A program made the position numbers and the translations under genes. A stretch of DNA of 64,000 nt from an uncultured Clostridia bacterium (lineage in GTDB: Bacteria; Bacillota; Clostridia; Oscillospirales; CAG-272). Positions 1 through 64,000 of the stretch are shown here, one piece after another; positions within the stretch are counted from its first letter, which is position 1; each line of letters begins with the position of its first letter. The stretch is taken from positions 7,069 through 71,068 of the forward strand of contig CANQWE010000001.1 in assembly GCA_947627475.1 (NCBI GenBank). The letters are read 5' to 3'. The notes under the pieces are model-generated. The model did no database searches. It saw only the letters and a list, made by a program, of their open reading frames with translations, and had not been told where the DNA came from.

Positions 1-1121
1 ATCCGAAAATGATCCGGACGCTTCCAGTGAAATCCTGTACCCGGGGTGATGAGAATCCGTTCCCTTTCCAACAAACGCAATGCAAACGTATGATCGTCAA
101 AGGCAGGATATCGGCGTATATCCACCATAGGGAACACATAAAATCCTGCCGCCGGCCGGCAAACACTTACCCCGGGAATACGGGAGAGCCCCTGGCATAT
201 GGCTTCCCTCTGCTGATAGATTCTGCCGCCGGGCGCCAACAGCGCCTGCATTTCTTCTTCAGCTGCCAGTGCTTCTGGGATAATGGCTTGGGATGGAACA
301 TTTGAGCACAGCCGAATAGAAGTAAGCAGATTCATACCTTGAATAAATCCCTCCTTCCCGGACCAGTCTCCGCACAGACACATCCAGCCGCATCGAAATC
401 CCGATATAAGGTGGGACTTGGACAGGCCTCCAAGACTTACCACCGGAACATCCGGTACTGCAGAAGCTACAGCCACGTGGGTTTGCCCGTCCATTACCAG
501 TCGGTCGTAAATTTCATCGGCAAACAGAATCAGACCATGTCGCCGGGCGAGTTCTCCGATTTGAGACAGGAGAGCCGGCGGATATAGGGCGCCGGTAGGA
601 TTGTTGGGATGGATCAGTACGATTCCCCGGGTACGCCCGGAGATTTTTTTTTCTAAGTCGGCGAGATCCGGAAACCAGTCGGCGGATTCGTCACAGATAT
701 AGTGGACGGCACGGCCTCCGGCCAGCTGTACTGCGCCGGTCCACAGGGGATAGTCCGGTGCGGGAATCAGTACCTCCTCTCCGCTTTCCAGCAGCGCCTG
801 CATGGATAGGAGGATCAGCTCACTGACGCCGTTTCCAGTATATATGGTATCTGTGCCCCAGGGCTCCATACCCTTTTTTCTGCAGTATGCTTCGATGGCC
901 TGGCGGGCGCTGAGCAGCCCTTTGGAATCGGAATATCCTTCTGTATCTGCCAGTCGGTCCATATAGGTGTGAAGAAGCCGTTTCGGCGCATGAAATCCGA
1001 ATGGAGCCGGGTTGCCGATATTTAGACGAAGGATCGCTTTTCCCCGCCGTTCCATTTCATCTGCCGCCTGCTGCAAGGGGCCGCGGATTTCGTATCGGAT
1101 ATTTTGCAGTTTTGCAGGCAT
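1..1121 (-). CDS. PLP-dependent class I/II aminotransferase (AlaA / alanine aminotransferase-like); C-terminus cut by window edge
   Basis: Own translation of minus strand from ATG 1121-1119: MPAKLQNIRYEIRGPLQQAADEMERRGKAILRLNIGNPAPFGF... It contains HPNNPTG and SKSHLISGFRCGW (PLP-lysine context). The frame is open to position 1, so with no stop in the window it is missing from the ORF track. Confidence 0.85.
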   Translation of the reverse strand, partial: MPAKLQNIRYEIRGPLQQAADEMERRGKAILRLNIGNPAPFGFHAPKRLLHTYMDRLADTEGYSDSKGLLSARQAIEAYCRKKGMEPWGTDTIYTGNGVSELILLSMQALLESGEEVLIPAPDYPLWTGAVQLAGGRAVHYICDESADWFPDLADLEKKISGRTRGIVLIHPNNPTGALYPPALLSQIGELARRHGLILFADEIYDRLVMDGQTHVAVASAVPDVPVVSLGGLSKSHLISGFRCGWMCLCGDWSGKEGFIQGMNLLTSIRLCSNVPSQAIIPEALAAEEEMQALLAPGGRIYQQREAICQGLSRIPGVSVCRPAAGFYVFPMVDIRRYPAFDDHTFALRLLERERILITPGTGFHWKRPDHFR

Positions 1122-1173
1122 CCCCTGCTCTACTGAATTTTTGGTGTGCATTGTATTTTGATCCTTTCTCTGG

Positions 1174-1484
1174 AAAAACAAAAAGTCCTGAACGCATACT
1201 GCGTTCAGGACGAAATTTTTCCGTGTTACCACCTGACTTCAAAGAGGAGCGTTACGCTTCTCTTTGCACTCTGCCGGTACAAAAAAGTATACCGCTTCTC
1301 TGTAACGGGAGAAACCCGTCTGCGCCTACTGAAAAACCTTCGGGCAGCGACTCCAAGACTGCTTTGCCGGAGGCAGACGAGGATTTGCACCGACCATCCT
1401 CTCTCTGGAGACTGCCTGTCCGTCTACTCTTTCTTTTCACTGTCTTTAAAATACTGGCTGGGTCCGTTGCTCCCGGACCAGCTT
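1174..1484 (-). promoter_or_regulatory. T-box riboswitch leader (tRNA-sensing attenuator) of the aminotransferase gene
   Basis: Minus-strand RNA shows AGAGAG...GGUGCAA (fwd ~1381-1410), F-box-like CCGUUA (fwd ~1301-1310) and T-box core AGGUGGUAACACGG (fwd 1221-1234). A terminator GTCCTGAACGC/GCGTTCAGGAC (1185-1210) plus U-run follows. The specifier codon is not confidently assigned. Confidence 0.65.
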
Positions 1485-1490
1485 TTTTAT

Positions 1491-1519
1491 ACTATAGCAT
1501 ATGGACTTCTATCTGTCAA
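1491..1519 (-). promoter_or_regulatory. Sigma-A type promoter for the T-box leader
   Basis: Minus strand TTGACA (1519-1514), 17-nt spacer, TATAGT (1496-1491). Confidence 0.55.
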
Positions 1520-1529
1520 TGGAAATGAT

Positions 1530-2440
1530 ATCCTAAAGTATAAGGCGCCTCTTACTGCCGCAGCTGTGCAGGGGAAGAGAAAGTCCTCCCCCATCCACAC
1601 GGGGGAGTTCCTGCATCCCGAAGCAGGGGAACGGGTGGTACTTTCCCTGCGCTGAGGAAAAGTACCCAAAAGTGCGCTTTTTGCGGATCGCGCCGCGATT
1701 CGTGGGGGCGAAGCCGGGGACCCGGCTTCCCGATCGCGTCCGTTTGGAGCAGACTGCCAGTCTGCTCAAGGCAGGGGGGACTATCGTGCCTTCGGAGCCT
1801 CTGCAATGCCTTGCTTCGACTATCCATTTTACGCGAAAGTCTGCACAGCACGTACAAACAATATGGCTCCCCTGTGATGCGTCTCGAAGCGACTCTGGAG
1901 GAGTCGCTTCGAGACGCTGGGATGCTGTCGGCAACGCCGATTAAGGGGTTGTTTCCTTCCATCTTGCTTGCTGCGGCGGTAAATGGATTGTATTCCCAAC
2001 ATCTCTCCGTCGCCTTTAGCGACTTCCCCCCTTTAAAAAAGGGGGGCTTAAGGGAATCAGGCTTTGCTGACACTCCCCAGGAGTTGCTACGTAACTCCCC
2101 ACAAGGGGAGCTTATAAATTTCTGCACACTTTATTTGTCTCTGCTATACTGTTCTTTCTTTTTTGTTTCCCATCTATCTTGCAGCTTCTGCAATCCCAGC
2201 GCATACCGAATAGTCTTCTACCCCTTCCTTTTCTGTGTTTTTGGCTGCTTTTGTTACATCACAAAAGTAGCTTCTTTCTTTTCCACACGGAAAAGGAACA
2301 TTCTTTTCTTTCTCTTGAAAGTGGAAGATTCTTCTTGCCTGCATTCCGAAGCAGAGGGAGGGATGGTACTTTTCTCCAATCTTCCAAATAGAAAGTCTTT
2401 TAATAAACCTATATCCAAAAATGGACATTTGTGATAAAAA
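1530..2440. repeat. Hairpin-rich modular intergenic repeat block A (modules Z-X-Y-Z')
   Basis: No credible ORF. Dense short GC-rich hairpins, e.g. gtctcgaagcgactctggaggagtcgcttcgagac and cccccctttaaaaaagggggg. Positions 1658-2395 align by eye to the reverse complement of 17750-18400. An internal direct repeat lies at 1605-1650 and 2335-2385. Confidence 0.8.
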
Positions 2441-2520
2441 ACAATAAAAGATTGACATAGTTATAATATTGTGTTAATTTGGAATAAAAGAATTACCAAA
2501 ATAAGGGTGTTAGAAGATAA

Positions 2521-3427
2521 ATGAAACGTATTTATTTTATTGTTATATCTCTAATGTTCATTTTCATTGCTGCAATTGCAGTTTTATTTTCATGTCGAAA
2601 TGCAGATACGAATATCAAAATATCCTTGGAGGACGACTTCAACGAATGCTTTACAGAAGATATACTTAGACAAAAGGGGCACAGAAAAACCCTTCCTGGA
2701 TATTCTACGGATTTTTCTGTTGCATTTTTAAATGATGATGGAAGTACTACACTTTATGTATATGCATCTCCTATACGGTATCTGAATCAGCAGGGAGAAT
2801 ACGCATGGATTGACACACGACTTACAAATGTCGTTGATGAGAAACTGTTAGAAGAGGATAATATTTATACGGTGGCTGCAAACGATATAACTCCATTATA
2901 TCCTGCATATCTGACTGATCAAAAAGGAATAAAACTAATAGATAAAACAGAATATGAAATCGGAGTATATACTGATAAAAAAATAAAGTTGTTGCATTGG
3001 AAAATTTTGTGGGGGATAAAAAGAATATGGTTTCCTATAAAAACGGAGAGGGATCTACCATTCCAATATCGGCACAAATTGTGAAATAAGGTTTGATGAG
3101 CCGCCGGATACAAATGTATACAATTTGTGGCTTCGGTTTCAGGATGCATCTTTGGCTTTACGAAACCGGCCAGACGGGACGATTATTATCTGTAATAAAG
3201 CATTACAAGATATTGCTCCAAAGGATATATTGGGCATCATTCAGGAGCCAATACTAAAGTTCGAAGATATGGATATATCGTATCATTCCTCCTTGGAATT
3301 TGAGAAAATAGATGATGTTACATACAACCTAAAGCTTATATTAGAGAAAGAATACTTGGAAAAAAATGCATGTGCATTTATTTCATTTGAAATGCGGCGT
3401 GAAAAACAGCCTGATAATGCGATCTGA
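2521..3427 (+). pseudogene. Frameshifted gene for a putative lipoprotein / surface protein
   Basis: N-terminal signal with possible lipobox (MKRIYFIVISLMFIFIAAIAVLFSC). Protein-like sequence continues in three successive frames: the frame of 2521 up to the A-run at ~2975-2983; then 2979-3086 (KNKVVALENFVGDKKNMVSYKNGEGSTIPISAQIVK); then 3041-3427. The region is AT-rich. Confidence 0.45.
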
Positions 3428-3696
3428 TATACAATATTACGGAAGGAGTGAAATTGTGGTGCGATGATCAAAAGGAAATATTAGAGCAACATGGGCTTTC
3501 CATGAAATCAACAGAGGAGCAACAGGGGGTGTATAATATTTTTCTCACAAACGATAACTCCTTATATCCGAGCAGAACAGAAATTACGTTTCAATCGTAA
3601 ACGAGATTTGTGTAAAAATTGCAAAAGGATAAAACATTCATACTTTTACGCTCGATTTATGTTTGACGAAAAATCAAAGAAAAATTGAGGTTTAAA

Positions 3697-4995
3697 ATGA
3701 AAAAGCTTGTTGCGTATTTACTGACTGCAGTGATCCTTTCAGCTGCAGTGATTATTAGCATTGCTGGCACTGAAGTACGAGACCAACCCTACATTGATTC
3801 AGACTTGGAGGAGCATTCTCTGGATATTGACAGCTGGGGAAGTGATGAAACCGTTAGAATTGTAGAAGAAGATGTGGTGCGGGAATACGGAGGAAATTTC
3901 CACAACGATAAGTATGATGCTATAGGCCAGATTAAATACAATGATAAGATCACCGTATTTGGGACACCGCTTCTTCTGTACCCTACCTTTGTCGATCAAA
4001 ATGAGGCTATGCAAAACGCCGCCGTAGTAATGGCCGGCTTTATTGATTCACTGGCACAGGAAAATAGCTTATCGCCATTGTCTGAGGAAACGCTGGATAT
4101 ATATGAGTCCGCAGCATATGCCCGCATGAACAATGTATCTTTTAATGAAGCAGACTGTATCTATTTTATTGATTTTATAGACTTTTACAGAAACAAGGCA
4201 AGAAATGCAGAAATACAGCAGCGTTTTTCCTCATATAATAACATAGAGGAAAGAATGAAAATCCAAAGTGCATATCCTTTCCCGAACACAAAAGATAATC
4301 TGGATGAATTGGTGAGCGCCGCGTTGCTGAATGATATAAAGCTTTTGCTTCCCAACTACACAGTAGATATATTTGAAGGCATTCCAGAAGTAAAAATATT
4401 GCTGGAAACATTGGGAAATGACGAAAAGAGTCAAAGCGACAGTTCCAGATTGGGATACACGTTTTATGTAAATGATGCGATCGATTATGCTACACAATAT
4501 GCAGAAAGCGCGAATATCCGTGAGTGGAATTATTTTTCCGGTGGCGACTGCACCAATTTTGCCTCTCAAATCATCCATGCGGGCGGAATTCCTATGGATT
4601 ATGTCCAGCCAAATGCCTGGTATTACAGAAGTATTACCGATTACGCGCGCAATTGGACCGTTGCAAATGAATTCGCCAATTATTGGGGTGTCAACTATAC
4701 CACAACACGTCATAGATCCTTCGCGGCTCAGCTGGATAAAGGAGATTTTATCGCACTGGATTCTGGAAATAACGGATCCTGGAATCACTGGGCATTTGTA
4801 ACCAAAAAAGAAACGACCGAGAAACTGTGGTCGGGTTCTTGCTACTATGACTATAAAGTCGCCCAGCACACCAGTGATTATCATCTGTGGACAAGTAAAC
4901 AAGATAATAGCTGGGATGGAAAGGCACGCAAGGATATAAATACGGGATATTGTATAAGGAAAACATTCACTAAGGGAGTGGTCTACATATCATGA
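3697..4995 (+). CDS. Secreted/membrane-anchored protein with C-terminal putative amidase domain
   Basis: Signal/TM MKKLVAYLLTAVILSAAVIISIAG. C-terminal YFSGGDCTNFASQIIHAGGIPMD...AWYY resembles the 'putative amidase domain' family (from memory). ATG 3697 with GAGG upstream is preferred over the track start at 3685. Confidence 0.7.
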   Translation: MKKLVAYLLTAVILSAAVIISIAGTEVRDQPYIDSDLEEHSLDIDSWGSDETVRIVEEDVVREYGGNFHNDKYDAIGQIKYNDKITVFGTPLLLYPTFVDQNEAMQNAAVVMAGFIDSLAQENSLSPLSEETLDIYESAAYARMNNVSFNEADCIYFIDFIDFYRNKARNAEIQQRFSSYNNIEERMKIQSAYPFPNTKDNLDELVSAALLNDIKLLLPNYTVDIFEGIPEVKILLETLGNDEKSQSDSSRLGYTFYVNDAIDYATQYAESANIREWNYFSGGDCTNFASQIIHAGGIPMDYVQPNAWYYRSITDYARNWTVANEFANYWGVNYTTTRHRSFAAQLDKGDFIALDSGNNGSWNHWAFVTKKETTEKLWSGSCYYDYKVAQHTSDYHLWTSKQDNSWDGKARKDINTGYCIRKTFTKGVVYIS

Positions 4996-5387
4996 CCAAA
5001 AGAAAAAAAGCCTTACTGATCACCGGTATCGTGGTGGTTGTACTTGCAGCTGCATTTTTCATTCGAGATTATCTTATGTTTCAGCCGGTCGACTGGGTAG
5101 AGGGCGATGTTTCTCAATGGAGCGGACTGTTTCCCGATGATCCTGCCTATGCTTTGGCCCTGGGATTAGACAGCAGCGGTAGTCCGGTTCCGGTATTTAA
5201 AGATCCACTGGCGGCGTTGGAACAGTTTAAAATCGACAATGCTGCAATATTGAAGCATATAGCAGAAGATTATGATCTGAAACCCCTTAGCAAGTATAAT
5301 TACAAAAAATATATGGAAACCGAAATGTACTCCTTTTTCTTTTATACATTCTCGGAAAGTATTTCAGAAGAGAAATATATCTGGTAG
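4992..5387 (+). CDS. Hypothetical membrane-anchored protein
   Basis: ATGA overlap with the upstream gene. N-terminal TM KKALLITGIVVVVLAAAFFI. No recognisable family. Confidence 0.55.
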   Translation: MTKRKKALLITGIVVVVLAAAFFIRDYLMFQPVDWVEGDVSQWSGLFPDDPAYALALGLDSSGSPVPVFKDPLAALEQFKIDNAAILKHIAEDYDLKPLSKYNYKKYMETEMYSFFFYTFSESISEEKYIW

Positions 5388-5399
5388 AGAAAGAAGGAA

Positions 5400-5720
5400 A
5401 AACTTTCTCCCTCTCTATGAGAAAGCTTCTGTTTACCGAGGCAGGGAAAGCGCTTTTTTCGGATCACACTGTGATCCGGTGAGGCAAGCTGGGGGCCAAG
5501 CTTGTTTGGTGCAGACTCGATGTTGTCTGACTCCATTGCATTTGCAGCCCCTGCAAAGTGCCGCTGTGGTTTTGACCTTGCTCCAAAGTTTGTTCAAACT
5601 TTGTTTCCCCAAGCTGGGGCATTTCGCGGCTCGTCAGAGACGCCTTGCGCAATGCAAGGGAGAACTGCTTCGCCGTGTAGGTGGAGTACGTGCGCATCCC
5701 CCTACGCCATTCATGGAGAT
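5400..5720. repeat. Intergenic repeat block C (contains an X-module copy, ~5450-5600)
   Basis: Shares cggatc..gatccg, gcaag..cttg and cagac..gtctg hairpin modules in the same order as 1684-1850 and the reverse complements of 17560-17740 and 18230-18400. Confidence 0.7.
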
Positions 5721-5723
5721 CAT

Positions 5724-5755
5724 CAAAAAAAGAGGGGCGCCGCCCCTCTTTTTTC
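5724..5755. terminator. Bidirectional intrinsic terminator
   Basis: aaaaaaa-agaggggcg-c-cgcccctct-tttttt; a GC stem flanked by an A-run and a T-run, directly downstream of the minus-strand hydrolase gene. Confidence 0.8.
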
Positions 5756-5766
5756 CATAGCAAAGC

Positions 5767-7293
5767 TTATTTTCCCGCTTCTACGATCCGTGTGCCGCCA
5801 TCCCAAATAATTTTTACAGTTACCGGCTCCGTAGATTCAATAGTGATCTGCGGCTCCTGCGTACGACTGTCTCTTGCCTCACACAGCAGTGTCAGCGTGG
5901 CATTTTTTCCAAAGGGATACTTCTCTACCCCATGACGTTCCAGCAGATGGATATGCCAGGAAATGGTGTTATTTTGTGCGTCCGGCTTAATGCCCATTAC
6001 ATGCTCCAGCAAAACGGCAATGGGGACCAGTCCCGTCCAGCCCACAAAGTCGCCCTTGGCCGGATTGCCCGGCCGTGCCGCACCGTCGTCTCCTGGGAAA
6101 GGCGCATAATTTTCAAAAACAGTACCGGTCTTTCTGTATACCTGCACTACGTTCTCCAAATGGTTCATGGCGATTTCATGAGACAGGGCAAACTTGCCGT
6201 ATTTGTCCAGACCCCCAAGCACCATGTAGTTTGTGGGCGCCCAAATGCCGCCGTTCCAATATCCCCCGTCTTTTCCAAACCAGGGATGGTCTGCAGACAA
6301 TGCAGGGATCCGATGAGGACACTTGAATTCTCTTTCGTTTTCCAAATGGGCTACAAACCGTTCCACCCGCTTTTCCGGCACAGCCTCCGCCATCAGCGCC
6401 CAGTATGCGCCGATATGCTTCACCATATTGAGCTGCCCGTTTTTCCACAGGTCATAGTAGAAAGCCGTGTCCTCGTCCCACAGCTTTTCGTTGATCACGC
6501 GTGCCAGATTATCCCGTTCCTTGCGCAGAGCAGGAATTTCTTCTTCCCGACCAAGCAGCCGTGCCATTTCCATAAGGATGTTGCAGTTCATCAGTTCCTG
6601 AAGGCAGGCATCGTTCCAGACCATATGCCCGTGAGAAAACATGATCACATATCCGGCCTGCTGCCGGGGCAGATTGTCCATGCCGCATCCCCATCCGCTG
6701 GACCAATAGGTGCCGTCCGGCCAGGTGTGGTTCAGACGCAGCCATTCATGATATGCCAAAAGCGGGGGGAACACCTTTGCCAACCGGTCCATATCCCCAA
6801 AGTTTTTAAAATATTCCCACTCGCACCAGGGCATGATGTCAGGCCCGGTGGCGGCAGGGTCAAATCGGGTAAACCGGTCCTCGCCGTTTTCTTCGATGAT
6901 TTCCCGGCAGATGAATCCGTCCTTATGCTGGAGTGCATAAAAGTTATCCAGGGTGCCCTGGAAGTTAAAGCTTCTGCTGCCGTATTTGCCGAACATAAGG
7001 ATAAAAGACGAATCCCACATAAAAAGGCAGCCGTTGAAAGCAGTATCAATAAAATTCGATACGAAACCGGATCCAGGACGGGGCCTGCCCAAATTTCCAA
7101 AGGCCAGTTCCCATGCCTTCCAGTAGCAGGAGATGGCGTCTGCGTGTCCGTCCCAAATGGGACTTGGAAGCTTGGCCCGTTCCTGCTCAAAGGTAGGCAG
7201 GGGGGCGTTTTCTGCATCCTTTCCGATAAACACATTTTCTGCTGCGTGTGGATTTTGTACGAGAGATATTTCACAATTTTGCTTAAAACTCAT
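5767..7293 (-). CDS. (alpha/alpha)6-barrel glycoside hydrolase, GH63 / trehalase / MGH1-like
   Basis: 508-aa ORF. Aromatic/acidic-rich motifs (FMWDSSF, WSSGWGCGMDN, GGYWNGGIWAPTNY, FENYAP) are typical of six-hairpin glycosidases. No signal peptide. Confidence 0.55.
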   Translation of the reverse strand: MSFKQNCEISLVQNPHAAENVFIGKDAENAPLPTFEQERAKLPSPIWDGHADAISCYWKAWELAFGNLGRPRPGSGFVSNFIDTAFNGCLFMWDSSFILMFGKYGSRSFNFQGTLDNFYALQHKDGFICREIIEENGEDRFTRFDPAATGPDIMPWCEWEYFKNFGDMDRLAKVFPPLLAYHEWLRLNHTWPDGTYWSSGWGCGMDNLPRQQAGYVIMFSHGHMVWNDACLQELMNCNILMEMARLLGREEEIPALRKERDNLARVINEKLWDEDTAFYYDLWKNGQLNMVKHIGAYWALMAEAVPEKRVERFVAHLENEREFKCPHRIPALSADHPWFGKDGGYWNGGIWAPTNYMVLGGLDKYGKFALSHEIAMNHLENVVQVYRKTGTVFENYAPFPGDDGAARPGNPAKGDFVGWTGLVPIAVLLEHVMGIKPDAQNNTISWHIHLLERHGVEKYPFGKNATLTLLCEARDSRTQEPQITIESTEPVTVKIIWDGGTRIVEAGK

Positions 7294-7446
7294 AGAAGGA
7301 TTCCTTTCCGGTAGGTCTTTTGGAATATTTTATCATACAGCGCCCCCTGTGTCCATGGCTTTTTGAAAAAAATCGGTTTTTCCCGACGCCCGAACACATC
7401 TCCCACAGGCAGGAATATACTGAAAGAAAAAGAAAGGCGGAATAAG

Positions 7447-7980
7447 ATGTTTTTTCATACATATCAGAATCCAAAATTTTTGGAACGGCTTCGGGGCCGG
7501 GCAGACGCGGCGGCCAGGGTGATGGGCAGCAGAGAATATCGGACGATCCGGGGCGTGGTAAGTTTTTACCAGCTTACAGACCAGGTGCTTGTACAGGCAA
7601 GCTTTATTGGGCTGCCGGACGATATTCAAAAGGCGCAGGGAAGCGGAAGTCCCTGCGGAGGCAGCATTTTAGGCTTTCATATCCATGCAGGGGGCAGCTG
7701 TACAGGAAACGATACAGACCCCTTTGCCAATGCAGGCTCCCATTATGATAATACGCTCACGTCCTCCGGCGGGGGCTGTCCCCATCCCTACCACGCGGGG
7801 GATCTTCCACCGTTATTTGTCAACAACGGCAGTGCGTATATGGTGGTGGCTACCAATCGGTTTACCGTAGAGGAAATTTTAGGCCGCACGGTGATTGTAC
7901 ACGCCCATGTGGACGATTTTCACAGCCAGCCTTCCGGGGATGCAGGAGGGCGGATCGCCTGCGGCGTAATTGAAAGATAG
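7447..7980 (+). CDS. sodC: Cu/Zn superoxide dismutase family protein (no signal peptide)
   Basis: FHIHAGGSC, HPYHAGDLPPL, VIVHAHVDDFHSQPSGDAGGRIACGVI. The internal ATG 7447 (MFFHTYQ) is preferred over the track start at 7363. Confidence 0.75.
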   Translation: MFFHTYQNPKFLERLRGRADAAARVMGSREYRTIRGVVSFYQLTDQVLVQASFIGLPDDIQKAQGSGSPCGGSILGFHIHAGGSCTGNDTDPFANAGSHYDNTLTSSGGGCPHPYHAGDLPPLFVNNGSAYMVVATNRFTVEEILGRTVIVHAHVDDFHSQPSGDAGGRIACGVIER

Positions 7981-7995
7981 CCTGTGGGGCGCCAT

Positions 7996-8029
7996 AAAAA
8001 GGCCTCCCTCGTCAGAGGGAGGCCTTTTC
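7996..8029. terminator. Bidirectional intrinsic terminator
   Basis: aaaaa-ggcctccctc-gtca-gagggaggcc-tttt between convergent genes. Confidence 0.8.
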
Positions 8030-8056
8030 AGGTTGTATCTGCTTAGCAGGTCGCGA

Positions 8057-8482
8057 TCACGCTTGATCCTTTTTGGGGGGATCCTGGCGCATAAACAGAT
8101 CGCTGTCGTAGTCCAGGTCATTTTCTACAGGATGCCCATAATCCCGAAACTCCAGGCTGTCTTCTACGCATATATCCTCCAGATCTTCCTCATATTCTTT
8201 CGGAAGGGAAGGATCCATGCCGGTGTAGCAGGGCGCCTGATTGGCTCTTTGAATACACTTCTGGCAGAGAAACAGATCGCCCACAGCCTTCACCTGCAGC
8301 ACGGACCCGCAAATACAGCATCTGGGCTGGTACGGCTGGAGAATGAGCATGCCATCCACCTTTGTGCCCATGATTTCCGTTCCCGGTTCCCATTCCATGA
8401 CGCGGCTTGCGAGGGGAGTAAGCGCGATATGTCCATATGGGCCTACCGTTGCAAGATACTTTTCTTCAAATTTTTCGTCCAT
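8057..8482 (-). CDS. Hypothetical protein: AbrB/SpoVT-like N-terminal segment plus CxxC...CxxC zinc ribbon and an acidic tail
   Basis: AAGGAGG SD before ATG 8482 (MDEKFEEKY...). CCICGS...CQKC motif. The fold assignment is weak. Confidence 0.45.
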   Translation of the reverse strand: MDEKFEEKYLATVGPYGHIALTPLASRVMEWEPGTEIMGTKVDGMLILQPYQPRCCICGSVLQVKAVGDLFLCQKCIQRANQAPCYTGMDPSLPKEYEEDLEDICVEDSLEFRDYGHPVENDLDYDSDLFMRQDPPKKDQA

Positions 8483-8577
8483 GTTGACCTCCTTAGTCAT
8501 CTTTAGGGTAATTGGTGATAAAAAATATGGTATTGTCAACCATAAGAACAGGGAACAAAGATTTGGGAGACAATATC

Positions 8578-8823
8578 ATGAAAATATACGGAATAAACGG
8601 AAGGAAAAACATTGCTGGTTCTCGAATAAAGGCTATTAGAGAAAGGAATGGTTGGTCTCAAGCAGATTTAGCTGCAAAATTACAGGTGGAAAATGTTGTT
8701 GTCGAGCAAAAAGCGATAAGCCGAATAGAACGCGGAGAGCGTTTGATAGCTGATTATGAATTGTTTGCTTTTTCTAAGGTGCTCAAGGTTTCCATGGAAT
8801 GGCTTGTTTCCGGTAAGATGTAA
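8578..8823 (+). CDS. XRE-family helix-turn-helix transcriptional regulator
   Basis: IKAIRERNGWSQADLAAKLQVENVVVEQKAISRIERGERL is a classic HTH_3 pattern. Divergent from the gene at 8057-8482. Confidence 0.8.
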   Translation: MKIYGINGRKNIAGSRIKAIRERNGWSQADLAAKLQVENVVVEQKAISRIERGERLIADYELFAFSKVLKVSMEWLVSGKM

Positions 8824-8855
8824 AGTGCGTTAAAATAGCGGAGGAGTGTAAAACT

Positions 8856-8993
8856 ATGAAGCCATTGCCGTATTGCGAAGATATTTCTGTTGATCAAGTG
8901 CTTACAGCTCTCCTTTCTTTGGATCCGTCTGCCCGCAGATCAGTTACTGAGCTTATAGAGTATCTTGCAAGTAAGAAAGAAAACAACGGCTAA
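8856..8993 (+). CDS. Small hypothetical protein (45 aa)
   Basis: GGAGGAG SD 8 nt before ATG 8856: MKPLPYCEDISVDQVLTALLSLDPSARRSVTELIEYLASKKENNG. Too short for the ORF track. Confidence 0.4.
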   Translation: MKPLPYCEDISVDQVLTALLSLDPSARRSVTELIEYLASKKENNG

Positions 8994-9072
8994 AATGTAA
9001 CCAAAAGTGGTTATGTAAATTATTATACACAATTGATACAATAAAGTCAATAATGGTTATGGAAGTGGTTAT

Positions 9073-9267
9073 ATGTTTAAGCTGGAAAAGAATTTAAAGA
9101 AAGCAAATATTCCTCGGACTATACGTTTTACAGAGACTTTATTTGAACAGTTAAATCAAATTGCTTCTGATAATGATGTATCTTTCAATTTATTAGTTTT
9201 ACAATGTTGCCAGTATGCTTTAGATCATTACGAAGATGATTCCTCAAAAGAAAATTCAGATAAATAA
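9073..9267 (+). CDS. Ribbon-helix-helix (Arc/CopG-like) small DNA-binding protein
   Basis: IPRTIRFTETLFEQLNQIASDNDVSFNLLVLQCCQYAL fits a beta-strand plus two helices RHH pattern. Confidence 0.5.
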   Translation: MFKLEKNLKKANIPRTIRFTETLFEQLNQIASDNDVSFNLLVLQCCQYALDHYEDDSSKENSDK

Positions 9268-9281
9268 ATTTGCAAAAAGCA

Positions 9282-9308
9282 AAAAACCTCCCCACAGGGG
9301 AGGTTTTT
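9282..9308. terminator. Bidirectional intrinsic terminator
   Basis: aaaaacctcccc-acag-gggaggttttt between convergent genes. Confidence 0.8.
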
Positions 9309-9319
9309 GTCTACATAAA

Positions 9320-10189
9320 TCACCGGCCGTTGATGCGCTGCACCGCATCCTGCACGATCCTGTCCGGATCGTTTTCATTGACCACTACCATTTTACGGGA
9401 AGCATCAAACCCGCTGATCTCCCCATCCGCTCCAAACAGCGGCGCCGGATGCACCTCCATTTTGCAGGCCTTTGGACAGATCAGCAGTCCCTCGCCGCAG
9501 AGATCCCAAAGCCCCTGGGCCCAGGGGATCTCCCGAAACCGCTTGCGCAGCCAGGTGCTCAAGGGATTGTCTGCACAGAACATGGCGTCAATTTCATCGT
9601 CTGTTCTGCGAAAGGGGGCCACCACCTTTCCCGCACATACCAGCACCATATTTTCTGCAAGGGAAAACAGCAGCTTTCCCCCCTCAATGTCGTTGTGATA
9701 GTTGTATTCCCCGGTGTTGTGATTTCCTTCCAGATCATCCAGCCCCAGCCATACAACGATCAGCCGATCCCGGATTTCCGGGTACAGGGCCAGGGCGCTG
9801 GCCACGTTGGTGCAGCAGCCGGTGATCACTACATATACGGGATCCCGGGTAGACAGCACCGCCTGGCGGATATTTTCGGCGGCGGCGCTTTTTAGGGGCC
9901 CGCCGGCACGGGTGATAAAGTCGGGGGATCCGGTGAAGGCGGGTACTATTTCTGCCAGCCCTGCGGCAGCGATAATTTCTTCACACTCGACTTTCCCGGC
10001 AGCAGCCATATCGGCAGAATCGTCGTTGAAGGGGGCGGAGTTGGCGGCCAGTACCTCCACCCGATCCGAGGCACACAGTGCATAGGCCAGGGCAAACTGA
10101 TCGTCGCCGTCTGCACCGACGTCCCCGTCTACAATGACTTTTTTGATTTTTGGGCTGTTGATGTGGGCAATGATTTCTTCCGGCAGCAT
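9320..10189 (-). CDS. Nucleoside hydrolase (inosine/uridine-preferring family)
   Basis: N-terminal KKVIVDGDVGADGDDQFALAYAL matches the DxDxxxDD signature. Confidence 0.75.
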   Translation of the reverse strand: MLPEEIIAHINSPKIKKVIVDGDVGADGDDQFALAYALCASDRVEVLAANSAPFNDDSADMAAAGKVECEEIIAAAGLAEIVPAFTGSPDFITRAGGPLKSAAAENIRQAVLSTRDPVYVVITGCCTNVASALALYPEIRDRLIVVWLGLDDLEGNHNTGEYNYHNDIEGGKLLFSLAENMVLVCAGKVVAPFRRTDDEIDAMFCADNPLSTWLRKRFREIPWAQGLWDLCGEGLLICPKACKMEVHPAPLFGADGEISGFDASRKMVVVNENDPDRIVQDAVQRINGR

Positions 10190-10277
10190 GGGATATCCTC
10201 CATATCATGATTGACAAAGTATAGTAGATGGGTTAAACTTGTATTATGTGATTTTGTGCGGGCAGGGGGAGAAATAC

Positions 10278-11177
10278 ATGTTGTTTTCTGGAATTTTGTC
10301 GCAGCTTGCCATACACCGGGGGCCTGTAGTGCTGACCGGGCATATGCATCCGGATTATGACAGCGCCGCGTCCTGTCTGCTGATGCGGCATTTTCTGGGA
10401 GAGTTGGGAGTGGATGCGACGATTTGCCTGTATGGACAAATGGATGTCCACAGCGCCGCAGTTCTGGAAAAATACGGCTATCCTCCTGCGTCTCTGTTTT
10501 CTCAGCCCCCGGCGGACTGCCTGCTGATTCTGTGCGACTGCCATACCACAAAGCTGTCCGGCAGGGTGATCGCCTGTGCAGATCATCATCCTACAGTGGA
10601 TGTGCCGGATATTCCCGTATATGAAAATCGGGCGGCAAGCTCCGCCGGCCGGGTGATTTACCAGGCGGCAGCGGCCTATGGCCTTGTGCCGGACCGGCAG
10701 GCAGACTTTCTCGCCCTGTCCTCTGTGTATATGGACACCCTTTCCTGCGCAAGCTCCAAATTTCAGGAAGGGGACAGGCCCTGGATGCGGGAAACTGCCG
10801 CCCGGCATCGCTTTGACCTGACCACCCTCCAGCGGGACGGCCTGTGCCTCACAGACTTGTCCCAGGATCCGGAAACACTATGCCAAAACGGGTTTCGGGA
10901 ATATACCTTTGGAAAATATCGTATCGCCTCCAGCTATATCCAGGCAGAGAATGCAGATCCAACGCTGGTGCAGACACTGCTGGATCGCTGCGCGGCGGTC
11001 TGCCGGGCAGACGAATATGATATCTGGATCTTTCTTTGCTATGTCCCTCTGAAAAAGGAGACGGACGTATATCGATACAATCGGTGCGGGAAAGCGTGGA
11101 GCTATGTGCATCATACCGTCCTGCTTTCCCGGGGAAACGATGTGATGCCCGCCCTGGAGCGGTCCCTTTTGCAGTAG
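10278..11177 (+). CDS. DHH-family phosphoesterase
   Basis: GHMHPDYDSAAS and ACADHHP (DHH motif). GGGGGAG SD before ATG 10278. Confidence 0.65.
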   Translation: MLFSGILSQLAIHRGPVVLTGHMHPDYDSAASCLLMRHFLGELGVDATICLYGQMDVHSAAVLEKYGYPPASLFSQPPADCLLILCDCHTTKLSGRVIACADHHPTVDVPDIPVYENRAASSAGRVIYQAAAAYGLVPDRQADFLALSSVYMDTLSCASSKFQEGDRPWMRETAARHRFDLTTLQRDGLCLTDLSQDPETLCQNGFREYTFGKYRIASSYIQAENADPTLVQTLLDRCAAVCRADEYDIWIFLCYVPLKKETDVYRYNRCGKAWSYVHHTVLLSRGNDVMPALERSLLQ

Positions 11178-11258
11178 TTTTATTATACCGGTTTCTGTGG
11201 AAATGTCAATGAGGGAAAAAGGGGTTTGTGCCGCCCGGAGCGCAGGAGGATACCAAAT

Positions 11259-12044
11259 ATGAAAAAATCTGTTATCAGAGCCGCAGTCGTACTTTTTTGT
11301 TCCCTCTTCCTTGTTTCCTGCGCCTATCATGACGCGCTGCCTAAGGCGGCGGAGGATGCTGCTGCGGCGTTTGCAGCGGCAGAAGAGACGGAGAAATGGG
11401 AGGAGAAGGGGGAAACAGAGACGACGAAAGCGCCTGTGCGGGCCCCTGTGTACCCGCCTTTGGAACAGGCGCAGCTGGAGGTGGAAAACATTCTGCAGCT
11501 GCCCCATCTGCCCAATGGATGCGAAGTGGTGTCCCTGGCTATTGTCCTGCAGTATCATTTCAATATAGATATGGATCCGGTGTGGCTATCGGACAACTAC
11601 TTGCCGAAGGGACCCTTTGACCAGGTAAATCCTGAAAGTACCTATGTAGGAGATCCCAAGGGGGAGGGTTTTGGCTGTTATGTACCCTGTCTGCAGGTGA
11701 CCGCAGGCTTATATATGCATGAGGCGGGATATCTGGATTATGCTGCCAACAATCTGACCGGAAGCTCTATGGAGGAGCTGGAAGCGTGGGTGGCGGGCGG
11801 CACACCTGTGATTCTATGGGCTACAGTAGATATGGAGCCCTCTGTAGTTGCACGGGAATGGAAGGTGGACGGATATACTGTGCGCTGGTTTTCCGGTTCT
11901 CACTGTGTGGTGCTGTCCGGTTATACAGAGGATAAAAGCATTATTTGCGATCCGTTGAAGGGTGTAGTGGAATACGACCGGCAGGATGTGATCGATGCGT
12001 ACGAACTGGTGGGACGGCGGGCCATGGTGCTGTATCAGCCGTAA
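11259..12044 (+). CDS. Lipoprotein, C39-like (YvpB/BtrH-like) cysteine peptidase family
   Basis: Lipobox LFLVSC. QLPHLPNGCEVVSLAIVLQYH gives a catalytic Cys context and SGSHCVVLSGY gives a His. AGGAGG SD before ATG 11259. Confidence 0.65.
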   Translation: MKKSVIRAAVVLFCSLFLVSCAYHDALPKAAEDAAAAFAAAEETEKWEEKGETETTKAPVRAPVYPPLEQAQLEVENILQLPHLPNGCEVVSLAIVLQYHFNIDMDPVWLSDNYLPKGPFDQVNPESTYVGDPKGEGFGCYVPCLQVTAGLYMHEAGYLDYAANNLTGSSMEELEAWVAGGTPVILWATVDMEPSVVAREWKVDGYTVRWFSGSHCVVLSGYTEDKSIICDPLKGVVEYDRQDVIDAYELVGRRAMVLYQP

Positions 12045-12069
12045 CCGATACAAAGTGGAGGAAGGCAAA

Positions 12070-12666
12070 ATGATTGCAGGGATATTTTTTTATGGAATAG
12101 CGGGGGCCGCCGTAACAGCACTTTCCTGTACCCGGCCCAATCAGAAGCGCTTTTTTGGAGCAGGAATGTTTCTTCTGATTGCAGCAGCCGCCGGATTTTT
12201 GGGGGCGGGGATCCCGTCCCTTCTATATTATAGAAGCATGCGGGCAGAGGGCAGCACTGACACGTTATATCAGCTTCTGTTTTTTTCTCTTTTGGCCGCG
12301 GTCCTGATTTGTATGCTTGTGACAGGGGCATCGATTCTGTCTGACCGCAGACGCCTGATCCGTCCCGTTGCTGTACTCGTCCCATTTTTATGGGGGATAT
12401 TTCTGCAGCTTGGCATCTGGATCGGCGGGACCCTTGAGCAGGACCCGGGACCGATCCTCGCACTTGGCATATCCCTGTGCTCTCTTCTGCTGCTTTGTCC
12501 GGGCGTCGCTTTTCTCCGAGCAGCGTTTCTGCTGAAGCGTCCTCACGCCATAGAACCGATCCTTGCAGAGCAGGCCCGGCGGCAGAAGAAAAAAGAGGCG
12601 GGAAGGGCTCTGCGGCAGAAACGGCAGCGTCTGCGTTCTCCCAGGAAAAGGAGCGGGACAAAATAG
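12070..12666 (+). CDS. Hypothetical polytopic membrane protein with a basic C-terminal tail
   Basis: About 5 hydrophobic segments. GGAGGAAGG SD before ATG 12070. Confidence 0.55.
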   Translation: MIAGIFFYGIAGAAVTALSCTRPNQKRFFGAGMFLLIAAAAGFLGAGIPSLLYYRSMRAEGSTDTLYQLLFFSLLAAVLICMLVTGASILSDRRRLIRPVAVLVPFLWGIFLQLGIWIGGTLEQDPGPILALGISLCSLLLLCPGVAFLRAAFLLKRPHAIEPILAEQARRQKKKEAGRALRQKRQRLRSPRKRSGTK

Positions 12667-12674
12667 CCCAGCCC

Positions 12675-12703
12675 TTGACACAATTCTCCTGCAACGGTAT
12701 AAT
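12675..12703 (+). promoter_or_regulatory. Sigma-A type promoter of iorAB
   Basis: TTGACA (12675-12680), 17 nt, TATAAT (12698-12703). Confidence 0.6.
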
Positions 12704-12756
12704 ATTAGATGAAGTTTGGCATAGTGTTACACTGCCCAAAGAAAGGATTTACATAA

Positions 12757-14511
12757 ATGAAAAAAATTATGCTTGGCAATGAGGCAGTCGCAAGAGGACT
12801 GTATGAGGCCGGCGTGCGTTTTGTTTCCAGCTATCCCGGCACTCCCAGTACAGAAATATCCGAGTTCGCCGCAAAATATGACGAAATTTACGCGGAATGG
12901 GCCCCCAATGAAAAAGTAGCGCTGGAGGCTTCCATCGGCGCCAGCTTTGGAGGCGGACGGGCATTTTCCGCCATGAAGCATGTGGGACTCAATGTGGCTG
13001 CAGACCCTTTGTTTATTACGGCGTATACGGGAGTAGGCGGCGGCCTTGTGATCGGCGTTGCGGACGATCCAGGGATGCATTCTTCCCAAAACGAGCAGGA
13101 CAGCCGGCACTATGCCATCGGTGCAAAGCTGCCTATGATCGAGCCTGCCGACGCTGCAGAGTGTAAGGAATTTACCAAGCTGGCCTATACGCTGTCCGAG
13201 CAGTTTGACACGCCCTTTATCCTGCGCCTTACTACCCGGGTGTCCCACTCCGGCAGCGCAGTAGAGCTGGAGGAGCGGCAGGAGCGGGAGATTTTGGAAT
13301 ATACCAAGGATCCTGCCAAGCATGTAATGATGCCAGGCAACGCCAAGCGACGCCATCCCGTTGTGGAACAGCGGCTGGCGGATCTTGCCGAATATGCATA
13401 CGATAGTCCGCTGAACCGGGTGGAAATGGGCGGTACTGCCGTGGGCGTCATCACTGCGGGCAACTGCTATAACTATGCAAAGGAAGTATACGGCACGAAT
13501 GCTTCTTATTTGAAGCTGGGGCTGATCCATCCCCTGTCTGAAAAGCAGATCCGGGAATTTGCAGACTCTGTAGATTCTGTTGTGGTCATCGAAGAGCTGG
13601 ACGGCGTGATCGAGTCCTTCTGCCGTTCCCTTGGAATCCAGGTTACCGGCAAGGACGTGCTTCCCCTGTGCGGCGAATATTCCCAGGAACTGCTCCGGGA
13701 AAAACTTTTGGGTGAAGAACCCTGCACTGTGTCGGTGGCAGACGAGATCCCTATGCGGCCGCCGGTGCTTTGTCCGGGATGTCCTCACCGGGGCGTGTTC
13801 TACACCCTGAAAAAAATGGGCCTCATGGTTTCGGGGGATATCGGCTGTTATACCCTGGGCGCTGTTGCGCCGCTGGGCGCTATGGACACCACCCTTTGCA
13901 TGGGCGCGTCAATCTCTGCCCTCCACGGCTTCAATAAGGTGCGGGGCGAGGAAGCCAAGTCTGTGGCGGTGATCGGCGACTCTACCTTTATGCATTCCGG
14001 TATGACCGGTCTTGTAAATATCATCTATAACGGGGGCGCGTCTACGGTGGTGATCCTGGACAACCGGATCACCGGTATGACAGGACATCAGCAAAATCCC
14101 CTTACAGGGCTTACGCTGAAGAATCAGCCAGCCCCTTACATCTGCCTGGAGGACATTTGTGCGGGACTTGGTGTGGACAGAGCCCACATCCGTGTGGTAG
14201 ATCCGGCAAAACCGGCAGAGCTGGAAGGGGTCTTGAAAGAAGAGCTGGCTGCCGACGTTCCCTCTGTGGTGATCTGCCGGCGTCCCTGCGCCCTTTTGAA
14301 GGGCGTAGAGAAAAAGCCCGCCCTGCAGGTGGACCAGGAAAAATGCCGCAGCTGTAAGGCATGTATGAAAATCGGCTGCCCCTGCATTTCCATGGCTGCA
14401 GGCGAAGACGGCGTGATAAAGGCCAAAGTGGACGCGAGCATGTGCGTGGGCTGCGGCCTGTGCCAGGAGATGTGTCCCTTCGATGCGTTTACATCTACCG
14501 GGTCAAAATAA
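12757..14511 (+). CDS. iorA: Indolepyruvate ferredoxin oxidoreductase, alpha subunit
   Basis: MLGNEAVARGLYEAGVRFVSSYPGTPSTEI. TPP-binding GDSTFMHSG. C-terminal 2x[4Fe-4S] CxxCxxC...C motifs. Confidence 0.9.
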   Translation: MKKIMLGNEAVARGLYEAGVRFVSSYPGTPSTEISEFAAKYDEIYAEWAPNEKVALEASIGASFGGGRAFSAMKHVGLNVAADPLFITAYTGVGGGLVIGVADDPGMHSSQNEQDSRHYAIGAKLPMIEPADAAECKEFTKLAYTLSEQFDTPFILRLTTRVSHSGSAVELEERQEREILEYTKDPAKHVMMPGNAKRRHPVVEQRLADLAEYAYDSPLNRVEMGGTAVGVITAGNCYNYAKEVYGTNASYLKLGLIHPLSEKQIREFADSVDSVVVIEELDGVIESFCRSLGIQVTGKDVLPLCGEYSQELLREKLLGEEPCTVSVADEIPMRPPVLCPGCPHRGVFYTLKKMGLMVSGDIGCYTLGAVAPLGAMDTTLCMGASISALHGFNKVRGEEAKSVAVIGDSTFMHSGMTGLVNIIYNGGASTVVILDNRITGMTGHQQNPLTGLTLKNQPAPYICLEDICAGLGVDRAHIRVVDPAKPAELEGVLKEELAADVPSVVICRRPCALLKGVEKKPALQVDQEKCRSCKACMKIGCPCISMAAGEDGVIKAKVDASMCVGCGLCQEMCPFDAFTSTGSK

Positions 14512-14523
14512 GGAGAGGGTATA

Positions 14524-15108
14524 ATGACAACGAAAAATATTATGATTGTGGGCGTAGGCGGACAGGGCTCTCTGCTGGCCAGCAGGATCCTAGGCGCAGC
14601 TGCTACAGCAGACGGATATGCGGTAAAAATCTCCGAAGTGCACGGCATGAGCCAGCGCGGCGGATCTGTCGTAACATATGTACGCTATGGGAAAGCGGTA
14701 AGCTCTCCTGTAATCTGCCAGGGGGAAGCAGACGTGATTTTGTCCTTTGAGCTGCTGGAAGCGGCCAGATGGCTGCCCTTCCTGCGTCCCGGCGGAACAC
14801 TGATCACCGCCACACAAGAGATCAATCCTATGCCGGTGATCATCGGCGCTGCTCAGTATCCTGCAGATCTTGCGGAGAAAATCCGGGAGCTGGGCGTGCA
14901 GATCATTGCGGCAGACGCTGCGGCCATTGCAGAAGAAGCCGGAAACGGCAGAGCGGCCAATGTGGCGCTGATCGGTCTTGGCGCCCACGTGCTCGGATTT
15001 GATACGGAAGTGCTGCGGAGTGCGGTGGAAGCATGCGTGCCTGCCAAGGCCAAGGAGATCAATCTGCGGGCCTTTGATATGGCGGCGGCCCATCAAAAGG
15101 ACCAGTAA
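14524..15108 (+). CDS. iorB: Indolepyruvate oxidoreductase, beta subunit
   Basis: IMIVGVGGQGSLLASRILG...EVHGMSQRGGSV, immediately after iorA. Confidence 0.85.
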   Translation: MTTKNIMIVGVGGQGSLLASRILGAAATADGYAVKISEVHGMSQRGGSVVTYVRYGKAVSSPVICQGEADVILSFELLEAARWLPFLRPGGTLITATQEINPMPVIIGAAQYPADLAEKIRELGVQIIAADAAAIAEEAGNGRAANVALIGLGAHVLGFDTEVLRSAVEACVPAKAKEINLRAFDMAAAHQKDQ

Positions 15109-15662
15109 TGGTGGATTTGCTGGCACTGCAAAAGCAGTTTATTCTGACCCATCTGCGGCCGGGAGACACTGCCTGCGACTTTACCATGGGAAACGGCCAT
15201 GATACGACGTTTTTATCCAAAACCGTAGGGGAGTCGGGCCATGTGGCGGCCTTTGACATCCAACCGGCCGCCCTGGAAAGTACGGCCCGCCGGCTGCGGG
15301 AGGAGGGCTGTCCGGAAAACTGGAGTCTGTACTGCCGCTCCCACCATCTGGCGAAAGACTATGTGTCGGGACCGATCCGTGCGGGAATGTTTAATCTTGG
15401 ATATATGCCTGGCAGCGGCAATAAGGCGCTGACCACCATGCGCGAGACGACGCTGCCTGCTGTGGAAGGCGCGCTGTCCTTGCTGGGGCGGGACAGCATC
15501 CTGCTGGTAGCGGTATATCCCGGTCATCCGGAAGGCGCGGCGGAAGGAGAGGCACTGCAGGCATACTTTTCCACACTCAGCCGGTACAAGCTGAGCATCG
15601 GGAAATTTCAGCTGCTCAATTCTCCCACATCCCCGTATTTTATGATCGCAGAAACGAAATAA
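15108..15662 (+). CDS. Class I SAM-dependent methyltransferase (YtqB-like putative rRNA/tRNA methylase)
   Basis: TAATG overlap with iorB. DFTMGNGHDT...AFDIQ is a SAM-binding pattern. Confidence 0.6.
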   Translation: MVDLLALQKQFILTHLRPGDTACDFTMGNGHDTTFLSKTVGESGHVAAFDIQPAALESTARRLREEGCPENWSLYCRSHHLAKDYVSGPIRAGMFNLGYMPGSGNKALTTMRETTLPAVEGALSLLGRDSILLVAVYPGHPEGAAEGEALQAYFSTLSRYKLSIGKFQLLNSPTSPYFMIAETK

Positions 15663-15692
15663 ACCTATGTGAAACCGTAAGGGGGCGAGGCT

Positions 15693-16793
15693 GTGAATAA
15701 TAAACCGTATGGCTCTCGCCCTGCCCCTCGGGGCTATGTAAATGCGGATGGAACCGTGAACCGGCCGAAAAAGCAGGGTGGCCCGCCGCCTGAGAATGCG
15801 GCCCAGCATAAGGCCCGGGCAGTATACGGCGCCCCTCCCAAAAGTCCGGGGGGACGGCCTGCTCCTGCGCCCGGGCGAAGACCTGTCTCACCTGCAGGTA
15901 CACCTGCCAGAAGGCCGGCACAGTCATCCCGCCCGGGGGCAAATTCTGGACAAAGACGTCCGGCCCCGGGCCAGCGGCCGGTACAGGGGGGGCAGCGGCG
16001 GCCAAATCAAAGCCCGCCCGGCGGCAGAAGCCGATCCGGCTGGATCTATCCGGAGACAGGCGCGCCGCAAACCAGATCTGATTTTGAGCGGTATTACCGG
16101 CAGCGTAGGCAGGCAGAAATTCAGCGGGCCAGACAACGGCAGGAGGCAGCTCGCCGTGAGGCGCTGCGGAAAAAGAAGCTGCGTCGAAAAAAACGAGCTG
16201 CCCAGGCGCGGGGGATCCTGCTGCGATTTTCCATTGTATTTCTGCTTGTCTGCGGCGTTGCTGCCTGGACCTACTTCTCCCTTTTTTACGGAGACAGTAA
16301 GGAAAAATCCAGCGCAGTCACATATACGATGGGAAAAGAGGATTCCTTTAAGGCTGATGGTGCTACTGCCTATTACAACGGTATATTGTATGTAGACTTT
16401 ACCAGGCTTGCTTCTCTGCTGGACATGCCCGTCGCCGGGAGCATCCATTACATGCGATTTATTATTCCATCCGATGAGGAGGGGGACAGTGCCGGTGACG
16501 GTACAGAGGAATCTGTTTTGTTTACTGTAGGATCTTTTACTGCCAATATAAATGGTGTCAATGTGAATATGACAGGTCCCTGCCGCCTTGTGGACACAGC
16601 TATATGGGTGCCCCTGTCCTTTGTTGAGCATTATATGGCAGGTGTTACCGTAGAGTATAAAAAAACCGACGAAATTTCTCTTTTTCAAACGCCTGTGGAG
16701 GAGGATAAGGAGAAAGTGGAACCGCTCTCCTTCCGGGTGAAGGCGCAGGCGCCCATTGCCCCGGTGGTATACGATCCAGAATCGCAAGAATAA
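15693..16793 (+). CDS. Membrane-anchored protein with Pro/Arg-rich N-terminus and copper-amine-oxidase-N-like (stalk) C-terminal domain
   Basis: GTG start with AAGGGGG SD. Low-complexity PAPG/RRP region, one TM (LLRFSIVFLLVCGVAAWTYF), then a globular C-terminus. Confidence 0.55.
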   Translation: MNNKPYGSRPAPRGYVNADGTVNRPKKQGGPPPENAAQHKARAVYGAPPKSPGGRPAPAPGRRPVSPAGTPARRPAQSSRPGANSGQRRPAPGQRPVQGGQRRPNQSPPGGRSRSGWIYPETGAPQTRSDFERYYRQRRQAEIQRARQRQEAARREALRKKKLRRKKRAAQARGILLRFSIVFLLVCGVAAWTYFSLFYGDSKEKSSAVTYTMGKEDSFKADGATAYYNGILYVDFTRLASLLDMPVAGSIHYMRFIIPSDEEGDSAGDGTEESVLFTVGSFTANINGVNVNMTGPCRLVDTAIWVPLSFVEHYMAGVTVEYKKTDEISLFQTPVEEDKEKVEPLSFRVKAQAPIAPVVYDPESQE

Positions 16794-16809
16794 TATGGCG
16801 GTGTGAAGC

Positions 16810-17313
16810 ATGAAGAATATTATTTTGATCGGTATGCCCGGCTGCGGCAAGAGTACAGCTGGGGTTTTGCTTGCCAAAACCCTTGGATACAGCTTTTTCG
16901 ATACAGATTTGCTTGTGCAGCAGCAGGCGGGAAAGAAATTGTTTGAAATAATCCGGGACGATGGGATGGATGCATTTTTACAATTGGAAAACGATACGGT
17001 AGCGGCTCTGGAGGATACAGACGAAACGGTGATCGCCACCGGCGGCAGCGTGGTGCTGGGAGAGAAAGCTATGGCACATCTTTCCCGAATGGGGCAGGTC
17101 GTGTATTTGCAGCTGCCCCTTTCTCAGATAGAGCAGCGTATATCCAATATCAGAACCCGTGGGATCGCTATGGAACCCGGTGAGGGGCTTTGCGATGTGT
17201 ATGCCCGCAGAGTTCCGCTGTATGAGCGGTATGCAGATATAGTCGTGCCTGCGGCATCTCTTTCTCTGGAAGAAACGGTGGAGGAGATCGTCCGCCGGGT
17301 GGATGTGAAGTAA
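16810..17313 (+). CDS. aroK: Shikimate kinase
   Basis: MKNIILIGMPGCGKSTAG (Walker A), 167 aa. Confidence 0.85.
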   Translation: MKNIILIGMPGCGKSTAGVLLAKTLGYSFFDTDLLVQQQAGKKLFEIIRDDGMDAFLQLENDTVAALEDTDETVIATGGSVVLGEKAMAHLSRMGQVVYLQLPLSQIEQRISNIRTRGIAMEPGEGLCDVYARRVPLYERYADIVVPAASLSLEETVEEIVRRVDVK

Positions 17314-17344
17314 AAAGAGGGGCGGGTTTCGCTCCTCTTTTTTA
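17313..17344. terminator. Intrinsic terminator after aroK
   Basis: aaaaagaggggcg-ggttt-cgctcctctttttt. Confidence 0.7.
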
Positions 17345-17349
17345 AATCC

Positions 17350-18440
17350 TTCCCCCAGGGGGAGACTGTTCAAGCTAAACGGAATAGAGATCTCTCCTCC
17401 CGTCATAACTGCGTTTTGCCCCCTTGCATTTGTTCACGAAATGCAGGGAGGTGTCGCACTGTAGGTATGAAGGAGGGAGAGATGCATGTGTAAGCTCCCC
17501 CTCCTTCATGGCTTTGCCATGACATCTCCCCTGGCAAGGGGAGGTTTAATAGATTTTAGAGTAAAACAGATACCCAAAGCAAGATATCGCAGGGCCTGCA
17601 AAGGCACTGGAGTCCAACACATCGGTACAGACTGGCAGTCTGTACGAAACAAACGCGATAGCAAAGCCGGGGATCCAGTTTCGCTCCACGGATCGCTGTG
17701 CGATCCGAAAAAGCATTTTGAGTACTTGTACTTTGTGCAGCAAAGTATCATTTTCGCTTTGGAAAAAAGTACCGCCGTTTCCCTTGCTTTCAAAGTAGAA
17801 ATGAGAATGTTCCTCTTCCAAGAGAAAGGAAGGAGGACGTTCCTTTTGTAATGTGACAAAAGGAACCAAAAACACAGAAAAGGGAAGGGGGATTCCCCTT
17901 CCCTTTTCCATCCCTTCCCCTTTGACAACTACGGATAAAGCAAACTTTTTGGTATACGCTGGAATTGCAGAAACTGCAAGACAGATAGGAAACAAAAAGA
18001 GATAGAACAGAAAAGCAGAGACAAATAAAGTTTGCAGAGATTGGATAAGCTCCCAGGGCGGTGTCAGCGTAGCTGACGAGGGGATTGTCAGGAATACAAT
18101 CCATTTCCCGCTGCAGTAAGATGGACGGAAACAACCCCTCAGTTGGCGCTGCCCACAGTCCCCCTTTCAAGGGAGTTGGTACCCACTCCTATGTGGGTGT
18201 CACCGAAGGCAACGGGGGCTTATGAAGTATGCACAGACTCTGGAGTAAGGTAGATAGCCCAAGCAAGACATTGCAGGCCAGCAAAAAGGCACTGCAGTCC
18301 CCCAAGTCCGGTGCAGGCAAAAAGTCTGTGCCAAACAGACTCGATAGCAAAGCCGGGGATCCGGCTTTGCCTCATCGGATCACAATTTGGATGTCCTTAC
18401 ATTGGGTAACGCACTATTTTCCTGCTTTGAGGATAAGTAC
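17350..18440. repeat. Hairpin-rich modular intergenic repeat block B (X - Y - X, inverted relative to block A)
   Basis: Two X-module copies lie at ~17555-17745 and ~18230-18400. The central part, 17750-18230, is the reverse complement of A 1870-2395; for example 18080-18170 against 1921-2000. There are many 5-11 bp GC hairpins and no credible ORF. Confidence 0.8.
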
Positions 18441-18442
18441 CG

Positions 18443-19207
18443 TTATTCTGCATGTGTTTCTATACGCATCTTCAGCTCCTGCATTTTTTCATCTGTCTTT
18501 GCGATGGTATCCGCACATTCCTTTAGCTCCTGAATGATATCCTGCACCCCCTGTGATTTATTTTTGTACCGGATCTGGTGTTCCAGGCTTGCCCAGAAAT
18601 TCATGGCTACGGTGCGGATTTGAATTTCTACCCGAATATTTTCTTTTTTCATGGAAAAGAAAACGGGGATCTCCACCACCAAGTGAAGGCTGCGGTAACC
18701 GCTTTCCTTGGGACTGCGAATGTAATCTTTTCTGGCTATCAGGCGGACGTCGTCCTGCTGAATCAACATTTTTTCTACAGCATAAATGTCCTTGATAAAC
18801 GGGCAGATAACACGGATTCCTGCTACATCGTTTAAATGCCGTGCGATGGACTCTACTGTGACAGGTTGCTGTTGCCGTTTCAGCTTTTCTGCAATACTGT
18901 AGGGCCGTTTGATTCGGGTTTGGATACTCTCAATGGGATTCTGCTTTGTAGACGCGGAAAGTTCGTCGTTGAGGATCTCCAGTTTCGTAGTAATTTCTCG
19001 GATCGCGCTGCGGTATTTCGTCATGAGCTCTTCAAACTGGAAGAGCCGGTCTAAGAGTTCGTCCGGGATCTCCTCCCTTTCATCGCCCCCGAAAAAGTCT
19101 TTGAGCGTCTCCCTCTGCTGGGTCAGTCGATCATCGTGCATAGTTGGCATATTTTTTCCCTTTTTATTCTGATTTGGATTGAATTGCCTGCGGTTTTCTT
19201 TTTTCAT
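18443..19207 (-). CDS. Small alarmone synthetase (RelA/SpoT-domain GTP pyrophosphokinase, RelQ/RelP-like)
   Basis: DVAGIRVICPFIKDIY, ESGYRSLHLVVEIPV, EIQIRTVAMNFWASLEHQIRYK. Alternative start ATG 19150 (MPTMHDD) lies 13 nt after the MATE stop. Confidence 0.8.
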   Translation of the reverse strand: MKKENRRQFNPNQNKKGKNMPTMHDDRLTQQRETLKDFFGGDEREEIPDELLDRLFQFEELMTKYRSAIREITTKLEILNDELSASTKQNPIESIQTRIKRPYSIAEKLKRQQQPVTVESIARHLNDVAGIRVICPFIKDIYAVEKMLIQQDDVRLIARKDYIRSPKESGYRSLHLVVEIPVFFSMKKENIRVEIQIRTVAMNFWASLEHQIRYKNKSQGVQDIIQELKECADTIAKTDEKMQELKMRIETHAE

Positions 19208-20564
19208 TCATTTGCCGCAGAGCCTTTTTAAATTGGAATGTGAAGAGGATAGAGGTAAACGTTACCGCAAGAAAGTCTGCCACAGGTTCTGCGGCGTACA
19301 CTGCCCAGGTTTTGTCGATGGGCAGGATGACAGGAAGAATATAGATCAGAGGAATCAGAAGAATAAATTTTCTCATTACGGCGACCACGATGGACGCCTT
19401 GGCATATCCAATGGAAGTAAACGTCATTTGGCAGGCCATTTGGATGCCAAACAACAGCAGACAAGCGATGTAAATACGCAGTGCCGTCTTTGTAAAAGCA
19501 ATCAGCTGTGCATCTGCGGTAAACATGGCGGCGAATCCCTGTGGAAAAAGTAGAACCAGCAGCCAAAGGAGAGTAGAGTAGCACATATCTGCTTTCAGCA
19601 GAAGCCAGAACGCCGACTTTACCCGCTCTCCATTACCGGCGCCATAGTTGTAACTAATAATAGGCTGAGCGCCCTGGCCAAGTCCCTGGAGGGGAAGCAT
19701 GGCAAACTGCATCACGCTGGTGAGAATCGTCATTGCGCCTACGGCAACATCCCCGCCATACCGCAGGAGGGAAGAATTAAAACAAACGGAGATGACGCTT
19801 TCACTGGCCTGCTGGACAAAAACGGAAGATCCCAGTGCAAAGGCTGGCAAAACCACTTTGGCACGCAAACGCAGATGTTCTTTTTTTATTCGCAGGTGGG
19901 TTTTTTTTCCAAACAGGAAAAGCAGCACCCACCCACAGGAGATTGCCTGGGAAAGAATCGTGGCCAACGCTGCGCCGCGCACACCCATGTGTAGTCCAAA
20001 AATCAAAATAGGATCCAGCACGATGTTTACCACTGCGCCAATCAGCACAGAAAGCATACCAGTTTTTGCAAAGCCCTGCGCGGTGATGAAGGCGTTCATC
20101 CCCAATGTCAGCTGTACAAAGATCGTACCCAGGGCGTAGATATTCATATATTCCACACCGTATGAAATGGTGTTTTCGCTTGCGCCAAAGGCCAGAAGCA
20201 AATCCCGATTCCAAAGGAGCAGGGCCCCTGTCAGAAGCAGGGAGATGATGATTTGCACAACAAAGCAGTTTCCCAGGGTCTTTTCTGCAGAGTCGGGATC
20301 TCCTTTTCCCATAAAAATAGAAGCGCGGGGTGCGCCGCCGTAGCCGGCAAAGGAGGAGAAGGCTGTTACGATCATAATCAGCGGCATGCATACACCCACT
20401 CCGGTCAATGCCAGGGATCCTACGTCTGGGATGTGGCCTATGTAAATTCGGTCTACAATATTGTAGAGCATATTGATGATCTGGGCCGTTACCGTGGGAA
20501 GGGCAAGCTTCAGCAAAAGCTTGCCCACAGGTTCCGTCCCCAAAAAGTTTTTGTTTGTTTCCAT
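19164..20564 (-). CDS. MATE-family efflux transporter
   Basis: METNKNFLGTEPVGKLLLKLALPTVTAQIINMLYNIVDRIYIGH; about 12 TM segments. ATG 20564 is preferred because the longer track ORF runs through the predicted promoter. Confidence 0.8.
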   Translation of the reverse strand: METNKNFLGTEPVGKLLLKLALPTVTAQIINMLYNIVDRIYIGHIPDVGSLALTGVGVCMPLIMIVTAFSSFAGYGGAPRASIFMGKGDPDSAEKTLGNCFVVQIIISLLLTGALLLWNRDLLLAFGASENTISYGVEYMNIYALGTIFVQLTLGMNAFITAQGFAKTGMLSVLIGAVVNIVLDPILIFGLHMGVRGAALATILSQAISCGWVLLFLFGKKTHLRIKKEHLRLRAKVVLPAFALGSSVFVQQASESVISVCFNSSLLRYGGDVAVGAMTILTSVMQFAMLPLQGLGQGAQPIISYNYGAGNGERVKSAFWLLLKADMCYSTLLWLLVLLFPQGFAAMFTADAQLIAFTKTALRIYIACLLLFGIQMACQMTFTSIGYAKASIVVAVMRKFILLIPLIYILPVILPIDKTWAVYAAEPVADFLAVTFTSILFTFQFKKALRQMNEKRKPQAIQSKSE

Positions 20565-20601
20565 TTTGGGACACCTTCTAAACATTACATTTATATTAAA
20601 T

Positions 20602-20630
20602 ATTTTATCGCATATGTCGTGGATAGTCAA
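20602..20630 (-). promoter_or_regulatory. Sigma-A type promoter of the MATE gene
   Basis: Minus strand TTGACT (20630-20625), 17 nt, TAAAAT (20607-20602). Confidence 0.5.
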
Positions 20631-20680
20631 GAAATCTGCCGATTCTTTTACCGATTGTTCACAATACGATATAGGAAAAG

Positions 20681-20707
20681 AAAAGCAGGCAATTCTGCCT
20701 GCTTTTC
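20681..20707 (-). terminator. Intrinsic terminator after trpB
   Basis: aaaagcaggca-attc-tgcctgctttt with flanking A and T runs. Confidence 0.7.
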
Positions 20708-20808
20708 CATTTATATAGTTAGTGGATGGCGGACGCTGGGGAAAATAGGAATTCCTGCCCGATTCACAGAAGTCGCCTGTTTTTTAGGACTGCTCCATTT
20801 GTGATGGC

Positions 20809-22026
20809 TTATCTGATTCCATATTTTTCAATGATATAGTCCATATCCTTATCTCCTCTGCCGGAGAGATTGATCAGAATCGAACCTTTCTCCATCTGCC
20901 GTGCCAGCTTCATAGCATAGGCAACCGCGTGGGAGCTTTCAATGGCCGGGATGATTCCTTCCATTCTGGAAAGCTCAAAGAATGCATCGATGGTTTCGTC
21001 ATCGGACACAACATCGTACTTTACCCTGCCAAGGTCGTGGAGAAACGCGTGCTCGGGGCCGGAGGAGGGATAGTCCAATCCGCTTGCCACTGAGTAAACC
21101 GGCGCCGGATCTCCATTTTCATCCTTGAGCATAATGCTGTTGAAGCCGTGCATGACCCCTTCAGAGCCATAGGACAGACTTGCGGCATGATCCCCAAGGG
21201 CAGGTCCTCTGCCAAGCGGTTCCACCCCATAGATCTCTACAGGGTCATTTAAAAATCCCGCGAACATTCCCATTGCGTTGGAGCCGCCCCCAACACAGGC
21301 GACAACAGCGTCCGGCAGCTCACCGGTCATCTCAATAAACTGCTCCCGTGCTTCTATTCCTACAACACTCTGGAAGTCCCGCACCATCATGGGGAAGGGA
21401 TGGGGTCCTACTACGGAACCGATGCAGTAAATGGCGTCCTTATACTCTCTGGAGTAAGCCATAAACGCGGCGTCTACAGCTTCCTTCAGGGTTTGCAGCC
21501 CGTCTGTCACCTCAATTACATTGGCGCCGAGAATTTTCATTCTGGCTACATTGGGGGCTTGCTTTTTTATATCTACAGCACCCATATAAATATCACATGC
21601 AAGGCCAAAGTAGGCGGCTGCTGTTGCCAAAGCCACGCCATGCTGTCCGGCCCCTGTTTCAGCAATCACCTTTTTCTTACCCATGTACTTGGCGAGAAGG
21701 GCCTCTCCCATACAGTGGTTCAGTTTATGGGCGCCGGTGTGGTTCAGGTCTTCCCGTTTTACATAAAGCTGCACGTTGCCCAGCTTTCCGGACAGCCGTT
21801 CCAGATAGGAGACAGGAGTCGGCCTGCCCTGAAATTCCTTTCGGATACGGCGCAGTTCACTGACAAATTTGCTGGATTTACAAATGGTAAAGTAGGCCTG
21901 GGTGATCTCGTCCATGGCCTCCTGCAGCTCCTTTGGAATAAAGGAGCCCCCGTATTTTCCGAAGTATCCTTCCCCGTCGGGATAATTTTTCAGATATGTA
22001 TCAAAATCGATATTTCCGTATTGCAT
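20809..22026 (-). CDS. trpB: Stand-alone tryptophan synthase beta-chain-like enzyme (TrpB2 type)
   Basis: [24 protein letters not shown] (PLP lysine), [15 protein letters not shown] before ATG 22026 (MQYGNIDF). No trpA is adjacent. Confidence 0.85.
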
Positions 22027-22069
22027 TTTACGTTCCTCCAAAAATAGTAAAGAATCGTTTGTTTATTAA

Positions 22070-22300
22070 CTGTGCTGCTGTAGGTGGATGGGGGGAAGAA
22101 TACCCAAACAATCCCCCCGACATACCAGCGGTGTGCCACCCCCCTTTACATAAGGGGGACTGCGTCAGGTAAGGTTTCCCCTTGCAGGGGGGATAACGCC
22201 GAAGCATCCAATCTATGCATCCCCTGTTCGTGTTTTGTAAAGTGAAACACCGGGGTTGGTGCCGCGGTAGCGACGAAGGGGTATCTGCACATTTCTTTCT
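22070..22300. repeat. Intergenic repeat block D (hairpin modules shared with block A)
   Basis: ccccctttacataaggggg and ccccttgcagggg hairpins parallel cccccctttaaaaaagggggg and ctccccacaaggggag of block A. It lies inside the trpB 5' UTR. Confidence 0.6.
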
Positions 22301-22430
22301 CCAACCAGCCTTTTTATAATAAAAAAATTTCGTGTGGACGCCGCCATCGTTTAGTCAGTAATGTCATAATAATTTCCTCCTGAAACAGAAAAATTTCATG
22401 GACGCATATGGTTTGTCAAAGAAGTATCAA

Positions 22431-22737
22431 ACAAAAAACGCCCTTGACAAAAAACATTTTGTCAAGGACGAATACGGTATATTGTTTTCCTATACCAAAA
22501 TCCGCGGTGCCACCTTGCATTCACGGGTAGAGCCCGTGCACTCAGCAGGATACCTGCATATCCCCGGCAACTGACGTATGCCCACACGTTGCAGAATACT
22601 TTGGGAAGTTCCCATTTGACTGCACCCTCAGCGGTCCATTTGACAATTTGTTTCTTACCTGATTTTCAGCATCGCAGGCTCTCTGTAAAGGCATCATTGC
22701 CGTTATCTCCGCTTCAACGGTTTAGTGTATTATATTT
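22431..22737 (-). promoter_or_regulatory. T-box riboswitch leader, tryptophan-specific (specifier UGG)
   Basis: Minus-strand RNA has K-turn halves UGAAGCGG / CCGCUGAGG, AGAGAG (fwd 22679-22684) and specifier UGG followed by A (fwd 22636-22638). It also has T-box core AGGUGGCACCGCGG (fwd 22501-22514) and terminator cgtccttgacaaaatgttttttgtcaagggcg plus a U-run (22431-22470). Confidence 0.8.
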
Positions 22738-22743
22738 TTATTT

Positions 22744-22772
22744 ATTATAGCACGGCCGGCGATTTCTGTCAA
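22744..22772 (-). promoter_or_regulatory. Sigma-A type promoter of the Trp T-box leader
   Basis: Minus strand TTGACA (22772-22767), 17 nt, TATAAT (22749-22744). Confidence 0.6.
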
Positions 22773-22803
22773 TAGGAAATTTATTTTTATAGGACAGTCA
22801 GAA

Positions 22804-23394
22804 TCAGCATCCGTGATAGATTTTAATAATCTCTTCTGCAACCATACGCCTTGTAACACAGCGGTCCATGGCCTGCTTTTCAATGTATCGATGCGCCTGG
22901 GGCTCATCCATTTTAAGTTCTTGGATCAGCAGCCACTTGGCACGGTTGACAATCCGGATTTCCTCCATTTTTTCTTCAATGGAAAGGGTTTTCTTTTCAG
23001 ACCGTCTCAGCCGTTCCCTGGCGCAGGCCATCCATCCCAGCGCGGTCATGATCGTAGGCTTGGCGGTGGGCTTCGAAAGCGTGAAAACGCCGTGCTCTGC
23101 AACCTTATCAAAAATTTCGTCATGCACCTCGGCCCGCACCAGCAAAAGGACCACAGTTTCCTTTGCAATGCAGGCGTCGATTGCAAACCGGACGCCCATG
23201 TCATCTGGAAGCGGAGCGTTGACGATTACAAAGTCAAAGGCATTTTCGGCAAAGGCTCTTTTGGCGGCGCTTACACTGGTCGCAAACTGAAGGGGGCTGT
23301 ATTTGGACTCAGGGAGCAAAGCAGACATGGCGCTGTTGAAGGCTTCTGATGCAGAAACCACCAGAACGCTGTAACCCTGCTCTTTGAGACTCAT
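22804..23394 (-). CDS. ANTAR-domain RNA-binding antiterminator with a pseudo-receiver N-terminal domain
   Basis: C-terminal IVNRAKWLLIQELKMDEPQAHRYIEKQAMDRCVTRRMVAEEII is an ANTAR pattern. The N-terminal receiver-like fold lacks the acidic pocket (VLVVSASEAF) and has Asn at the phospho-acceptor position (FVIVNAPLPDD). Confidence 0.8.
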   Translation of the reverse strand: MSLKEQGYSVLVVSASEAFNSAMSALLPESKYSPLQFATSVSAAKRAFAENAFDFVIVNAPLPDDMGVRFAIDACIAKETVVLLLVRAEVHDEIFDKVAEHGVFTLSKPTAKPTIMTALGWMACARERLRRSEKKTLSIEEKMEEIRIVNRAKWLLIQELKMDEPQAHRYIEKQAMDRCVTRRMVAEEIIKIYHGC

Positions 23395-23427
23395 ATGGCT
23401 CCCCTCCTTTCCAAATTGCCGATCGCG

Positions 23428-24639
23428 TCACCTGCCGCAGTAAATCTCCAAAATTTGGGCAGGCACATGTACCCTGATAAAGTCGCTGGCAGCCGCGATC
23501 CTGCGCGCGGTATGAACATCCTGCGGAAGCTTTTTATAATGCTCCAGCGTTTTTGCATCCGCTGTGTACAGATTTACATTTGCTGCTGCCGGCAGGTCTA
23601 ACTTGCTTTCGATTCCCCAAAGCCCAGCATAAATCAGCAGAGCAAAGGCAAGGTACGGGTTGGCCGTGGGATCCGGGGAGCGGAGCTCTGCCCGGCGATA
23701 TTCCCCGATTGCAGCGGGGACGCGCACAAGCTGGGACCGGTTTTCGCTGGACCAGGATATATACCCGGGGGCCTTGTTTTGTCCGAACCGCTTGTAGGAA
23801 GCTTCCGTGGGATTGAGAAATGCGGTCATTTCCTCCGCCTTTGCCAAGATCCCAGCGATCATATAGCAGAGATTTTCAGATCCCGGGCAGGGCTTTACAG
23901 ACATATTGATGTGAAACCCGTTGCCGGGCTGATCCGCAAGGGGCTTAGGTGAGAAATCCGCAAAAAGCCCGTTGCGGTGCGCCGCGGTTTTTACGACCGT
24001 TTGAAAGGTCAGCGCATTGTCTGCCGCTGTCAGCGCGTCAGAATAGCGAAAGTCTATTTCATTCTGTCCAAAGCCTTCCTCGTGGTGGGAGCTTTCCGGG
24101 AGGATCCCCATCTGCTCCAGCGTGAGACAGATTTCCCGGCGTATGTTTTCCCCCCGGTCGTCGGGGGCGATATCCATATATCCTGCTGTATCATAGGGCT
24201 CCCGTGTAGGCATGCCTTCTGCATCCAGCTTAAACAGGTAGAATTCCTGCTCGGCGCCAAAGGCAAAGCTGTATCCACGCCTTTGGGCGTCGGCCATGGC
24301 CTTTTTCAAAAGACTGCGCGTGTCACATGCAAAGGGCGTACCGTCCGGATGGGAGATGTCTGCAAACATACGCACCACCTTGCCGTGCTCCGGCCTCCAG
24401 GGAAGCAGCATCAGTGTTTCGGCGCATGGATGGAGCAAAAGATCAGAACAGGTCTCCCCTCCAAAGCCTGTGATGGCGGACGCGTCAAAAGCGATTCCGT
24501 ATTCAAAAGCCCGGGGAAGCTCTCCTGGCATAATGGATATGTTTTTCTGCCTGCCGAACACGTCACAGAAAGCAAGACGGATAAACTTCACATCCTCCTC
24601 CCGGACATACTGCAGTACCTCTTCCTTCGAATACTTCAT
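23428..24639 (-). CDS. glnA: Glutamine synthetase (short type I-like, 403 aa)
   Basis: FGAEQEFYLF, HHEEGFGQNEIDF, NGFHINMSV, SYKRF, ENRSQLVRVP. Confidence 0.85.
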   Translation of the reverse strand: MKYSKEEVLQYVREEDVKFIRLAFCDVFGRQKNISIMPGELPRAFEYGIAFDASAITGFGGETCSDLLLHPCAETLMLLPWRPEHGKVVRMFADISHPDGTPFACDTRSLLKKAMADAQRRGYSFAFGAEQEFYLFKLDAEGMPTREPYDTAGYMDIAPDDRGENIRREICLTLEQMGILPESSHHEEGFGQNEIDFRYSDALTAADNALTFQTVVKTAAHRNGLFADFSPKPLADQPGNGFHINMSVKPCPGSENLCYMIAGILAKAEEMTAFLNPTEASYKRFGQNKAPGYISWSSENRSQLVRVPAAIGEYRRAELRSPDPTANPYLAFALLIYAGLWGIESKLDLPAAANVNLYTADAKTLEHYKKLPQDVHTARRIAAASDFIRVHVPAQILEIYCGR

Positions 24640-24663
24640 AGTGCTTCTCCAATCCTGCTTTCG

Positions 24664-25479
24664 TTAGTTTGCTACATACATCTGCTTGTAGGGGTTTTTG
24701 CTGTCAGGGGTAACTACGGTGAAGGGCGCGTGCAGAACCGTGGCCATATCATATCCGAAAACACCGCAGTATTCCCGCACATACACTTGCAGTTCTTCCA
24801 TATCCGCGGCTTTGGCAGGGCGGGCTGTGACCTGATCCGGAAACTTCACATCTCCGCAGTGGGCGCGCAGAAATATTTTTCCCCCGTGCATGCCGGTACA
24901 AGGGAAATAGCCTACGATTTTTTTGCCCTGTAACCCAAGACCCAGAACTACGATCACACCGCCAGCCTGGTATTCGCCGAGAAAACTTCCGGCGCTGCCG
25001 CCGATCACCATCACCGGCATTTTTTCCTTGTATGCCTTCATGTGGATGCCGGCGCGGTATCCGGCGTTTCCCTGCACGAATATCCGGCCGCCCCGCATGG
25101 CATATCCGGCCGCGTCTCCTATGCTGCCGTGGATGATGATCGTTCCTTCGTTCATTGTATCCCCCACGGCGTCCTGCCCGTTTCCATTTACTGTAATGTG
25201 TGCTCCATTGAGATATGCCCCCAACGCATTGCCGGGAATACCATCAATCGTAATATTTTTCTCAGCCATGCCCGCCGCGATGAAGCGCTGTCCCCGGCAG
25301 CCTACCACCCTGCAGTCTTCCTCCGCCTTGCGAAGCGTATCATTTAAAGCCCGGAAATCCAGGCTGCCAGCATCGATTACCATACTATTATACCGCACCT
25401 CCCAGGGTATTTCTACAAATTTGAGGAGAAAAACTGCAAAAGCCGTATTTTCTCCTTTCCTATAAACATTTTCCAGCAT
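24664..25479 (-). CDS. Glutamate synthase GXGXG-domain subunit (GltB C-terminal domain homolog)
   Basis: Repeated G-x-G-x-G beta-helix motifs (GNGQDAVGD, HGSIGDAAGY, QGNAGYRAG, GGSAGSFLG). Confidence 0.8.
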   Translation of the reverse strand: MLENVYRKGENTAFAVFLLKFVEIPWEVRYNSMVIDAGSLDFRALNDTLRKAEEDCRVVGCRGQRFIAAGMAEKNITIDGIPGNALGAYLNGAHITVNGNGQDAVGDTMNEGTIIIHGSIGDAAGYAMRGGRIFVQGNAGYRAGIHMKAYKEKMPVMVIGGSAGSFLGEYQAGGVIVVLGLGLQGKKIVGYFPCTGMHGGKIFLRAHCGDVKFPDQVTARPAKAADMEELQVYVREYCGVFGYDMATVLHAPFTVVTPDSKNPYKQMYVAN

Positions 25480-26987
25480 TACTCTCCCGCATGGCAGATA
25501 CCCAGGATCTCCAGTTCCTTATCTGTCATACCAATACCCCGCAGCATCAGCCGATTCCCCCGCAGGGCTTCAATGGAGTTGATTCCCATGCCGCCCATCA
25601 TCTCCTTGATTTCATGCTGCCATGCGTGCATCAGATTGATGAGCCGTTGACTGCCGATGCTGGGATCCAGACGCTTCACCAATTCGGGACGCTGGGTTGC
25701 AATGCCCCAGTTGCACCGGCCGCTTTGACAGGAACGGCATAGATGACAGCCCAGAGCCAAAAGCGCCGCAGTTGCAATATAACAGGCGTCTGCGCCCAGG
25801 GCGACGGCCTTTATCACATCTGCCGCGCTGCGGATCGAACCGCCTGCAATGATAGAGACGTCGTTTCGGATCCCTTCATCCCGGAGGCGCTGATCCACCG
25901 CCGCAAGAGCAAGCTCAATGGGAATGCCCACATTGTCCCGGATCCTGGTGGGCGCCGCCCCTGTACCGCCTCGGAACCCGTCGATGGCGATGATATCTGC
26001 ACCGCTTCTGGCGATCCCGCTGGCAATGGCGGCGATATTATGTACAGCCGCCACCTTCACAATTACCGGCTTATTATATTGGGTGGTCTCCTTCAGAGAG
26101 AACACGAGCTGCCGCAGGTCTTCGATGGAATAAATGTCGTGGTGGGGCGCCGGGGAAATGGCGTCCGACCCTTCGGGGATCATACGGGTACGGGATACGT
26201 CTCCCACAATCTTTGCACCCGGCAAATGTCCGCCGATACCTGGCTTGGCGCCCTGTCCCATTTTGATCTCAATGGCGGCGCCTGCATGTAAATAATCTTC
26301 GTGCACGCCGAACCGGCCGGAGGCAACCTGCACAATGGTGTTTTCCCCGTAGCAATAGAAGTCCTCGTGCAGCCCCCCCTCGCCGGTGTTGTAGAGGATG
26401 CCAAGCTCCGTGGCGGCACGGGCCAAAGCGGCGTGGGCGTTGTAGCTGATGGAGCCGTAGCTCATGGCTGAAAACAGCACGGGCATGGTAAGGGTAAGCT
26501 GGGGAGGAAGCTGACAGTTTAGCCTGCCGGCTTCATCCCGCTGGATCCGGTGGGGCTTTTTCCCCAGGAACACACGGGTTTCCATAGGCTCCCGCAGGGG
26601 ATCGATAGGCGGGTTGGTCACCTGGGATGCGTTGATCAGAATTTTATCCCAGTATACAGGCATGGGCCTTGGATTCCCCATGGAGGAAAGGAGTACGCCC
26701 CCGCTGTCCGCCTGCTTGTAGATTTCCCGGATTGTATCGCTTTGCCAGTTGGCGTTTTCTCGGAGGGTACAATTGCTTTTGACGATCTTCAGGGCCCTGG
26801 TGGGACACAGTGCCACACAGCGCTGGCAGTTTACACATTCCCGCTCGTCGCTGGTCATAACGCCCCTGTCCGGATTCAATGCATGCACCCCGTTGGCGCA
26901 TTGCCCCTCACAGACTCTGCATCCGATACAGCGGTCGGCATTGCGAATTACCTCAAACTCCGGATATACAAATTCTGTACGCATCAA
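25479..26987 (-). CDS. Glutamate synthase FMN-binding subunit with N-terminal 2x[4Fe-4S] ferredoxin domain
   Basis: CIGCRVCEGQC...CVNCQRCVALCP, then GEGG...GQGAKPGIGGHLPG...GGTGAAP motifs of the GltB central domain. 1-nt overlaps with neighbours. Confidence 0.85.
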   Translation of the reverse strand: MMRTEFVYPEFEVIRNADRCIGCRVCEGQCANGVHALNPDRGVMTSDERECVNCQRCVALCPTRALKIVKSNCTLRENANWQSDTIREIYKQADSGGVLLSSMGNPRPMPVYWDKILINASQVTNPPIDPLREPMETRVFLGKKPHRIQRDEAGRLNCQLPPQLTLTMPVLFSAMSYGSISYNAHAALARAATELGILYNTGEGGLHEDFYCYGENTIVQVASGRFGVHEDYLHAGAAIEIKMGQGAKPGIGGHLPGAKIVGDVSRTRMIPEGSDAISPAPHHDIYSIEDLRQLVFSLKETTQYNKPVIVKVAAVHNIAAIASGIARSGADIIAIDGFRGGTGAAPTRIRDNVGIPIELALAAVDQRLRDEGIRNDVSIIAGGSIRSAADVIKAVALGADACYIATAALLALGCHLCRSCQSGRCNWGIATQRPELVKRLDPSIGSQRLINLMHAWQHEIKEMMGGMGINSIEALRGNRLMLRGIGMTDKELEILGICHAGE

Positions 26988-28078
26988 TATGCACCTTCCT
27001 TTACCTTAACGATCACCGGCTCCCCACCAGCAGGCGCCCAAATGTCAGCAGCGTCCGGCTCCATTGCCCGGATCGCTGCTTCCTCGCTGGCGATAAATAC
27101 CCTATCATCCTTTTCCCCCACCACCATGGAACGGAGCTTAAGCCGATCGTTGAGCGCCATCAGTCCGCCGCTGTATCCGAGAACAATAGAAAACGGTCCC
27201 GTAATCAGCAGGCTGGGGAAAAGCGTGCGCAGATAGGTATATGCCTCCTGCTCTCCCGGGTCGGTTTTGTCCTGGATAGTGCTCCAAAAGGGCGCGGCGA
27301 TCACGCTTGCCGCTTCCTCTAAGGTCAGCCCCTGGATCCGCACCAGAAAGTCCAGTATATAGGTTATGACCTCGGTATCGGTCTGCAGGGTACACTTATA
27401 ACCGAACATTTCTATAAAACGGCGGTTGGCGTCGTAGGATGATATCTCCCCGTTATGTACGATGGAGTAATCTAACAGTGTAAAGGGATGGGCGCCGCCC
27501 CACCAGCCCGGCGTGTTGGTGGGATACCGGCCGTGAGCCGTCCAGGAGTAGCCCATATATTCTTCCAGTTTATAAAATACGGCCACATCTTCCGGAAAGC
27601 CTACTGCCTTGAAGGTGCCCATATTTTTCCCGCTGGAGAAAACATGGGCACCCCGCATTTCTGTGTTGATCTTCATAACAGTACGGGCCACAAATTCCTT
27701 TTCGTCCAGCTGCAGGTTGGCAAGGACAGACTGCAGCGGGGTCACAAAATATCTCCATATAATGGGCTCGTCGATAATGGCGGGAATCTTGCGGGTAGGG
27801 ATAATTTCCGATTTAACAATTTCAAAGCGCTCCTTTAAAAACACTTCGCAGTCCTTGCGGGTCGCCCGCTGATCAAAAAACACGTGCAGCGCATAAAAAT
27901 CCTTATACGCAGGGTAAATGCCATATCCTGCAAAACCGCCGCCCAGTCCGTTGGAACGGTCGTGCATGGGCTTCATAGCGCCGGCCACCAGCTCGCCGGA
28001 CATTTTGTTTCCCTCTTTAGAAATCACAGCGGCAATCGCACATCCGGAGGGGATTCGCACCTGGCCTTCTATTTTCAT
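26984..28078 (-). CDS. Glutamate synthase class-II glutamine amidotransferase subunit
   Basis: MKIEGQVRIPSGCAIAAV..., HGRYPTNTPGWWGGAHPF, HNGEISSY. ATG 28078 is preferred because the track start at 28168 would read through the leader hairpin. Confidence 0.8.
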   Translation of the reverse strand: MKIEGQVRIPSGCAIAAVISKEGNKMSGELVAGAMKPMHDRSNGLGGGFAGYGIYPAYKDFYALHVFFDQRATRKDCEVFLKERFEIVKSEIIPTRKIPAIIDEPIIWRYFVTPLQSVLANLQLDEKEFVARTVMKINTEMRGAHVFSSGKNMGTFKAVGFPEDVAVFYKLEEYMGYSWTAHGRYPTNTPGWWGGAHPFTLLDYSIVHNGEISSYDANRRFIEMFGYKCTLQTDTEVITYILDFLVRIQGLTLEEAASVIAAPFWSTIQDKTDPGEQEAYTYLRTLFPSLLITGPFSIVLGYSGGLMALNDRLKLRSMVVGEKDDRVFIASEEAAIRAMEPDAADIWAPAGGEPVIVKVKEGAY

Positions 28079-28111
28079 ATTGGTTTTTCCTTTCAGGGAA
28101 ATCTGAAAAAT

Positions 28112-28162
28112 AAAGGAGTTCATTTTCATGCACAGCAGGTCTGCATGAAAATGAACTCCTTT
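28112..28162 (-). promoter_or_regulatory. 5'-leader hairpin / candidate regulated terminator of the glutamate synthase-glnA-ANTAR operon
   Basis: Perfect 21-bp stem AAAGGAGTTCATTTTCATGCA / TGCATGAAAATGAACTCCTTT with a 9-nt loop. On the minus strand it is followed by AUUUUUC. It starts ~8 nt after the predicted TSS and ends 34 nt before the start codon. Confidence 0.6.
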
Positions 28163-28176
28163 GCTCATTTGCAGGT

Positions 28177-28205
28177 ATTATACATCCTTACCTGCATTTT
28201 GTCAA
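28177..28205 (-). promoter_or_regulatory. Sigma-A type promoter of the glutamate synthase operon
   Basis: Minus strand TTGACA (28205-28200), 17 nt, TATAAT (28182-28177). Confidence 0.6.
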
Positions 28206-28265
28206 GAGAAAAATGCAAAGTTTCATGTGTTTTGCAGGTTCTTGAAAAAATATTGCAAAAAGGGG

Positions 28266-28294
28266 TTGACAATCCCATGATACAGGTGTAATAT
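28266..28294 (+). promoter_or_regulatory. Sigma-A type promoter of gdhA (divergent)
   Basis: TTGACA (28266-28271), 17 nt, TAATAT (28289-28294). Confidence 0.6.
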
Positions 28295-28379
28295 GGAAAC
28301 GGAAAGGCAAGGAGGTCTTTATGGGGACACAAGGATGGCCTGCTTGTTTTTAAGCTATCAAGGAAAATATATGTGGGAA

Positions 28380-29787
<1,408 letters not shown>

Positions 29788-29927
29788 GTATATAAAAACC
29801 ACCCCTCCGGCGGCAGCCGCCACCTTTCCTTCCTTGCAAAGGAGAGGCAGAGAAGCTAACAGAGGAAGAGATAGGAAGATTATCCCTCGCTACCGCAGGC
29901 AGCAGAAAAAATAACATATAAACCAAA

Positions 29928-29985
29928 GGCAAAGGCGTCTTTCGTGCTTTTCAGCAGAAAAGACGCCTTTGCCTTTCTTTCATTT
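29928..29985 (+). terminator. Hairpin + T-run between gdhA and glnN (terminator and/or regulated attenuator)
   Basis: ggcaaaggcgtctttc / gaaaagacgcctttgcc stem followed by TTTCTTTCATTTC. The 5' arm carries the shared leader motif. Confidence 0.6.
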
Positions 29986-30002
29986 CAGAAAAAGGAGATA
30001 AG

Positions 30003-32102
30003 ATGATGAAAACAGTACCAAAGTATTTTGGAAGCCTGGTGTTTGACGACAGGGTGATGAAAGCGACGTTGAGCGCCAAGGTGTATGGGTCCTTGAAAAA
30101 GACAATTGATGAAGGGACGCCGCTGGACATTGGCGTGGCAAATGCGGTGGCTACTGCAATGAAGGACTGGGCAATATCCATGGGGGCCACCCATTATACC
30201 CACTGGTTCCAGCCCCTTACGGGCATTACGGCGGAAAAACACGACAGCTTTATCGCACCCTCCCCGGACGGTGGCGTAATCATGGAATTTTCGGGAAAGG
30301 AACTGATCAAAGGCGAACCGGACGCATCCTCCTTCCCCAGCGGCGGACTGCGCGCGACCTTTGAGGCGAGAGGATATACCGCATGGGATCCCACCTCCTA
30401 TGCGTTTATCAAGGGGCGGACACTGTGCATACCGACTGCGTTCTGCTCTTACGGCGGCGAAGCCCTGGACAAGAAAACGCCGCTGCTGCGTTCTATGAGC
30501 GCCCTCAACAAGCAGGCGCTCCGTATCCTGCGCCTGTTCGGCAACAATACGGCAAAATGCGTCCGTTCCTCTGTGGGACCCGAGCAGGAATACTTTTTGG
30601 TGACGCGGGAAATGTATGATCAGCGTCCGGATTTGCGCTTTACAGGCCGCACGCTATTTGGGGCAAAACCTCCCAAGGGGCAGGAAATGGATGATCACTA
30701 TTTCGGTGTAATCAAGCCCAGAGTCGCGGCTTTTATGGAAGAGCTGAACGAAGAACTGTGGAAGCTGGGCATACTTGCCAAAACAGAACACAACGAAGTG
30801 GCTCCTGCCCAGCACGAGCTGGCGCCGATCTATACTACCACCAATATTGCTACCGATCACAACCAGCTCACAATGGAGATTATGCAGAAAATCGCCGCAA
30901 AGCACGGCCTGGTGTGCCTGCTTCATGAAAAGCCCTTTGCCGGCGTGAACGGCAGCGGCAAGCACAACAACTGGTCCATCGCTACCGATGCGGGCCAGAA
31001 TCTACTGTCCCCTGGGGATACGCCCTATGAAAACGCCCAGTTTCTGCTGTTTCTCTGTGCGGTGATCAAGGCTGTGGACGATTATCAGGACCTGCTTCGC
31101 ATCTCCGTGGCCACTGCCGGCAACGATCACCGGCTGGGCGCCAACGAAGCACCGCCTGCCGTGGTCTCCATATTTTTGGGTGATGAGCTGAACGCGGTGC
31201 TCCAGGCAATCGAAACCGATACACCATACGCGGGCGCCGAAAAAACACAGATGAAGCTTGGTGTGGATGTTCTGCCCAAGTTTAACCGGGACGCCACCGA
31301 TCGTAATAGAACGTCCCCGTTCGCCTTCACCGGCAACAAGTTTGAGTTCCGTATGCTGGGGTCCTCCAACAGTATCGCCTGTGCAAATATTATGCTGAAC
31401 AGCGCTGTGGCGGAGAGTCTGAAAATTTATGCGGACCGGCTGGAAGGGGCGGAGGATTTCGCCGCGGCGCTCCATGGGATGATCCAGAAAACCATCCGGG
31501 ACCATAAGCATATTATTTTCAACGGCAACGGCTACGACGACAGCTGGATCAAAGAAGCCACAGAAAGCCGGGGACTGCTCAATTACCGTACTACGCCGGA
31601 CTGCATGCCCCATCTGCTGGACAAGAAAAACGTGGATATGCTGACCAGCCACGGCGTATATTCCCAGGCGGAGCTAAGGTCCAGATGCGACATTATGCTG
31701 GAAAATTATTGTAAAACTGTCATTATCGAAGCCAGTACCATGGTCACTATGGCAAAAACGCAGATCGCGCCTGCAGTGGAGGGCTATACAGCAGAGGTTG
31801 CAAAGGGCGCGGCGGCAAAGAAAGCGCTGGATACAAGCCTTGCCTGCAGCTACGAGCTTGGCGTCGTAAAGAAATTGTCCGCTCTTACCGACAGAATCGC
31901 AGGCAAGGTAGAGGAACTGGAGGACACTTTGCTGTATTTGCAGAAAGCGGAGGATGTCATGGCACAGTCCGCGATGATCCGAGATAGCGTACTGGTCAAA
32001 ATGGGCGAGCTGCGGGTCGCCTGTGATGAGGCGGAAACCCTCACCGCAAAGAACTGGTGGCCTTATCCTTCCTATGCGGATCTGCTTTTCAGCGTGCAGT
32101 GA
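30003..32102 (+). CDS. glnN: Type III glutamine synthetase
   Basis: 699 aa. The N-terminus [20 protein letters not shown] and the GS core ([33 protein letters not shown]) match the ~700-aa GlnN class. Confidence 0.8.
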
Positions 32103-32151
32103 GAAAGAAGGGCCGTATCAGGAAAAATTTTAAAAACATTGCACTGCACAG

Positions 32152-32180
32152 TTGACAAATTACGTAAAAAAGCGTATAGT
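32152..32180 (+). promoter_or_regulatory. Sigma-A type promoter of the purA-led operon
   Basis: TTGACA (32152-32157), 17 nt, TATAGT (32175-32180). Confidence 0.6.
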
Positions 32181-32264
32181 AATAAAGCAAGGCAAAGGCG
32201 TCTTTGCAGGACTCTCTGGCAGTCTTGATTTTCCCGTTTGCAGAAAAGCATAGCAGATAAAAAA

Positions 32265-32313
32265 GGCAATGGTGTCTTTAATGTATACGCATTAAAGAAT
32301 CATTGCCTTTTTT
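32265..32313 (+). promoter_or_regulatory. Leader terminator-like hairpin (attenuator) upstream of purA
   Basis: aaggcaatggtgtctttaatg / cattaaagaatcattgcctt followed by TTTT. It lies ~80 nt after the predicted TSS and ~85 nt before the purA ATG. Confidence 0.55.
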
Positions 32314-32396
32314 GCCGGATCGAAGCAGCTTGGTCCGGCGGGAGAGGCGGACGCCGATATACGTATTATGCAACTTATGAGGCGGAGGAGATCAGA

Positions 32397-33686
32397 ATGG
32401 CAAACTGTGTGGTAGCAGGCATTAACTGGGGGGACGAAGGAAAGGGCAGAATGGTGGATCTGCTGTCGGAGGACTATGATGTGGCGGTCCGGTTTCAGGG
32501 CGGCGGGAACGCCGGCCATACTGTCATCAACAGATATGGCACTTTTGCGCTGCATCTGCTTCCTTCCGGTATATTTCGTCCCGGTGTGGTGAATATTTTG
32601 GGCAACGGCGTCGCTGTGGATCCTGAAAATCTTTGGAGCGAAATGCAGGGCGTAATGAAGCAGGGCGTATCCCTCTCCCCGGAAAACCTGAAAATCAGCG
32701 ACCGGGCATCTCTTTTGTTGCCATGGCACCGCCAGCTGGATGTGTTGGAGGAGCAGCGGCTTGCAGATAAAAAATACGGCTCTACCAAACAGGGGATCGC
32801 GCCGTTTTATTCAGACAAATATCAGAAGAAAACCATTCTTGCAGGGGAGTTGTTTTACCCCGATACCTTAAAGGTCCACCTGGCAGATCTTTTGGAGTGG
32901 AAAAATCTTATTCTTACCCAGGTGTACGGCGCCCAGCCGTATACGATGGAAATGCTGGAAGCGTGGATAGAGGAGTCCTGTGAGAAAATCAAGCCCTTTA
33001 TCTGTGATACCGGAGCATTTTTGCGGCACGCCCAGGCTGAAGGGAAAAACATCCTTTTTGAAGCCCAGCTTGGTTCTCTGCGGGATTTGGATTACGGGAT
33101 TTATCCATACACCACCTCTTCCAACACTACAGCGGCATACGCGCCTGTTGGCTCGGGGCTCCCCAGTGCAAAAATAACAGACGTTATCGGCGTGGTAAAG
33201 GCCTATTCTACCTGCGTGGGGGAAGGGCCCTTTGTCTGCGAGATGTTTGGAAATGCGGCCGATACCCTGCGGGAGGCCGGAGGGGAATACGGAGCAAAGA
33301 CCGGCAGGCCCCGCAGAGTCGGACCTTTGGATATTGTAGCGACACGGTATGGGGTGGAGGTGCAGGCGGCAACAGAAATTGCCCTGACCAAGCTGGATGT
33401 ACTCAGCTGCATGGAGAAAATTCCTGTATGTACCCACTATCTGCTATGCGGCGAAAAGACCGACCGATTCCCGTTTCCTGCAGCGCTGAAGGATGCCCAG
33501 CCGGTGATCGAATACCGGGACGGCTGGAAGTGCGACATCTCCGGGGTGCGCCGCTTTGAGGATCTTCCAAGAGAGGCGCAGGCATACGTAGCCTATATAG
33601 AAGAACAGATCGGCTGTCCGATCACGTATATTTCCGTAGGTCCGGAGCGGGACAGTATTATTATCCGGAAATCGTACAGTCTATAA
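32397..33686 (+). CDS. purA: Adenylosuccinate synthase
   Basis: [21 protein letters not shown]...[22 protein letters not shown]. The track ORF start at 32238 is upstream of the leader terminator and is rejected. Confidence 0.9.
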
Positions 33687-33711
33687 AAAAGCGCTCCGGC
33701 GTTGGAAATCA

Positions 33712-35268
33712 ATGAAAAGGTCGGTGAACACAGTGGAGGATAAAATACTTGTTTTGGATTTTGGCGGCCAATATAACCAGCTGATTGCCCGCAGAGTTCG
33801 GGAGCAGCATGTTTATGCCGAAATTCAATCCTACAACAGAATTACGGCGCAGGAAATCAAGGCTGCCGGATACAAGGGCGTTATTTTTACCGGGGGCCCA
33901 AACAGCGTCTACGATGCGGCGTCGCCCCACTATGACCCGGAGATCCTGCAAATCGGTGTGCCGATCCTGGGCATCTGCTACGGGGACCAGCTTCTGGCGT
34001 ACATGGCCGGCGGCAGGGTGGACAGAGCGGAAAACTTTAGCGAATACGGCAAAACTACGGTGTTTTTCGATGACGACATCCTCTTCCGAGATGTTCCCCA
34101 AAAGGGTGTTTGCTGGATGAGCCATACGGATTTTATCAGTCAGCCACCGGCGGGATTTGCAGTGATCGCCCATACGGACCAATGCCCCTGTGCAGCCATG
34201 TGTGATCCGGACAGAAAGCTGTACGGCGTACAGTTTCATCCGGAGGTTACCCATACCGAGTACGGAGAGCAGATGCTTGCAAACTTTCTTTTTCCTATCT
34301 GCGGCTGTCGGGCAGACTGGAAAATGGAAGATTTTGTGGAGCGTTCCATTGAAAAATACCGCGGGGAGCTGGCGGGGAAAAAGGTGCTGCTTGCCTTGTC
34401 TGGTGGCGTGGATTCCTCCGTTGCCGCCGTACTGCTCCATAAGGCGATCGGGCGGAATCTGACCTGCGTGTTTGTGGACCACGGGCTTTTGCGCAAGGGG
34501 GAAGGGGATTTTGTGGAAAAGACCTTTCGAGACACATTCGGTATGAACCTTATCCGGGTGCAGGCGGAAAAAAGATTTTTAAAGAGACTGACCGGGGTAC
34601 GCGATCCGGAGGAAAAACGCAAAATCATCGGCGAGGAATTCATCCGCGTCTTTGAAGATGAGGCAAAGCGCCTGGGAAAAATTCACGTGCTCGCCCAGGG
34701 AACCATCTACCCGGATGTGGTGGAAAGCGGCAAGGGAGATTCGGCGGTGATCAAAAGCCACCACAATGTAGGGGGGCTTCCCGATGTGATTTCCTTTGAG
34801 AAAATTGTAGAGCCTCTGCGGACGCTTTTTAAAGATGAAGTGCGGCAGGCAGGCGCCCAGCTTGGGATCCCACATGCGCTAGTGTGGCGGCAGCCCTTTC
34901 CCGGACCCGGTCTTGCAGTCCGGGTAATCGGTGCGGTCACAGAGGAAAAACTGGCGCTTCTGCGGGATGCGGACGCCATCTTCCGTGAGGAGATCGGGGC
35001 CGCCGGACTGGAGGAGGAGACCAATCAGTATTTTGCCGTCCTGACCGACCTGCGCAGCGTGGGTGTGATGGGAGACGCCAGGACTTATGGTTATACGGTG
35101 GCCCTGCGGGCGGTTACCACAGACGATTTTATGACAGCCGAATGGACCCGGCTTCCATATGATGTTTTGGAACGTTCCAGTAATCGGATTACAAACGAAG
35201 TGACGGGTATATCAAGAGTGGTGTTTGATATTACTTCCAAACCGCCGGCCACAGTAGAGTGGGAATAA
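33712..35268 (+). CDS. guaA: GMP synthase (glutamine-hydrolysing)
   Basis: [39 protein letters not shown]-terminal ATVEWE. Confidence 0.9.
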
Positions 35269-35360
35269 GACAGATATAAATCATGTGGTCCGCACGCTTT
35301 TACAGATCCAGACGATCGGCAAAAGAGCGGGCTGGATTTGCAAACACAGAGAGGTACAGC

Positions 35361-36791
35361 ATGGCAGATTTTTGTGCTAAAATCCATGAGGAGTGCGGCG
35401 TATTTGGGGTGATCGCCCCACAGCCTGCCCCCGTTGCAGATATTGCTTACTATGGGTTGTATGCGCTGCAGCACAGAGGGCAGGAAAGCTGTGGCATCGT
35501 GGTCAATGACGACGGCGTATTTGCTTCCCATAAAGATTTGGGCCTGGTCAACGAGGTTTTTACAGAAGACGATTTGTCCCGCCTGCCGGCGGGTACAATG
35601 GCAGTCGCCCATACGCGTTACGGCACTACCGGCGGGACCAACCGGAACAATTGCCAGCCCATCGAGGTCAATCATCAAAAGGGGAGAATGGCGCTGGCCC
35701 ACAACGGAAATCTTTCCAACGCGGCACAGCTTCGGGATGAATTGGAACTGTCAGGTGCCATTTTCCACACCACCAGCGATACGGAGACCATCGCGTATAT
35801 CATTACAAAGCAGCGGCTGCAGGCCCCTTCCATCGAAGAGGCCCTGAGCAGGGCCATGCACACGCTGGACGGGGCCTACTCCCTGGTGCTGATGTCACCC
35901 CAAAAGCTAATCTGTGCAAGAGATCCATATGGATTTCGTCCGCTCTGCTACGGCAAGACGCCCGACGGCATGTATGTGATCGCCTCTGAGGGCTGTGCGG
36001 TCCGGGCAGTGGGCGGAGAGGTCATCCGGGATGTGGAGCCGGGAGAGATCCTGGTATTCAGTAAAAACGGGATCCAGTCCAGAAGGGAGCACTGCGGGAA
36101 AAAAGAGAAAAAGCTGTGTATCTTTGAGTACATTTATTTTGCTCGCCCGGACTCTGTTATCGACGGCGTATCGGTTCACGATGCGCGCCGCCTTGCCGGA
36201 AGAATATTGGCAGCGGCGCACCCGGCAACGGCGGATGTGGTCATAGGCGTTCCGGACTCCGGACTGGATGCGGCGCTTGGCTTCAGTGAGGCCTCCGGAA
36301 TCCCATACGGCATCGGCCTATTGAAAAACAAGTACATCGGCAGAACCTTTATTGCCCCGGGAGATCGGCTGGACAAGGTCAAAATCAAGCTTGCGGCGAT
36401 CGAGAGCGCTGTTCGGGGAAAGCGGGTGGTACTGATTGACGACTCGATTGTCCGCGGTACCACAAGCGGACGGATTGTAGGACTTTTGCGTCAGGCAGGG
36501 GCGCGGGAAATACATATGCGTATTTCTTCGCCGCCGTTCCTGTATCCCTGCTATTATGGTACCGACATCGATTCCCGGGAGCATCTGATCGCCTGCAAAT
36601 ACACCACCGCCCAGATAGCTCAGATCATCGGCGCCGATTCTCTCGGCTATTTTCCGGCAGAGCGTCTGCACCGCCTTGCCGGCAACGGCGGATTCTGCAG
36701 CGCCTGCTTTAATGGCGATTATCCCACAAAGATTCCCGCAAATACCCGAAGAGACCGGTTTGAACGGCACCTGTCGGATATGAAAAAATGA
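35361..36791 (+). CDS. purF: Amidophosphoribosyltransferase
   Basis: MADFCAKIHEECGVFGV (propeptide plus catalytic Cys), VAHTRYGTTG, VLIDDSIVRGTT. Confidence 0.9.
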   Translation: MADFCAKIHEECGVFGVIAPQPAPVADIAYYGLYALQHRGQESCGIVVNDDGVFASHKDLGLVNEVFTEDDLSRLPAGTMAVAHTRYGTTGGTNRNNCQPIEVNHQKGRMALAHNGNLSNAAQLRDELELSGAIFHTTSDTETIAYIITKQRLQAPSIEEALSRAMHTLDGAYSLVLMSPQKLICARDPYGFRPLCYGKTPDGMYVIASEGCAVRAVGGEVIRDVEPGEILVFSKNGIQSRREHCGKKEKKLCIFEYIYFARPDSVIDGVSVHDARRLAGRILAAAHPATADVVIGVPDSGLDAALGFSEASGIPYGIGLLKNKYIGRTFIAPGDRLDKVKIKLAAIESAVRGKRVVLIDDSIVRGTTSGRIVGLLRQAGAREIHMRISSPPFLYPCYYGTDIDSREHLIACKYTTAQIAQIIGADSLGYFPAERLHRLAGNGGFCSACFNGDYPTKIPANTRRDRFERHLSDMKK

Positions 36792-36801
36792 GGTGAGCTG
36801 T

Positions 36802-37884
36802 ATGGTTTTTAACAGAAAAATCCTATTGGAGGACGGTCAGGAATACTTTGGGTATTCCTTTGGAAGTCTGGAGGACCGGGTGTGTGAAATCGTATTCAAC
36901 ACCTCCATGGTGGGCTATCAGGAAATCGTCTCCGACCCCTCCTATACCTACCAGGCAGTTGTGATGACCTATCCGCTGATCGGGAACTACGGCATGGCCG
37001 ATGCGGACTATGAGGCAAAAACTCCCACCATCGGGGCCCTGATCGTGCGGGAATATAATGACGAACCTTCCAACTTTCGGAGTATTGAGACCCTGTCCCA
37101 GGTTATGGAGACCTATCATATTCCCGGGGTGTGGGGGATCGATACCCGAAAGCTCACCCGTTCCATCCGGGACCGAGGCAGCCGCAAGGTGCTGATCACA
37201 GACGCTTCTACCTCCACCGAAAAGGGACTGGCAATTCTTCGGAAGCGGGAGATCCCCAGGGATGCGGTTTCCCGGGTGAGCTGCGATACCATGTGGATCT
37301 CCCGTGCAGAACCGGAAACGTACCATGTGGTGGCCATCGACTGCGGTATAAAACAGAATATTCTCCGGTCCCTGCAAAAGCGTGGCTGCAGGGTTACGGT
37401 GGTTCCCTGGAACACCCCTGCCAGCACTATAGAAAACTTGAATCCCGATGGGATCTTCCTATCCAACGGTCCCGGAGACCCTACGGATGTACCGCAGACC
37501 GTCGCTTCGGTAAAAGCGCTGCTGGGCAGATACCCTATATTCGGGATTTGCCTGGGGCACCAGATCATCTCCCTGGCATATGGAGCCAAAACCTATAAGC
37601 TGAAGTTCGGTCACAGGGGAGGCAATCATCCGGTGCGAAACTTGGAAACCGATAAGATTGAAATCACCTCCCAAAACCACTCCTATGCGGTGGATGCCGA
37701 CAGTCTTGCAACCACCCCGCTGACCGTCACCCATATCAATCTGCTGGATCAGACTGTGGAAGGGGTGAAGTGCGGAAAAGATCGGGTGTTCAGCGTGCAG
37801 TATCATCCGGAAAGCGCGCCTGGTCCCCAGGACAGCGCCTATCTGTTTGACCACTTCGTGGAAATGATGGACCGCTGCCGCTAA
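36802..37884 (+). CDS. carA: Carbamoyl-phosphate synthase small (glutaminase) subunit
   Basis: GYQEIVSDPSY, GICLGHQ, QYHPESAPGP. Confidence 0.9.
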   Translation: MVFNRKILLEDGQEYFGYSFGSLEDRVCEIVFNTSMVGYQEIVSDPSYTYQAVVMTYPLIGNYGMADADYEAKTPTIGALIVREYNDEPSNFRSIETLSQVMETYHIPGVWGIDTRKLTRSIRDRGSRKVLITDASTSTEKGLAILRKREIPRDAVSRVSCDTMWISRAEPETYHVVAIDCGIKQNILRSLQKRGCRVTVVPWNTPASTIENLNPDGIFLSNGPGDPTDVPQTVASVKALLGRYPIFGICLGHQIISLAYGAKTYKLKFGHRGGNHPVRNLETDKIEITSQNHSYAVDADSLATTPLTVTHINLLDQTVEGVKCGKDRVFSVQYHPESAPGPQDSAYLFDHFVEMMDRCR

Positions 37885-37939
37885 ACGGCTTTATGACTTG
37901 GAATCTTATGGAAATGTGAGAAGGAGAAAGAAAAGAGCC

Positions 37940-40900
37940 ATGCCAAAGAGAACAGATATACAGAAGATTCTTGTCATCGGCAGCGGTCCTATTGTGATTG
38001 GCCAGGCGGCGGAATTCGACTATGCAGGAACCCAGGCATGTCTGGCCCTGAAGGAAGAAGGGTATGAAGTGGTTCTCTGCAACTCCAATCCTGCCACGAT
38101 TATGACCGATACATCCATCGCCGACAAGGTGTATATGGAGCCTCTGACGTTGGAATATATTGCCAAGATCATCCGCTTTGAGAGACCGGATGCGATTTTA
38201 CCTGGGATCGGCGGGCAAACCGGACTGAATCTTGCCATGAGTTTGGAAAGAAAGGGGATTCTTGCCGAGTGCCGCGTAGAGCTGCTGGGGACGCAAAGCA
38301 GCAGCATCGTTCAGGCGGAGGACCGAGAACAATTCAAAGCCCTTTGCCAGGCCCTTGGAGAGCCTGTTTTGCCTTCTGATATTGCCAACTCTATAGAAGA
38401 AGGGATAGAGGCCGCCAAAAAAATCGGATATCCTGTGGTTCTGCGTCCTGCGTTTACTCTGGGCGGGACGGGCGGCGGATTCGCCGATACCCAGGAAGAG
38501 CTTTTGCCCCTGATGAAAAATGCGCTTGCTCTTTCTCCGGTGGGTCAGGTGCTCATTGAAAAAAGCATCAAGGGATATAAGGAAATCGAATACGAAGTGA
38601 TGCGGGACAGCAAGGATACGGCCATCACGATCTGCAATATGGAAAATTTGGATCCTGTTGGCATCCATACCGGCGACTCCATTGTGATTTGCCCGTCCCA
38701 GACGCTGACTAATAAGGAATATCATATGCTCAGGGACAGTGCGTTGAAAATCATCCGCGCATTGAAAATCGAAGGGGGCTGCAACGTGCAGTTTGCTCTG
38801 GACCCCAATTCTATGCAGTATTATCTCATTGAGGTGAACCCCAGAGTATCCCGCTCTTCCGCGCTGGCTTCCAAGGCAAGCGGATATCCCATTGCCCGGG
38901 TATCTGCAAAAATCGGGGTTGGAATGACCCTGGATGAAATCCGGATCGCCAATACGCCGGCGTCCTTTGAGCCGACGCTGGACTATGTGGTCACCAAAAT
39001 GCCTCGCTTTCCCTTTGACAAGTTTACAGAGGCGGACAACACGCTCTCCACGCAGATGAAGGCGACAGGGGAGGTTATGAGCGTCGGCAGAACGGCGGAG
39101 GAAAGCTTGCTCAAGGCGATCCGCTCTCTGGAAATCGGACTGTTTCATTTGCATAGCGGCAAGTTTGACGATTGGACGGAGAGGCAGCTGGCGGACTATA
39201 TCCAAATCGGCACGGACGACCGGATTTACGCCATCGCCCAGCTTTTGCGTCTGGGACTGGGAGTAGAGGATATTGCGGCAGTCACCGCCATCGATCGCTT
39301 TTTTCTCCGCAAGCTGAAAAACATTGTGGATATGGAGAAAACGCTGCAGGAGCATCCTGGGGACAGGGGGACTTTGCGCAGGGCGAAACAGATGGGCTTT
39401 TCCGACAAGGAAATTGGCCTGCTTTGGAAGAGGACGGAGAGGGAAGTGTTTCAGCTTAGACATGTGTTGGGCATCGTTCCCGTGTACAAAATGATCGACA
39501 CCTGCGCCTCGGAGTTCGACAGCTATATCCCCTATTTTTACTCCACCTATGAGGAGGAAAACGAGTCCGTTGTATCCGGGAAGAAAAAAATCGTAGTCCT
39601 GGGCTCCGGTCCTATCCGGATCGGGCAGGGGGTGGAATTTGATTATTCCACTGTCCACGCTGTACAGACCATCAAGGAAGCCGGCTATGAGGCGATTATC
39701 ATCAACAACAATCCCGAAACGGTTTCCACTGATTATACCTGCTCTGACAAACTGTACTTTGAGCCTCTGTGCGTAGAGGACGTAATGAATGTGATCGCGC
39801 TGGAGCAGCCGGAAGGGGTCATCGCAACGCTGGGCGGCCAGACGGCCATCAATTTGGCGGGCCCTCTGCGGGAGCGGGGCGTAAAAATCATTGGGACCGA
39901 CTGCGATGCCATCGAGCGTGCAGAAAACCGGGACGCCTTTGAACACCTGCTTTCCTCGCTGAAGATTCCCCAGCCCAAGGGTCGGGCTGTAACCAGTATA
40001 GAGGAGGGCATCCGGGCCGCCGGCGAAATCGGATATCCGGTGCTTGTCCGCCCCAGCTTCGTGCTGGGCGGCAGGGCAATGCAAATCGTCGCTAAGGAGG
40101 AGGCGCTGCGGGACTACCTGAAGACGGCAGTGGAGATCGATACGGATAAGCCGGTGCTGGTGGACAAATATATCCGGGGTAAAGAGGTGGAGGTAGACGC
40201 CATCTGCGACGGAACGCAGGTTTTCGTTCCCGGCATCATGGAGCTTGTGGAGAGGACTGGTGTACATTCCGGAGATTCTATCAGTATATATCCCACCTAC
40301 AGCATTTCCGGAAAGGTCAAAAATACGATACTAAATTATACGCAGCGGCTAGGGCTGGGGATCGGCATCGTAGGTCTGTTTAACATCCAGTTTATTGTGG
40401 ATGAGCATGAGGACGTCTATATCATTGAAGTAAATCCCAGATCCTCCCGAACGGTTCCCTTTCTTTCCAAGGCCACAGGCTGCAGCCTGGCCGATATGGC
40501 CACCCTGGTGATGCTTGGAAAAAGTCTTGCCGAGCAGGGCGTCACGGACATTTACCCAAAAGAAAAGGGCCGGTATTATGTAAAGGTTCCCGCATTCTCC
40601 TTCTCCAAGCTGTACGGGATGGATGCATATCTTTCCCCGGAAATGAAGTCCACCGGGGAGGCGATCGGCTATGACAGAAAGCTGCACCGCGCCATGTATA
40701 AGGCGATGATCGCCTCTGGGATCAGGGTGCAGAACTATGGTACTGTAGTGGTTACCCTGGCCGATGAGGACAAGGAAGAGGCGCTGCCGCTTATCCGCCG
40801 GTTTTACGATATGGGCTTCAATATCGAGGCGACCATAGGAACGGCAATCTTCTTAAAGGAGCATGGCATCCGCACCCGTATCCGGCGCAAGCTCTCCGAG

Positions 40901-41122
40901 GGCAGCGAAGAAATACTGCAGTCCATCCGGGCGGGGTATGTGAGCTATGTAATTTGTACCCGGGCGATCCTTTCCGGGGTGCACTATGCGGACGGTGCTG
41001 CTATTCGCCGGTGCGCCTCACAAAACAATATTACAATGCTCACTTCTCTGGACACGGTAAAGATGCTGCTGGATGTGCTGGAGGAGGTGACCATCGGAAT
41101 ATCCCGAATAGACGCCGAATGA
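37940..41122 (+). CDS. carB: Carbamoyl-phosphate synthase large subunit
   Basis: MPKRTDIQKILVIGSGPIVIGQAAEFDYAGTQA with duplicated ATP-grasp halves; ~1060 aa. Confidence 0.95.
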   Translation: MPKRTDIQKILVIGSGPIVIGQAAEFDYAGTQACLALKEEGYEVVLCNSNPATIMTDTSIADKVYMEPLTLEYIAKIIRFERPDAILPGIGGQTGLNLAMSLERKGILAECRVELLGTQSSSIVQAEDREQFKALCQALGEPVLPSDIANSIEEGIEAAKKIGYPVVLRPAFTLGGTGGGFADTQEELLPLMKNALALSPVGQVLIEKSIKGYKEIEYEVMRDSKDTAITICNMENLDPVGIHTGDSIVICPSQTLTNKEYHMLRDSALKIIRALKIEGGCNVQFALDPNSMQYYLIEVNPRVSRSSALASKASGYPIARVSAKIGVGMTLDEIRIANTPASFEPTLDYVVTKMPRFPFDKFTEADNTLSTQMKATGEVMSVGRTAEESLLKAIRSLEIGLFHLHSGKFDDWTERQLADYIQIGTDDRIYAIAQLLRLGLGVEDIAAVTAIDRFFLRKLKNIVDMEKTLQEHPGDRGTLRRAKQMGFSDKEIGLLWKRTEREVFQLRHVLGIVPVYKMIDTCASEFDSYIPYFYSTYEEENESVVSGKKKIVVLGSGPIRIGQGVEFDYSTVHAVQTIKEAGYEAIIINNNPETVSTDYTCSDKLYFEPLCVEDVMNVIALEQPEGVIATLGGQTAINLAGPLRERGVKIIGTDCDAIERAENRDAFEHLLSSLKIPQPKGRAVTSIEEGIRAAGEIGYPVLVRPSFVLGGRAMQIVAKEEALRDYLKTAVEIDTDKPVLVDKYIRGKEVEVDAICDGTQVFVPGIMELVERTGVHSGDSISIYPTYSISGKVKNTILNYTQRLGLGIGIVGLFNIQFIVDEHEDVYIIEVNPRSSRTVPFLSKATGCSLADMATLVMLGKSLAEQGVTDIYPKEKGRYYVKVPAFSFSKLYGMDAYLSPEMKSTGEAIGYDRKLHRAMYKAMIASGIRVQNYGTVVVTLADEDKEEALPLIRRFYDMGFNIEATIGTAIFLKEHGIRTRIRRKLSEGSEEILQSIRAGYVSYVICTRAILSGVHYADGAAIRRCASQNNITMLTSLDTVKMLLDVLEEVTIGISRIDAE

Positions 41123-41138
41123 GAAAAGGAGGCACAGT

Positions 41139-41930
41139 ATGCACTTTACAAAAATGCACGGTCTTGGAAACGATTATTTATACGTTTACGGTACGGTTCC
41201 GGAGAATATCGCCCAGCTTTCCAGAAAGCTGTCCCGGCGGCATTTCGGCGCCGGCTCCGATGGAATGATTTACATTTCTCCTTCCGATATCGCCGACTTT
41301 CAAATGCGCGTTTTCAATGCCGACGGCAGCGAGGCGAAAATGTGCGGAAACGGCATCCGCTGCGTAGGCAAGTATGTGTATGATAAGGGATATACGGACA
41401 AAACGCATTTGAAAATCGAAACCCTGTCCGGTATCAGATATCTGGACCTGCAGCTGGTGGGCGGGAAAGTAAAAACAGCAGCAGTCCAAATGGGCACTGC
41501 CATGCCGGAGCAGGAGCGGACATTGGTCCTGGACGGCGCGCACATTTGCTATACGCCGGTTTCGGTGGGCAATCCCCACGCGGTAGTCTTTGTGGACGAT
41601 GCCGAGACAGTGCCGCTCACAGAGCTTGGTCCCAAAATAGAGCGTCACAAGGCGTTTCCTGACGGCGTAAATGCAGAGTTTGTGCAGGTCCTTTCAGAGA
41701 ACGAGCTGCGAATGCGCGTATGGGAGCGGGGCAGCGGTATAACAATGGCTTGCGGGACGGGGGCCTGTGCCAGTGCCATGGCGGCGGTAGCCAAGGGGTA
41801 CTGTGATTATAACATCCCTATCTATGTCCGCCTGGACGGGGGTACGCTGCAAATTGTAATCGCTCCGGACAACACCGTAACTATGACCGGCCCTGCAGAA
41901 ACTGTTTATGAAGGAGAGGTGTCTATATGA
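41139..41930 (+). CDS. dapF: Diaminopimelate epimerase
   Basis: FTKMHGLGNDY, MCGNGIRC, ACGTGACA (the two catalytic Cys). Confidence 0.9.
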   Translation: MHFTKMHGLGNDYLYVYGTVPENIAQLSRKLSRRHFGAGSDGMIYISPSDIADFQMRVFNADGSEAKMCGNGIRCVGKYVYDKGYTDKTHLKIETLSGIRYLDLQLVGGKVKTAAVQMGTAMPEQERTLVLDGAHICYTPVSVGNPHAVVFVDDAETVPLTELGPKIERHKAFPDGVNAEFVQVLSENELRMRVWERGSGITMACGTGACASAMAAVAKGYCDYNIPIYVRLDGGTLQIVIAPDNTVTMTGPAETVYEGEVSI

Positions 41931-43123
41931 TTTTACCCAACATGCACTATGCAAATTTAAAGGATTCCTATCTCTTTTACAATATTGCGCAGAAGACAGG
42001 GGCGTATCTGGAGGCCAACCCGGGTACATACCTGTATCGCATGGGGATCGGAGACGTGTCACTGCCTTTGCCGGAGGTCGTTATCCAGGCGCTGCACCAG
42101 GCGGTAGACGATCAGGCCACAAAAGAGCATTTTCACGGCTATATGCCCGAGTGCGGGGCGCCATTTTTGCGGGAGGCCATTGCAGAGCACTACAAGGGGC
42201 GGGGCGTACAGCTGTCTGCAGACGAGATTTTCGTGTCCAGCGGGGCCAGCGACGAGCTGGGAGACATTCTGGATTTGTTTGATCCCTCCAGCAGCGCACT
42301 TGTGATCGAGCCGGCATATCCGGCTTATGTGGACGCCAATGTAATGGCCGGGAGAAATATTCTGCATTTGCCCTGCGGACGGGAAAACGAATTTTTGCCG
42401 TCTCCCCGGCAGGACAGGAAAGCAGACCTATTTTATATATGCTCTCCCAATAATCCTACCGGCGCAGTATTCGGCCGGGATCAGCTGCAGGCCTGGGTGG
42501 ATTTTGCCAATAAAAACGGTTCGGTGATTTTGTTTGACGCCGCTTACGAAGCCTTTATCCAGGACCCGGAACTGCCCCACAGTATTTTCGAGCTGGACGG
42601 GGCGCAGACCTGCGCCATTGAAATCTGCTCTCTTTCCAAAACAGCAGGCTTTACCGGCACCCGGCTGGGATACACCGTAATACCCAAGGCGCTGGTCCGC
42701 GGCGGCCTGTGCTTTCATGACATGTGGGTGCGCAACCGTACCACAAAGACAAACGGGGTTTCCTATATTATCCAAAAGGGCGGCGCCGCTGTCTTTACAC
42801 CGGAAGGGCAAAGGCAAATTCGGGAGAATATTGCAGTTTATAAAAACAATGCAGGGGTTCTAATGCAGGCCCTTGACAGCCTGGGTATTTGGTACTGCGG
42901 CGGGAAAAATGCGCCGTATATATGGATGCAGTGTCCTAAGGGTATGGGCAGCTGGGAATTTTTCGACTATCTTCTAAAGGAGATCCAGGTGGTGGGAACC
43001 CCTGGCGAGGGCTTTGGGGCCTGTGGAGAGGGATATTTCCGCTTTTCTACCTTTGGAAGCCCCCAGGACACCAGGGAAGCAGCCCGTCGACTTACAGAAC
43101 TGCTTGGAAAGAAGGAATTTTGA
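41927..43123 (+). CDS. dapL: LL-diaminopimelate aminotransferase
   Basis: NLKDSYLFYNIAQK...YRMGIGDVSLPLP, SLSKTAGFTGTRLGY. 4-nt overlaps with dapF and nadE. Confidence 0.8.
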   Translation: MILPNMHYANLKDSYLFYNIAQKTGAYLEANPGTYLYRMGIGDVSLPLPEVVIQALHQAVDDQATKEHFHGYMPECGAPFLREAIAEHYKGRGVQLSADEIFVSSGASDELGDILDLFDPSSSALVIEPAYPAYVDANVMAGRNILHLPCGRENEFLPSPRQDRKADLFYICSPNNPTGAVFGRDQLQAWVDFANKNGSVILFDAAYEAFIQDPELPHSIFELDGAQTCAIEICSLSKTAGFTGTRLGYTVIPKALVRGGLCFHDMWVRNRTTKTNGVSYIIQKGGAAVFTPEGQRQIRENIAVYKNNAGVLMQALDSLGIWYCGGKNAPYIWMQCPKGMGSWEFFDYLLKEIQVVGTPGEGFGACGEGYFRFSTFGSPQDTREAARRLTELLGKKEF

Positions 43124-43851
43124 TGCGTGATTACAAAGCTGAATTGGAAAACAGAGTTGCCTTTATACAGTCTGTTATAGAAGAGAGCGGAGCCGCAGGA
43201 ATTGTCTATGGAAACAGCGGCGGAAAGGATTCCGCTTTGGTGGGTATTCTCTGCAAGGCTGCCTGTGACAATACAGTGGGCATCATTTTGCCCTGTACTT
43301 CCCGGCGGAATTATACCCAGGACGCCGCAGATGCAGGGGAAGTTGCCTCCAGGTACCATATTGAGACCCGTACCGCAGACCTGACCCCTGTCAAGGAGGC
43401 GGAGCTTCAGGCACTTAACGGAGTGACCGCGCCAAACGCGGCGGCGCTTGCGAATATAGCACCCCGTCTGCGGATGCTTACGCTGTACGCGGTTGCGGCG
43501 TCGGAAAACAGATTGGTTGCCGGTACCGGAAATAAAAGTGAAGCCTATGTAGGGTACTTTACAAAATGGGGCGACGGGGCGCACGATTTTAATCCCATTG
43601 GAGATCTGACCGTCACGGAGATTTACGAATTTCTGCGGTATCTGGACGCACCTGCATGTGTGATGGAAAAAGCGCCGTCGGCAGCGCTTTTCGATGGACA
43701 GACAGATGAAACGGAAATGGGCGTTACCTATGCGCAGCTGGACGCGTTTCTGGCCGGAGAAAGGATCCCGGAGGATAAAAAGCAGATTGTGGAGCGCATG
43801 CATCAGGCAAGCGCCCATAAGCGGCAAGGCATTGCAGTGTATAAGCCCTAA
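43120..43851 (+). CDS. nadE: NH3-dependent NAD+ synthetase
   Basis: GNSGGKDSALV (PP-loop), GTGNKSE, 243 aa. Confidence 0.85.
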   Translation: MMRDYKAELENRVAFIQSVIEESGAAGIVYGNSGGKDSALVGILCKAACDNTVGIILPCTSRRNYTQDAADAGEVASRYHIETRTADLTPVKEAELQALNGVTAPNAAALANIAPRLRMLTLYAVAASENRLVAGTGNKSEAYVGYFTKWGDGAHDFNPIGDLTVTEIYEFLRYLDAPACVMEKAPSAALFDGQTDETEMGVTYAQLDAFLAGERIPEDKKQIVERMHQASAHKRQGIAVYKP

Positions 43852-43930
43852 TCTGTTTTTACAAAAGGCCCGATGTGCTGCGACCGGTACTATGCACAAA
43901 GAAAAAATCCGTGTGATCGCTTTTATTCAT

Positions 43931-43966
43931 AGAAAAAGCACTTCTCATAAGAAGTGCTTTTTCTAT
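43931..43966 (+). terminator. Intrinsic terminator ending the purA...nadE transcription unit
   Basis: agaaaaagcacttc-tcat-aagaagtgctttttct. Confidence 0.75.
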
Positions 43967-44390
43967 GACAGAAGTACACGGACTGGAACTATATAAGGCA
44001 ATTTTTATACTTCCGTATTATTTTTGCAATGCCCATAAACATGGGGACCTCTGAAATTTATCAATACAAACGGTTCTATGGCTTTACCTATTATGACGCT
44101 GTAAAGGGTTACATTCATTACAGTGGATAGGAGTAACAACAATCTCCCAATCACCCGTATCAACAGCCCCTGCGCGGATCCGCAGAAGATACTCACATAA
44201 GTTTTTGCTTTCCCCCTCCCTTATTAAAGATCGTTCCAATCATCTCGAATATGCAAAGGCTTGTTAAATAAGTATATTTGTATTTAAATTCCCAATGGTT
44301 TTCGTACCTTTTTCTTGTAATCAAATAAAATTGTACGTTTACCAACCTTCCTGGGACTGCTTGTAAAAGGATAATAACAGGTTCATTCTG

Positions 44391-46940
44391 CTAAAAAGCT
44401 GTTTGTGATTTCACTTCATGAAAGCTATCGCCCCATTCGCTGACCGCATAAAATTTATTATTTATGTATAAAAGTGCAGTTTGATTTAAAAACGGATGAC
44501 AGCCACTGTTGTAGGAAGGAATGATTACAGATCGAGTAAATAAATTTCGTAAATACAAAGATTTATCATTTGAATTTATATATAGAATACTCTTTTCATT
44601 ATGCCATGGGTTTGCAATTACCTGCATAATACAGTATTTTCCATTCACTGTTTTTCCCATATAAGTATATCCATTGCCATCCATTTGAATTGGTAATTTG
44701 CTGCGAATATAATGGATTTCTTCACTACCATCGCAGTTGTTGTCTACAATAATCAAGGCATTGTTTTGGTTTTTCTGCATTTCGTCTACAGCAATGACAG
44801 GATAATCTACAAGGATATTCGGATAATCGGTATTTGTTTTCGGATGTGAAAAAGTGTCGCAAACACGTTTTAACATATCGTCCTGCGTGTTACAATTGAC
44901 AATTCTCAAGGCTGTCATATATACATCTAACAAGCCTGTTCCTTTGTAGTGACAAATACTTTTACAAAAGTCTTCTGAAACAATAAATCCCCCTGTAAGT
45001 GTGTTTTTCAATATGACTTCATTGTCATAATATTTTTTAAAAGTCAATTTTTTATCATTTATTAAAATAAAAAAGTTTTCCCTGTCCAGTTGCGGGGGCA
45101 AAATTATTTTCAGCCCAGTGCAGTTTTTTGCTTGAATAATCATATTGTATCCTACAATTTCCAGAGCGACTTCTGCATAGGATGTTCCCTTTAAAATTGA
45201 CTCAATTTCAATATAATAAGCTTTTCTGCAACGATTTCTTTCCGTACGGTAATAAATTATATCAGGGTACGCGTTAAGCTCTTCAGACATAAGTAAATCA
45301 ATGGATCGTTTTGTATATTGTACCCTTTTTAGCTCTATATCCGCATTATAATACTTGTGGACAAAAAGAAAATGCAAATTTCTAAGAGCTTTTTCAAGTT
45401 GTTTTCTTTCCTTTAGAAATGGATCGTTTTCATTAATGGATGCAATCAAATGAAACCAACGAACATTATATAGATTATCTATATTGGGCCGATATGCGTT
45501 TGTCAATCTTGTATAGATACCGGCAAACAAATGCGGAAACGCCTGCACTAAATTTATTAAGGCAATGTTTCCGGCGCAATGGGAAATTGCATAAATCCTT
45601 TTTTTATTGATACGAAACCGATGCAATATGTCTTTGATTTCATTCAGCAAAAATGTTTCACCCATATAACTTCCTAAAGTACACCCCCGGCCTCCTATGT
45701 CGGCGCAAATAACATCATCTCTTTCTGCAAAATGATTGGAATAATTGGACTCCAATATTTCAGGAGGATAATCTGATATATATCCATGAGAAATGGTGAG
45801 CAGGAGTGAATACTCTTTTTCAGGATCAAAATTTTGCGGCAAAACGATATAGTATTGATAAAAATGTTTATCCTCATCGGAATAATAGCAATAAAAATGC
45901 TGTCCGGGGTGATATAAGTACTCCTGGATTTTGTTGTTTTGCACTGCGTAAAGAATCTTTTTTAAATTGCTCCCATAATAAGTATCTGTGTCAACGGTTT
46001 TTAATTTGTCAATATAATAGTGAATTTCATTTTTTATAAGTTCGGGGATATTATTCCTTTTAAGCAGTTCCTTTGCTTGTTCTTGTAGTTCTCTTAAATA
46101 GTCCGGAGCAGCATAGTACCGAAAAAGCGGTATGGATTTACAAGATACCTGTCCGCAAGTGTCTTCTGCATAAAAAAATGCATAGAGCAGATTGTACTTA
46201 TCTTCCTCCATATTAGGCAAAAAGGAAAGATCTATTTTATATTCCTTTTGAAAACTTAACTTTGCTTCAAACAGTATTTTACCGGTTTTTTCGCTTTTTA
46301 TAAGCATCTTGATTTTCGAATTGTAGTCAAAATGGATCAAGTCCAGGGGGATCAGCGAAAATGCAAAGATTTTATCTTCCTGAATAAAAATGGATTGTAC
46401 ATTGATAAGAAAATCCTTTGGTTTAAACCAGTAATTTTGATCCGTCAGAGACAACAGCGAACCGCAGGATTTATTTATGCTTTCTATTCTGACTGTAGGA
46501 ACCGTTTGACAATAGGAAAGCAAAACACCATATTCAATACAAAATATATTATATCCTTTATTCAATGTAACAGTATACAACATGTTTTCATGGCCAATAA
46601 ATACAATTTTTCCGTTGAGCCAATGTCTGAATTTGTCGTTTTTATCTCCTGCTATCCGAGGAAAATATGTGATTTGCGTTTCTTCCTCTGCTTCGACAAT
46701 AAAAAAATGTACATATTTTCTATAAAACCCATGTGGTGTTTCCTCATTTCCTGAAGCGTTGTGTATTTCCGTTTCCATACGGTAGCCTTTACACAAATGC
46801 ATGATATATTCGATTTCAGGAATAGAGTTTTCGTAATAGTTATATTTTGTCCAATCGTACAGCTTTTTGGAAATTACGCCCATTTTATCCGGCATGATCG
46901 CTTTGTCCGTCAGTTTGTATGTAATATCCAGTAATTTCAT
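44391..46940 (-). CDS. Large cytoplasmic protein with central S9/esterase-like alpha/beta-hydrolase domain carrying Cys at the nucleophile elbow
   Basis: YYIVLPQNFDPEKEYSLLLTISHGY, ADIGGRGCTLGS, KKRIYAISHCAGNIALINLVQAFPHLFAGIY (Sm-x-Nu-x-Sm with Cys), downstream ENDPF and a His. ATG 46940 (MKLLDITYKL) is preferred over the track start at 46958. Confidence 0.5.
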   Translation of the reverse strand: MKLLDITYKLTDKAIMPDKMGVISKKLYDWTKYNYYENSIPEIEYIMHLCKGYRMETEIHNASGNEETPHGFYRKYVHFFIVEAEEETQITYFPRIAGDKNDKFRHWLNGKIVFIGHENMLYTVTLNKGYNIFCIEYGVLLSYCQTVPTVRIESINKSCGSLLSLTDQNYWFKPKDFLINVQSIFIQEDKIFAFSLIPLDLIHFDYNSKIKMLIKSEKTGKILFEAKLSFQKEYKIDLSFLPNMEEDKYNLLYAFFYAEDTCGQVSCKSIPLFRYYAAPDYLRELQEQAKELLKRNNIPELIKNEIHYYIDKLKTVDTDTYYGSNLKKILYAVQNNKIQEYLYHPGQHFYCYYSDEDKHFYQYYIVLPQNFDPEKEYSLLLTISHGYISDYPPEILESNYSNHFAERDDVICADIGGRGCTLGSYMGETFLLNEIKDILHRFRINKKRIYAISHCAGNIALINLVQAFPHLFAGIYTRLTNAYRPNIDNLYNVRWFHLIASINENDPFLKERKQLEKALRNLHFLFVHKYYNADIELKRVQYTKRSIDLLMSEELNAYPDIIYYRTERNRCRKAYYIEIESILKGTSYAEVALEIVGYNMIIQAKNCTGLKIILPPQLDRENFFILINDKKLTFKKYYDNEVILKNTLTGGFIVSEDFCKSICHYKGTGLLDVYMTALRIVNCNTQDDMLKRVCDTFSHPKTNTDYPNILVDYPVIAVDEMQKNQNNALIIVDNNCDGSEEIHYIRSKLPIQMDGNGYTYMGKTVNGKYCIMQVIANPWHNEKSILYINSNDKSLYLRNLFTRSVIIPSYNSGCHPFLNQTALLYINNKFYAVSEWGDSFHEVKSQTAF

Positions 46941-47059
46941 TGGTTTTATTCCTTTCAAAAGAATCTGCTTCGGATATTATTCTAAGGGGAAACTTGGGGC
47001 AAGCGCACGACAGCACAGGTCGCGTACTATCTCCCCAGTTTCAAATTTGCTTCGGACAA

Positions 47060-48865
47060 TTACTCTGATACCGGGGGAGCGGCGGCTTCCTGATATTTTT
47101 TTGCCTGGACCCGGAACATTTCAGCGTATTTACCATTCATCCGCATCAATTCTATATGTGCTCCGCATTCGACGATTTCACCGTTTTCCAAAACATATAT
47201 CCTATCCACATCCCGCGTCGTTGAGAGTCGATGGGAAATCGTGATAACCGTCTTTTCCTGTGCAAATGCCTGTACATTTTTGTTGATTTCATATTCAGCA
47301 ACAGGATCCATAGCAGAGGATGGTTCATCCATAATGATGATGTCATATGGACGGACGAGCACCCGCGCTATAGCAAGTTTTTGTGCTTCGCCGCCGGAAA
47401 GATTTATACCTGTATCATCAAATTCTTTGGTCAGTCCGGTTTGTATCCCGCGAGGCAGGTTTTTTAATCTGTCGCTGAATGTACACAATTCCAGCGCCTT
47501 AATAATCGAAGCCTTTTCCTCTCCATCGTAACTGTCGCGCAGGACATTTTCTGCGATGGAAGTGGCAAAGATCTGAAAATCCTGCAGTACCACGCCAAAA
47601 CGGGATTGGTAGGACCTGCATGCATATTTCCTGATATCCATTCCATTATAAAGGATCTTTCCCTCCACCGGGTCATAAAGATGCAGCAACAGCTTAATCA
47701 GGGTGGTTTTGCCTGCGCCGTTATATCCTACCAGCGCGATTTTTTCCCCGCGTTTTATAGAAAAGTCAATATGGCGCAGAACTGGTTTATTTACAGCGTA
47801 ACCAAAAGAGACATTTTGCAGGGTCAGCGACTCGAAGGGCTCTGGCACCATAGCATCCTCCGGGGAGGAGACGGTATACTCCATAAACGCGCGCAGCTTT
47901 TTTATATAAATACCATGCTCCGGAAGCTTTACAAGCTTGTCCACAATATCCTGCAGACACCATCTGAGCGCCCAAAAAGACGACAAGGCCACTGCAAGTC
48001 CAGAAATCGACACGGTATTGGAAATCATAATTTGATACAGCAAAATGATGTAAATAAAAGGTTCCACAGCACTTGTAAGTATTTTGCCTGCCATAACATT
48101 TATGCAGTTTTTTTTCAAATACTTCTCTTCAACCTCCCGAATCTGTTCAAGCGTTTCCCTATGTTTGTCCCAGATCAGTTCGTTTACGTGGCTGATTCTG
48201 ACCTCCTTTGCAGTATCCGGAAGGGAATAGATCCTCTCATAGTAGCTTATTTTCCGATTTTTAGGCGTTGTTTCCAATGCACTTTGTAATTGAATCTTTG
48301 CGCTGGCTTTTTGTATAAACAACGAAAGAATACTTGCGGCGACAGCTGCCAGACTCAGTGCCGGACTGATGGAAAAAAAGAGCGTTACAATCGTAATAAA
48401 ACTCGTAGATGATAAGATAATAGCCGACAAGGTTTCCATAAGCCCAACGGCACGGGTATCACTTTGACTGACAGACCAGACAAAATTGTCATAAAACTCT
48501 GTATCATCGTAACTGGAGATGGGGATGCTTTTGGAGATCTCAAACAGCTCTGTATGCATTCGATATTCCAGTACCTGCCTTTTGCAGCGGCGCGTCACAT
48601 TGTAGTAGTACTGCTTAATGATTTGAAAAATGACAATAAAAGCAAAGATTCCTGCAATGCCCCCAAGAGCAGTGATAAACGACGCGTTGTTATTGATATA
48701 GTCATAAAATACCTTGATGAACAACACCTGAACAGAGTTATTGAGACCCTCCAACACACCGAAAATCAGTTCCCATATGAGCAGTCCGGGAGTGAATTTC
48801 CAAATGAGCCGAAGCATGAACCAGTCGTTTTTCAAGTTTTCCAAACGATCTCGCTTCTTTTTCAA
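47060..48865 (-). CDS. ABC exporter, fused permease/ATPase (heterodimer partner 2)
   Basis: 6 TM N-terminal half. GYNGAGKTTL, LSGGEAQKLAIAR, IIIMDEPSSAMD. ATGA overlap with the upstream ABC gene. No N-terminal peptidase domain. Confidence 0.85.
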   Translation of the reverse strand: MKKKRDRLENLKNDWFMLRLIWKFTPGLLIWELIFGVLEGLNNSVQVLFIKVFYDYINNNASFITALGGIAGIFAFIVIFQIIKQYYYNVTRRCKRQVLEYRMHTELFEISKSIPISSYDDTEFYDNFVWSVSQSDTRAVGLMETLSAIILSSTSFITIVTLFFSISPALSLAAVAASILSLFIQKASAKIQLQSALETTPKNRKISYYERIYSLPDTAKEVRISHVNELIWDKHRETLEQIREVEEKYLKKNCINVMAGKILTSAVEPFIYIILLYQIMISNTVSISGLAVALSSFWALRWCLQDIVDKLVKLPEHGIYIKKLRAFMEYTVSSPEDAMVPEPFESLTLQNVSFGYAVNKPVLRHIDFSIKRGEKIALVGYNGAGKTTLIKLLLHLYDPVEGKILYNGMDIRKYACRSYQSRFGVVLQDFQIFATSIAENVLRDSYDGEEKASIIKALELCTFSDRLKNLPRGIQTGLTKEFDDTGINLSGGEAQKLAIARVLVRPYDIIIMDEPSSAMDPVAEYEINKNVQAFAQEKTVITISHRLSTTRDVDRIYVLENGEIVECGAHIELMRMNGKYAEMFRVQAKKYQEAAAPPVSE

Positions 48866-50673
48866 GTGTCATCGCCCCCTTTGATATAGTTTTCTGCCTG
48901 GATACGAAACAACTTTGCATATTCTCCGTTTTTGTCCATGAGTTCCTTGTGATTGCCGGATTCTAAGATCCGTCCGTTTTCCAGCAAATAAATCCTGTCT
49001 GCCAATGTTGCGGAGGACAAACGGTGTGAAATCAGGATCATGGTGCGATTGCGGCAGGCTTTGATCATATTTTCGTACATTTCATACTCTGCGATGGGAT
49101 CTAAGGCAGAGGAAGGCTCGTCCAATATAACAACAGGGCAATCCTTTGCATACACATGGGAAATCGCCAGCTTCTGATTTTGACCTCCGGACAGGATTTC
49201 CCCCTCATTGTCAAATTCACGGTCGAGCACTGTATGTATGCCGGATGGCATTTGCCTGACACGATTATACAATCCGCTTTTTTGCAGCGCGTCAATTACG
49301 ATCGGATCGTCATCGTCCTGCGGCCGCCTAAGCAGTACATTTTCCTTGACAGTCATGGAGAAGTGGCGATAATCCTGCAGCACGGTAGCAAAAAGATCAT
49401 GGTATGTAGACAAACGATACTTCTTAATATCCCTGCCGTTGAGTTCAATGACGCCTTCTGACGGATCATATAAACGGAGAAGCAGTTTGATCAGCGTAGT
49501 TTTTCCCGCTCCGTTGTGCCCTACGATCGCAATCTTTTCTCCCTCGCGGATACGGAGAGAAATATCCTTTAGTATGTATTCGTTGTGTTCTCCATGATAT
49601 TTAAAGGAGACATGCTTGAGCGAAATATCCCCGGCCTTTGCAGAGGGTGCTTCCATATCTTCTCGGATCCCCTGCTGATACTCCATAAATTGTCTTAAAT
49701 TATTTATATACAGAGAATGCGAATACATTTGTGCGATGCTGGCATTCAGAGTGTCAATGCTTGCGCTTACCCGCGCCACTGTATTGATCAGCACAAGACA
49801 GTCTCCATAAAGCATTCGTTTTGTTCCCAGCGTTTGCCATGCAGCATACGCAAACAGAAGAGAATGAGATAAAAAGGTACTGGCAACAATGATCAGCAAC
49901 TCCCAGAAAGCCAGACGTACGCCCTTGGAACGATATATGCGAATAATTTCATCGGCTGCCTCTTTGTACTGCCTTAAAATGACCTTAGAAATATTAGACA
50001 GGCGCAATTCGGCTGCGTAATCCCGTAGATAAAATGTTCTTACAGTATATTGCTTTTTTCGCTCGGCACTTGTTTTGGATTGGTCCAAGTCAAAACTCAA
50101 ATAGTTTTTTTTCTTCCGGATTTTATTTACAAGAAAGGGGAAAAAAGCAAATATCAGTACCAGCGGATCGATCAGGCACGCAAGGATGCCGCTCCCCACC
50201 AAGGAAATTCCGGCGTTGATGACCGTAATGGAACTATTGAATACTGCGTCTACACGACCGGAGCATTCGGCCATCGCACGGGTATATGTATTATAATACT
50301 CCGGGTCCTCGTAGCAAAACAGCTCACATTCAGCCATCTTTTTCAGGGACATTGTTTTCATTTTGCGATGGATCGTATATGTAAAATACGGCTGTAGCTT
50401 GACATCCACGCAGGATGTCACGATGTGATAAACCACATAAATCAAAAACAGGATACACAGAAACTTGACAGCGTCAAAATAATTTCCGCCGGTTTGTGCG
50501 ATGTTTACCGCATAGCGAAGGAAATACAGGTTGACCAGACCCAGCAAAGTATCAAGAACTGTAATAAGCGTCGTATATAATATTTTCCACGGACACGCCT
50601 TCCATAAAAGCCTCAGCATATAAAAATTGTTGGACAGCGCCTTCAGAAAGGACTCTTTGTTTTTCTTTTTCAT
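48862..50673 (-). CDS. ABC exporter, fused permease/ATPase (heterodimer partner 1)
   Basis: GHNGAGKTTL, LSGGQNQKLAISH, VVILDEPSSALD. Start ATG 50673 (MKKKNKE) or GTG 50685. Confidence 0.85.
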   Translation of the reverse strand: MKKKNKESFLKALSNNFYMLRLLWKACPWKILYTTLITVLDTLLGLVNLYFLRYAVNIAQTGGNYFDAVKFLCILFLIYVVYHIVTSCVDVKLQPYFTYTIHRKMKTMSLKKMAECELFCYEDPEYYNTYTRAMAECSGRVDAVFNSSITVINAGISLVGSGILACLIDPLVLIFAFFPFLVNKIRKKKNYLSFDLDQSKTSAERKKQYTVRTFYLRDYAAELRLSNISKVILRQYKEAADEIIRIYRSKGVRLAFWELLIIVASTFLSHSLLFAYAAWQTLGTKRMLYGDCLVLINTVARVSASIDTLNASIAQMYSHSLYINNLRQFMEYQQGIREDMEAPSAKAGDISLKHVSFKYHGEHNEYILKDISLRIREGEKIAIVGHNGAGKTTLIKLLLRLYDPSEGVIELNGRDIKKYRLSTYHDLFATVLQDYRHFSMTVKENVLLRRPQDDDDPIVIDALQKSGLYNRVRQMPSGIHTVLDREFDNEGEILSGGQNQKLAISHVYAKDCPVVILDEPSSALDPIAEYEMYENMIKACRNRTMILISHRLSSATLADRIYLLENGRILESGNHKELMDKNGEYAKLFRIQAENYIKGGDDT

Positions 50674-50771
50674 AGACGTCCCCACTTCTCAGATTTTTCT
50701 ATAATTTCCCCGTAAAAATGATTTTTGTAAGCCAATATTAATAAAAATTTATATTGATTCAGGTGGCAGGA

Positions 50772-51590
50772 TCATTTATAGTCGTCACTATAGGCGATCC
50801 AGCGTCGCGGCAGTTTGAATCCGCCTCCGGTTTGTAATTCCATATTATTCAGCAATATGGAATTACAGCACCCCAAAGTATAAATATGCAGTATATCACC
50901 CTGAAAAGCGGTACAGACAGGGGGCAGCGCCTCATATGGCTCCATAGAGAAATACGAAAATTTCAGACCGGCGGTTTGCTGGATCCTGCAGTGATACCGT
51001 GCAAAATTTAAAAGCATTTTAGTCATAAAACAAATTCCAGTATAAAGCTGTGCAGAACAGTATTCCTTAATGTCTCCGTTTTCAATCGGCACATATGGTG
51101 CATTTGTATGTATCTGTGTGGTCAGATCAATAATATAATAATGCTGATTGGTATATATGTAGTTCATGGTATGCCCCGACCCATCCGGACGGATATATTG
51201 GATATATCCCCTGTCGGGATAACGATTCTGAATAACATAGTTGAACCACGCAGCCGCGGATGCACAGCACCCCTCTCCGGTTTCCACAGCATATTTACCG
51301 GATTTGTGCATCTCCCAGGTTCTCTCGCCCGCTTGAAAATAAACGATATCGTTTGTTTCTTCAAACAGGCGAACACACTGAAACAGTTGGATCGCTTCAT
51401 ATGCATTGAATCCCAGCGACCGTATTTTATCCGCCGGTTTTCGCGCAGTCAATGCATATATTTCCTCGTTTGTAAAACGGCTGCTTCCCAAAACATTCAC
51501 GGGGACCCAAAACAAATCTTTTGCAATTTGTGTTTTAAAATCTGCCCCATGCCGCAAATTGATGGTATCATACGAAGTGTGAAGGTACAT
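50772..51590 (-). CDS. Hypothetical Cys-His-Asp protein, transglutaminase/papain-like fold (peptidase or acyltransferase)
   Basis: GEGCCASAAAWFNYV ... GSGHTMNYIYTNQHYYIIDLT has the spacing of a transglutaminase-core C...H...D triad. AGGGAGGG SD before ATG 51590; alternative ATG 51611 abuts the upstream stop. Confidence 0.45.
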   Translation of the reverse strand: MYLHTSYDTINLRHGADFKTQIAKDLFWVPVNVLGSSRFTNEEIYALTARKPADKIRSLGFNAYEAIQLFQCVRLFEETNDIVYFQAGERTWEMHKSGKYAVETGEGCCASAAAWFNYVIQNRYPDRGYIQYIRPDGSGHTMNYIYTNQHYYIIDLTTQIHTNAPYVPIENGDIKEYCSAQLYTGICFMTKMLLNFARYHCRIQQTAGLKFSYFSMEPYEALPPVCTAFQGDILHIYTLGCCNSILLNNMELQTGGGFKLPRRWIAYSDDYK

Positions 51591-51611
51591 AAGCCCTCCC
51601 TTTCTGTACAT

Positions 51612-53420
51612 TTAATCACAGAAAAAGTTGATACAATCTTCAAAAAGGCGCCGGTCATCGTCATCATTGCCCAAAATATAAGCTGGCTTTCCGGTCGCTC
51701 CGGTAACCGTCTTACAAAACCTTTTCAGATCGGATGCGGGTATTTCTTTTTTTACCATGCTCATCGCGCTCCATTCATTTGGAAATCCTATCGGAAACAC
51801 TTCGAATGCAATAACATGGCAATCTGCCAGGGATTCCACAAAAGCGGCCGATCTTTTGATCATATCTATAGAATCGTGGGGATTGATGCAAAGTATTGCC
51901 GCGTCAGGATTTGCTCCAAGCAAAAACTCCGTGGAAGCGATGTTATAGGTAGACAAATTGTCAAAGGAAAGGGTAGCGACGCCGGATTGCGCACCTGCCA
52001 AAATGATATCCGGTTCTTGGATATCCAGCTGATGCATCAAATAATTTACGTGTTCAATGCCAAAATGTCCACTTATATCCACCGTTCCGTCATAGCCGTA
52101 TGGATAAACGGCCTCCATGCCGAAAAGGCCGCCTTCCGGCTCACTGGACAGTTGACCAATTTCGTAACCGTTTTCCAAAAATAATTCTCTCAGTTTCAGC
52201 TGTAAGGAAAACTTCCCCTGTTGGCTGGAGGTTCCTACAACAGCCAGTACTGGAGAAAACACCTCATATAATTTCCCAAATTTATTAGAGGACTGTTGGG
52301 TTCGGTTTATAACGGGAACATAAATTTTCTTTTTCCTTTCAGCAGATAATGCACTTACATAATCGGTATCAAAGGATACAATGTTGATATTGTTTTTTAT
52401 ACATGCATCTATTATCCTCTGCTTATAATCAACAAAAACCTTTATAGACAATTCATTTACATGTCCGATAATAAAAGTGTCTATTCCCTCCAAATCGATA
52501 TTTTCAATATTTTCAATCGTACAGCACAGATCCCTGCGACTGTTAAATACCGTCTTTCCCACATGTCCAGAGAATCTGCTGTCATAAAGCCGTTCAATCG
52601 TAAACGGCAGCAAATGCGCAAATCGAATCAGGCTTTGCGTTTCTTTGTTGTAAGGAAAAACGGCGGCCATACGGATGTCAAACAGATCTGTTTTATATTC
52701 CGGACTTTTGTCATTAAAAGATACAACCTTGCTTGCATTTTCTTTTAATACCGGCAAAATGTTTTTATAATCTACTCCATGATCAAGCAACGTGCAGATT
52801 TTTGCTGTCAAAACAGGCGCCACAAAACTGTTTCCCCTCACTATAGCATACTCTGGACCCGTCCAGGCTACTCTTTGAGGAGATGCCATCATTCCAATAT
52901 TTATTAGGCTATTTTCCACATAGATATATTCCTGAAAGCTATTTAGCTGCATTGTAGAATCAACGCCGATTACACAAGGATAAGCAGCAGGATAAGAAAT
53001 GGCTCCCATATTGCAAAACGCTGAAACGATCATGACTCCGCTACGGTAAAGCTGATCGCATATTTCCTCAAGTTCAGGCAAATGCTTTCGAATGCCGGCG
53101 CTAATATTTATAATCTGACAAGCGAGCGAATCATTGTGGGTATAAATATATCGCAGCGCGTCAATCAACACCTCCGGTTCAGCCTCCTCATTGCTCCCTT
53201 CTATAATTTTGAAAGAGGTGATTTTAACATTTTTTTCATTTTTATATAAAACATGAGCAACAGCTGTTCCGTGACCATTTTGTATATTGTTCTGCCGCGT
53301 TACCTGCCAGCCTGTGCCATCATCAAGATAGGAATATTCCGTTATATCTGCATTGGATAGCCCTTTATGCTGCGTATCTACACCTGAATCCAGGATTGCC
53401 ACATGAACGATATTTTTCAT
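51612..53420 (-). CDS. Cytoplasmic S8 subtilisin-like peptidase fused to a C-terminal P-loop (DUF1611-like / 'peptide maturation system' type) domain
   Basis: VAILDSGVD (Asp), NGHGTAVAHV (His), NISAG (oxyanion Asn), GNSFVAPVLTA (Ser). No signal peptide. The C-terminal half has VLAVVGTSSQQGKFSLQLKL, which is P-loop-like. Confidence 0.7.
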   Translation of the reverse strand: MKNIVHVAILDSGVDTQHKGLSNADITEYSYLDDGTGWQVTRQNNIQNGHGTAVAHVLYKNEKNVKITSFKIIEGSNEEAEPEVLIDALRYIYTHNDSLACQIINISAGIRKHLPELEEICDQLYRSGVMIVSAFCNMGAISYPAAYPCVIGVDSTMQLNSFQEYIYVENSLINIGMMASPQRVAWTGPEYAIVRGNSFVAPVLTAKICTLLDHGVDYKNILPVLKENASKVVSFNDKSPEYKTDLFDIRMAAVFPYNKETQSLIRFAHLLPFTIERLYDSRFSGHVGKTVFNSRRDLCCTIENIENIDLEGIDTFIIGHVNELSIKVFVDYKQRIIDACIKNNINIVSFDTDYVSALSAERKKKIYVPVINRTQQSSNKFGKLYEVFSPVLAVVGTSSQQGKFSLQLKLRELFLENGYEIGQLSSEPEGGLFGMEAVYPYGYDGTVDISGHFGIEHVNYLMHQLDIQEPDIILAGAQSGVATLSFDNLSTYNIASTEFLLGANPDAAILCINPHDSIDMIKRSAAFVESLADCHVIAFEVFPIGFPNEWSAMSMVKKEIPASDLKRFCKTVTGATGKPAYILGNDDDDRRLFEDCINFFCD

Positions 53421-53448
53421 AAAGCTTGCCTCTTTAATTGTTTGTATG

Positions 53449-53493
53449 TTTTTTTGAACAGTGAAAGGATTCCCCTTTCACTGTTCAAAAAAA
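53449..53493 (-). promoter_or_regulatory. Perfect 20-bp stem-loop immediately downstream of the candidate precursor ORF (partial terminator / mRNA stabiliser)
   Basis: tttttttgaacagtgaaagg-attcc-cctttcactgttcaaaaaaa. It begins 3 nt after the precursor stop codon. There is no 3' U-tract on the operon strand. Confidence 0.6.
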
Positions 53494-53495
53494 CA

Positions 53496-53606
53496 TTACC
53501 ACTTAAGCCCGCACATAGCGAAACTTGCTATACCTGAACAAGATTCAAAGCTGTAGGTCATTACCTTTACACGCTTGGCGCATGGCTTTCTAAGCTGCTT
53601 TTTCAT
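53496..53606 (-). CDS. Candidate RiPP precursor peptide (36 aa): MKKQLRKPCAKRVKVMTYSFESCSGIASFAMCGLKW
   Basis: Near-perfect SD AAGGAGGTGA 7 nt before ATG 53606. It has 3 Cys and a basic N-terminus, sits between the ACP-like and protease genes, and has hairpins on both sides. The same frame is open up to ATG 53744 (82 aa, ATGA overlap with the upstream gene), so the start is ambiguous. Confidence 0.55.
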   Translation of the reverse strand: MKKQLRKPCAKRVKVMTYSFESCSGIASFAMCGLKW

Positions 53607-53740
53607 GATTTCACCTCCTTTTATGTAATTATAAGAAGGGTGCAATGCCGCTGCATAGCCATTTAAATGGAGTACGAACGCATACGCAGCCCCTTCAAAT
53701 GGCCTTGCGGCATTTTCCCCGTCTTTACACAGCAAAGCGA

Positions 53741-53986
53741 TCATTCCTTCTTCAGCATCTCAACTACATCGCACACATTGCCGATGTTGCGCATCCTCCC
53801 CTGCAGTAAATATTCATCTGGGATTTCGATATCAAATGTGCTTTCAACTTCGACGATAAAGGAAATATACGTGATGGAATTATCCAAGTAGTCAAGAATA
53901 TCCACCGTATCGTCATCGTCTACAACAAAGCCCAGACTATTAAAGCATTCGATTACCTTTTTTCGTGTATCTTCCACCTGTTTCAC
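53741..53986 (-). CDS. Acyl-carrier-protein-related small protein (81 aa)
   Basis: LDYLDNSITYISFIVEVESTFDIEIPDEYL aligns by eye with the ACP helix II region ([25 protein letters not shown]). Ser is retained but preceded by Asn. The start abuts the stop of the SPASM gene. Confidence 0.6.
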   Translation of the reverse strand: MKQVEDTRKKVIECFNSLGFVVDDDDTVDILDYLDNSITYISFIVEVESTFDIEIPDEYLLQGRMRNIGNVCDVVEMLKKE

Positions 53987-55306
53987 CTACAATTCTATAA
54001 AACTATCTTTATTCATTTTATATAGAACTTTTAACACATCATTTAAATATGCATATTCACGACCGCAATTCAACTGCGCCGGATCCATGGGATTTTTATT
54101 GAAAAACAAGAGATTGCGTACACAGCTTTTTCCCTTGCAGATAGAATAGTCGGTACAACTTTTGCATCCCTCAATTGCCTTCGCGGACAAGGAATACCAG
54201 TAAGCGGCCTTGTACTCATCTATTTCCAGCTTTCCATTTATTAGTTTACCGATAGGATATTCCTGCAGCTGGGGACACAAAAATACATCTCCCAGAGTGT
54301 TTACCGTATATGTGTTTTTTTGTGCATATGAGCAAATTGCGTGAGACAGCTGTCCTTGCAAGGCACTCATATTCAGCTGCCAGTCTCCTTCTGCTAATGT
54401 CGCATAGACGTCTGACATAGAATCGATTAGCTTTCCACGCATTGCATTTATGCGGTCGCCTCCCCAATCGTAAACCGGACTGAATAGATAGGTAAAGCGG
54501 TTGTCTTTTCCAAACTCCTCCTGCACAAACGACAAATAGTCATGTAAGTTCTCTAAGACATCTGTCGTTATATTGGTCCGCAGTACGATGCGAAATTGCT
54601 GAGATTTTACATGATCACGGATACAGCGCAGATTTTCAATGATTTTATGGAATGTTCCCCCACCGTTTTTCAGCGGCCTGCTAACGTTATGCGTTTTTGC
54701 AGTTCCGTCAATCGTTATAATATACTCAAAAACTCTATACCGCAAAAGCCTTTTAAATGTTTCGTAGTCCAGCAGATAACCGTTTGTGGTAATAGAGGCA
54801 GAATACCGCCTCGATGTTTTTCTGCAGATATCGATAAATGCCTCAGATAAGGTATACAACGAATCCCTTGCTAAAAGAGGCTCTCCCCCAAACCAGGCAA
54901 CATTCATTTCGGTATATTGGCCGATGTTCCTTTTGGCATACGTAATGAGGTCCTGTATAACACTTTCTTTTATATGGGATCTTTGAAAGTCGTCAAAACA
55001 ATACTGACAACCAAAATTGCAGCTTTCTGACGTCAATATTGTAAAATGCAGCGAACTGCTATTGATGATTTTTTCATGTAAATCATCCCCTTGTATGCTT
55101 TCGTCTATAGAAGCGGGCACTACAAATCCATGGTCCCTTAACCTGCCCATCATTTTTTCCGGAACTGTATCAATACTAAGCGGTAAATTGCGAAGGGATA
55201 TTGGCTGCAAATATCCCATTGTATTTCGCAGCTTATTATAAAGCAAAAGCGTTTCCGTTTTGTCTATGTATGTGTAGTGATTAAACTTTGAAAACTTCAA
55301 TTCCAT
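53987..55306 (-). CDS. Radical SAM / SPASM-domain peptide maturase
   Basis: SESCNFGCQYCF (CX3CX2C). The C-terminus has CSYAQKNTYTVNTLGDVFLC (CX13GX4C), CKSCTDYSICKGKSC and a further Cys, consistent with auxiliary Fe-S clusters. Confidence 0.85.
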   Translation of the reverse strand: MELKFSKFNHYTYIDKTETLLLYNKLRNTMGYLQPISLRNLPLSIDTVPEKMMGRLRDHGFVVPASIDESIQGDDLHEKIINSSSLHFTILTSESCNFGCQYCFDDFQRSHIKESVIQDLITYAKRNIGQYTEMNVAWFGGEPLLARDSLYTLSEAFIDICRKTSRRYSASITTNGYLLDYETFKRLLRYRVFEYIITIDGTAKTHNVSRPLKNGGGTFHKIIENLRCIRDHVKSQQFRIVLRTNITTDVLENLHDYLSFVQEEFGKDNRFTYLFSPVYDWGGDRINAMRGKLIDSMSDVYATLAEGDWQLNMSALQGQLSHAICSYAQKNTYTVNTLGDVFLCPQLQEYPIGKLINGKLEIDEYKAAYWYSLSAKAIEGCKSCTDYSICKGKSCVRNLLFFNKNPMDPAQLNCGREYAYLNDVLKVLYKMNKDSFIEL

Positions 55307-55307
55307 T

Positions 55308-56849
55308 TTATCGCCTGCCCGTTTTATTTGCCAAATACTGCAAATATCTTTTATCCTTGGACAATTTCCTCATGACAACCTGTATATCGCTGTAACACTT
55401 TCGGATAAGTGGATTATATTTCTTCATTATTTTATGTACGTCGGTTTCTGTAAAAATCAGTTCAAAAAACATTTCAAATTTTATATCGCGTAAATCTTTT
55501 ATAATGGGCCGGGTTGCTTTCTGAAAGTTGTGGACCGCCCCCTCGTCATACACATTCATTACACTCAAAAAACAAGATCGAAAATCAAGATATATTGCTT
55601 CTTCCGTGTAATACTGGGATAACCGGTTTGCCGCGCCAAGTCTTTCAGCAATATGACCAGCATCCGGATGCAAATAATTGTAGTCAAAGGTGTTCAGGTA
55701 AGAAAAGGTATCCTTTAGCAGTCCCATGTTTTCTGTTCTGGTATACATTTCGGAGCCATAATTGACTGAAAGCCGTGTATTAAAATGGTAATCGTAGAAG
55801 AAACCATACTTTTTTGAAAATGTATAATTTGTTTGAATGGATTCTACCGTGCTAAGCGGATTCAAGTTTATAAATCCACAATCGATATAAAAATCATTCT
55901 TTAAAAGCAGTTCTAAAGTCGCAATATTCTCATCCTTTGAAACACGTTTGTTATAATAAATCAAATCATTGTCATCAAAAGACTCGATTCCCAGCAGTAC
56001 AAATAAAAATCCCGATTCTTTCATTTTTTTGAGCAAGGGCTGATCTTTCTCCGTAAAGCCTTTTACTCTCGTATTAAAATTTATCGTAAATTTTTGTGGA
56101 TACTGTAATAATAAATCACAAAACGCATCGATTCGTTGTTTCCCGATAGTACCTGGGCTTTCAAATGCACTATCATTTATTAGGAAAGCAATAATTCCAT
56201 ATCGTTCATACGTATGGACTATTTCTTCAAAAACATCTTGTATATTTCTCCCACGCCATACGATCCTCTTTTTGTTCAGACAATAATTTTGGGTACAAAA
56301 ATGGCACCGGCCTATACAGCCCCGCGCTGCTTCTATTTTAACAATTGGCAGATTTTTGAGGTATTTGTCTTGCAGCAATACATGATCCACCACATGGTAA
56401 TGTTTCATGTTGAAAACATATTGCTTTTTTAGGGACAAATCATCGCCATTTCTGTATATATAATTTCCATTTTCTATACCACCTAAATAATCTATGATTG
56501 GTATTTCATAATCCCCCAAAACAATAAAATCGATTTCCGGACAATCTTCCAATATTTTTTCTGCACACAATGTTGCAAAAGAACCTACGAGAAAAACTTT
56601 GATTTTTTTCTCAATATTTTTGATTTTTCTTACCAGTGAATAGATAAACGGAACGGTCGCTGCGTCAGAATTAAAACATAAATGGGAATACTTGCAGAAA
56701 TCTTCAATAGCAATGCTGCCTTCATGGTCAAATGCTGCGTTCAGAGACACAATATGAACAGTACATATTTCTGTCAACATGGAATACAAATGCTCCAGAT
56801 GAACATCCTCTTTTATAACTTTGTTATAAACGTTTGCCAATAATACCAT
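55308..56849 (-). CDS. B12-binding-domain radical SAM enzyme (class B, methyltransferase-like)
   Basis: The N-terminal Rossmann-like segment KVFLVGSFATLCAEKILEDCPEIDFIVLGDYEIPIIDYL, then EAARGCIGRCHFCTQ (CX3CX2C). Confidence 0.8.
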   Translation of the reverse strand: MVLLANVYNKVIKEDVHLEHLYSMLTEICTVHIVSLNAAFDHEGSIAIEDFCKYSHLCFNSDAATVPFIYSLVRKIKNIEKKIKVFLVGSFATLCAEKILEDCPEIDFIVLGDYEIPIIDYLGGIENGNYIYRNGDDLSLKKQYVFNMKHYHVVDHVLLQDKYLKNLPIVKIEAARGCIGRCHFCTQNYCLNKKRIVWRGRNIQDVFEEIVHTYERYGIIAFLINDSAFESPGTIGKQRIDAFCDLLLQYPQKFTINFNTRVKGFTEKDQPLLKKMKESGFLFVLLGIESFDDNDLIYYNKRVSKDENIATLELLLKNDFYIDCGFINLNPLSTVESIQTNYTFSKKYGFFYDYHFNTRLSVNYGSEMYTRTENMGLLKDTFSYLNTFDYNYLHPDAGHIAERLGAANRLSQYYTEEAIYLDFRSCFLSVMNVYDEGAVHNFQKATRPIIKDLRDIKFEMFFELIFTETDVHKIMKKYNPLIRKCYSDIQVVMRKLSKDKRYLQYLANKTGRR

Positions 56850-57102
56850 TCCTGTACATCACTTTCTGAATGTATTTTTTAAATAGTCCATTGCAAGCAC
56901 GTTTATGACTATATCTGTCCTTTATCTACAAAAAGCAAATATGTTCGTAAGTCAACAGCCCATACCGCCGCAGCAGATATACACATTACAAAACATGTGG
57001 AAGGGGGGCATACTGAACATACGTTTGCAAAGAACCGCTGGATTTCAAGATACCGAAAAATGACGTCTTAGATAAATTTTATAAGAATTATAACTTTGTT
57101 TT

Positions 57103-57131
57103 ATTTTAACATTCTCTGTTTTAATTGTCAA
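57103..57131 (-). promoter_or_regulatory. Sigma-A type promoter of the peptide-maturation operon
   Basis: Minus strand TTGACA (57131-57126), 17 nt, TAAAAT (57108-57103). It lies ~250 nt upstream of the first gene. Confidence 0.5.
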
Positions 57132-57610
57132 TATATTCCATAAAAAAAGTTTAACGCTGTTATAAATTTAGAAAAAATGATGAAAAAAAAAAACATAATG
57201 TAAATATTTTATATTCCATCTATTAACTGATGCAGGAGCGGAGACGTAAATATTTACAAATTCGCTGTCTGTGGTGCTGTAAAATTACACTTGAAAATGA
57301 AAAACTGTTGAAAGCCTTTGTATGATAAGCACCTGCAAATGGTTTAAATCCAGTCGCTTCTATTCCGGGCAGAGCATGGATCCAAGCGCTTCGGAGTTTT
57401 TTAAGACATCCGCCTCTTCGGACAGACTGCTTATGCGTTGAACATATGCAAACATGCAACAGAACAGATGCGGTAGGACAGTGCTTCCCGGATGGAACAA
57501 TTGATTCAGCGAATCATCAGCTGACGGAAAAGAGGCCCTGTGGCCTCTTTTCCTAAGTTTCTGATTCTGAAAAGGGTAAAAAAGAGTAAAAGGCCATTTT
57601 TGCAAAATAA

Positions 57611-57640
57611 AAAGTCCTGTAAACACTAAGTTTACAGGAC
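57611..57640 (-). terminator. Intrinsic terminator after tRNA-Trp
   Basis: Minus strand gtcctgtaaac-ttag-tgtttacaggac followed by TTTTTATTTT. Confidence 0.8.
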
Positions 57641-57647
57641 TTCCATC

Positions 57648-57723
57648 TGGCAGGGGCACAAAGACTCGAACTCTGGACACGTGGTTTTGGAGACCACTGC
57701 TCTACCAACTGAGCTATACCCCT
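57648..57723 (-). tRNA. tRNA-Trp (anticodon CCA), CCA end encoded
   Basis: Minus strand AGGGGTATAGCTCAGTTGGTAGAGCAGTGGTCTCCAAAACCACGTGTCCAGAGTTCGAGTCTTTGTGCCCCTGCCA. Cloverleaf folded by hand: 7-bp acceptor, D arm GCTC/GAGC, anticodon stem GTGGT/ACCAC with loop CTCCAAA, T arm CAGAG/CTTTG with TTCGAGT. Confidence 0.95.
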
Positions 57724-57755
57724 ATATAAATTATCGCATACCGATAACGGTATGT

Positions 57756-57784
57756 ATTTTAGCATAAATCTGCGCGCTTTGCAA
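57756..57784 (-). promoter_or_regulatory. Sigma-A type promoter of tRNA-Trp
   Basis: Minus strand TTGCAA (57784-57779), 17 nt, TAAAAT (57761-57756). Confidence 0.5.
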
Positions 57785-57836
57785 TAGCTTTTGCAAATTT
57801 TTTTACAGGAGCCCTGGAAAAGGACTCCTGTGTGAT

Positions 57837-59252
57837 TTACTGTAAATAAGGGATCACCTTTGGAATATCCCCCGCTCCCATTATGAGAAACATATCTTTT
57901 TCGCTGCCGTGCTCGTTGAGGTATGCCGCAATATCCTGAAATTGTGCAATAAACCGGCAGGGTACTCCCTTTTGTACAATGGCGTCGGAAAGGCGCTCAG
58001 CGCTGACGCCGTATGTGTTTACTTCCCGGGCAGAATAAATGGGAGCCAGTACGATTTCTCCCTGCTGCATGTTTGAAAGCGCGTCTGTAAAGGCGTGGAA
58101 CAGCCGACTGGTTCTGGAATAGGTATGGGGCTGAAATACGCAGAAGATCCGGTCATACCCCATCTGTGCCGCGGCAGACAGGCTGGCTGCAATTTCTGTC
58201 GGATGGTGGGCGTAGTCGGAATAGATGGCCGCGCCGCATCTTGCCGCGCCGCAAAGCTCCATCCGCCGGCCCAGACCCTGGAAGGAGGCGAGAGCCTGGG
58301 ATATATCCTTTCCGGATATGCCGCACAGATGGGCTGCCGCCGCTGCGGCAAGGGCATCGCACACAGCATGGGCGCCGGGCACATGCAGAGACACACTACA
58401 CAAGGGCGTTTTCTTGTGGCGGATGGTGAACCGCGCGCACCCTTTTTGGAAGGATATGGAGTCCGCGCAGTAGTCTGCCTCCGACTCTTCCACCCCAAAA
58501 GTAACTAGCTTTCCGGTATAACCCTGGGCGGCCCGCATAACATCGTCGTCGCAGCAATTTACAAGCGCGATTCCACTGGGACCGGTTCGTTTCAGGAATT
58601 TATGAAAAGAGGCGTGGATTTGTTCCATAGAATGGAAGTAATCCACATGGTCCATTTCAATATTCAAAATAATGGCGATCGTGGGATAAAAGTCCAAAAA
58701 AGAATCCATATATTCACAGGCTTCAAAAATAAAGTATTCCTCTCCCCCGATCCTGTGTGTGCTGTTCTGACTCATCATTCGGGCGCCGCAGCTTACGGTA
58801 GGATCCAGTCCCGCGTCGGAAAATACCTTTTCCAGCATCGATGTGGTGGTGGATTTTCCATGCATGCCGCTGACGCCGATCCGGCAGCCGTACCCGGACA
58901 TCAAATATCCAAGATAATCTGCTCTGGATACGCACGGTATTCCTGCACGCTGTGCCGCGGCATATTCCGGATTGTCCGCCGGCATAGCCACAGTATATAC
59001 CAGCATATGGCATCCTTCTACGTGTGCTGGGTCTGCTTCATAATATACTGTGATACCGCTCTCTGCAAGCTGGCGGGTGATATCGGAGGGTGTGCGGTCA
59101 TATCCGCTGACAATATGGCCCCGCAGCTGCGTCACCCGGGCAAGGGAGCACATACTGATGCCGCCGATGCCTGCAAAAAAAATTTTTTTCGCTCCCCCGG
59201 AGAGCATTTTCTCAATTGTATCAGCCCCCAAATGCGTGTTTTGTAATGCCAT
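57837..59252 (-). CDS. murC: UDP-N-acetylmuramate--L-alanine ligase
   Basis: IFFAGIGGISMCSLA, GVSGMHGKSTTTSM. ATG 59252 (MALQNTHLG) is preferred over the longer track ORF. Confidence 0.85.
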   Translation of the reverse strand: MALQNTHLGADTIEKMLSGGAKKIFFAGIGGISMCSLARVTQLRGHIVSGYDRTPSDITRQLAESGITVYYEADPAHVEGCHMLVYTVAMPADNPEYAAAQRAGIPCVSRADYLGYLMSGYGCRIGVSGMHGKSTTTSMLEKVFSDAGLDPTVSCGARMMSQNSTHRIGGEEYFIFEACEYMDSFLDFYPTIAIILNIEMDHVDYFHSMEQIHASFHKFLKRTGPSGIALVNCCDDDVMRAAQGYTGKLVTFGVEESEADYCADSISFQKGCARFTIRHKKTPLCSVSLHVPGAHAVCDALAAAAAAHLCGISGKDISQALASFQGLGRRMELCGAARCGAAIYSDYAHHPTEIAASLSAAAQMGYDRIFCVFQPHTYSRTSRLFHAFTDALSNMQQGEIVLAPIYSAREVNTYGVSAERLSDAIVQKGVPCRFIAQFQDIAAYLNEHGSEKDMFLIMGAGDIPKVIPYLQ

Positions 59253-59585
59253 ACGTTTTGACCATGCCTTTCTCTGCAATTGTGACAGTTTGCCGGCGGC
59301 GCATAAAGATGGGTTTGAAAAACAGGGTTTAGGCTGTTTTGACTTATAAACTCTCTGCCGTCGTTCGTTCACAAAATTCGCCAAAAATTTTAAATCAGAT
59401 TTTTCTTTTCTTTCACAGTATTATTATATCATTTCGCTTAGATTTGTGTTATAGTTATATTGTACCATAAATTGATGCAAATACAAAGCCCGGCGGTCAA
59501 ATTTTTTGGTACTGCGCATACTGTCAGAAAATCAGCGGATACTATGAACAGCAATTTCATTTAACATTATGAAAGGAAGGCTACT

Positions 59586-59906
59586 ATGAATATCACAGAC
59601 GTGAAAATTCGAAAACTGTTTGAAGACGGTCCAATGAAAGCAATTGCATCTGTCACTTTTGACGATCAGCTGGCCGTACATGACATCAAAGTGATTTATG
59701 CTCGCGAAAAGTATTTTATCGTCATGCCCAGCAGGAAAAATGCAGACGGCACCTTCCGGGACATTGTGCATCCCATCAACGGCGCATTCCGCGCTGAGCT
59801 GGAGACAGCGGTCATTCAGGCTTATGATGGGGCATTGGCCCTTGCGCAGGCAGAGGCCGCATCGGCAGACCACCCGCAGACAGAAGAAGACCCTGCGGGG
59901 GAATAA
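59586..59906 (+). CDS. spoVG: Septation / regulatory protein SpoVG
   Basis: MNITDVKIRKLFEDGPMKAIASVTFDDQLAVHDIKVIYAREKYFIVMPSRK is a canonical SpoVG N-terminus. Confidence 0.9.
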   Translation: MNITDVKIRKLFEDGPMKAIASVTFDDQLAVHDIKVIYAREKYFIVMPSRKNADGTFRDIVHPINGAFRAELETAVIQAYDGALALAQAEAASADHPQTEEDPAGE

Positions 59907-59929
59907 TAAAATTCCGCCGGGAATGAGGC

Positions 59930-59965
59930 AAAAACAAGGAGGCTGCATGCAGCCTCCTTGTTTTT
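59930..59965 (+). terminator. Intrinsic terminator after spoVG
   Basis: aaaaacaaggaggctgcatgcagcctccttgttttt. Confidence 0.85.
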
Positions 59966-59995
59966 GAGATTGGACCCATTTTGCTTCACGCGCCT

Positions 59996-60175
59996 TTACA
60001 GTTCGTCTCTTATATTGATTTCGCCGTGCTCTTTCTCATATTCCCGTATACATTTTTTACACAAATATTCTAAAAGATTGCTTGCACTTCTGGTTTCTGC
60101 TTTTGCAATAATTTTAACCTTACACAAAACGTCTTCGTCTAAGTGAAAGGTAAACGGCAATTTGTTTGTAGGCAT
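59996..60175 (-). CDS. Ribbon-helix-helix (Arc/CopG-like) small protein
   Basis: AAGGAGA SD before ATG 60175. MPTNKLPFTFHLDEDVLCKVKIIAKAETRSASNLLEYLCKKCIREYE. Confidence 0.5.
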   Translation of the reverse strand: MPTNKLPFTFHLDEDVLCKVKIIAKAETRSASNLLEYLCKKCIREYEKEHGEINIRDEL

Positions 60176-60487
60176 GTTCCAGTCTCCTTTTACACTTCCC
60201 AGTAACATCTGTCTTATAGTGTAAATGATTTGCTGAATTATTTATACGCCAACAGTTATGAATATATACAATAACAGTTACATAAAAATTTCAAAAAATA
60301 TGCACTTATAGTAGTGCTTTCTGTCGGAAATGAAAAACAAAAGGCGAATAAACTGTTAAATCTGACGCATAGGGAGAAAATGGAACAGTAAGTAGAAAAA
60401 TTTACCTGTAAGCTGTATATCTGCATATAGAAAGGCAATACTACCGGAGAAACAGCGGGAAAATACTCCGGGAAAGGACGGGATCGT

Positions 60488-60778
60488 ATGATCAAAGGAT
60501 GCCAGAAGAAAATCATCCATATCACCAACACAGGCAGCCCGTATTTTGAAGAAGCCTATTTAATTTTGCGCCGGGGCGGCGATTTTTCCGACGGAGAAGA
60601 TGCAGGGGAGATGGATATGGTGCAGGAAGCAGTTAAAATTGCTGAAGGGGGCAGTGCAGCCTTATCTCCCAGACGGGAAAGAAAACGCAAACGACGCAAT
60701 CAGGCTTTTTTTTGTGGGATTTGTCTTTGCTCCTTTTTATTTGGTCTTGTGATGCTGATCTGCTCTCTGATCGGATGA
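60488..60778 (+). CDS. Hypothetical small protein with a C-terminal TM anchor
   Basis: 96-aa ORF with a basic stretch RRERKRKRRNQ followed by FFCGICLCSFLFGLVMLICSLI. No family recognised. Confidence 0.4.
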   Translation: MIKGCQKKIIHITNTGSPYFEEAYLILRRGGDFSDGEDAGEMDMVQEAVKIAEGGSAALSPRRERKRKRRNQAFFCGICLCSFLFGLVMLICSLIG

Positions 60779-60782
60779 TCTC

Positions 60783-60811
60783 TTGACAGTGGGACAGTTT
60801 TTGTGTATAAT
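60783..60811 (+). promoter_or_regulatory. Sigma-A type promoter driving the long rnj leader
   Basis: TTGACA (60783-60788), 17 nt, TATAAT (60806-60811). Confidence 0.6.
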
Positions 60812-60817
60812 AATATT

Positions 60818-61207
60818 TGGAGTAATTTGTTCGTGTTGTCCCTTTTGGGATGCGAGTCTGGGGGCCTTGTTTTGTCTCCTGGCTAAAAGACAGGCGCGAG
60901 GCCGTCTGTGGCAGCAAACTGCAAACTTTTATTGATAGTATAGCAAGAAGCAAAAACGGTGTGTACCGCCGCCCTCGGACATGCCGCTGAACCCGGACGC
61001 GCGTTCGGGTTTGCTTGTGCTGTATTTTTTTGCAGGCCACGCCTGCCTTTTTCAGAATTCATGAAACGAACGGGATTGCATACCAAATCAGGAGATAAAA
61101 GTCGCCTGAAGAGGATCCTGTGAAAATGAAGCGTACCTCACTTCAAATATACAGTTTTCACAGGCTGTCTGCTGCTGGGGCAGACAAAGAAGAAAGGCAC
61201 AATCATT
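60818..61207 (+). promoter_or_regulatory. Long (~390 nt) structured 5' leader of RNase J with an internal terminator-like hairpin (or an independent ~235-nt sRNA)
   Basis: No ORF with an SD. GC-rich hairpins (aacccggacgcgcgttcgggtt; gcaggc-cac-gcctgc followed by CTTTTT at 61032-61052; cctgtgaaaa...ttttcacagg at ~61118-61165). Confidence 0.4.
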
Positions 61208-62869
61208 ATGGCAAAGAATAAACTCAGAGTTATGATGCTGGGTGGACTGAACGAAATTGGCAAAAACATCGCCGTTTTGGAATACGGCGAGGATATCGTT
61301 GTGATCGACTGCGGTCTTGCGTTTCCGGACGAGGATATGCTGGGTATCGACTTAGTTATCCCTGATATTACCTACCTGGAAAAAAACGCCTCCAAAATCC
61401 GCGGCATTTTTTTGACCCATGGACATGAGGACCACATCGGCGCGCTGCCTTATGTGTTGCGCAGCATCAACCCGCCCATTTACGGTACCCGCCTGACCCT
61501 GGGCATTTTGGAAAACAAATTGGCGGAGCACAAGCTTACCAATAAAACCAAGCTGATCACCGTAGAAGCCGGCAGTGTAGTAAACGCCGGCGTGTTCAAA
61601 TGTGAATTTATCCGGGTGAACCACTCCATTGCAGACGCCTGCGCCATCGCAGTGCGTACCCCTGTGGGCGTGGTGCTCCATACCGGGGACTTTAAACTGG
61701 ATGTTTCCCCTATCGACGGCAGTATGATGGATGTCACCCGGCTGGGTGAGTACGGCAATGAGGGCGTGCTGCTGCTCATGTGTGAATCCACCAACGTGGA
61801 GCGGTCCGGGTATACCCCGTCAGAGCGCACCGTGGGCCATTCGCTGGATCATATTTTTCTGTCCAATGCGGATAAGCGGATCATTATCGCAACCTTTTCC
61901 TCCAATGTACACCGGGTCCAGCAGATTATCGATACCAGCGTAAAGTTTGGACGGAAGGTTGCAGTCACCGGCCGCAGCATGATCAATGTAGTGGGCGCAG
62001 CCGTTCGACTGGGCTATATGAAGGTCCCGGAAGGGGTGCTCATCGATTTAAACGACATCAATAAATATCCCAGCGAAATGGTTACGGTGGTGACTACCGG
62101 TTCCCAGGGCGAGCCTATGTCCGCCCTATACCGGATGGCCTTTTCCGACCACAGTCAGATCGAGCTGTCCTCCAAGGACCTGGTGGTGCTGTCCTCCCAT
62201 GCGATCCCTGGAAACGAGCTGCTGGTGGGGCGGATCATCAACGAACTGTATAAGCGGGGCGTCAACGTGTATCACGATGATCCCGAGGTTCATGTGTCCG
62301 GTCACGCCTGCCAGGAAGAGCTGAAGCTGATGCACAATCTGATACGGCCCAAATTTTTCATGCCGATCCATGGAGAATACCGGCATCTGATGCAGCACAA
62401 GGAGCTTGCGGAATTTTTGGGTATGGATTCCAAAAATATTTTTGTCACAGCCATCGGCGATGTGCTGGAGCTGGATAAGAACAACTGCAAGCGGGCAGGC
62501 ACGGTTCCTTCCGGACGGGTGCTCATCGACGGATACGGCGTAGGCGACGTGGGCAATATCGTCCTGCGGGACCGACGCCATCTGGCCCAGGACGGCCTCA
62601 TCGTAGTAGTAGCCACTGTAGACGTGGAGGAAAAGACACTTGCCAGCGGACCGGATATCGTTTCCAGAGGATTTGTATACGTGCGTGAGGCGGAGGAACT
62701 GATGGAAGAGGTGCGGCGGATCGCTACCAAGGTGCTTACCGATGCGTTGGATTCCGGCGTCACCGAATGGACGCAGATGAAAAACAGCGTCAAGGAAAGT
62801 CTTACAAAATATCTGTTTGGCAAAACCAAGAGAAAACCAATGATCCTGCCTGTGATCATGAATGTGTAA
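61208..62869 (+). CDS. rnj: Ribonuclease J
   Basis: LRVMMLGGLNEIGKNIAVLEYGEDIVVIDCG, LTHGHEDHIGALPY (metallo-beta-lactamase HxHxDH), beta-CASP region, 553 aa. Confidence 0.9.
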   Translation: MAKNKLRVMMLGGLNEIGKNIAVLEYGEDIVVIDCGLAFPDEDMLGIDLVIPDITYLEKNASKIRGIFLTHGHEDHIGALPYVLRSINPPIYGTRLTLGILENKLAEHKLTNKTKLITVEAGSVVNAGVFKCEFIRVNHSIADACAIAVRTPVGVVLHTGDFKLDVSPIDGSMMDVTRLGEYGNEGVLLLMCESTNVERSGYTPSERTVGHSLDHIFLSNADKRIIIATFSSNVHRVQQIIDTSVKFGRKVAVTGRSMINVVGAAVRLGYMKVPEGVLIDLNDINKYPSEMVTVVTTGSQGEPMSALYRMAFSDHSQIELSSKDLVVLSSHAIPGNELLVGRIINELYKRGVNVYHDDPEVHVSGHACQEELKLMHNLIRPKFFMPIHGEYRHLMQHKELAEFLGMDSKNIFVTAIGDVLELDKNNCKRAGTVPSGRVLIDGYGVGDVGNIVLRDRRHLAQDGLIVVVATVDVEEKTLASGPDIVSRGFVYVREAEELMEEVRRIATKVLTDALDSGVTEWTQMKNSVKESLTKYLFGKTKRKPMILPVIMNV

Positions 62870-62883
62870 AGGGAAAGGGAAAA

Positions 62884-63186
62884 ATGGTTAGACACATTGT
62901 CATTTGGAAACTGAAGGAAGAGCTTACAGGAGAAAGATTGGCCCTTGTAAAGCAAAACGCCAAGGAGGCCCTGGAGGGTCTCCTTGGACAGATCCCGGGC
63001 CTGCTCTCCGCCGCGGTGGCGGTGGATGGACTTGCTACTTCGACCGGGGATATGATGCTGGATACTGCTTTCACCGATGAAGCGGCGCTGCTGGCATATC
63101 AAAAGCATCCCCTGCACCAGGCAGCCGCGGATACATATGTGCGGCCCTATACCCATGCCAGAATGTGCATGGACTATGCAGAGTGA
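62884..63186 (+). CDS. Dabb-family (stress-responsive alpha/beta barrel) protein
   Basis: MVRHIVIWKLKEE...AFTDEAALLAYQKHPLHQ. ATG 62884 is preferred over the track start at 62767, which overlaps rnj. Confidence 0.7.
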   Translation: MVRHIVIWKLKEELTGERLALVKQNAKEALEGLLGQIPGLLSAAVAVDGLATSTGDMMLDTAFTDEAALLAYQKHPLHQAAADTYVRPYTHARMCMDYAE

Positions 63187-64000
63187 TGCGGCCGGAGCTG
63201 CTGTCGCCGGCAGGCGACTTTGAAAAACTCAAAAGCGCCATTTATTTTGGAGCGGATGCTGTGTATCTGTCTGGAAAAGCCTTCGGTATGCGGGCCGCCT
63301 CCGGCAATTTTACAGATGAAGAACTGGCCCAGGCGGTAGAATACGCCCATGCGCGTGGTGTGCGGGTGTATGTTACAGTGAATATCATGCCCAGGGACGG
63401 GGAATATCCTGCTCTACGGCAGTTTTTGCAGTATCTGCAGGCCATTGGCGCCGATGCGGCTATTGTGTCGGATTTGGGTGTGGTGACTCTGGCCAGAGCG
63501 TGCGCACCCAATCTGGAAATCCATATATCCACCCAGGCGTCCACTGTGTCATCCGCCACATGCATGGCCTGGCATAATATGGGAGCGAAGCGCATTGTCC
63601 TGGCAAGAGAATTATCTCTCGAAGCGATCTCAGCCATACGGGCCGCCTTGCCAGAGGAGGTGGAGCTGGAGACCTTTGTCCACGGGTCCATGTGTGTGGC
63701 CTATAGCGGCCGGTGCCTTCTCTCCCAGTATTACGTGGGGCGTGACGCCAACCGAGGCGCGTGCGCCCAGCCCTGCCGCTGGATCTACTCCGGAGAGATC
63801 GCAGAAGAAAAGCGCCCCGACGCGCGGTTGCCCATTGTGGAAGATGGGGGCGAGAGCTTTATTATGAGTTCCAAGGATATGTGTATGATCGGACATGTGC
63901 CGAAGCTTGTGCAGGCCGGGATCAACAGTTTGAAGCTGGAAGGCCGGGTCCGCAGCGCGTACTATACTGCCGTTGTGACGAATACATATAAAATGGCTCT
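63186..64000 (+). CDS. Peptidase U32 family protein; 3' end beyond the window
   Basis: Own translation from ATG 63186 (TGATG overlap with the upstream stop): MRPELLSPAGDFEKLKSAIYFGADAVYLSGKAFGMRA...VHGSMCVAYSGRCLLSQY. Open to the window end, so absent from the ORF track. Confidence 0.85.
   Translation, partial: MRPELLSPAGDFEKLKSAIYFGADAVYLSGKAFGMRAASGNFTDEELAQAVEYAHARGVRVYVTVNIMPRDGEYPALRQFLQYLQAIGADAAIVSDLGVVTLARACAPNLEIHISTQASTVSSATCMAWHNMGAKRIVLARELSLEAISAIRAALPEEVELETFVHGSMCVAYSGRCLLSQYYVGRDANRGACAQPCRWIYSGEIAEEKRPDARLPIVEDGGESFIMSSKDMCMIGHVPKLVQAGINSLKLEGRVRSAYYTAVVTNTYKMA

Follow-up and report, generated by a model that had tools for sequence, protein, structure and literature searches.

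NitR has been known for decades, and nitrogen sensing in Clostridia is unsettled. Within the window, by which we mean the whole 64,000-nucleotide stretch of DNA from an uncultured Clostridia bacterium that was analysed here, lies the gene of a putative RNA-binding regulator of nitrogen-assimilation genes, the receiver-like domain of which seems to lack the means of being phosphorylated. The question raised by this locus is how such a protein could learn the nitrogen status of the cell.

The regulator gene closes a glutamate synthase operon

The gene in question (22804..23394, minus strand) encodes a 196-aa NitR-type protein in which ORF, Pfam, AF2 and Foldseek analyses delineate a receiver-like domain, a coiled coil and an ANTAR domain, and it is the sole ANTAR gene of the genome. 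Upstream on the same strand lie a gene for a 403-aa glutamine synthetase (GS; 23428..24639, Gln-synt_N and Gln-synt_C domains) and three genes that, by domain matches, form an archaeal-type split glutamate synthase (24664..28078), namely a GXGXG gene (24664-25479), a Fer4+Glu_synthase gene with Fer4 and FMN domains (25479-26987) and a GATase_2 gene (26984-28078). The resulting order, GATase-GltS-GXGXG-GS(403 aa)-ANTAR, places the regulator gene last and a leader terminator in front, and most related loci have the glutamate synthase genes in the same order. Because the genes overlap or are separated by gaps of only 24-33 nt, co-transcription of the gltS, GS and ANTAR genes is plausible. An earlier sequence-only reading of this DNA had described the ANTAR gene as the last member of a glutamate synthase-glnA operon headed by a leader terminator, an autoregulatory layout; the ORFs and domain matches bear out the gene order, and an intrinsic terminator with a U tract (28106..28161, minus strand; 28113-28161 without the tract) indeed precedes the first gene, with a dG of -38.5 kcal/mol and a z of -7.66. 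The operon promoter (28177..28205, minus strand) is of the sigma-70 type and perfect, with 12/12 matches (TTGACA, 17 nt, TATAAT). Immediately upstream of its -35 box is a perfect inverted repeat, TGCAAA-N11-TTTGCA, which could be an operator.

Linkage of an ANTAR gene to glnA and glutamate synthase (GOGAT) genes is already known from NitR and from Clo1313_2030-2036, a precedent that the sequence-only reading did not mention; pseudo-receivers of the AmiR type are known as well. The cluster of Clostridium saccharobutylicum NCP262 is glnA-nitR-gltAB (Stutz et al. 2007), and PMC6316151, citing Stutz 2007, states that NitR induces the GS/GOGAT genes upon nitrogen limitation. The same cluster type has been described in C. 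thermocellum (PMC4676874, PMC9888227), with Clo1313_2030 encoding a REC-ANTAR protein, 2031 a GS I-alpha and 2032-2036 GOGAT. As in these clusters, the regulators of which are reported or proposed to antiterminate GS/GOGAT genes under nitrogen limitation, the ANTAR gene here stands beside glnA and glutamate synthase genes with terminator-containing leaders (PMC6316151, PMC4676874, PMC9888227). The likeness is one of gene layout, and there are differences: the GS here is short, at 403 aa, and carries a Lys flap, the three-gene GOGAT comes without the extra oxidoreductase gene of many relatives, and the predicted regulon additionally takes in gdh, GSIII and a purine/carbamoyl-phosphate/NAD unit.

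Asparagine replaces the phospho-accepting aspartate

The ANTAR RNA-binding domain (residues 140-190; 22825..22977, minus strand) matches PF03861 with 60.1 bits (E 1.8e-16; cut-off 27.3 bits) and is almost invariant among relatives. The receiver-like, or pseudo-receiver, domain (residues 8-119; 23038..23373, minus strand) was delimited from alignment, relatives and a sub-threshold match to Response_reg (PF00072; 23.8 bits, cut-off 30.2). In the AF2 model (pLDDT 88), residues 112-160 form one continuous helix, the coiled coil, and the top Foldseek matches of the model are Rv1626, EutV (TM 0.73) and AmiR (1qo0, TM ~0.6). In pairwise alignments with solved receivers, VLVVSASE falls opposite VLVVDDEE, and FVIVNAPLPDD opposite LVIMDVKMP, the phospho-Asp motif. 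The acidic, Mg2+-binding pair after beta1 is replaced by Ser14-Ala15; Asn59 (codon 23218..23220, minus strand) occupies the position of the acceptor Asp of Rv1626 and of NtrC-type receivers; Val86/Arg87 are found at the end of beta4, where Thr/Ser is expected; and Lys108-Pro109 of beta5 is retained. The loss of the acidic pair (VLVVSASEAF), the Asn and the kept Lys-Pro (LSKPT) had all been pointed out from the letters alone, and alignment to solved receivers confirms each of them. With Asn59, no acidic pair and no Thr/Ser, the receiver fold would be unable to take a phosphoryl group, and the N-terminal domain is, by alignment and model, a degenerate canonical receiver.

Asp54 was considered as an alternative acceptor and rejected, being a common non-acceptor Asp five residues ahead of the acceptor site; both Asp54 and Asp64 align with Asp residues that the receiver motif ordinarily contains without using them as acceptors (xDxxxxD, PxxDG), and no acceptor Asp appears elsewhere on alignment. 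Nor is there a histidine kinase gene near the regulator, none of the 10 HisKA genes of the genome being located on contig C1, which bears the window. Neither of the two findings that the sequence-only reading had named as counting against it, an acceptor Asp elsewhere or an adjacent cognate kinase, was thus encountered.

The substitution extends far beyond this genome. Asn59 and Ser14 are invariant among 79 close relatives (Asn 79/79), and Asn is found at the phospho-site in 99 of 115 representatives of clusters at 50% identity, none of which has the DD pair, as well as in the majority of 60 homologs from across the class, at identities as low as ~28%. Asn at this site appears to be the rule in the regulator family, which is a new observation. 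Across the family the conserved pocket residues are Ser14, Asn59, Lys/Arg87 and Lys108-Pro109, and the receiver surface is 60-75% identical across bacterial families. Homologs occur in about a third of the sampled class, along with thousands of metagenomic relatives, and Clostridia of the gut and rumen are rich in members of the family.

The comparison with AmiR made in the sequence-only reading holds for the non-phosphorylatable receiver fold but is otherwise an analogy: AmiR_N was not matched by Pfam, which gave Response_reg and ANTAR only, the domain is a degenerate canonical receiver, and the phmmer match between the two proteins is restricted to the C-terminal half (residues 98-190).

Hexaloop hairpins overlap terminators in nitrogen-gene leaders

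The leader of the regulator operon contains a predicted antiterminator hairpin, ATGAGC[AAAGGA]GTTCAT (28151..28168, minus strand; A1 and G4 in the hexaloop). Its loop and 3' half constitute the 5' arm of the terminator, and more than 40 related loci share this overlap. The gdh leader (28303..28427, plus strand), a probable second target, has two hexaloop hairpins, AAAGGC[AAGGAG]GTCTTT (28303-28320) and GAAGGC[AAAGAC]GTCTTC (28377-28394), the second overlapping the terminator. A probable third target, between gdh and glnN (GSIII; 30003-32102, plus strand), presents AAAGGC[AAAGGC]GTCTTT in the 5' arm of a terminator (29925..29976, plus strand), and a probable fourth, read directly, is the purA-operon leader (32190..32312, plus strand), with AAGGC[AAAGGC]GTCTT, AAAGGC[AATGGT]GTCTTT and a terminator. 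Four leaders in the window, those of the gltS-glnA operon, gdh, glnN and the purA-guaA-purF-carAB-nadE unit, carry hexaloop hairpins that are nearly identical (C[AAAGRC]G; A1, G4) and overlap the 5' arms of terminators. A single conserved hexaloop per terminator is present in the operon and glnN leaders, whereas those of gdh and purA have two hairpins ~55-70 nt apart.

Genome-wide, a hairpin-plus-terminator filter (C[hexaloop]G) returned 31 matches, only 3 of which have the core GC[AAAGRM]GT, all in nitrogen-gene leaders of this cluster; the purA leader, with its AATGGT loop, escaped the filter. An exact search found the operon-leader hairpin once in the genome. In other genomes, too, the motif is found ahead of glnN, gdh and the operon, and compensatory stem changes separate two classes of sites, ATGAGC/GTTCAT and AAAGGC/GTCTTT. 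A generic genome scan for dual hexaloops followed by a T run was dropped, as it gave 223 mostly random matches and missed the operon leader. Rfam, at gathering thresholds, matched nothing in the nitrogen leaders and only one T-box and one tRNA elsewhere in the window.

As predicted sites, these hairpins fit the RNA-target pattern of ANTAR proteins. EutV-EutW of Enterococcus faecalis and GnfR of Geobacter share the REC, coiled-coil and ANTAR architecture of the regulator, and their hexaloop targets (A1, G4) likewise overlap terminators, often in nitrogen genes (PMC3369931, PMC2995071). In those systems, however, the receivers accept phosphate from a cognate kinase and the targets are dual hairpins, whereas here the acceptor Asp is absent and there is mostly one conserved hairpin per terminator. 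We classify the regulator as a predicted NitR-type ANTAR antiterminator for nitrogen-assimilation genes, with a predicted regulon of GS, GOGAT, GDH, GSIII and the purine, carbamoyl-phosphate and NAD amidotransferases, so that, in this genome, the entry and distribution of nitrogen appear to be under its control along their whole route.

A short glutamine synthetase accompanies the regulator

The GS encoded next to the regulator (GS403) was rightly described as unusually short, with an ORF of 403 aa compared with ~440-470 aa at full length. It resembles GSI-alpha, with a 12-aa loop deleted and the C terminus shortened, and scores 326.4 bits against the GSI-alpha equivalog TIGR00653, below the cut-off of 429.15; its solved relatives include B. 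subtilis GS (4lnf, E 4.7e-97) and other bacterial GS (7tf9, 7tfa and others). Alignment to M. mazei GlnA1 indicates that Lys289 (codon 23773..23775, minus strand) replaces the catalytic flap Glu (PGYEAP in canonical GSI). Lys is found at this position in 67 of 69 close relatives, whereas longer, more distant ANTAR-linked GS carry the canonical Glu. All metal-binding residues are conserved in GS403 (Glu130, Glu132, Glu187, Glu194, His243, Glu318 and Asp52).

The association of the two genes proved to be tight. Among 80 close relatives, every informative locus has a GS gene as the immediate 5' neighbour of the ANTAR gene, and the same holds for 58 of 60 loci sampled across Clostridia, including loci without GOGAT genes, of which there are many. 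In the two exceptions, L122 and L140, a GXGXG gene directly precedes the ANTAR gene instead. Each of the 70 sampled genomes in which the GS shares 52% identity or more with GS403 also had an ANTAR homolog, whereas ~56 genomes with only a canonical, 43-50%-identical GSI had no ANTAR. Moreover, in several lineages metal-binding or catalytic residues are missing from the ANTAR-linked GS, strongly so in L123 and L127 and partly in L114, L128, L100, L107 and L135, and the copy is nevertheless retained; the other GS-family matches in the genomes of L123, L127, L114, L128 and L100 are GSIII-size copies or one weaker partial GS-like match only. To judge from these genomes, the adjacency, the co-occurrence and the keeping in place of degenerate ANTAR-linked GS are new observations. 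Searches for PII and AmtB genes found neither in this 95.9%-complete genome, while the same searches were positive in 13/14 (PII) and 14/14 (AmtB) control genomes.

We know of no solved GS-ANTAR complex. Prediction of a complex between GS403 and the regulator gave a score of 0.45, compared with 0.01 for the best of three controls, with runs agreeing in at least 90% of contacts and a partner pLDDT of at least 82. This is a weak pass: the mark was reached by 58 of 80 solved complexes and 2 of 110 mismatches, but the passes at a score of 0.60 or below comprise only 7 of those 80 solved complexes and both passing mismatches.

A glutamine synthetase-like protein as candidate nitrogen receptor

In the literature searched, no proposal for the nitrogen input signal of NitR was found. 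The best-supported reading of the locus is that the GS-like protein is the nitrogen-sensing partner of the regulator. The signal would reach the regulator through direct contact with the GS-like protein, whose gene lies 33 nt upstream, probably on the same mRNA. This GS copy would act as a metabolite receptor, its conserved active site sensing glutamine and the state of the adenylates or of 2-oxoglutarate; when loaded with glutamine, it would hold the pseudo-receiver such that the ANTAR dimer could not bind RNA, and under nitrogen scarcity it would release the regulator. The free regulator would then bind the nascent hairpin, block folding of the terminator and allow read-through. With the regulator gene last in one of the target operons, a positive feedback loop would follow. 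Of all these steps, the direction of switching is the one of which we are least sure, and the sign of the response, to nitrogen limitation or by glutamine induction, is ambiguous because the regulon includes gdh and glutamine-consuming genes.

There are precedents for each half of this arrangement. AmiR of Pseudomonas aeruginosa and NasT of Paracoccus denitrificans are ANTAR regulators that combine a coiled coil with a receiver-like domain that is not phosphorylated, and they are sequestered by a ligand-binding partner (AmiC and NasS, respectively) encoded by an adjacent co-transcribed gene (PMC3369931, PMC3795266), a role similar to that proposed for the GS; however, AmiC and NasS have the periplasmic-binding-protein fold, whereas the neighbour here is a GS, for which binding is only proposed. 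In Bacillus subtilis, feedback-inhibited GSI-alpha doubles as a nitrogen sensor and signals to TnrA/GlnR by direct contact (PMC6316151), much as GS403 is proposed to do, but TnrA and GlnR bind DNA, belong to the MerR type, work at promoters and are contacted at a C-terminal tail, whereas an RNA antiterminator contacted through its receiver fold is envisaged here.

The sequence-only reading had likewise named the adjacent short GS as sensing partner. The case for it is substantial but indirect, consisting of adjacency, co-occurrence, dead GS copies, the Lys flap, the failure to find PII and the weak pass in complex prediction, and the idea remains a proposal. On the other side, the adjacency could arise simply because glnA is the chief target of regulation and the regulator gene is carried along at the end of the operon; GS403, with its metal ligands all intact, may be a normal enzyme; and L122 and L140 have an ANTAR gene without an adjacent GS. 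Against the account as a whole, canonical ANTAR targets consist of two hexaloop hairpins and most sites here have one per terminator. We consider the complete account, that of a NitR-type antiterminator with an unphosphorylatable receiver and a nitrogen signal relayed by GS, to stand about evenly between being right and wrong.

Among the other explanations, the one that survives best, although we consider it unlikely, is that no protein partner is needed: a small metabolite, such as glutamine, 2-oxoglutarate or a nucleotide second messenger, would be bound in a remodelled active-site pocket of the pseudo-receiver, and GS would be only a co-regulated enzyme. The distinct, family-wide conserved pocket residues would suit such a role, and direct binding of a small ligand is documented for the ANTAR regulator NasT, which binds c-di-GMP (PMC10783516). 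Direct binding would, however, leave unexplained both the catalytically dead GS copies kept beside the regulator and the fact that the ANTAR-linked GS clade never lacks the regulator in our sample. The same two observations are unaccounted for if the regulator is constitutively active, with the Asn receiver serving as a dimerisation scaffold and control exerted by the amount of regulator, through positive feedback, and by a promoter-level factor. The position of the gene at the end of its own target operon and the possible operator upstream of the -35 box are compatible with this scheme, but a positive loop alone, fed by no signal, would be bistable and could not respond to nitrogen, and the conserved receiver surface argues for a conserved contact; we rate it somewhat below direct ligand binding. 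More doubtful still is another protein partner, such as a glutamate synthase subunit, as the GXGXG gene preceding the ANTAR gene in L122 and L140 might suggest, or a PII-like protein missed in the incomplete part of the assembly, given that many GS-ANTAR loci are devoid of GOGAT genes and that the PII/AmtB searches succeeded in nearly all control genomes. Finally, phosphorylation of the receiver at another residue by an orphan histidine kinase is very improbable, because, although the genome has ten HisKA kinase genes elsewhere and Asp54 and Asp64 are conserved, these are the usual non-acceptor residues, the receiver lacks both the Mg-binding acidic pair and the Thr/Ser, and the contig has no HisKA kinase gene.

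If the GS-like protein is the receptor, as in the preferred reading, this would provide a concrete and easily tested mechanism, explain why some genomes keep a catalytically dead GS beside the regulator, and extend the principle of GS as sensor from the DNA-binding TnrA/GlnR to RNA antitermination. It would also be relevant to the engineering of amino-acid overflow in industrial clostridia, in which deletion of the ANTAR-adjacent type I GS deregulates nitrogen metabolism, according to the title of Rydzak 2017 (Metab Eng 41:182). More broadly, and with a likelihood that we place a little short of even, the ANTAR-linked GSI clade, including the Lys-flap 403-aa form and the dead copies, may serve specifically as a nitrogen receptor and not as an enzyme of bulk assimilation, constituting with the Asn-receiver ANTAR protein a two-protein nitrogen-sensing switch that would be widespread in Clostridia and would stand in for PII-based sensing in gut Clostridia such as this one, in which PII and AmtB genes were not found. 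If this is true, GS-like pseudoenzymes would be ligand-binding partners of an RNA-binding antiterminator.

Organization of the operon

The regulator, a 196-aa ANTAR-domain protein of the NitR type, is encoded by the last of five minus-strand genes that follow a perfect sigma-70-type promoter (TTGACA, 17 nt, TATAAT; 28205-28177). The operon opens with a class-II amidotransferase gene (26984-28078), followed by the genes for a ferredoxin-plus-FMN glutamate-synthase domain protein (25479-26987), a GXGXG protein (24664-25479), a 403-aa glutamine synthetase (GS403; 23428-24639) and the regulator itself (22804-23394), all tightly packed, with intergenic distances of 24-33 nt or overlaps. The ORF-finder start of the first gene (28168) was rejected as falling within the leader, the true start codon being 28078. 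The published Clostridium thermocellum cluster has the same gene order. The regulator gene closes the transcription unit, as the sequence-only reading had it, because trpB, which comes next, has a promoter and T-box-like leader of its own; it is also the sole ANTAR gene of the genome (2.13 Mb, 95.9% complete).

This second promoter is likewise perfect (22772-22744, minus), and the leader that follows it (leader region 22439-22772, minus) contains GGTGGCACCGCGG and a strong terminator (22470-22439). A structured spacer of ~400 nt, including a micro-ORF (22026-22440), separates it from trpB (20809-22026). Rfam at the gathering threshold gave no T-box call for this leader. At the other end of the operon, a perfect inverted repeat, TGCAAA-N11-TTTGCA (28214-28236, minus), precedes the -35 box by 8 nt and may be a site for a DNA-binding regulator of the divergent gltS-operon and gdh promoters, besides antitermination. 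In many relatives (L004, L006, L015, L027 and others) the Glu_synthase and GXGXG genes are separated by ~1.5 kb extra, probably a single gene, an insert missing from the window's operon, where the FMN-domain and GXGXG genes overlap; papers on C. thermocellum list an extra 4Fe-4S protein in its cluster.

An asparagine pseudo-receiver as a family feature

Against Pfam, the regulator scored 60.1 bits for ANTAR (cut-off 27.3) and 23.8 bits for Response_reg, under the cut-off of 30.2. Its AlphaFold model (37 relatives in the input alignment; mean pLDDT 88) has a receiver fold of five strands, a single long helix spanning residues 112-160 and an ANTAR domain of three helices, with Rv1626, EutV (TM 0.73, RNA-bound form) and AmiR as the closest structures. 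Pairwise alignments with solved receivers placed VLVVSASE opposite VLVVDDEE, IVNAPLPDD opposite the acceptor motif (IMDVKMP, VLDVWMPD) and LSKP opposite LVKP, so that Ser14-Ala15 occupy the position of the acidic pair and Asn59 that of the phospho-acceptor; Val86, with Arg87 after it, stands at the Thr/Ser position of beta4, and Lys108-Pro109 remain. The proposed pseudo-receiver is thereby borne out. Asp54 and Asp64, considered as alternative acceptors, are both standard non-acceptor Asp residues of the receiver motif, and the ten HisKA kinase genes of the genome all lie on contigs other than that of the window; therefore neither an acceptor elsewhere nor an adjacent kinase gene disturbs this assignment.

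Close relatives from many families of gut and rumen Clostridia, 79 in all, share Ser14, Asp54, Asn59, Pro61, Asp64, Gly67, Gly102 and Pro109 without exception. Clusters formed at 50% identity supplied 115 full-length representatives (34-63% identical), of which 99 have Asn at the acceptor position, seven have Asp, and none has the acidic pair; in 60 homologs from a class-wide genome sample, the Asn is kept down to ~28% identity. Judging from these alignments, the substitutions are a feature of the family and not a peculiarity of this genome.

Hexaloop hairpins overlapping terminators

A few bases past the -10 box, the operon transcript opens with the hairpin ATGAGC[AAAGGA]GTTCAT (28151-28168, minus), whose loop carries the A1 and G4 that ANTAR domains recognise (PMC3369931). 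A 20-bp terminator ahead of the first gene (dG -38.5 kcal/mol, z -7.7) takes its 5' arm from the loop and the 3' half of this hairpin, confirming the predicted leader terminator, and more than 40 related loci have the same layout, near-identical in sequence, at the head of the operon. Filtering the whole genome for C[hexaloop]G hairpins overlapping a terminator gave 31 matches, only three of which have the core GC[AAAGRM]GT, all within the nitrogen cluster of the window: the leader of the operon, that of gdh (28377-28394, a second hairpin being at 28303-28320) and the gdh-glnN spacer (29925-29942). A fourth site, beyond these three, lies in the purA leader. In other genomes the motif occurs in 24 cases each before glnN and the operon, and also before gdh; compensatory changes at three pairs, around a constant loop, distinguish the two stem versions, ATGAGC/GTTCAT and AAAGGC/GTCTTT. 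Instead of the textbook pair, a single conserved hairpin accompanies the terminator at most sites. We infer that these hairpins are bound by the regulator.

Beside the operon (30003-43851, plus) lie gdh, glnN (encoding GSIII), purA, guaA, a purF-like gene, carA, carB, dapF, an aminotransferase gene and nadE, making up a 20-kb cluster that groups genes for nitrogen entry with those for glutamine-consuming enzymes; at least its first three units have an ANTAR-type leader.

A linked and partly degenerate glutamine synthetase

A glutamine synthetase gene of ~403 codons lies directly 5' of the ANTAR gene wherever the 80 close loci have upstream sequence, including ~13 loci with the pair but without glutamate synthase genes. 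A class-wide sample of 300 genomes contained regulator homologs in 105; in 58 of the 60 such loci fetched, with regulator identities from 57% down to 23%, a glutamine synthetase gene again directly precedes the ANTAR gene. All 70 genomes of the sample with a glutamine synthetase at least 52% identical to GS403 have the regulator, and ~56 with only canonical GSI (43-50% identical, ~445 aa) have none. Pairs 67% identical to that of the window were also found on contigs binned as Bacteroidales (L024 Bacteroidaceae, L026 Muribaculaceae, L029 Paludibacteraceae), where a single bidirectional hairpin is common to the GS and glnN leaders; these are either mis-binned Clostridia contigs or the result of lateral transfer.

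GS403 retains every metal ligand and Asp52 and scores 326 against the NCBI type-I model, below the cut-off of 429. It lacks a 12-residue loop, is ~40 residues shorter than canonical GSI, and has Lys289 in place of the flap Glu (PGYEAP) found in every canonical GSI, a Lys shared by 67 of 69 close relatives. In several lineages, the aligned ANTAR-linked enzymes have lost catalytic residues: both Glu pairs and the His in L123; Glu194 (a metal Glu), His243, Glu318, Arg320 and Asp52, all substituted, in L127; and the NRS/R motif in L114 and L128. The other GS-family matches in these genomes and in that of L100 are only GSIII-size copies or one weaker, partial GS-like match. Such apparently dead copies, retained next to the regulator, are hard to explain without a regulatory role. 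In-frame stops in the linked reading frames of L100 (G238:C2:66429-67343, TGA) and L113 (G017:C19:3653-4846, TAG) may reflect further decay or sequencing errors.

The genome of the window encodes five GS-family proteins, namely canonical GSI (C22), GS403, a partial-match GS-like copy (C41) and two GSIII (own-genome loci L082, L084 and L085 on contigs C22, C41 and C2). Searches of this genome found neither a PII nor an AmtB gene, the same searches being positive in 13 and 14 of 14 control genomes, respectively; five GS-family genes is an unusually high number for a genome of 2.1 Mb where those searches came up empty.

Glutamine synthetase as the putative receptor

Complex prediction for GS403 with the regulator scored 0.45, against 0.01 for the best of three controls. 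In calibration, 58 of 80 solved complexes reached the mark, as did 2 of 110 mismatched pairs, and scores of 0.60 or less among those reaching it came from only 7 of the 80 solved complexes and from both passing mismatches. Contacts agree between runs to 90% or more, and the partners reach a pLDDT of 82 or higher, the score being given without the interface. As no solved GS-ANTAR complex is known to us, the pass is unlikely to reproduce a structure already in the training data. The prediction weakly suggests the contact that the sequence-only reading had postulated; linkage, co-occurrence, the altered residues of GS403, the dead copies and the PII and AmtB searches favour the partnership, and we infer that the adjacent glutamine synthetase is the signal input.

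Direct binding of a metabolite by the remodelled pseudo-receiver pocket is unlikely, and a constitutive regulator, with control only through its amount and a promoter factor, slightly more so, both leaving the dead copies and the complete co-occurrence unexplained. Some other partner protein is less probable again, and cryptic phosphorylation of the receiver-like domain is highly implausible.

With the domain anatomy, the conserved substitutions, the RNA layout and the gene linkage established, control of the regulator is best read as a partner switch. The GS-like protein and the regulator would be translated from one mRNA; the active site of the former would read glutamine, energy state or 2-oxoglutarate and retain or free the Asn-receiver; and the freed regulator would dimerize via its coiled coil, bind the nascent hexaloop hairpin and prevent the terminator. 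The circuit would be self-amplifying, since one of the operons that the regulator targets also encodes it. Least certain is the sign of the switch, as the regulon joins GS/GOGAT to gdh and to enzymes that consume glutamine. In a C. thermocellum mutant lacking the linked glutamine synthetase, nitrogen-assimilation genes are reported to have gone up despite high glutamine.

Published work is in outline agreement with this model. NitR, the ANTAR regulator of Clostridium saccharobutylicum, induces GS/GOGAT genes under nitrogen limitation (PMC6316151), the C. thermocellum cluster acts as one expression unit (PMC4676874), and Rydzak 2017, going by its title, reports deregulated nitrogen metabolism on deletion of the linked type I GS (cited in PMC5887222, PMC7063780). 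ANTAR antitermination of nitrogen genes, clostridial glnA-nitR linkage and pseudo-receiver ANTAR proteins (AmiR) were already known. Searchable literature yielded no description of the entire NitR family as Asn pseudo-receivers, no distinct GSI clade tied to the regulator by linkage and co-occurrence with pseudoenzymes in some lineages, and no proposal of glutamine synthetase as receptor for a NitR-type regulator. That proposal arises from a family of Asn pseudo-receivers joined to a linked, partly degenerate GSI clade, and it is cheap to test.

Follow-up and report, generated by a model that had tools for sequence, protein, structure and literature searches.

The 64,000-nucleotide stretch of DNA from an uncultured Clostridia bacterium that was analysed here (the window) contains a peptide operon in which a gene for a transglutaminase-like Cys-His-Asp protein (TGL) lies immediately downstream of a gene for an S8 subtilase fused to a TIGR04066/DUF1611-like domain (Table 1). 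What can such a protein do in a cluster that already encodes a protease? The first-pass annotation left the choice between a second protease and an ACP-dependent acyltransferase, and raised the possibility of isopeptide macrocyclisation as well.

Table 1. Coordinates of the TGL gene, its predicted catalytic codons and the surrounding operon in the window (TGL residues are numbered on the 279-aa reading frame here and throughout)
Feature	Position	Strand	Length	Basis or remark
TGL (transglutaminase-like Cys-His-Asp protein) CDS	50772..51590	minus	272 aa	ORF, SD, homologue starts
C116 codon	51264..51266	minus		predicted nucleophile, second Cys of GCC; helix N-terminus in both models
H147 codon	51171..51173	minus		predicted general base; beta-strand start
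D162 codon	51126..51128	minus		predicted third triad residue; directly after next antiparallel strand
Two ABC exporter genes, directly downstream of TGL	48862-50685, 47060-48865	minus		ABC_tran 1e-29, 2e-30
S8 subtilase fused to TIGR04066/DUF1611-like domain (S8-TIGR04066)	51612..53420	minus		Pfam Peptidase_S8 1.3e-13, DUF1611 3.2e-8
Long inverted repeat after precursor gene	~53449-53493
Precursor peptide gene	53496..53606	minus	36 aa	SD and ATG; kept in Fumia (33 aa) and L018 (36 aa)
ACP-like protein	53741..53986	minus	81 aa	PP-binding 0.0021, TIGR04069 1.9e-5, both under cut-off
Radical SAM/SPASM peptide maturase (SPASM-rSAM)	53987..55306	minus		Radical_SAM 4.8e-15; TIGR04463-like 1.3e-51, under cut-off
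B12-binding radical SAM enzyme (B12-rSAM)	55308..56849	minus		B12-binding 1.6e-6, Radical_SAM 2.6e-5
Promoter-like site TTGACA-17-TAAAAT, extended TG, upstream of operon	57103..57131	minus		11/12 consensus match only; count of such sites not above shuffled sequence

Reading frame, triad and predicted fold of TGL

The longest open reading frame at the locus (50772..51611, minus strand, 279 aa) does contain the motifs from which the first-pass annotation had argued: GEGCCASAAAWFNYV at residues 112-126, GSGHTMNYIY at residues 144-153 and YYIIDLT at residues 158-164. The gene is more likely to start at the ATG at 51590 than at 51611, because the former is preceded by the SD AGGGAGGG, the identical database protein P0001 is 272 aa long, and the homologues begin at the equivalent position. 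The stop codon of the S8-TIGR04066 gene lies 21 nt before the TGL start. None of the RNA-library contigs reaches TGL; a single 186-nt contig is confined to the precursor gene.

The three predicted catalytic residues are conserved across the family alignment, with C116 kept in 161, H147 in 158 and D162 in 159 of the 169 domain copies, and all three are invariant in the six TGL sequences of the cluster-linked clade. This conservation argues that the Cys-His-Asp motif lies far beyond chance. Of the two adjacent cysteines only the second, C116, is conserved family-wide: C115 is kept in 114/169 copies, with N, D, G or S in the remaining ones. The order of the residues proposed from the window is thus borne out, and the homologues keep them; the spacing has to be corrected, since the Cys-to-His distance is 31-32 residues rather than about 34, and the Asp follows the His after 15. 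In both AF2 models of the protein (pLDDT 87.1, pTM 0.88 and pLDDT 95.9, pTM 0.93) C116 stands at the start of a helix and H147 at that of a beta-strand, and D162 comes directly after the next antiparallel strand, which, as read from the secondary-structure register, would be the canonical arrangement of such a triad.

The models predict a transglutaminase-like (papain clan) cysteine-protease fold with an alpha/beta core, in which the Cys stands at a helix N-terminus on an antiparallel sheet. All four fold searches were headed by members of this clan, with a best Z of 9.4. When compared by VIA-align with 48,161 chains, TGL matched the CPR-C4 protease best (Z 9.2, 153 residues aligned, rmsd 4.2), followed by vasohibin (7.5), BDI_1141, TglA and LapG (6.8 each) and PeiW (6.2); with the better AF2 model the values were 9.1-9.4 for CPR-C4, 7.2-7.8 for the vasohibins and 6.6-7.0 for LapG. 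NTAQ1 and protein-glutaminase scored 5.3-5.5, arylamine N-acetyltransferases (NATs) and GdmF 5.1-5.3, and only CPR-C4 exceeded Z 8. Foldseek returned no match at E <= 0.001 with either model (the best was 6e-3), and since its E-values are weak, the assignment rests on the consistent ranking and the VIA-align Z values. Transglut_core was found in 27 of the 30 nearest clusters of the ESM Atlas. A sequence search of the PDB gave no match to the TGL protein, and two profiles gave none and one LRR protein at E 7.5. Taken with the conservation of the triad and the weak family matches over the core described below, the models, the fold searches and the ESM Atlas uphold the transglutaminase/papain-type fold that had been proposed from the motifs. 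According to the cited text, this fold also includes transamidases, deamidases and acyltransferases (PMC10318531), so that the structure alone cannot separate the reaction types.

The TGL family and its place in the clusters

TGL belongs to a family that comprises 486 or more representative clusters at 50% identity and is without a Pfam, NCBIfam or PDB sequence match and without a curated model or name. The protein of the window matched no Pfam family at E up to 0.1 and did not reach the gathering threshold of Transglut_core (PF01841) or DUF553 (PF04473). DUF553 was found in two of the ten close homologues (best E 0.025), and only a distant three-domain relative, P0011, passes the threshold (34.8 bits vs 20.5), with a match that covers the C...H...D core; the weak DUF553 and Gln_amidase matches on relatives likewise sit exactly over it. 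The family has a conserved N-terminal D-T-x-N-L-R...W-V-P segment and a C-terminal beta domain. An N-terminal signal-like segment is present in 55/61 long members and in 0/88 short ones, and the long members carry SLH, CWB2, choline-binding, Big, LRR_5 or lectin modules. By these sequence features the long members are predicted to be secreted and wall-anchored, and the short ones, including the TGL of the window, to be cytoplasmic, as they have no signal peptide. Standalone relatives that fall outside the cluster-linked clade have unrelated neighbours (GNAT, NUDIX, HAD, methyltransferase), and the family as a whole is thus not peptide-specific. The TGLs linked to peptide clusters, in contrast, form one supported clade (SH-like 96 with 5 rows and 97 with 15 rows). 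In the open-access full-text literature we found no paper that deals with the family, nor one that describes a transglutaminase-like gene for clusters of this kind.

Three complete TGL clusters are known, namely those of the window, of Fumia xinanensis (L001) and of a Gallintestinimicrobium-like contig (L018). They come from different bacterial families, and their TGLs are 47% (L001) and 41% (L018) identical to that of the window. All three have the same gene order: B12-rSAM, SPASM-rSAM, ACP-like, precursor, S8-TIGR04066, TGL and ABC exporters; the exporter genes hold the same position after TGL in L001, L018 and a further locus, L077. TGL was absent from all 20 wider (about ±9 kb) S8-TIGR04066 loci, for which 14 genomes of the same family were used, and also from 29 narrower S8-TIGR04066 loci. 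The SPASM gene is present in 16 of the 20 wider loci and the ACP-like gene in 8. The B12-rSAM gene is present in 3/3 TGL clusters, as opposed to one weak match in the 20 TGL-less loci. Among 401 genomes sampled from the family, 27 others have S8-TIGR04066 and 6 others have TGL, and the two sets do not overlap save in the window's own genome; in an order-level search a match at E up to 1e-20 was found in 1 of 400 other genomes and no further cluster was found. TGL is therefore not a core component of the S8-TIGR04066/SPASM/ACP-like system. It is a component of the B12-rSAM subtype in a small sample (3/3), and with only three complete clusters its link to the B12 enzyme is drawn from a handful of independent events. 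The TGL-bearing cluster is a low-GC island that moves from one gut Clostridia lineage to another.

Four contigs (L002, L016, L017 and L018, with flanks that are 98-99.9% identical) come from one species. Two independent deletions, of 5,770 bp in L002/L017 and of 4,534 bp in L016, took out the radical SAM genes and the precursor gene together with most or all of S8-TIGR04066. Neither touched TGL, the gene after it or the ABC genes; in L002 the junction falls 14 nt upstream of the TGL start, and the SD of TGL survives. In contigs L019-L022 an intact TGL ORF stands beside a LytTR regulator with none of the biosynthetic genes, and in L077 the ABC genes directly follow TGL. The L018 cluster adjoins a complete agr-type module. 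A 379-aa ORF that could be taken for an AgrB-TGL fusion is a deletion scar, L002/L017 and L016 being deletion derivatives of the L018-type cluster. A separate "agr-type" context of TGL in the Gallintestinimicrobium loci was ruled out, since L018 has a full RiPP cluster between agrB and TGL.

The probable reaction and its alternatives

All three precursors have a short two-Cys core and end in C-G-L-[K/R]-W, so that five residues extend from the Cys to the C-terminus, and their leader start, MKKL[IV]KP, is common to the precursors of TGL-less clusters. The S8 triad (D11/H50/S198) is invariant in 6/6 aligned homologues, and every cluster of the wider S8-TIGR04066 system has the intact S8 domain and the leader MKKLxKP.... 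With this triad and a leader start that is shared with clusters lacking TGL, the leader step already has an enzyme, as the first-pass annotation had supposed. Among the complete clusters TGL occurs always and only with the B12-rSAM enzyme and the CGL[K/R]W core, and it therefore most likely makes a second cut, acting as a tailoring peptidase and not as a general leader peptidase. We tentatively favour the reading of TGL as a subtype-specific cysteine peptidase, a soluble cytoplasmic hydrolase that acts on the modified peptide. Under such a mechanism H147, oriented by D162, would activate C116, which would attack the peptide made by the cluster itself at an amide carbonyl and give an acyl-enzyme thioester that is resolved by water. 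The second cut would be made before ABC export, and would trim either the residues left by the S8 cut or the C-terminus. The fold class, the conserved triad, the gene linkage and the cytoplasmic location are shown by the data above; that the reaction is hydrolysis, that the precursor is what is cut, and where it is cut, are inferred. The protease half of the earlier proposal is the one that gains from the structural comparison, the nearest neighbours, CPR-C4 and the vasohibins, being proteases. A review of RiPP proteases describes transglutaminase-like C96 proteases for lasso peptides, and several RiPP pathways in which proteolysis takes two steps (PMC10885120).

The same facts can be read otherwise. 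TGL may be a self-immunity or resistance peptidase that, together with the ABC transporters, destroys or trims the mature peptide in, or re-entering, the cytoplasm. The two deletions that spared TGL and the exporters fit immunity at least as well as maturation, and the biosynthesis-free TGLs beside the LytTR regulator and the direct run of TGL into ABC genes in L077 also speak for immunity. We nevertheless regard this as rather unlikely: TGL is tightly coupled to the S8-TIGR04066 gene and not to a separate immunity operon, 20 TGL-less clusters do without such a protein, and the deletions, which are a small sample of two events with three of the contigs coming from strains of one species, may be recent and neutral. 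Less probable still is that TGL is a general cytoplasmic amidase or deamidase with a cellular substrate, which merely travels with the island. Most standalone relatives have no peptide genes nearby, some relatives have weak Gln_amidase matches, and NTAQ1 and protein-glutaminase are among the structural matches; yet TGL holds the same position in three clusters whose hosts belong to different bacterial families and whose TGLs share no more than 41-47% identity, and the copies from peptide clusters group in one clade. We give this reading only a slight chance.

ACP-dependent acyl transfer, the other half of the earlier proposal, would have C116 take an acyl or aminoacyl group from the phosphopantetheinylated ACP-like protein and pass it to an amine of the peptide. 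The fold would allow it, as NAT-fold enzymes transfer acyl groups from acyl-CoA and both NATs and the amide synthase GdmF are recovered among the matches; TGL is cytoplasmic by prediction, and an ACP-like gene, whose Ser37 is invariant in five aligned homologues, is present in 3/3 TGL clusters. When the suggested co-occurrence of TGL with the TIGR04069-like gene was checked, however, this gene proved to be one of the core system, found also in 8/20 loci without TGL, and carriers are absent near most family members: outside the three clusters, the sole carrier gene seen near one is a PP-binding gene about 2.2 kb away (L082). BtrH_N did not match the TGL of the window or ten homologues even at E up to 10, no NAT family matched any of ten members, and proteases are nearer structural neighbours. 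The family chemistry should need no thioester donor, to judge from the signal-like segments and surface modules of its long members, and acyl-ACP would be out of reach for secreted relatives. As the precursors have no conserved core Lys (the core has a single K/R position, with K in the window peptide and R in both of the others), a new N-terminus is the sole acceptor left. BtrH_N is also assigned to a different branch of the papain-like enzymes in the cited text (PMC10318531). We consider acyl transfer improbable.

The isopeptide macrocyclisation envisaged in the first-pass annotation fares no better. Gln is absent from the Fumia precursor and occurs once each, at non-aligned positions, in those of the window and L018, and since there is neither a shared Gln nor a conserved core Lys, classical Gln-Lys transamidation within the peptide is unlikely. 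A transpeptidase or macrocyclase of another kind, in which a Cys thiol or the N-terminal amine of the peptide captures the acyl-enzyme in place of water to form a ring, is conceivable for Cys-His-Asp acyl-enzyme chemistry, and AgrB, sortases and butelase-type enzymes perform such reactions. The five residues of the C-G-L-[K/R]-W tail, from the Cys to the end, equal the ring size of AgrD-type autoinducers, and the L018 cluster adjoins its agr-type module. On the other hand, the Cys-to-end segment already forms the C-terminus, so that no follower peptide is present to pay for ring closure, no Gln is available for transglutaminase chemistry, and the TGL family offers no precedent; this route therefore seems very unlikely to us. 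A broader idea is that TGL and the B12-rSAM enzyme define a new RiPP subclass in which TGL chemistry goes beyond hydrolysis, closing or opening a ring at C-G-L-[K/R]-W or transferring a group from the ACP-like protein; we hold it to be unlikely. On this reading the product of the cluster may be a signal rather than an antibiotic: one lineage has the cluster fused to a complete module of agr-type sensor, regulator and autoinducer, whose autoinducer core C-L-G-R-Y resembles the tail of the cluster peptide.

Comparison with known systems

A predicted fold and a catalytic triad can now be assigned to this large uncurated family, one clade of which is a constant member of a rare kind of peptide cluster with two radical SAM enzymes, found in three distant gut bacteria. 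The review cited above names, in the text that we draw on, no transglutaminase-fold enzyme in RiPP maturation beyond lasso peptides (PMC10885120), and a second, unrelated example, if true, would widen the RiPP protease toolbox. The presence or absence of TGL gives a clean genetic handle on the product of the cluster, and the ACP-like protein of the TIGR04065-69 systems, which has long lacked an explanation, loses one of its candidate partners.

The best structural matches, CPR-C4 (PDB 7OB6/7PJO; Z 9.1-9.4) and the vasohibins (VASH1/2; Z 7.2-7.8), align over about 140-154 residues and, like TGL, have the Cys at a helix start and the His on the following sheet. The cysteine protease activity of CPR-C4 is described as experimentally demonstrated (PMC9108980), and vasohibin is given as a peptide C-terminal carboxypeptidase (PDB titles; PMC10318531). 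According to the same sources a Leu carbonyl or a Ser completes their triad, whereas TGL has a conserved Asp in third place (PMC9108980, PMC10318531). No sequence similarity of these proteins to TGL was found, they are without the D-T-x-N-L-R...W-V-P segment and the C-terminal beta domain, and they differ from TGL in biology. LapG (C93) and PeiW/PeiP (C71, bacterial/archaeal) fall into the same fold cluster as TGL (Z 6.1-7.0) and have a triad of the Cys-His-Asp type. They act on surface proteins or on isopeptide bonds of the wall, which matches the predicted secreted, wall-anchored relatives of TGL, but TGL itself has no Pfam match to them, is predicted to be cytoplasmic and stands in a peptide cluster.

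The lasso B proteases (McjB, MEROPS C96, Transglut_core3) are described as established transglutaminase-fold enzymes with a Cys-His-Asp triad that cut RiPP precursors (PMC10885120), and by analogy TGL most likely works like them. In contrast to the lasso systems, TGL is without a family match, its operon has an S8 protease as well, and the cross-links come from radical SAM enzymes; Pfam and NCBIfam gave no match to a lasso cyclase or lasso B protease (C96, Transglut_core3) on TGL or the nine operon proteins. BtrH, an ACP:aminoglycoside acyltransferase, is presented as having a papain-superfamily catalytic domain and an acyl-ACP donor, and BtrH_N as grouping with C39/C70 peptidases and not with the transglutaminase cluster (PMC10318531). 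TGL differs from it in having no BtrH_N match and in that the ACP-like gene is independent of TGL.

The operon as a whole is a distant relative of the TIGR04065-TIGR04069 "Cys-rich peptide maturation system" (CcpM type; the SacP23 cluster of Paenibacillus polymyxa), with which, as far as that system is described in the cited text, it shares the SPASM radical SAM enzyme, the TIGR04066-like domain, the ACP-related protein, the subtilase and the ABC exporter (PMC10731318). The matches of the operon to the models of this system are all far under the curated cut-offs; for the S8-TIGR04066 protein the NCBIfam matches, QhpE-like (1.2e-26) and TIGR04066 (8.2e-21), are both under theirs. The cited description of the system names no transglutaminase-like gene (PMC10731318). 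Compared with this system, the TGL and B12-rSAM genes are additions particular to the B12-rSAM subtype.

The transglutaminase-like gene and its operon

The open reading frame of the transglutaminase-like Cys-His-Asp protein (TGL; residues in 279-aa numbering) is real and lies in a 14-kb stretch with a G+C content of 34-43%, compared with about 50-55% in the surrounding genome region, and the minus strand carries every gene of this stretch. Because the ATG at 51590 is preceded by a strong Shine-Dalgarno sequence, the identical database protein is 272 aa long and homologues start at the equivalent point, the true product probably has 272 and not 279 residues. The promoter-like site upstream may drive the whole operon. 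In one RNA-seq library, a 186-nt contig (window 53491-53676) is an exact match to the precursor gene, and the neighbouring genes are uncovered by that library; a short, abundant transcript of the precursor that terminates at the inverted repeat would be consistent with this, DNA carry-over being possible.

Features of the low-GC stretch and its upstream region (window positions)
Feature	Position	Strand	Remark
Promoter-like site	57103-57131	-	near-consensus extended -10, about 250 nt upstream of the B12-binding radical SAM gene
B12-binding radical SAM enzyme (B12-rSAM)	55308-56849	-	
Radical SAM/SPASM maturase (SPASM)	53987-55306	-	
ACP-like protein	53741-53986	-	81 aa
Precursor gene	53496-53606	-	36 aa
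Inverted repeat	~53449-53493		
S8 subtilase fused to TIGR04066/DUF1611-like domain (S8-TIGR04066)	51612-53420	-	
TGL	50772-51611	-	279 aa
Two ABC exporter genes	47060-50685	-	
855-aa ORF	44391-46958	-	3' end of the low-GC island; without Pfam or NCBIfam match

The nearest ESM Atlas clusters of the 855-aa ORF are Peptidase_S9/Esterase alpha/beta-hydrolases (score 0.98), and S-H-C-A-G stands at the expected nucleophile elbow position. This ORF is missing from the clusters of Fumia xinanensis (L001) and of the Gallintestinimicrobium-type contig L018; fragments of a homologue are found near an S8-TIGR04066 locus in L103. Sequence near-identical to window 50700-53700 is present in 17 public runs (64-94% of sampled words), mostly labelled gut metagenome, and therefore the island circulates in animal guts; at least part of this stretch occurs in 10 studies.

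Fold, active site and protein family

The three motifs that the first-pass annotation claimed for TGL are present as described and the Cys, His, Asp order stands, with the correction that Cys and His are separated by 31-32 rather than about 34 residues; His-to-Asp spacing is 15. TGL is unrecognised by Pfam and NCBIfam, and neither its single sequence nor two family profiles gave a real match among PDB sequences. AlphaFold2 models built with 10 homologues (pLDDT 87.1, pTM 0.88) and with 74 homologues (pLDDT 95.9, pTM 0.93) both place C116 first in a helix, H147 at a strand start and D162 directly after the next antiparallel strand, as judged by secondary-structure register. Foldseek E-values were weak (best 6e-3), yet nearly all top rows were transglutaminase-like cysteine enzymes. 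VIA-align of the model against 48,161 representative chains gave the CPR-C4 protease at the top (Z 9.2, 153 residues aligned, rmsd 4.2), followed by vasohibin (7.5), BDI_1141, TglA and LapG (6.8 each) and PeiW (6.2), with animal transglutaminases (5.6-5.8), protein-glutaminase (5.3) and arylamine N-acetyltransferases (about 5) lower. The order was unchanged with the better model (CPR-C4 9.1-9.4, vasohibins 7.2-7.8, LapG 6.6-7.0, NATs/GdmF 5.1-5.3). Transglut_core, carried by 27 of the 30 nearest ESM Atlas clusters, agrees with these searches, and the predicted structures favor the transglutaminase/papain-like fold proposed earlier.

An exhaustive profile search returned 486 representative proteins with E <= 1e-3, of which 158 have E <= 1e-30. 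The proposed catalytic residues are conserved among homologues: of 169 domain copies (160 proteins), 161 have C116, 158 have H147 and 159 have D162. Since just 114 copies retain the first Cys of the "CC", C116, the second one, is the predicted nucleophile. A signal- or lipoprotein-like hydrophobic N-terminal segment is found in 55 of 61 members longer than 330 aa and in none of the 88 members of up to 300 aa. A Pfam scan of 50 long members gave matches in 14 and none in the other 36, the modules including SLH, CWB2, choline-binding repeats, Big_2/Big_4, LRR_5 with CARDB and C-type lectin. Weak DUF553 and Gln_amidase matches lie exactly over the C...H...D core in three multi-copy relatives, one of which passes the DUF553 threshold. 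A cell-surface domain cannot depend on acyl-ACP or acyl-CoA, which suggests that members of the family hydrolyse or transpeptidate amide bonds.

Secreted relatives P0011 (965 aa), P0013 and P0016 carry two or three tandem domain copies; in P0011 the middle one is devoid of both Cys and His and is therefore probably a non-catalytic binding module. Relatives standing alone outside the cluster-linked clade adjoin unrelated genes (GNAT, NUDIX, HAD, methyltransferases, sugar enzymes), with no peptide genes nearby in the loci examined. At L004:1865-4316 and L042:2145-4521 a TGL homologue stands between a methyltransferase and a NUDIX hydrolase, and the methyltransferase-TGL pair recurs, with no NUDIX gene found, at L032:7592-9477; this is a second recurrent context of the family. 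A BTAD/TPR regulator lies upstream in L032 and L042.

Linkage to clusters with a B12-binding radical SAM enzyme

Three complete clusters, those of the window, L001 and L018, have identical gene order, with TGL (47% identical to the window protein in L001 and 41% in L018) directly behind S8-TIGR04066 and ahead of the ABC genes. In a 198-row FastTree phylogeny, TGLs linked to clusters fall in a single clade, where the window protein, P0002, P0003, L001 and P0005 cluster together with SH-like support of 96 and a 15-row set including all Gallintestinimicrobium-type rows has support of 97. The S8-TIGR04066 protein is fairly common, being present in 28 of 401 sampled genomes of the window's bacterial family (the window's own counted); TGL is present in 7 of the same genomes, and both only in the window's genome. 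No TGL turned up in 29 other S8-TIGR04066 loci searched with 1.5-kb flanks, nor in 20 loci (14 genomes) searched with flanks of about 9 kb; of these 20 loci, 16 have a SPASM gene, 8 an ACP-like gene and one a weak B12-rSAM match. TGL is therefore outside the core system, and its presence follows that of the B12 enzyme.

The precursors, too, associate TGL with the B12 subtype. The leader start MKKLxKP is common to clusters with and without TGL; the cores are long and Cys/Asn/Gly-rich without TGL, and those of the three TGL clusters are short, with two invariant Cys and the conserved pattern M-x-Y-S-[FL]...C-S...F..C-G-L-[KR]-W. All 6 homologues compared retain the S8 triad D11/H50/S198, so that a competent enzyme for the leader step is already present.

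The flanks of L018, L002 (Gallintestinimicrobium propionicum), L017 and L016 are 98-99.9% identical, i.e., from one species. L002 and L017 are without 5,770 bp of the L018 cluster (compared at L018:3217-8986), and L016 is without a different 4,534 bp, keeping only a C-terminal remnant of the TIGR04066 domain. Each of the two clean deletions covers the radical-SAM genes, the precursor gene and all or most of S8-TIGR04066; TGL, the 342-aa gene that follows it and the ABC genes are left in place by both. In L002, a LytTR regulator, a histidine kinase and AgrD (TIGR04223 match, 22 bits; cut-off 19) precede an ORF joining the N-terminal half of AgrB to TGL: agrB codon ~108 is joined to a point 14 nt before the TGL start, giving a 379-aa AgrB'-TGL reading frame. 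A separate agr-type context for TGL in L002 was ruled out: L018, with near-identical flanks, carries full-length agrB, then B12-rSAM, SPASM, ACP-like, 36-aa precursor and S8-TIGR04066 genes before TGL.

Immediately upstream of the peptide cluster, at L018:573-3472, stands a complete agr-type module with genes for a LytTR regulator, a histidine kinase, AgrD and AgrB, which is also present in L002, L016 and L017. The AgrD ring is predicted to comprise C-L-G-R-Y, which is similar, possibly by chance, to the precursor's invariant C-terminal C-G-L-[K/R]-W. Metagenome contigs L019-L022 have an intact TGL ORF with G-D-C in place of G-C-C, adjoining a LytTR regulator, with a kinase as well in L021/L022 and no biosynthetic gene left; the ABC genes near TGL in L019 look fragmented.

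Possible functions

The fold and chemistry of TGL are already known. The databases searched have no curated entry for the family, and searches of open-access full text found no paper describing the family or a comparable gene in radical-SAM peptide clusters. The best-supported reading, a tentative one, is that TGL would act as a cytoplasmic cysteine peptidase that cuts the modified peptide a second time, a step specific to this subtype. The ACP-dependent acyltransferase or isopeptide activity proposed earlier fares worse. The BtrH_N model does not match TGL, passages of PMC10318531 place BtrH_N in the C39/C70 branch of the superfamily, and the ACP-like gene occurs without TGL in eight loci; acyl transfer thus appears improbable. 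The isopeptide idea meets precursors with no common Gln and no conserved core Lys. Ring formation by TGL we consider improbable as well, and the same holds for TGL being a bystander amidase. Retention of TGL and the exporters in the deletion strains makes an immunity peptidase a serious rival, if an unlikely one.

For the second cut by a cytoplasmic peptidase there are precedents: as described in parts of PMC10885120, several RiPP pathways use two proteases, and lasso peptide systems employ transglutaminase-like C96 proteases. The best structural match of TGL, CPR-C4, is itself an enzyme whose protease activity was shown experimentally, according to PMC9108980.

Follow-up and report, generated by a model that had tools for sequence, protein, structure and literature searches.

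A conserved 36-codon open reading frame as the probable precursor gene of a radical SAM RiPP cluster in an uncultured Clostridia bacterium

The stretch of DNA analysed here, referred to as the window, is 64,000 nucleotides in length and carries an operon on its minus strand within a low-GC island of approximately 13 kb, where the G+C content is approximately 40% as against 50 to 54% in the flanks. A search of the island edges for att-like direct repeats yielded none. The features of the locus are as follows, in descending order of coordinates.

57103..57131, minus strand: candidate operon promoter, TTGACA-17 nt-TAAAAT with an upstream TG (11 of 12 positions, the best in the region; a consensus match only)
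55308..56849, minus strand: B12-binding radical SAM protein, 513 aa (Pfam B12-binding and Radical_SAM; NCBIfam matches weak)
53987..55306, minus strand: putative radical SAM/SPASM peptide maturase, 439 aa (Pfam Radical_SAM, 56.6 bits)
53741..53986, minus strand: ACP-like protein, 81 aa, with the carrier-protein Ser kept (LDNS37I)
53607..53740, minus strand: intercistronic spacer of 134 nt (the supposed 46-codon extension), strongly folded and lineage-specific
53611..53620, minus strand: Shine-Dalgarno site AAGGAGGTGA, containing GGAGG, by direct reading
53496..53606, minus strand: probable precursor peptide gene, short form, 36 aa, product MKKQLRKPCAKRVKVMTYSFESCSGIASFAMCGLKW
53515..53553, minus strand: allelic hot-spot over the junction and core, with 10 of the 11 differences from L001 found in the short ORF
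53444..53499, minus strand: perfect long hairpin with U/A-run flanks, overlapping the stop codon (-33.4 kcal/mol, z -9.9)
51612..53420, minus strand: S8 protease and TIGR04066/DUF1611-like fusion, 602 aa (Peptidase_S8, DUF1611)
50772..51611, minus strand: orphan protein, 279 aa, conserved
47060..50685, minus strand: two ABC transporter permease/ATPases (48862..50685 and 47060..48865; ABC_tran, ABC_membrane)
44391..46958, minus strand: orphan protein, 855 aa

The minus-strand ORF at 53496..53744 comprises 82 codons and encodes 82 amino acids as read from the window. The initial annotation described it as an ORF with two candidate starts, and the coordinates and both ATG codons were as claimed. 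The internal start, ATG 53606, has GGAGG (53618..53614) 7 nt to its 5' side, a near-ideal spacing in agreement with the annotation, and the upstream start, ATG 53744, was seen directly to share ATGA with the TGA of the ACP-like gene. The shorter product, MKKQLRKPCAKRVKVMTYSFESCSGIASFAMCGLKW, possesses the three cysteines, basic N-terminus and C-terminal tryptophan ascribed to it, but only two of the cysteines, C23 and C32, are conserved. Both parts of the ORF had also been described as more GC-rich than the surrounding island genes. The short ORF at 43.2% and the extension at 45.7% do exceed the ACP-like and S8 genes at 40.7 to 41.0%, but the difference is marginal and the ABC genes of the island reach 44%. 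After shuffling of the 138 nt of the extension, 5.7% of the shuffles contained no in-frame stop; the open upstream stretch of 46 codons is only mildly unusual. An ORF of the 36-residue type occurs once within the 64-kb window. A TATAAT lies 20 nt 5' of ATG 53606, where no acceptable -35 element was found and the promoter scan was silent; lacking a usable -35, it was not adopted as an internal promoter.

Relatives of the radical SAM enzyme with 40 to 64% identity were traced to their contigs and the small ORFs were read there. A peptide of 33 to 37 amino acids was present in nine lineages, between the ACP-like gene and the gene for the subtilisin/DUF1611 fusion, with the family consensus MKKxLRKP..K.KV..Y.FE.CS....F..CGL[KR]W-stop. 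The order radical SAM, ACP-like, small ORF, S8/DUF1611 fusion was observed on every contig reaching past the radical SAM gene, a count that leaves out L008 and L009, two short contigs that stop short of this. The initial annotation had taken this position to be that of a RiPP structural gene, and had named the lack of a conserved small ORF in related clusters as the finding that would speak against it. A homologous small ORF occupied the same place in every related cluster examined and was conserved across the nine lineages. The alignment with homologous clusters that had been proposed as a check showed that only the short, 36-residue part is conserved. Peptides read from the related loci were as follows.

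L004-7: MKKVLRKPYAVRIKVLAYDFEECSVSGTFNPCGLKW
L003, Fumia xinanensis, uncalled in the record: MKLRKPSKRVAKVMIYSLECSKSSSFSGCGLRW
L010: MKKLVKPTFNAPKVSAYVFESGCNGVVGSFSYCGLKW
L011: MKKRLVKPATKQVMVAAYTAESCNGNFGTCGMRW
L012: MKRKLRKPVARKMKAMLYSFKECSQSGTFTSCGLRW

When 1.84 billion representative proteins were searched with a profile, two further members came to light, P0143 and P0144, with no credible match beyond the seven peptide clusters of the family, five of which had been called at 34 to 37 aa and two extended upstream by the gene caller. Since so large a search added only these two, the family is real but rare by lineages; the L012 lineage itself is present on more than 700 public contigs. Searches with hmmsearch recovered the peptide in related loci with E values of 1e-17 to 1e-23. 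In the family alignment ten residues are invariant (M1, L5, K7, P8, Y18, C23, F29, C32, G33 and W36), including both C23 and C32, whereas C9 is not conserved. Tyr, Phe, Phe, Lys/Arg and Trp residues are conserved, the aromatic ones being Y18, F20, F29 and W36. All of the invariant residues with degenerate codons vary synonymously across lineages, which indicates purifying selection at the protein level and hence that the short ORF is translated. All family members begin at a Met aligned with the internal ATG of the window, and a strong Shine-Dalgarno site precedes the peptide start in all six clusters available as DNA, that is, the window and five others.

No match to the peptide was found in Pfam or NCBIfam. 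Against TIGR04065 (cut-off 26 bits) neither the 36- nor the 82-residue form gave a match at E ≤ 0.01, nor the 36-residue form at E ≤ 10; leaders of two distant superfamily members scored 9 to 11 bits. Nothing on this peptide family was found in the literature. The family is a small precursor family without a curated model, and belongs to a sister group of a system defined by bioinformatics only.

Comparison with other genomes settles the ambiguity of the start, chiefly because other lineages lack the extension. The 46-codon extension is confined to the lineage of the window and has no counterpart in the eight other lineages, where the spacer following the ACP-like gene measures 54 to 384 nt. 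Stop codons lie just upstream of the peptide start in L003 and L004, and the 19-codon upstream extension of L012 is non-homologous to that of the window. Gene callers predicted products of 34 to 37 aa in five of the eight other lineages, and matches to the 82-residue form as a protein query were confined to its own lineage.

The 134-nt spacer has a predicted minimum free energy of -56.8 kcal/mol (z -5.7 and -5.3) and none of 200 shuffles was as stable. Only two substitutions distinguish it from the spacers of L001 and L002, at 53680 and 53672; one falls in a hairpin loop and the other turns G-C pairing into G-U. Read in the long frame, each would change an amino acid, an argument that is weak when taken alone. 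No homologue of the spacer was found in other clusters and no repeat of it in the window or the related loci, and a search of the region against Rfam returned only hairpin-like chance matches to miRNAs under their gathering scores. We read the spacer as a probable lineage-specific structured RNA that is non-coding. In the outer helix of the predicted fold, the stop-codon region of the ACP-like gene pairs with the Shine-Dalgarno site and start of the peptide gene. Such sequestration would be odd for high expression of a precursor unless upstream translation or RNA processing opens the site.

With no extension elsewhere, short gene calls, a structured RNA and fold-preserving non-synonymous changes, the long form is largely dismissible. 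The earlier caution that it could not be dismissed does not survive the absence of the extension from eight lineages and the RNA-like structure of the upstream region. Since no sequenced member of the lineage has a stop in the long ORF, some translation from the ATGA-coupled start may nevertheless occur. The translated gene is very probably the 36-codon ORF from ATG 53606 to the TAA at 53496, encoding the precursor of a radical SAM RiPP cluster.

More distant clusters, at least about 20 in GTDB genomes with 28 to 37% identity in the radical SAM protein, place one to four small ORFs after the ACP-like gene, and in some of them two to four precursors stand in tandem. The scan used an alignment of the radical SAM proteins, with Fumia not among the matches listed; a scan with a single radical SAM protein as query gave no matches. 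The distant ORFs open with a basic motif, MKK.L.KP ... [LF]Y..E, followed by very diverse cores, many Cys-rich and often without aromatic residues. A shared leader preceding varied cores is the classic pattern of a RiPP, and the recurrence of the basic motif ahead of many different Cys cores points to a genuine short leader. The leader would extend from residue 1 to about residue 20 to 22 (KKxLRKP...KV..Y..E) and the core would occupy about residues 21/23 to 36 (C23 ... F29 .. C32-G-L-K-W36), ending at the stop codon, so that the core in the window would be roughly (E)SCSGIASFAMCGLKW. The initial annotation considered a leader of some 17 residues unusually short for recognition by a radical SAM enzyme. 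With KKxL.KP ... Y..E preceding diverse cores in at least about 20 clusters, that objection does not hold, and leaders of around 20 residues are the norm in this group of enzymes. As expected of a RiPP precursor, the small ORF lies beside a maturase gene, its position and leader are conserved, and its core varies save at key residues.

Two other readings of the ORF were weighed against the 36-residue precursor. The first, that the 82-residue ATGA-coupled form is the real precursor or a second isoform with its Ala-rich 46 residues as a longer leader, draws on the ATGA overlap, on an upstream stretch left open in only 5.7% of shuffles, and on a frame that is open in every allele of the lineage and was called by gene callers at 79 to 82 aa. 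We judge it very improbable, as the extension is missing in eight lineages, meets stops in L003 and L004, is unrelated to that of L012 and resembles no protein. Both of its substitutions are non-synonymous and compatible with the RNA fold, it folds far better than shuffles, and the leader motif begins exactly at the Met of the internal start with its near-ideal Shine-Dalgarno site. That the small ORF instead encodes an unmodified bacteriocin or signalling peptide, or is a chance ORF in a spacer, is scarcely credible. An AgrB gene lies near one sister cluster, but strict synteny with maturase genes in every lineage, protein-level constraint on the short frame and a leader/core architecture common to at least about 20 clusters argue against an unmodified peptide, and conservation, as reflected in the hmmsearch E values, excludes a chance ORF.

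The hairpin following the 36-codon ORF, a feature absent from the initial annotation, has a stem of 22 bp beginning at the stop codon. Hairpins were found at this position in six of six clusters, with unrelated sequences and z scores of -5.9 to -11.8. The structure may act as an intrinsic terminator or attenuator, or as an mRNA-stabilising hairpin, at the junction of the precursor and protease genes. That its position is kept in six clusters despite unrelated sequence fits a terminator or attenuator enriching the precursor message, and the hairpin probably raises the ratio of precursor to downstream-enzyme transcript.

Over 11.4 kb the window and the Logan contig L001 share 99.76% identity, with 27 differences. 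Eleven of these fall in the 111-nt short ORF (Poisson P ~3e-17, differences treated as independent) and two more in the spacer. Ten of the eleven are clustered in the hot-spot at 53515..53553. The replacements are S19G, G25Q, I26S and M31W, and four further changes are synonymous. Both core alleles are found in public assemblies. Since synonymous divergence is raised too, short-patch exchange with a diverged allele is more likely than selection of point mutations alone. The clustering of strain differences in the core suggests diversifying or allele-exchange pressure, typical of peptides of competition or signalling.

In the maturase, the radical SAM motif CxxxCxxC (C96, C100 and C103) and the SPASM-region cysteines C325, C344, C381, C384, C390, C395 and C414 do not vary among 20 homologues. 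The AlphaFold2 model (pLDDT 90.6) places strands at residues 3 to 33 and helices at 50 to 81 ahead of the radical SAM core, and this N-terminal domain of about 85 residues may bind the leader. The best PDB match to the model was CteB (5WHY/5WGG; TM 0.66 to 0.68, near-full-length alignment), followed by anSME, TigE, SuiB and ChlB. Of the NCBIfam models, TIGR04463 scored best with 175.8 bits (cut-off 525), and weaker NCBIfam or structural matches included YhhB and GrrM (cyclophane formers), DynA and SuiB. The CteB-like fold and the two invariant core cysteines would make thioether cross-linking the most likely chemistry of the maturase.

None of the components of the cluster reached the curated NCBIfam cut-offs. 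The B12-binding radical SAM gene occurs in the clusters of L003, L004 and L012 but not in those of L010 and L011, and its product may serve in accessory tailoring, possibly as a C-methyltransferase. The carrier-protein Ser of the ACP-like protein is invariant in 22 diverse homologues, with N-S in the window where D-S is usual, and the protein missed the thresholds of PF00550 (18.7 against 20.8) and of its best NCBIfam ACP model (26.9 against 72). Across clusters the ACP-like gene and the DUF1611-like domain are always found together, and sister clusters carry BtrH_N-like papain-fold genes. The S8/DUF1611 fusion is kept in at least 15 clusters. The catalytic D11, H50 and S198 of its S8 domain are invariant among homologues, signal peptide and propeptide are absent, and PDB matches were to subtilisins, including the lantibiotic leader protease CylA. 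The fusion scored 93 bits as QhpE-like and 74 bits with TIGR04066, both below cut-off. The only PDB match to the DUF1611-like domain was marginal (2G0T, E 0.38). The kept triad without signal peptide or propeptide is consistent with a leader peptidase acting inside the cell, as QhpE does, and the fusion may combine a leader peptidase with a second activity.

The 279-residue protein is present in the window, L001, L003, L010, L011, L012 and L031, and in each of these the peptide ends in [KR]W. It gave no Pfam, NCBIfam or PDB match (single-sequence AlphaFold2 pLDDT 33), and profile comparison showed no likeness to the BtrH_N-like proteins that sister clusters encode. The two ABC proteins, which resemble bacteriocin and NHLP exporters and are kept in L001, L003, L010, L011 and L012, may form a heterodimeric exporter.

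Taken together, these features suggest the following pathway. The basic leader, MKKxLRKP...KV..Y..E, would dock on the N-terminal domain of the CteB-like radical SAM/SPASM enzyme, which with its full set of SPASM cysteines would cross-link the core, most likely through thioethers from C23 and C32. Modification by the B12-binding radical SAM protein would be an optional tailoring step. The cytoplasmic S8 domain would cut off the leader and the two ABC proteins would export a product of about 14 to 16 residues ending in CGLKW. The ACP-like protein, the DUF1611-like domain and the 279-residue protein would perform an additional step.

Two alternatives concern the modification of the 36-mer rather than its identity. 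SPASM enzymes of comparable relatedness also form C-C, C-O and C-N cross-links or epimerise their substrates, and it is a lesser but distinct possibility that the 36-mer is a precursor modified in some other way than by thioethers. Such modification could be a C-C link to Y18, F20, F29 or W36, as in streptide and the cyclophanes, or an epimerisation, with the cysteines left for a disulfide or some other role. The conserved Tyr, Phe, Phe, Lys/Arg and Trp and the weaker matches to YhhB, GrrM, DynA and SuiB point that way, but the top structural match is the thioether-forming CteB, and the Cys-rich distant cores, often without aromatics, indicate that Cys is the common substrate feature. It is on balance unlikely that a carrier-dependent modification defines the product, with the Ser of the ACP-like protein phosphopantetheinylated and supplying an acyl or aminoacyl group, which the DUF1611-like domain or the 279-residue protein would transfer to a site on the peptide such as the new N-terminus or K35. 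Radical SAM cross-linking could proceed alongside it. BtrH is an ACP-dependent acyltransferase, and the papain-fold genes of the sister clusters agree with a carrier role, as do the invariant Ser in 22 diverse ACP-like partners and the obligate pairing of the ACP-like gene with the DUF1611-like domain. Against it, the cluster is without a phosphopantetheinyl transferase, an acyl-ACP synthetase or an adenylation enzyme, the Pfam PP-binding score falls below its gathering threshold, and the ACP-like protein could be a mere structural partner of the radical SAM enzyme. Carrier-dependent modification is, as a possibility, the most interesting option for the role of the ACP-like protein.

A more speculative and rather improbable extension of this scheme is a new RiPP class in which a phosphopantetheinylated ACP-like protein would supply the group and the DUF1611-like domain of the protease fusion would attach it, coupling leader removal to carrier-dependent acylation or aminoacylation on top of radical SAM cross-links. 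The hypervariable positions of the core would then determine the activity of each strain, in the manner of pherotypes or of bacteriocin/immunity types.

The known systems offer several partial likenesses to the cluster. TIGR04463 is the best-scoring curated radical SAM model for the window enzyme and for all ten relatives tested; at 140 to 219 bits against a cut-off of 525, none is a member. The core has the Cys donors required of a sactipeptide or ranthipeptide in C23 and C32. In the SCIFF system CteA-CteB, CteB aligns over the putatively leader-binding N-terminal domain and the SPASM region of the window maturase, and the window peptide is likewise short with cysteines that could be donors. 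However, identity is 16 to 18%, the SCIFF maturase model TIGR03974 gives 60 bits where its cut-off is 425, the precursor is unrelated, and SCIFF clusters are without ACP-like or DUF1611 partners. The QhpC/QhpD/QhpE/QhpF system, which matures quinohemoprotein amine dehydrogenase, has comparable parts in its ABC exporter, its thioether-forming radical SAM/SPASM enzyme and its subtilisin-like leader protease, which is intracellular. QhpE is the top NCBIfam match of the S8 domain (93 bits against a cut-off of 165). QhpD links Cys to Asp or Glu, and in the window peptide an acidic residue lies beside a conserved Cys. The window substrate is a free 36-mer, in contrast to the enzyme subunit of the Qhp system, and dehydrogenase genes are absent.

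The analysis fixes the substrate at 36 residues, of which about 20 form the leader, and anyone expressing the pathway would need this. The cluster was found in a few lineages of gut Clostridia, with Fumia xinanensis as a cultured carrier; being compact and present in cultured Clostridia, it offers a tractable entry point. It is part of a wider superfamily of at least about 20 clusters, whose common features are a short leader of the form KKxL.KP...Y..E, an ACP-like protein in which the Ser is invariant, and the fusion of a protease to DUF1611.

The closest analogue is the CLI_3235/CcpM system (TIGR04065-69), an example of which is the SacP23 cluster of Paenibacillus polymyxa, where modifications were not determined (PMC10731318). 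Literature searches on DUF1611 in RiPPs and on the names FlmE and OhkG returned nothing bearing on the cluster beyond that paper. Compared with the SacP23 cluster table (PMC10731318), the architecture of the window cluster agrees in its parts: a short-leader Cys precursor, a radical SAM/SPASM enzyme, an ACP-related protein, a TIGR04066-type protein, a subtilisin-like protease and an ABC exporter, in a layout conserved across clusters. The matches to TIGR04066, TIGR04068 and TIGR04069 are weak but specific, with 74.4 bits against a cut-off of 500 for the maturase (TIGR04068, CcpM), 25.0 against 70 for the ACP-like protein (TIGR04069) and 74.4 against 200 for the C-terminal domain of the S8 protease (TIGR04066). 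Unlike CLI_3235 precursors, the precursor of the window is unmatched by TIGR04065; its core has two conserved cysteines and a fixed CGL[KR]W end, whereas CLI_3235 is a Cys-rich 42-mer. The window cluster differs further in the fusion of the TIGR04066-like domain to the protease and in its extra B12-binding radical SAM protein and 279-residue orphan. It bears on what the ACP-like and TIGR04066/DUF1611 partners do, a question that dates back to the bioinformatic definition of CLI_3235.

The low-GC island that carries the radical-SAM RiPP cluster lies between the genes for NAD synthase and murC, with a tRNA gene at its upstream edge.

43120-43851, NAD synthase gene, one flank of the island
~43950-57250, low-GC RiPP island
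50772-51611, minus strand, gene for a 279-aa protein without detectable family
55308-56849, minus strand, B12-binding radical-SAM gene
57648-57723, minus strand, tRNA-Trp(cca) gene
57837-59384, murC, the other flank

The island was probably acquired at the tRNA site. A search of its far edge for a direct repeat of the tRNA-Trp end found none.

Sister clusters L010, L011 and L012 contain a papain-fold gene (BtrH_N / C39-like / phytochelatin-synthase-like), at the following positions.

L010, 1105-2091
L011, 12535-13425
L012, 8154-9182

This gene is absent from the cluster in the window, which has instead an 855-aa orphan (44391-46958), as does the near-identical strain L001. An AgrB-family gene (1229-1807) lies directly upstream of the homologous cluster in L012, whose lineage is abundant; this neighbour hints at a signalling context, and the window contains no AgrB-family gene.

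The 279-aa protein, for which neither a family nor a solved relative was detectable in Pfam, NCBIfam or PDB, is retained in all clusters that encode a peptide with [KR]W at its C-terminus, the distant L031 (…ESCGGGCSMLKW) among them, and its Cys116 and His147 are invariant. When the window, L003, L004 and L012 were compared with L010 and L011, Cys-Ser at peptide positions 23-24 accompanied presence of the B12-binding gene and Cys-Asn its absence, a co-occurrence that may be due to chance, with only six clusters compared. Distant relatives (L013, L022, L027) carry two to four precursor genes in tandem, sharing a KKL.KP leader but differing in their cores.

Within the D-S-[ILVF] motif of the ACP-like partner, the serine is invariant across 22 diverse clusters, with homologues drawn from L003-L079; the protein encoded in the window (53741-53986, minus strand) reads N-S-I at this motif. 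Such conservation of the serine in sequence suggests that the partner is genuinely phosphopantetheinylated. A phosphopantetheinylated carrier protein is unusual in a RiPP pathway.

Follow-up and report, generated by a model that had tools for sequence, protein, structure and literature searches.

An ACP-like protein as a predicted core component of a radical SAM peptide maturation module in Clostridia and beyond

A small acidic protein encoded in a low-GC island of an uncultured Clostridia bacterium has, according to its structural model, the fold of a carrier protein and, judging from gene order in divergent genomes, is a core component of a radical SAM peptide (RiPP) maturation module. The role proposed here is that of a holo carrier, which would be primed by a housekeeping PPTase and whose thioester-bound group would be handled together with the P-loop domain of a neighbouring protease fusion. 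This reading is tentative, its chances being put a little short of even, and it is as parts of it that we infer a holo form of the protein, a joint action with the P-loop domain and a cargo.

Carrier proteins are a hallmark of the thiotemplated chemistry of FAS, PKS and NRPS systems, and they are not normally part of RiPP pathways. In the present case, an ACP fold with a near-invariant attachment serine is a fixed part of a large, cross-phylum family of radical SAM Cys-peptide clusters. That cassettes of this kind contain an ACP-related protein was known before, the pairing being already catalogued in TIGRFAMs/NCBIfam. In the searchable literature, no experiment was found on proteins of the TIGR04066 or TIGR04069 type, the mentions—including that of CcpM—being at the level of annotation; the statement made in a preliminary description of this DNA, that the role of such a protein is unexplained, stands, its function being uncharacterised. 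Solving the role would give a function to TIGR04066, TIGR04069 and a part of DUF1611, would tell genome miners which extra peptide modification to expect, and could possibly reveal a new mode of carrier loading or use. The cluster described below, with its single 36-aa precursor, offers a compact test case.

The ACP-like gene and its cassette

The window, i.e. the whole stretch of 64 kb that was analysed, harbours a cassette whose genes are all located on the minus strand, inside a low-GC island of foreign DNA, the GC of which is ~40%, compared with 51% in the left flank. Among named organisms, Fumia xinanensis (Oscillospiraceae) has the cluster most closely related to it. The features of the cassette, in the order of transcription, are the following:

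57103-57131, minus strand: promoter-like site (TTGACA, 17-nt spacer, TG-TAAAAT), a consensus match only (11/12), upstream of the first cassette gene
55308-56849, minus strand: B12-binding radical SAM enzyme (513 aa; motif CIGRCHFC, residue 178)
53987-55306, minus strand: radical SAM/SPASM peptide maturase (439 aa; motifs CNFGCQYC, residue 96, and, C-terminally, CX2CX5CX4C, residues 381-395)
53741-53986, minus strand: ACP-like small acidic protein, 81 aa from the GTG at 53986; probable true start at the GTG at 53977 (78 aa)
53496-53606, minus strand: candidate precursor peptide, 36 aa, MKKQLRKPCAKRVKVMTYSFESCSGIASFAMCGLKW, with an AGGAGG ribosome-binding site upstream
52686-53420, minus strand: subtilisin-like S8 peptidase domain, residues 1-245 of a 602-aa fusion protein (51612-53420)
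51612-52685, minus strand: TIGR04066-like/DUF1611-like domain (hereafter the T4066 domain), residues 246-602 of the same fusion
50772-51611, minus strand: p279, a protein with a Cys-His-Asp core of the transglutaminase-like/papain-like kind
48862-50685 and 47060-48865, minus strand: two ABC transporter permease/ATPase genes, the presumed exporter
44391-46958, minus strand: p855, 855 aa, without a family match, at the low-GC end of the island

Concerning the ACP-like gene itself, the 81-aa translation of the minus-strand ORF at 53741-53986, read from its GTG start, is MKQVEDTRKKVIECFNSLGFVVDDDDTVDILDYLDNSITYISFIVEVESTFDIEIPDEYLLQGRMRNIGNVCDVVEMLKKE. This first GTG directly abuts the TAG stop of the upstream radical SAM/SPASM gene. 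The start is likelier to be the second GTG (53977), yielding 78 aa, because a Shine-Dalgarno sequence, AGGTGA, is positioned 5 nt upstream of it and because public gene calls begin the protein there as well (P0001, 78 aa); the 81-aa ORF given in the preliminary description was thus borne out, with a minor correction to the length of the protein. The acidic character noted there is reflected in a pI of 4.06 and a net charge of about -12.5. The motif YLDNSITYISF contains, as had been pointed out, Asn-Ser in place of the usual Asp-Ser, namely N36-S37 in the 81-aa numbering (Ser34 in the 78-aa form), and Ser37 of its segment LDNSITY is the candidate phosphopantetheine site. That the gene is real is confirmed, on comparison of sequences, by homologs at 35-75% identity which hold the same place in the same cluster.

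As for the accessory genes, the B12-binding radical SAM enzyme is probably an accessory of the C-methyltransferase type; it is sporadic, being present in some of the related loci only. The radical SAM/SPASM maturase scores below every family cutoff of NCBIfam, the best model being TIGR04463 (176 bits versus 525), with TIGR04068—i.e. CcpM—at 74 bits versus 500. The protein p855 shows, in its residues 351-435, a weak similarity to DPP4, an S9 α/β-hydrolase, and its occurrence in the loci covered by the search was limited to near-identical copies of the window island (L006-L008). A scan of the cassette for promoters and terminators gave counts at or below the shuffled expectation, along with the one strong promoter-like site listed above. 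The possibility that the cassette is a defence system was also considered and rejected, PADLOC having returned no meaningful match.

A carrier-protein fold outside the curated families

A search of the PDB with a profile built from 12 homologs retrieved ACPs only, with E-values down to 1.3e-5; in the resulting alignments, the D/N-S pair falls on the attachment serine of the DSL motif, and FDIEIPDE matches its counterpart in FAS ACPs. The alignment of the 12 homologs also served to build the AF2 model (pLDDT 84.8), which consists of helices at residues 2-17, 37-51 and 68-80 together with a short turn. When it was compared with the PDB by Foldseek, all of the top 50 matches were carrier proteins in holo or apo form (TM 0.55-0.76), such as the aminoacyl carrier protein 4h2w, the ACPs from H. 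pylori and other sources, DltC and PCPs. With respect to what defines the ACP superfamily, the protein is a helical bundle of ~80 aa with the carrier topology and has the serine at the N-terminus of helix II, where the superfamily motif (D/H)S(L/I) appears as NSI in the window. A genuine carrier-protein fold, with a likeness to ACPs far above the level of chance, is thus confirmed for the modelled structure, and the fold, the alignment of the serine and the gene context agree in supporting the original view of an ACP-related protein embedded in a RiPP-type cassette. It should be noted that helix II, SITYISFIVEVE, is more hydrophobic than its counterparts in FAS ACPs and unusually conserved.

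In terms of family thresholds, the protein is found just under the Pfam gathering threshold for PP-binding (PF00550; 18.7 bits versus 20.8, E 0.0021), a precomputed PP-binding match being available for one ortholog (L026). The ACP models of NCBIfam match it weakly, the best with an E-value of 3e-6 and 27 bits against cutoffs of ~70. Membership in TIGR04069, a match to which the preliminary description had proposed to look for, had to be rejected, since only 25 bits were reached against a cutoff of 70 and the alignment was limited to residues 43-75; by these scores the protein is to be seen as a relative of TIGR04069, not as its member. The family around it is large. A word-indexed search found only 12 relatives, and an exhaustive HMM search reached far wider, collecting 266 cluster representatives with E<1e-10, a number that grows to 1854 when E<1e-3 is allowed. 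None of 146 family representatives scanned beat an E-value of 1.1e-6 against TIGR04069, and most of them matched the generic ACP models weakly, all of which points to a separate ACP-like family, outside the current curated models and distinct from those of AcpP.

Conservation of the serine

Ser37 is invariant in 12/12 close homologs, as is the stretch ISFIVE.E..F.IEIPDEYL. In the wider family, in which the proteins share 25-45% identity, the serine is kept in 157 of the 158 aligned sequences; the residue before it is mostly Asp (133 sequences), with Asn (12), Glu (7) or Ser (4) found in others. The same holds for the ACP-like proteins encoded beside S8-T4066 genes in metagenomes (43 unique sequences), where the serine is present in 42/42 of those covering the site and follows D in 38, N in 2 and E in 2 cases. 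The family is thus mostly D-S-(I/L), the window protein being N-S-I, so that the Asn-Ser emphasised in the preliminary description is true of the window protein without being a trait of the family, ~85% of the relatives having Asp-Ser; on the alignments, the Asn of the window appears to be a minority variant of an Asp-Ser family. According to the same description, a serine that is not conserved among homologs, together with a holo form that is unobtainable, would have favoured a scaffold. The serine proved to be conserved essentially without exception, which, by that very reasoning, speaks for a carrier rather than a pure scaffold.

Conservation of the module and its precursors

The gene order radical SAM/SPASM, ACP-like, short Cys peptide, S8-T4066 was found in 11 independent lineages, which include Clostridia, Sutcliffiella (Bacilli) and Treponema, and homologs sharing 35-75% identity with the ACP-like protein are always located inside this module. 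Three divergent loci—L024 from Sutcliffiella, L025 from Treponema and L026—preserve the same order, each with a DS motif in its ACP-like protein. The only one of the sampled loci in which the ACP-like gene is missing (L027) is degenerate, its radical SAM gene being truncated. The T4066 profile was used to retrieve 80 metagenomic loci, in 77 of which the T4066 domain is fused to S8; an ACP-like gene is present in 26 of the 30 loci whose upstream flank spans 6 kb or more, the radical SAM gene being adjacent in 25, and in most of the metagenomic cases no more than a few tens of bases lie between the radical SAM stop and the start of the ACP-like frame. Radical SAM, ACP-like, precursor and S8-T4066 are the sole genes present in nearly every related locus, ABC transporters being present in most. 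From this recurrent gene context, the ACP-like protein is predicted to be a core component of a radical SAM peptide (RiPP) maturation module.

The same data bear on whether the gene could be a stray or decaying duplicate of a FAS ACP, carried on the island without a role in peptide maturation. The FDIEIPDE motif, typical of FAS ACPs, and the foreign nature of the island with its GC of ~40% against 51% in the left flank would fit such an origin; the position between the radical SAM and precursor genes, however, is strictly conserved across phyla at 30-45% identity, and the protein belongs to a family of its own with 266 representatives, distinct from the AcpP models. The co-occurrence data effectively refute the duplicate, which is regarded as extremely improbable.

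With regard to the peptides, short homologous sequences occupy the same position in the related loci, and the candidate precursors form one family defined by a basic leader (MKK.L[KR]KP), an (A/L)Y..E junction and a Cys-containing core, with 5-8 Lys/Arg within the first 15 residues of the leaders. The window precursor has a basic leader with L-R-K-P, Cys in its core and a C-terminal Trp; the latter is a minority feature, seen in 4 of the 38 candidates of one set, in the window peptide and in several others.

The S8-T4066 fusion and p279

The constant partners of the ACP-like protein are thus the radical SAM/SPASM enzyme and the S8-fused T4066 domain, which the preliminary description had not singled out. 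In the S8 domain, the catalytic residues D11, H50, S198 and N137 are present, and its best NCBIfam match is QhpE (E 1.2e-26, below the cutoff). The T4066 domain scores 74-76 bits with TIGR04066 against a cutoff of 200, 8/8 aligned members also matching below the cutoff, and it exceeds the Pfam threshold for DUF1611 (33.7 bits versus 25). Its P-loop, GTSSQQGKF(S/T) at residue 396, is invariant, as are the motifs E-P, Q-S and P-D...C.N..D. A PDB search with a single T4066 sequence gave nothing useful; a profile search was needed, and it identified the DUF1611 structure 2g0t (E 2e-4) with the P-loops aligned. The sequence search with the T4066 profile yielded 306 protein clusters, nearly all of ~600 aa, from Clostridia, Treponema/Spirochaetes and Bacilli; among the matches listed, most of these clusters have both S8 and DUF1611 matches.

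The signature GT(D/S)xxxGK of the T4066 domain is one that we take to be of the dethiobiotin synthetase/CobQ type. Enzymes of this type activate carboxyl groups with ATP, and a DUF1611 member, DgcN, is an acetyl-CoA-dependent N-acetyltransferase. It should be pointed out that a catalytic activity of the DUF1611-like domain is assumed here by analogy with DgcN, the DUF1611/DgcN literature consulted being silent on it. The T4066 domain is presumably the functional partner of the ACP-like protein, because it is, by elimination, the sole conserved candidate enzyme that could load or unload the carrier.

The preliminary description had proposed the 279-aa Cys-His-Asp protein, p279, beside the precursor, for a pull-down with the ACP-like protein. 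As a main partner, p279 was downgraded, p279-like genes being present in only 6 of the 64 related loci with enough downstream sequence; from this distribution, p279 would be an accessory of the window sub-clade only. Its AF2 model has a pLDDT of 87, with C115/C116 and D162 invariant and H147 nearly so. The protein has no match in Pfam, NCBIfam or PADLOC even at E-values up to 10, and its Foldseek matches are weak (TM 0.2-0.3), all of them being transglutaminase-like cysteine proteases (CPR-C4, PNGase, LapG, vasohibin, TglA). Because these matches are weak, a protease role and an acyltransferase role of p279 are inseparable. The idea of a BtrH-like ACP-dependent acyltransferase was dropped as well: the BtrH_N match was faint and sub-threshold, and it concerned proteins of L014 and L025, not p279.

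Loading enzymes in the island and beside distant relatives

According to the preliminary description, genes for a PPTase, a ketosynthase and an acyl-ACP synthetase are all missing from the island. This was substantiated, none having been detected among the island ORFs by Pfam and NCBIfam scans; in agreement with this, phmmer probes with Sfp and AcpS sequences found no match among all the window ORFs, i.e. in 64 kb. The island further lacks an adenylating enzyme, FkbH, GNAT, an acyltransferase of known type and a thioesterase. Neither an AMP-binding nor a class II aaRS-like ligase, as a partner of the DltC/Atu2571 type would be, is encoded in the island, and no FkbH (HAD-IIIC) loader, as for an FkbH-loaded glyceryl carrier, in the window.

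More distant ACP-like relatives, at E ~1e-8, were found outside the T4066 clusters. In five loci (L014, L015, L017, L021 and L022), the ACP-like gene is immediately followed by a gene with an FkbH domain, these neighbours scoring 209-248 bits with TIGR01686 against a cutoff of 147, and in L020 the next gene codes for a PaaK-like adenylate-forming ligase. Since the distant relatives adjoin FkbH loaders or an adenylating ligase, the ACP-like family descends, on the evidence of these neighbourhoods, from true carriers loaded by a dedicated neighbour enzyme. A side observation is that L017 and L018 also contain an ORF of ~2470 aa, which is probably an NRPS.

Proposed role

In the proposed mechanism, Ser37 would be phosphopantetheinylated by the housekeeping PPTase of the cell, and the holo protein would carry, as a thioester, a group which the S8-fused T4066 P-loop domain either makes or uses up. 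The latter may either load the carrier using ATP or acylate the peptide from the carrier; both options are suggested by the P-loop of the dethiobiotin synthetase/CobQ type and the activity of DgcN. The fusion of the T4066 domain to the leader protease suggests that it acts while the leader is being cleaved or right afterwards, on the amine thus exposed for instance. Since the start of the ACP-like gene abuts or overlaps the radical SAM stop, the gene arrangement suggests that the ACP-like protein is co-produced with the radical SAM/SPASM enzyme and may share one complex with it. A real carrier is favoured by the invariance of the serine in ~200 divergent sequences, by an ancestry paired with loaders and by the fixed presence in the module. 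Lipidation of the peptide is one possibility only.

Several observations stand against a carrier. The serine is preceded by Asn, the PP-binding score is sub-threshold and the scores with the NCBIfam ACP models are far below their cutoffs; the island is without a PPTase, a loader of known type, a ketosynthase and a thioesterase; the serine, being at the N-terminus of helix II, could persist partly as a helix cap; and the hydrophobic and conserved helix II would also suit a fixed protein-protein interface.

Some of these features recur in the alternative that the protein is a non-covalent adaptor or chaperone, i.e. an apo ACP fold bridging the radical SAM/SPASM enzyme and the S8-T4066 fusion, or holding the basic leader, with neither cofactor nor cargo. 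The abutting or overlapping of the ACP-like and radical SAM genes in the window, L004, L024 and L025 suggests a stoichiometric complex; helix II, the loop and helix III are unusually conserved, as in a fixed interface, YISFIVELE.xFDIEIPDEYL showing no variation in close homologs; and the absence of a PPTase or a loader from the island is accompanied by a sequence that is sub-threshold for PP-binding. A charge of -12.5 facing leaders with 5-8 Lys/Arg in their first 15 residues would fit as well, but this argument is non-specific because all ACPs are acidic. The adaptor is nevertheless hard to reconcile with a serine that is invariant in ~200 sequences after Asp, Asn or Glu, which is difficult to explain without chemistry at that position, and with the dedicated loaders paired with distant members of the family. 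On balance it is rated as unlikely, yet, given the tight packing with the radical SAM gene, the conserved interface-like surface and the lack of a PPTase or loader nearby, as a serious rival.

A covalent tether has to be weighed, too. With ATP, the P-loop domain would then activate a precursor carboxylate—the conserved Glu by the first Cys or the C-terminus, a Trp in the window peptide—and join it to the phosphopantetheine as a thioester. The peptide would subsequently be presented to the radical SAM enzyme or leave the carrier by being cyclised or transferred, a release in which p279 could help in the sub-clade. The resemblance of the P-loop to the carboxylate-activating dethiobiotin synthetase/CobQ type, the (A/L)Y..E junction shared before the Cys core, the precursors ending in Trp, the adjacent and tightly packed radical SAM and ACP genes, and the Cys-His-Asp core of p279, a core also found in acyl and peptidyl transferases, are all in line with it. 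Opposed to this, p279 is missing from most related loci, the C-terminal residue of the precursors is not conserved across the family, and we know of no precedent for a peptidyl-S-ACP intermediate in RiPP maturation, so that the tether is considered quite improbable.

Returning to the holo carrier, a bolder formulation is that the ACP-like protein and the T4066 domain constitute an undescribed thiotemplated RiPP step, in which the carrier would be loaded or unloaded by an ATP-using enzyme of the dethiobiotin synthetase/CobQ type, not by an adenylating, FkbH or GNAT enzyme, and would either acylate the peptide at leader removal or hold it as a thioester for the radical SAM enzyme. It is offered as a rather unlikely proposal, with perhaps a slender quarter of our belief behind it; if true, it would provide the first function for the TIGR04066/TIGR04069 pair and for the S8-DUF1611 fusions with their 306 protein clusters.

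Comparison with known systems

With the carriers of PF00550 (AcpP, DltC, 4h2w, 6bug), the window protein shares the fold (TM up to 0.76), the aligned serine and a recognisable helix II and FDIEIPDE motif; it differs from them by the Asn before the serine, the sub-threshold score, the more hydrophobic helix II and the absence of a FAS, PKS, NRPS or Dlt partner nearby. The likeness to DltC and the aminoacyl carriers is at the level of the fold only. ACP-dependent lipidation of RiPPs is represented by goadvionins, lipolanthines and selidamides, the clusters of which encode FAS/PKS enzymes and a GNAT acyltransferase. What is common to these systems and the module is the concept of a carrier-bound acyl group transferred to a ribosomal peptide, whereas the window island is without FAS, PKS and GNAT, its candidate transferase being the DUF1611-like P-loop domain.

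The maturation of the QHNDH γ-subunit is comparable in that the S8 domain resembles QhpE (E 1.2e-26) and the radical SAM enzyme QhpD (E 1.6e-13), both with scores below the cutoffs, and in its small Cys-rich peptide substrate with Glu and Trp. QHNDH maturation, however, proceeds without an ACP-like or DUF1611-like protein, and the window product is probably exported by the ABC transporter. Concerning DUF1611/DgcN (2g0t), the window domain passes the Pfam threshold and the P-loops align; the similarity is distant (E 2e-4), and in the window the domain is fused to a protease.

The closest likeness of composition is to the TIGR04065-TIGR04069 systems (CLI_3235/CcpM), both combining a radical SAM/SPASM enzyme with a T4066-type protein, an ACP-related protein and a subtilase, along with ABC export and a short precursor rich in Cys (PMC4573289, PMC10731318). 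In the canonical clusters of TIGR04066, TIGR04069, TIGR04068 and subtilase, an ACP-related protein and a T4066 protein likewise occur together (PMC4573289, PMC10731318), and the neighbourhood characteristic of TIGR04069—T4066-type protein, radical SAM/SPASM, subtilase and Cys-rich precursor—is present in the window in full, each component being a distant relative. In contrast to these systems, the window proteins score far below the cutoffs (25/70 for the ACP-like protein, 74-76/200 for T4066 and 74/500 for the radical SAM enzyme), the subtilase and the T4066 domain form a single fusion protein, the ACP-like gene comes straight after the radical SAM gene, and the sub-clade adds p279 and the B12-binding radical SAM enzyme. 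Taken by its gene content and these scores, the window cluster is best seen as a divergent branch of the TIGR04065-04069-type systems.

Genomic setting of the cassette

The radical-SAM peptide (RiPP-type) cassette is contained as a whole in a low-GC island of the window (44000-57723), the GC content of which amounts to 34-47%, as compared with 52-55% in the adjoining sequence. Because of this low GC content and of the tRNA-Trp gene beside the end of the island, horizontal acquisition of the island at the tRNA site is suggested. The right flank, 57837-62869, contains ordinary housekeeping genes, identified by eye from their translations.

Features at the edges of the island and in its right flank
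44391-46958, minus strand: 855-aa protein, at the edge of the island
57648-57723, minus strand: tRNA-Trp gene, adjoining the end of the low-GC island
57837-59384, minus strand: MurC-like ligase, by eye from translation
59586-59906, plus strand: SpoVG, by eye from translation
61208-62869, plus strand: RNase J-like protein, by eye from translation

Among the loci searched, the gene of the 855-aa protein is present only in near-identical copies of the window island. The protein has no match in Pfam, NCBIfam or PADLOC; its residues 351-435 are weakly similar to the α/β-hydrolase part of DPP4, a post-proline peptidase (E = 1.5e-4). Concerning regulation, the genes for AgrB, a LytTR response regulator and a histidine kinase adjoin related cassettes (L004/L005, 6903-7490; L026, 1-2489), which suggests quorum-sensing control in some lineages.

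Variants and distant relatives of the ACP-like protein

Two members of the ACP-like family are joined to neighbouring products of the cassette: P0054 reads through into a precursor with the KKP leader, and P0086 consists of the N-terminus of a radical-SAM protein (CNFRCGYC) followed by a C-terminus of the ACP-like type. Each is probably an artefact of a frameshift or a deletion, but the two nevertheless confirm the order radical SAM, ACP-like protein, precursor in further lineages. Four other members (P0124, P0127, P0143 and P0156) carry a charged C-terminal extension of ~40-70 aa with the appearance of a coiled coil.

The distant ACP-like loci L014, L019, L021 and L023 exhibit a different recurring cluster, in which an ACP-like gene is accompanied by genes for an FkbH-domain protein (confirmed by scan in L014 and L021 only), for a nucleotidyltransferase of the NTP_transf_5 type and for ABC transporters. 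In addition, some of these clusters contain proteins faintly matching BtrH_N, a B12 radical-SAM protein or an HprK-related kinase. No precursor with the KP leader was found in these four loci, the cluster of which may represent another carrier-dependent pathway, leading to a peptide or a small molecule.

Precursor peptides

The precursor family covers the window peptide (53496-53606, minus strand) and those of L001, L004, L011-L013, L016 and L024-L026. They share one layout—the leader MKK.L[KR]KP with its conserved Lys-Pro, the junction (A/L)Y..E and a Cys core—and several end with a Trp. The locus L013 contains two precursor genes in tandem as well as a second, stand-alone homologue of the T4066 P-loop domain adjoining an ABC transporter gene.

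Additional genes in L013
2900-3970, minus strand, and 10296-10623, plus strand: extra T4066 homologue and tandem precursors

Considered beside the protease of the cassette, which resembles QhpE, and its QhpD-like radical-SAM protein, the precursor family recalls, by way of analogy, the Cys-to-Glu/Asp thioethers found in the γ subunit of QHNDH.
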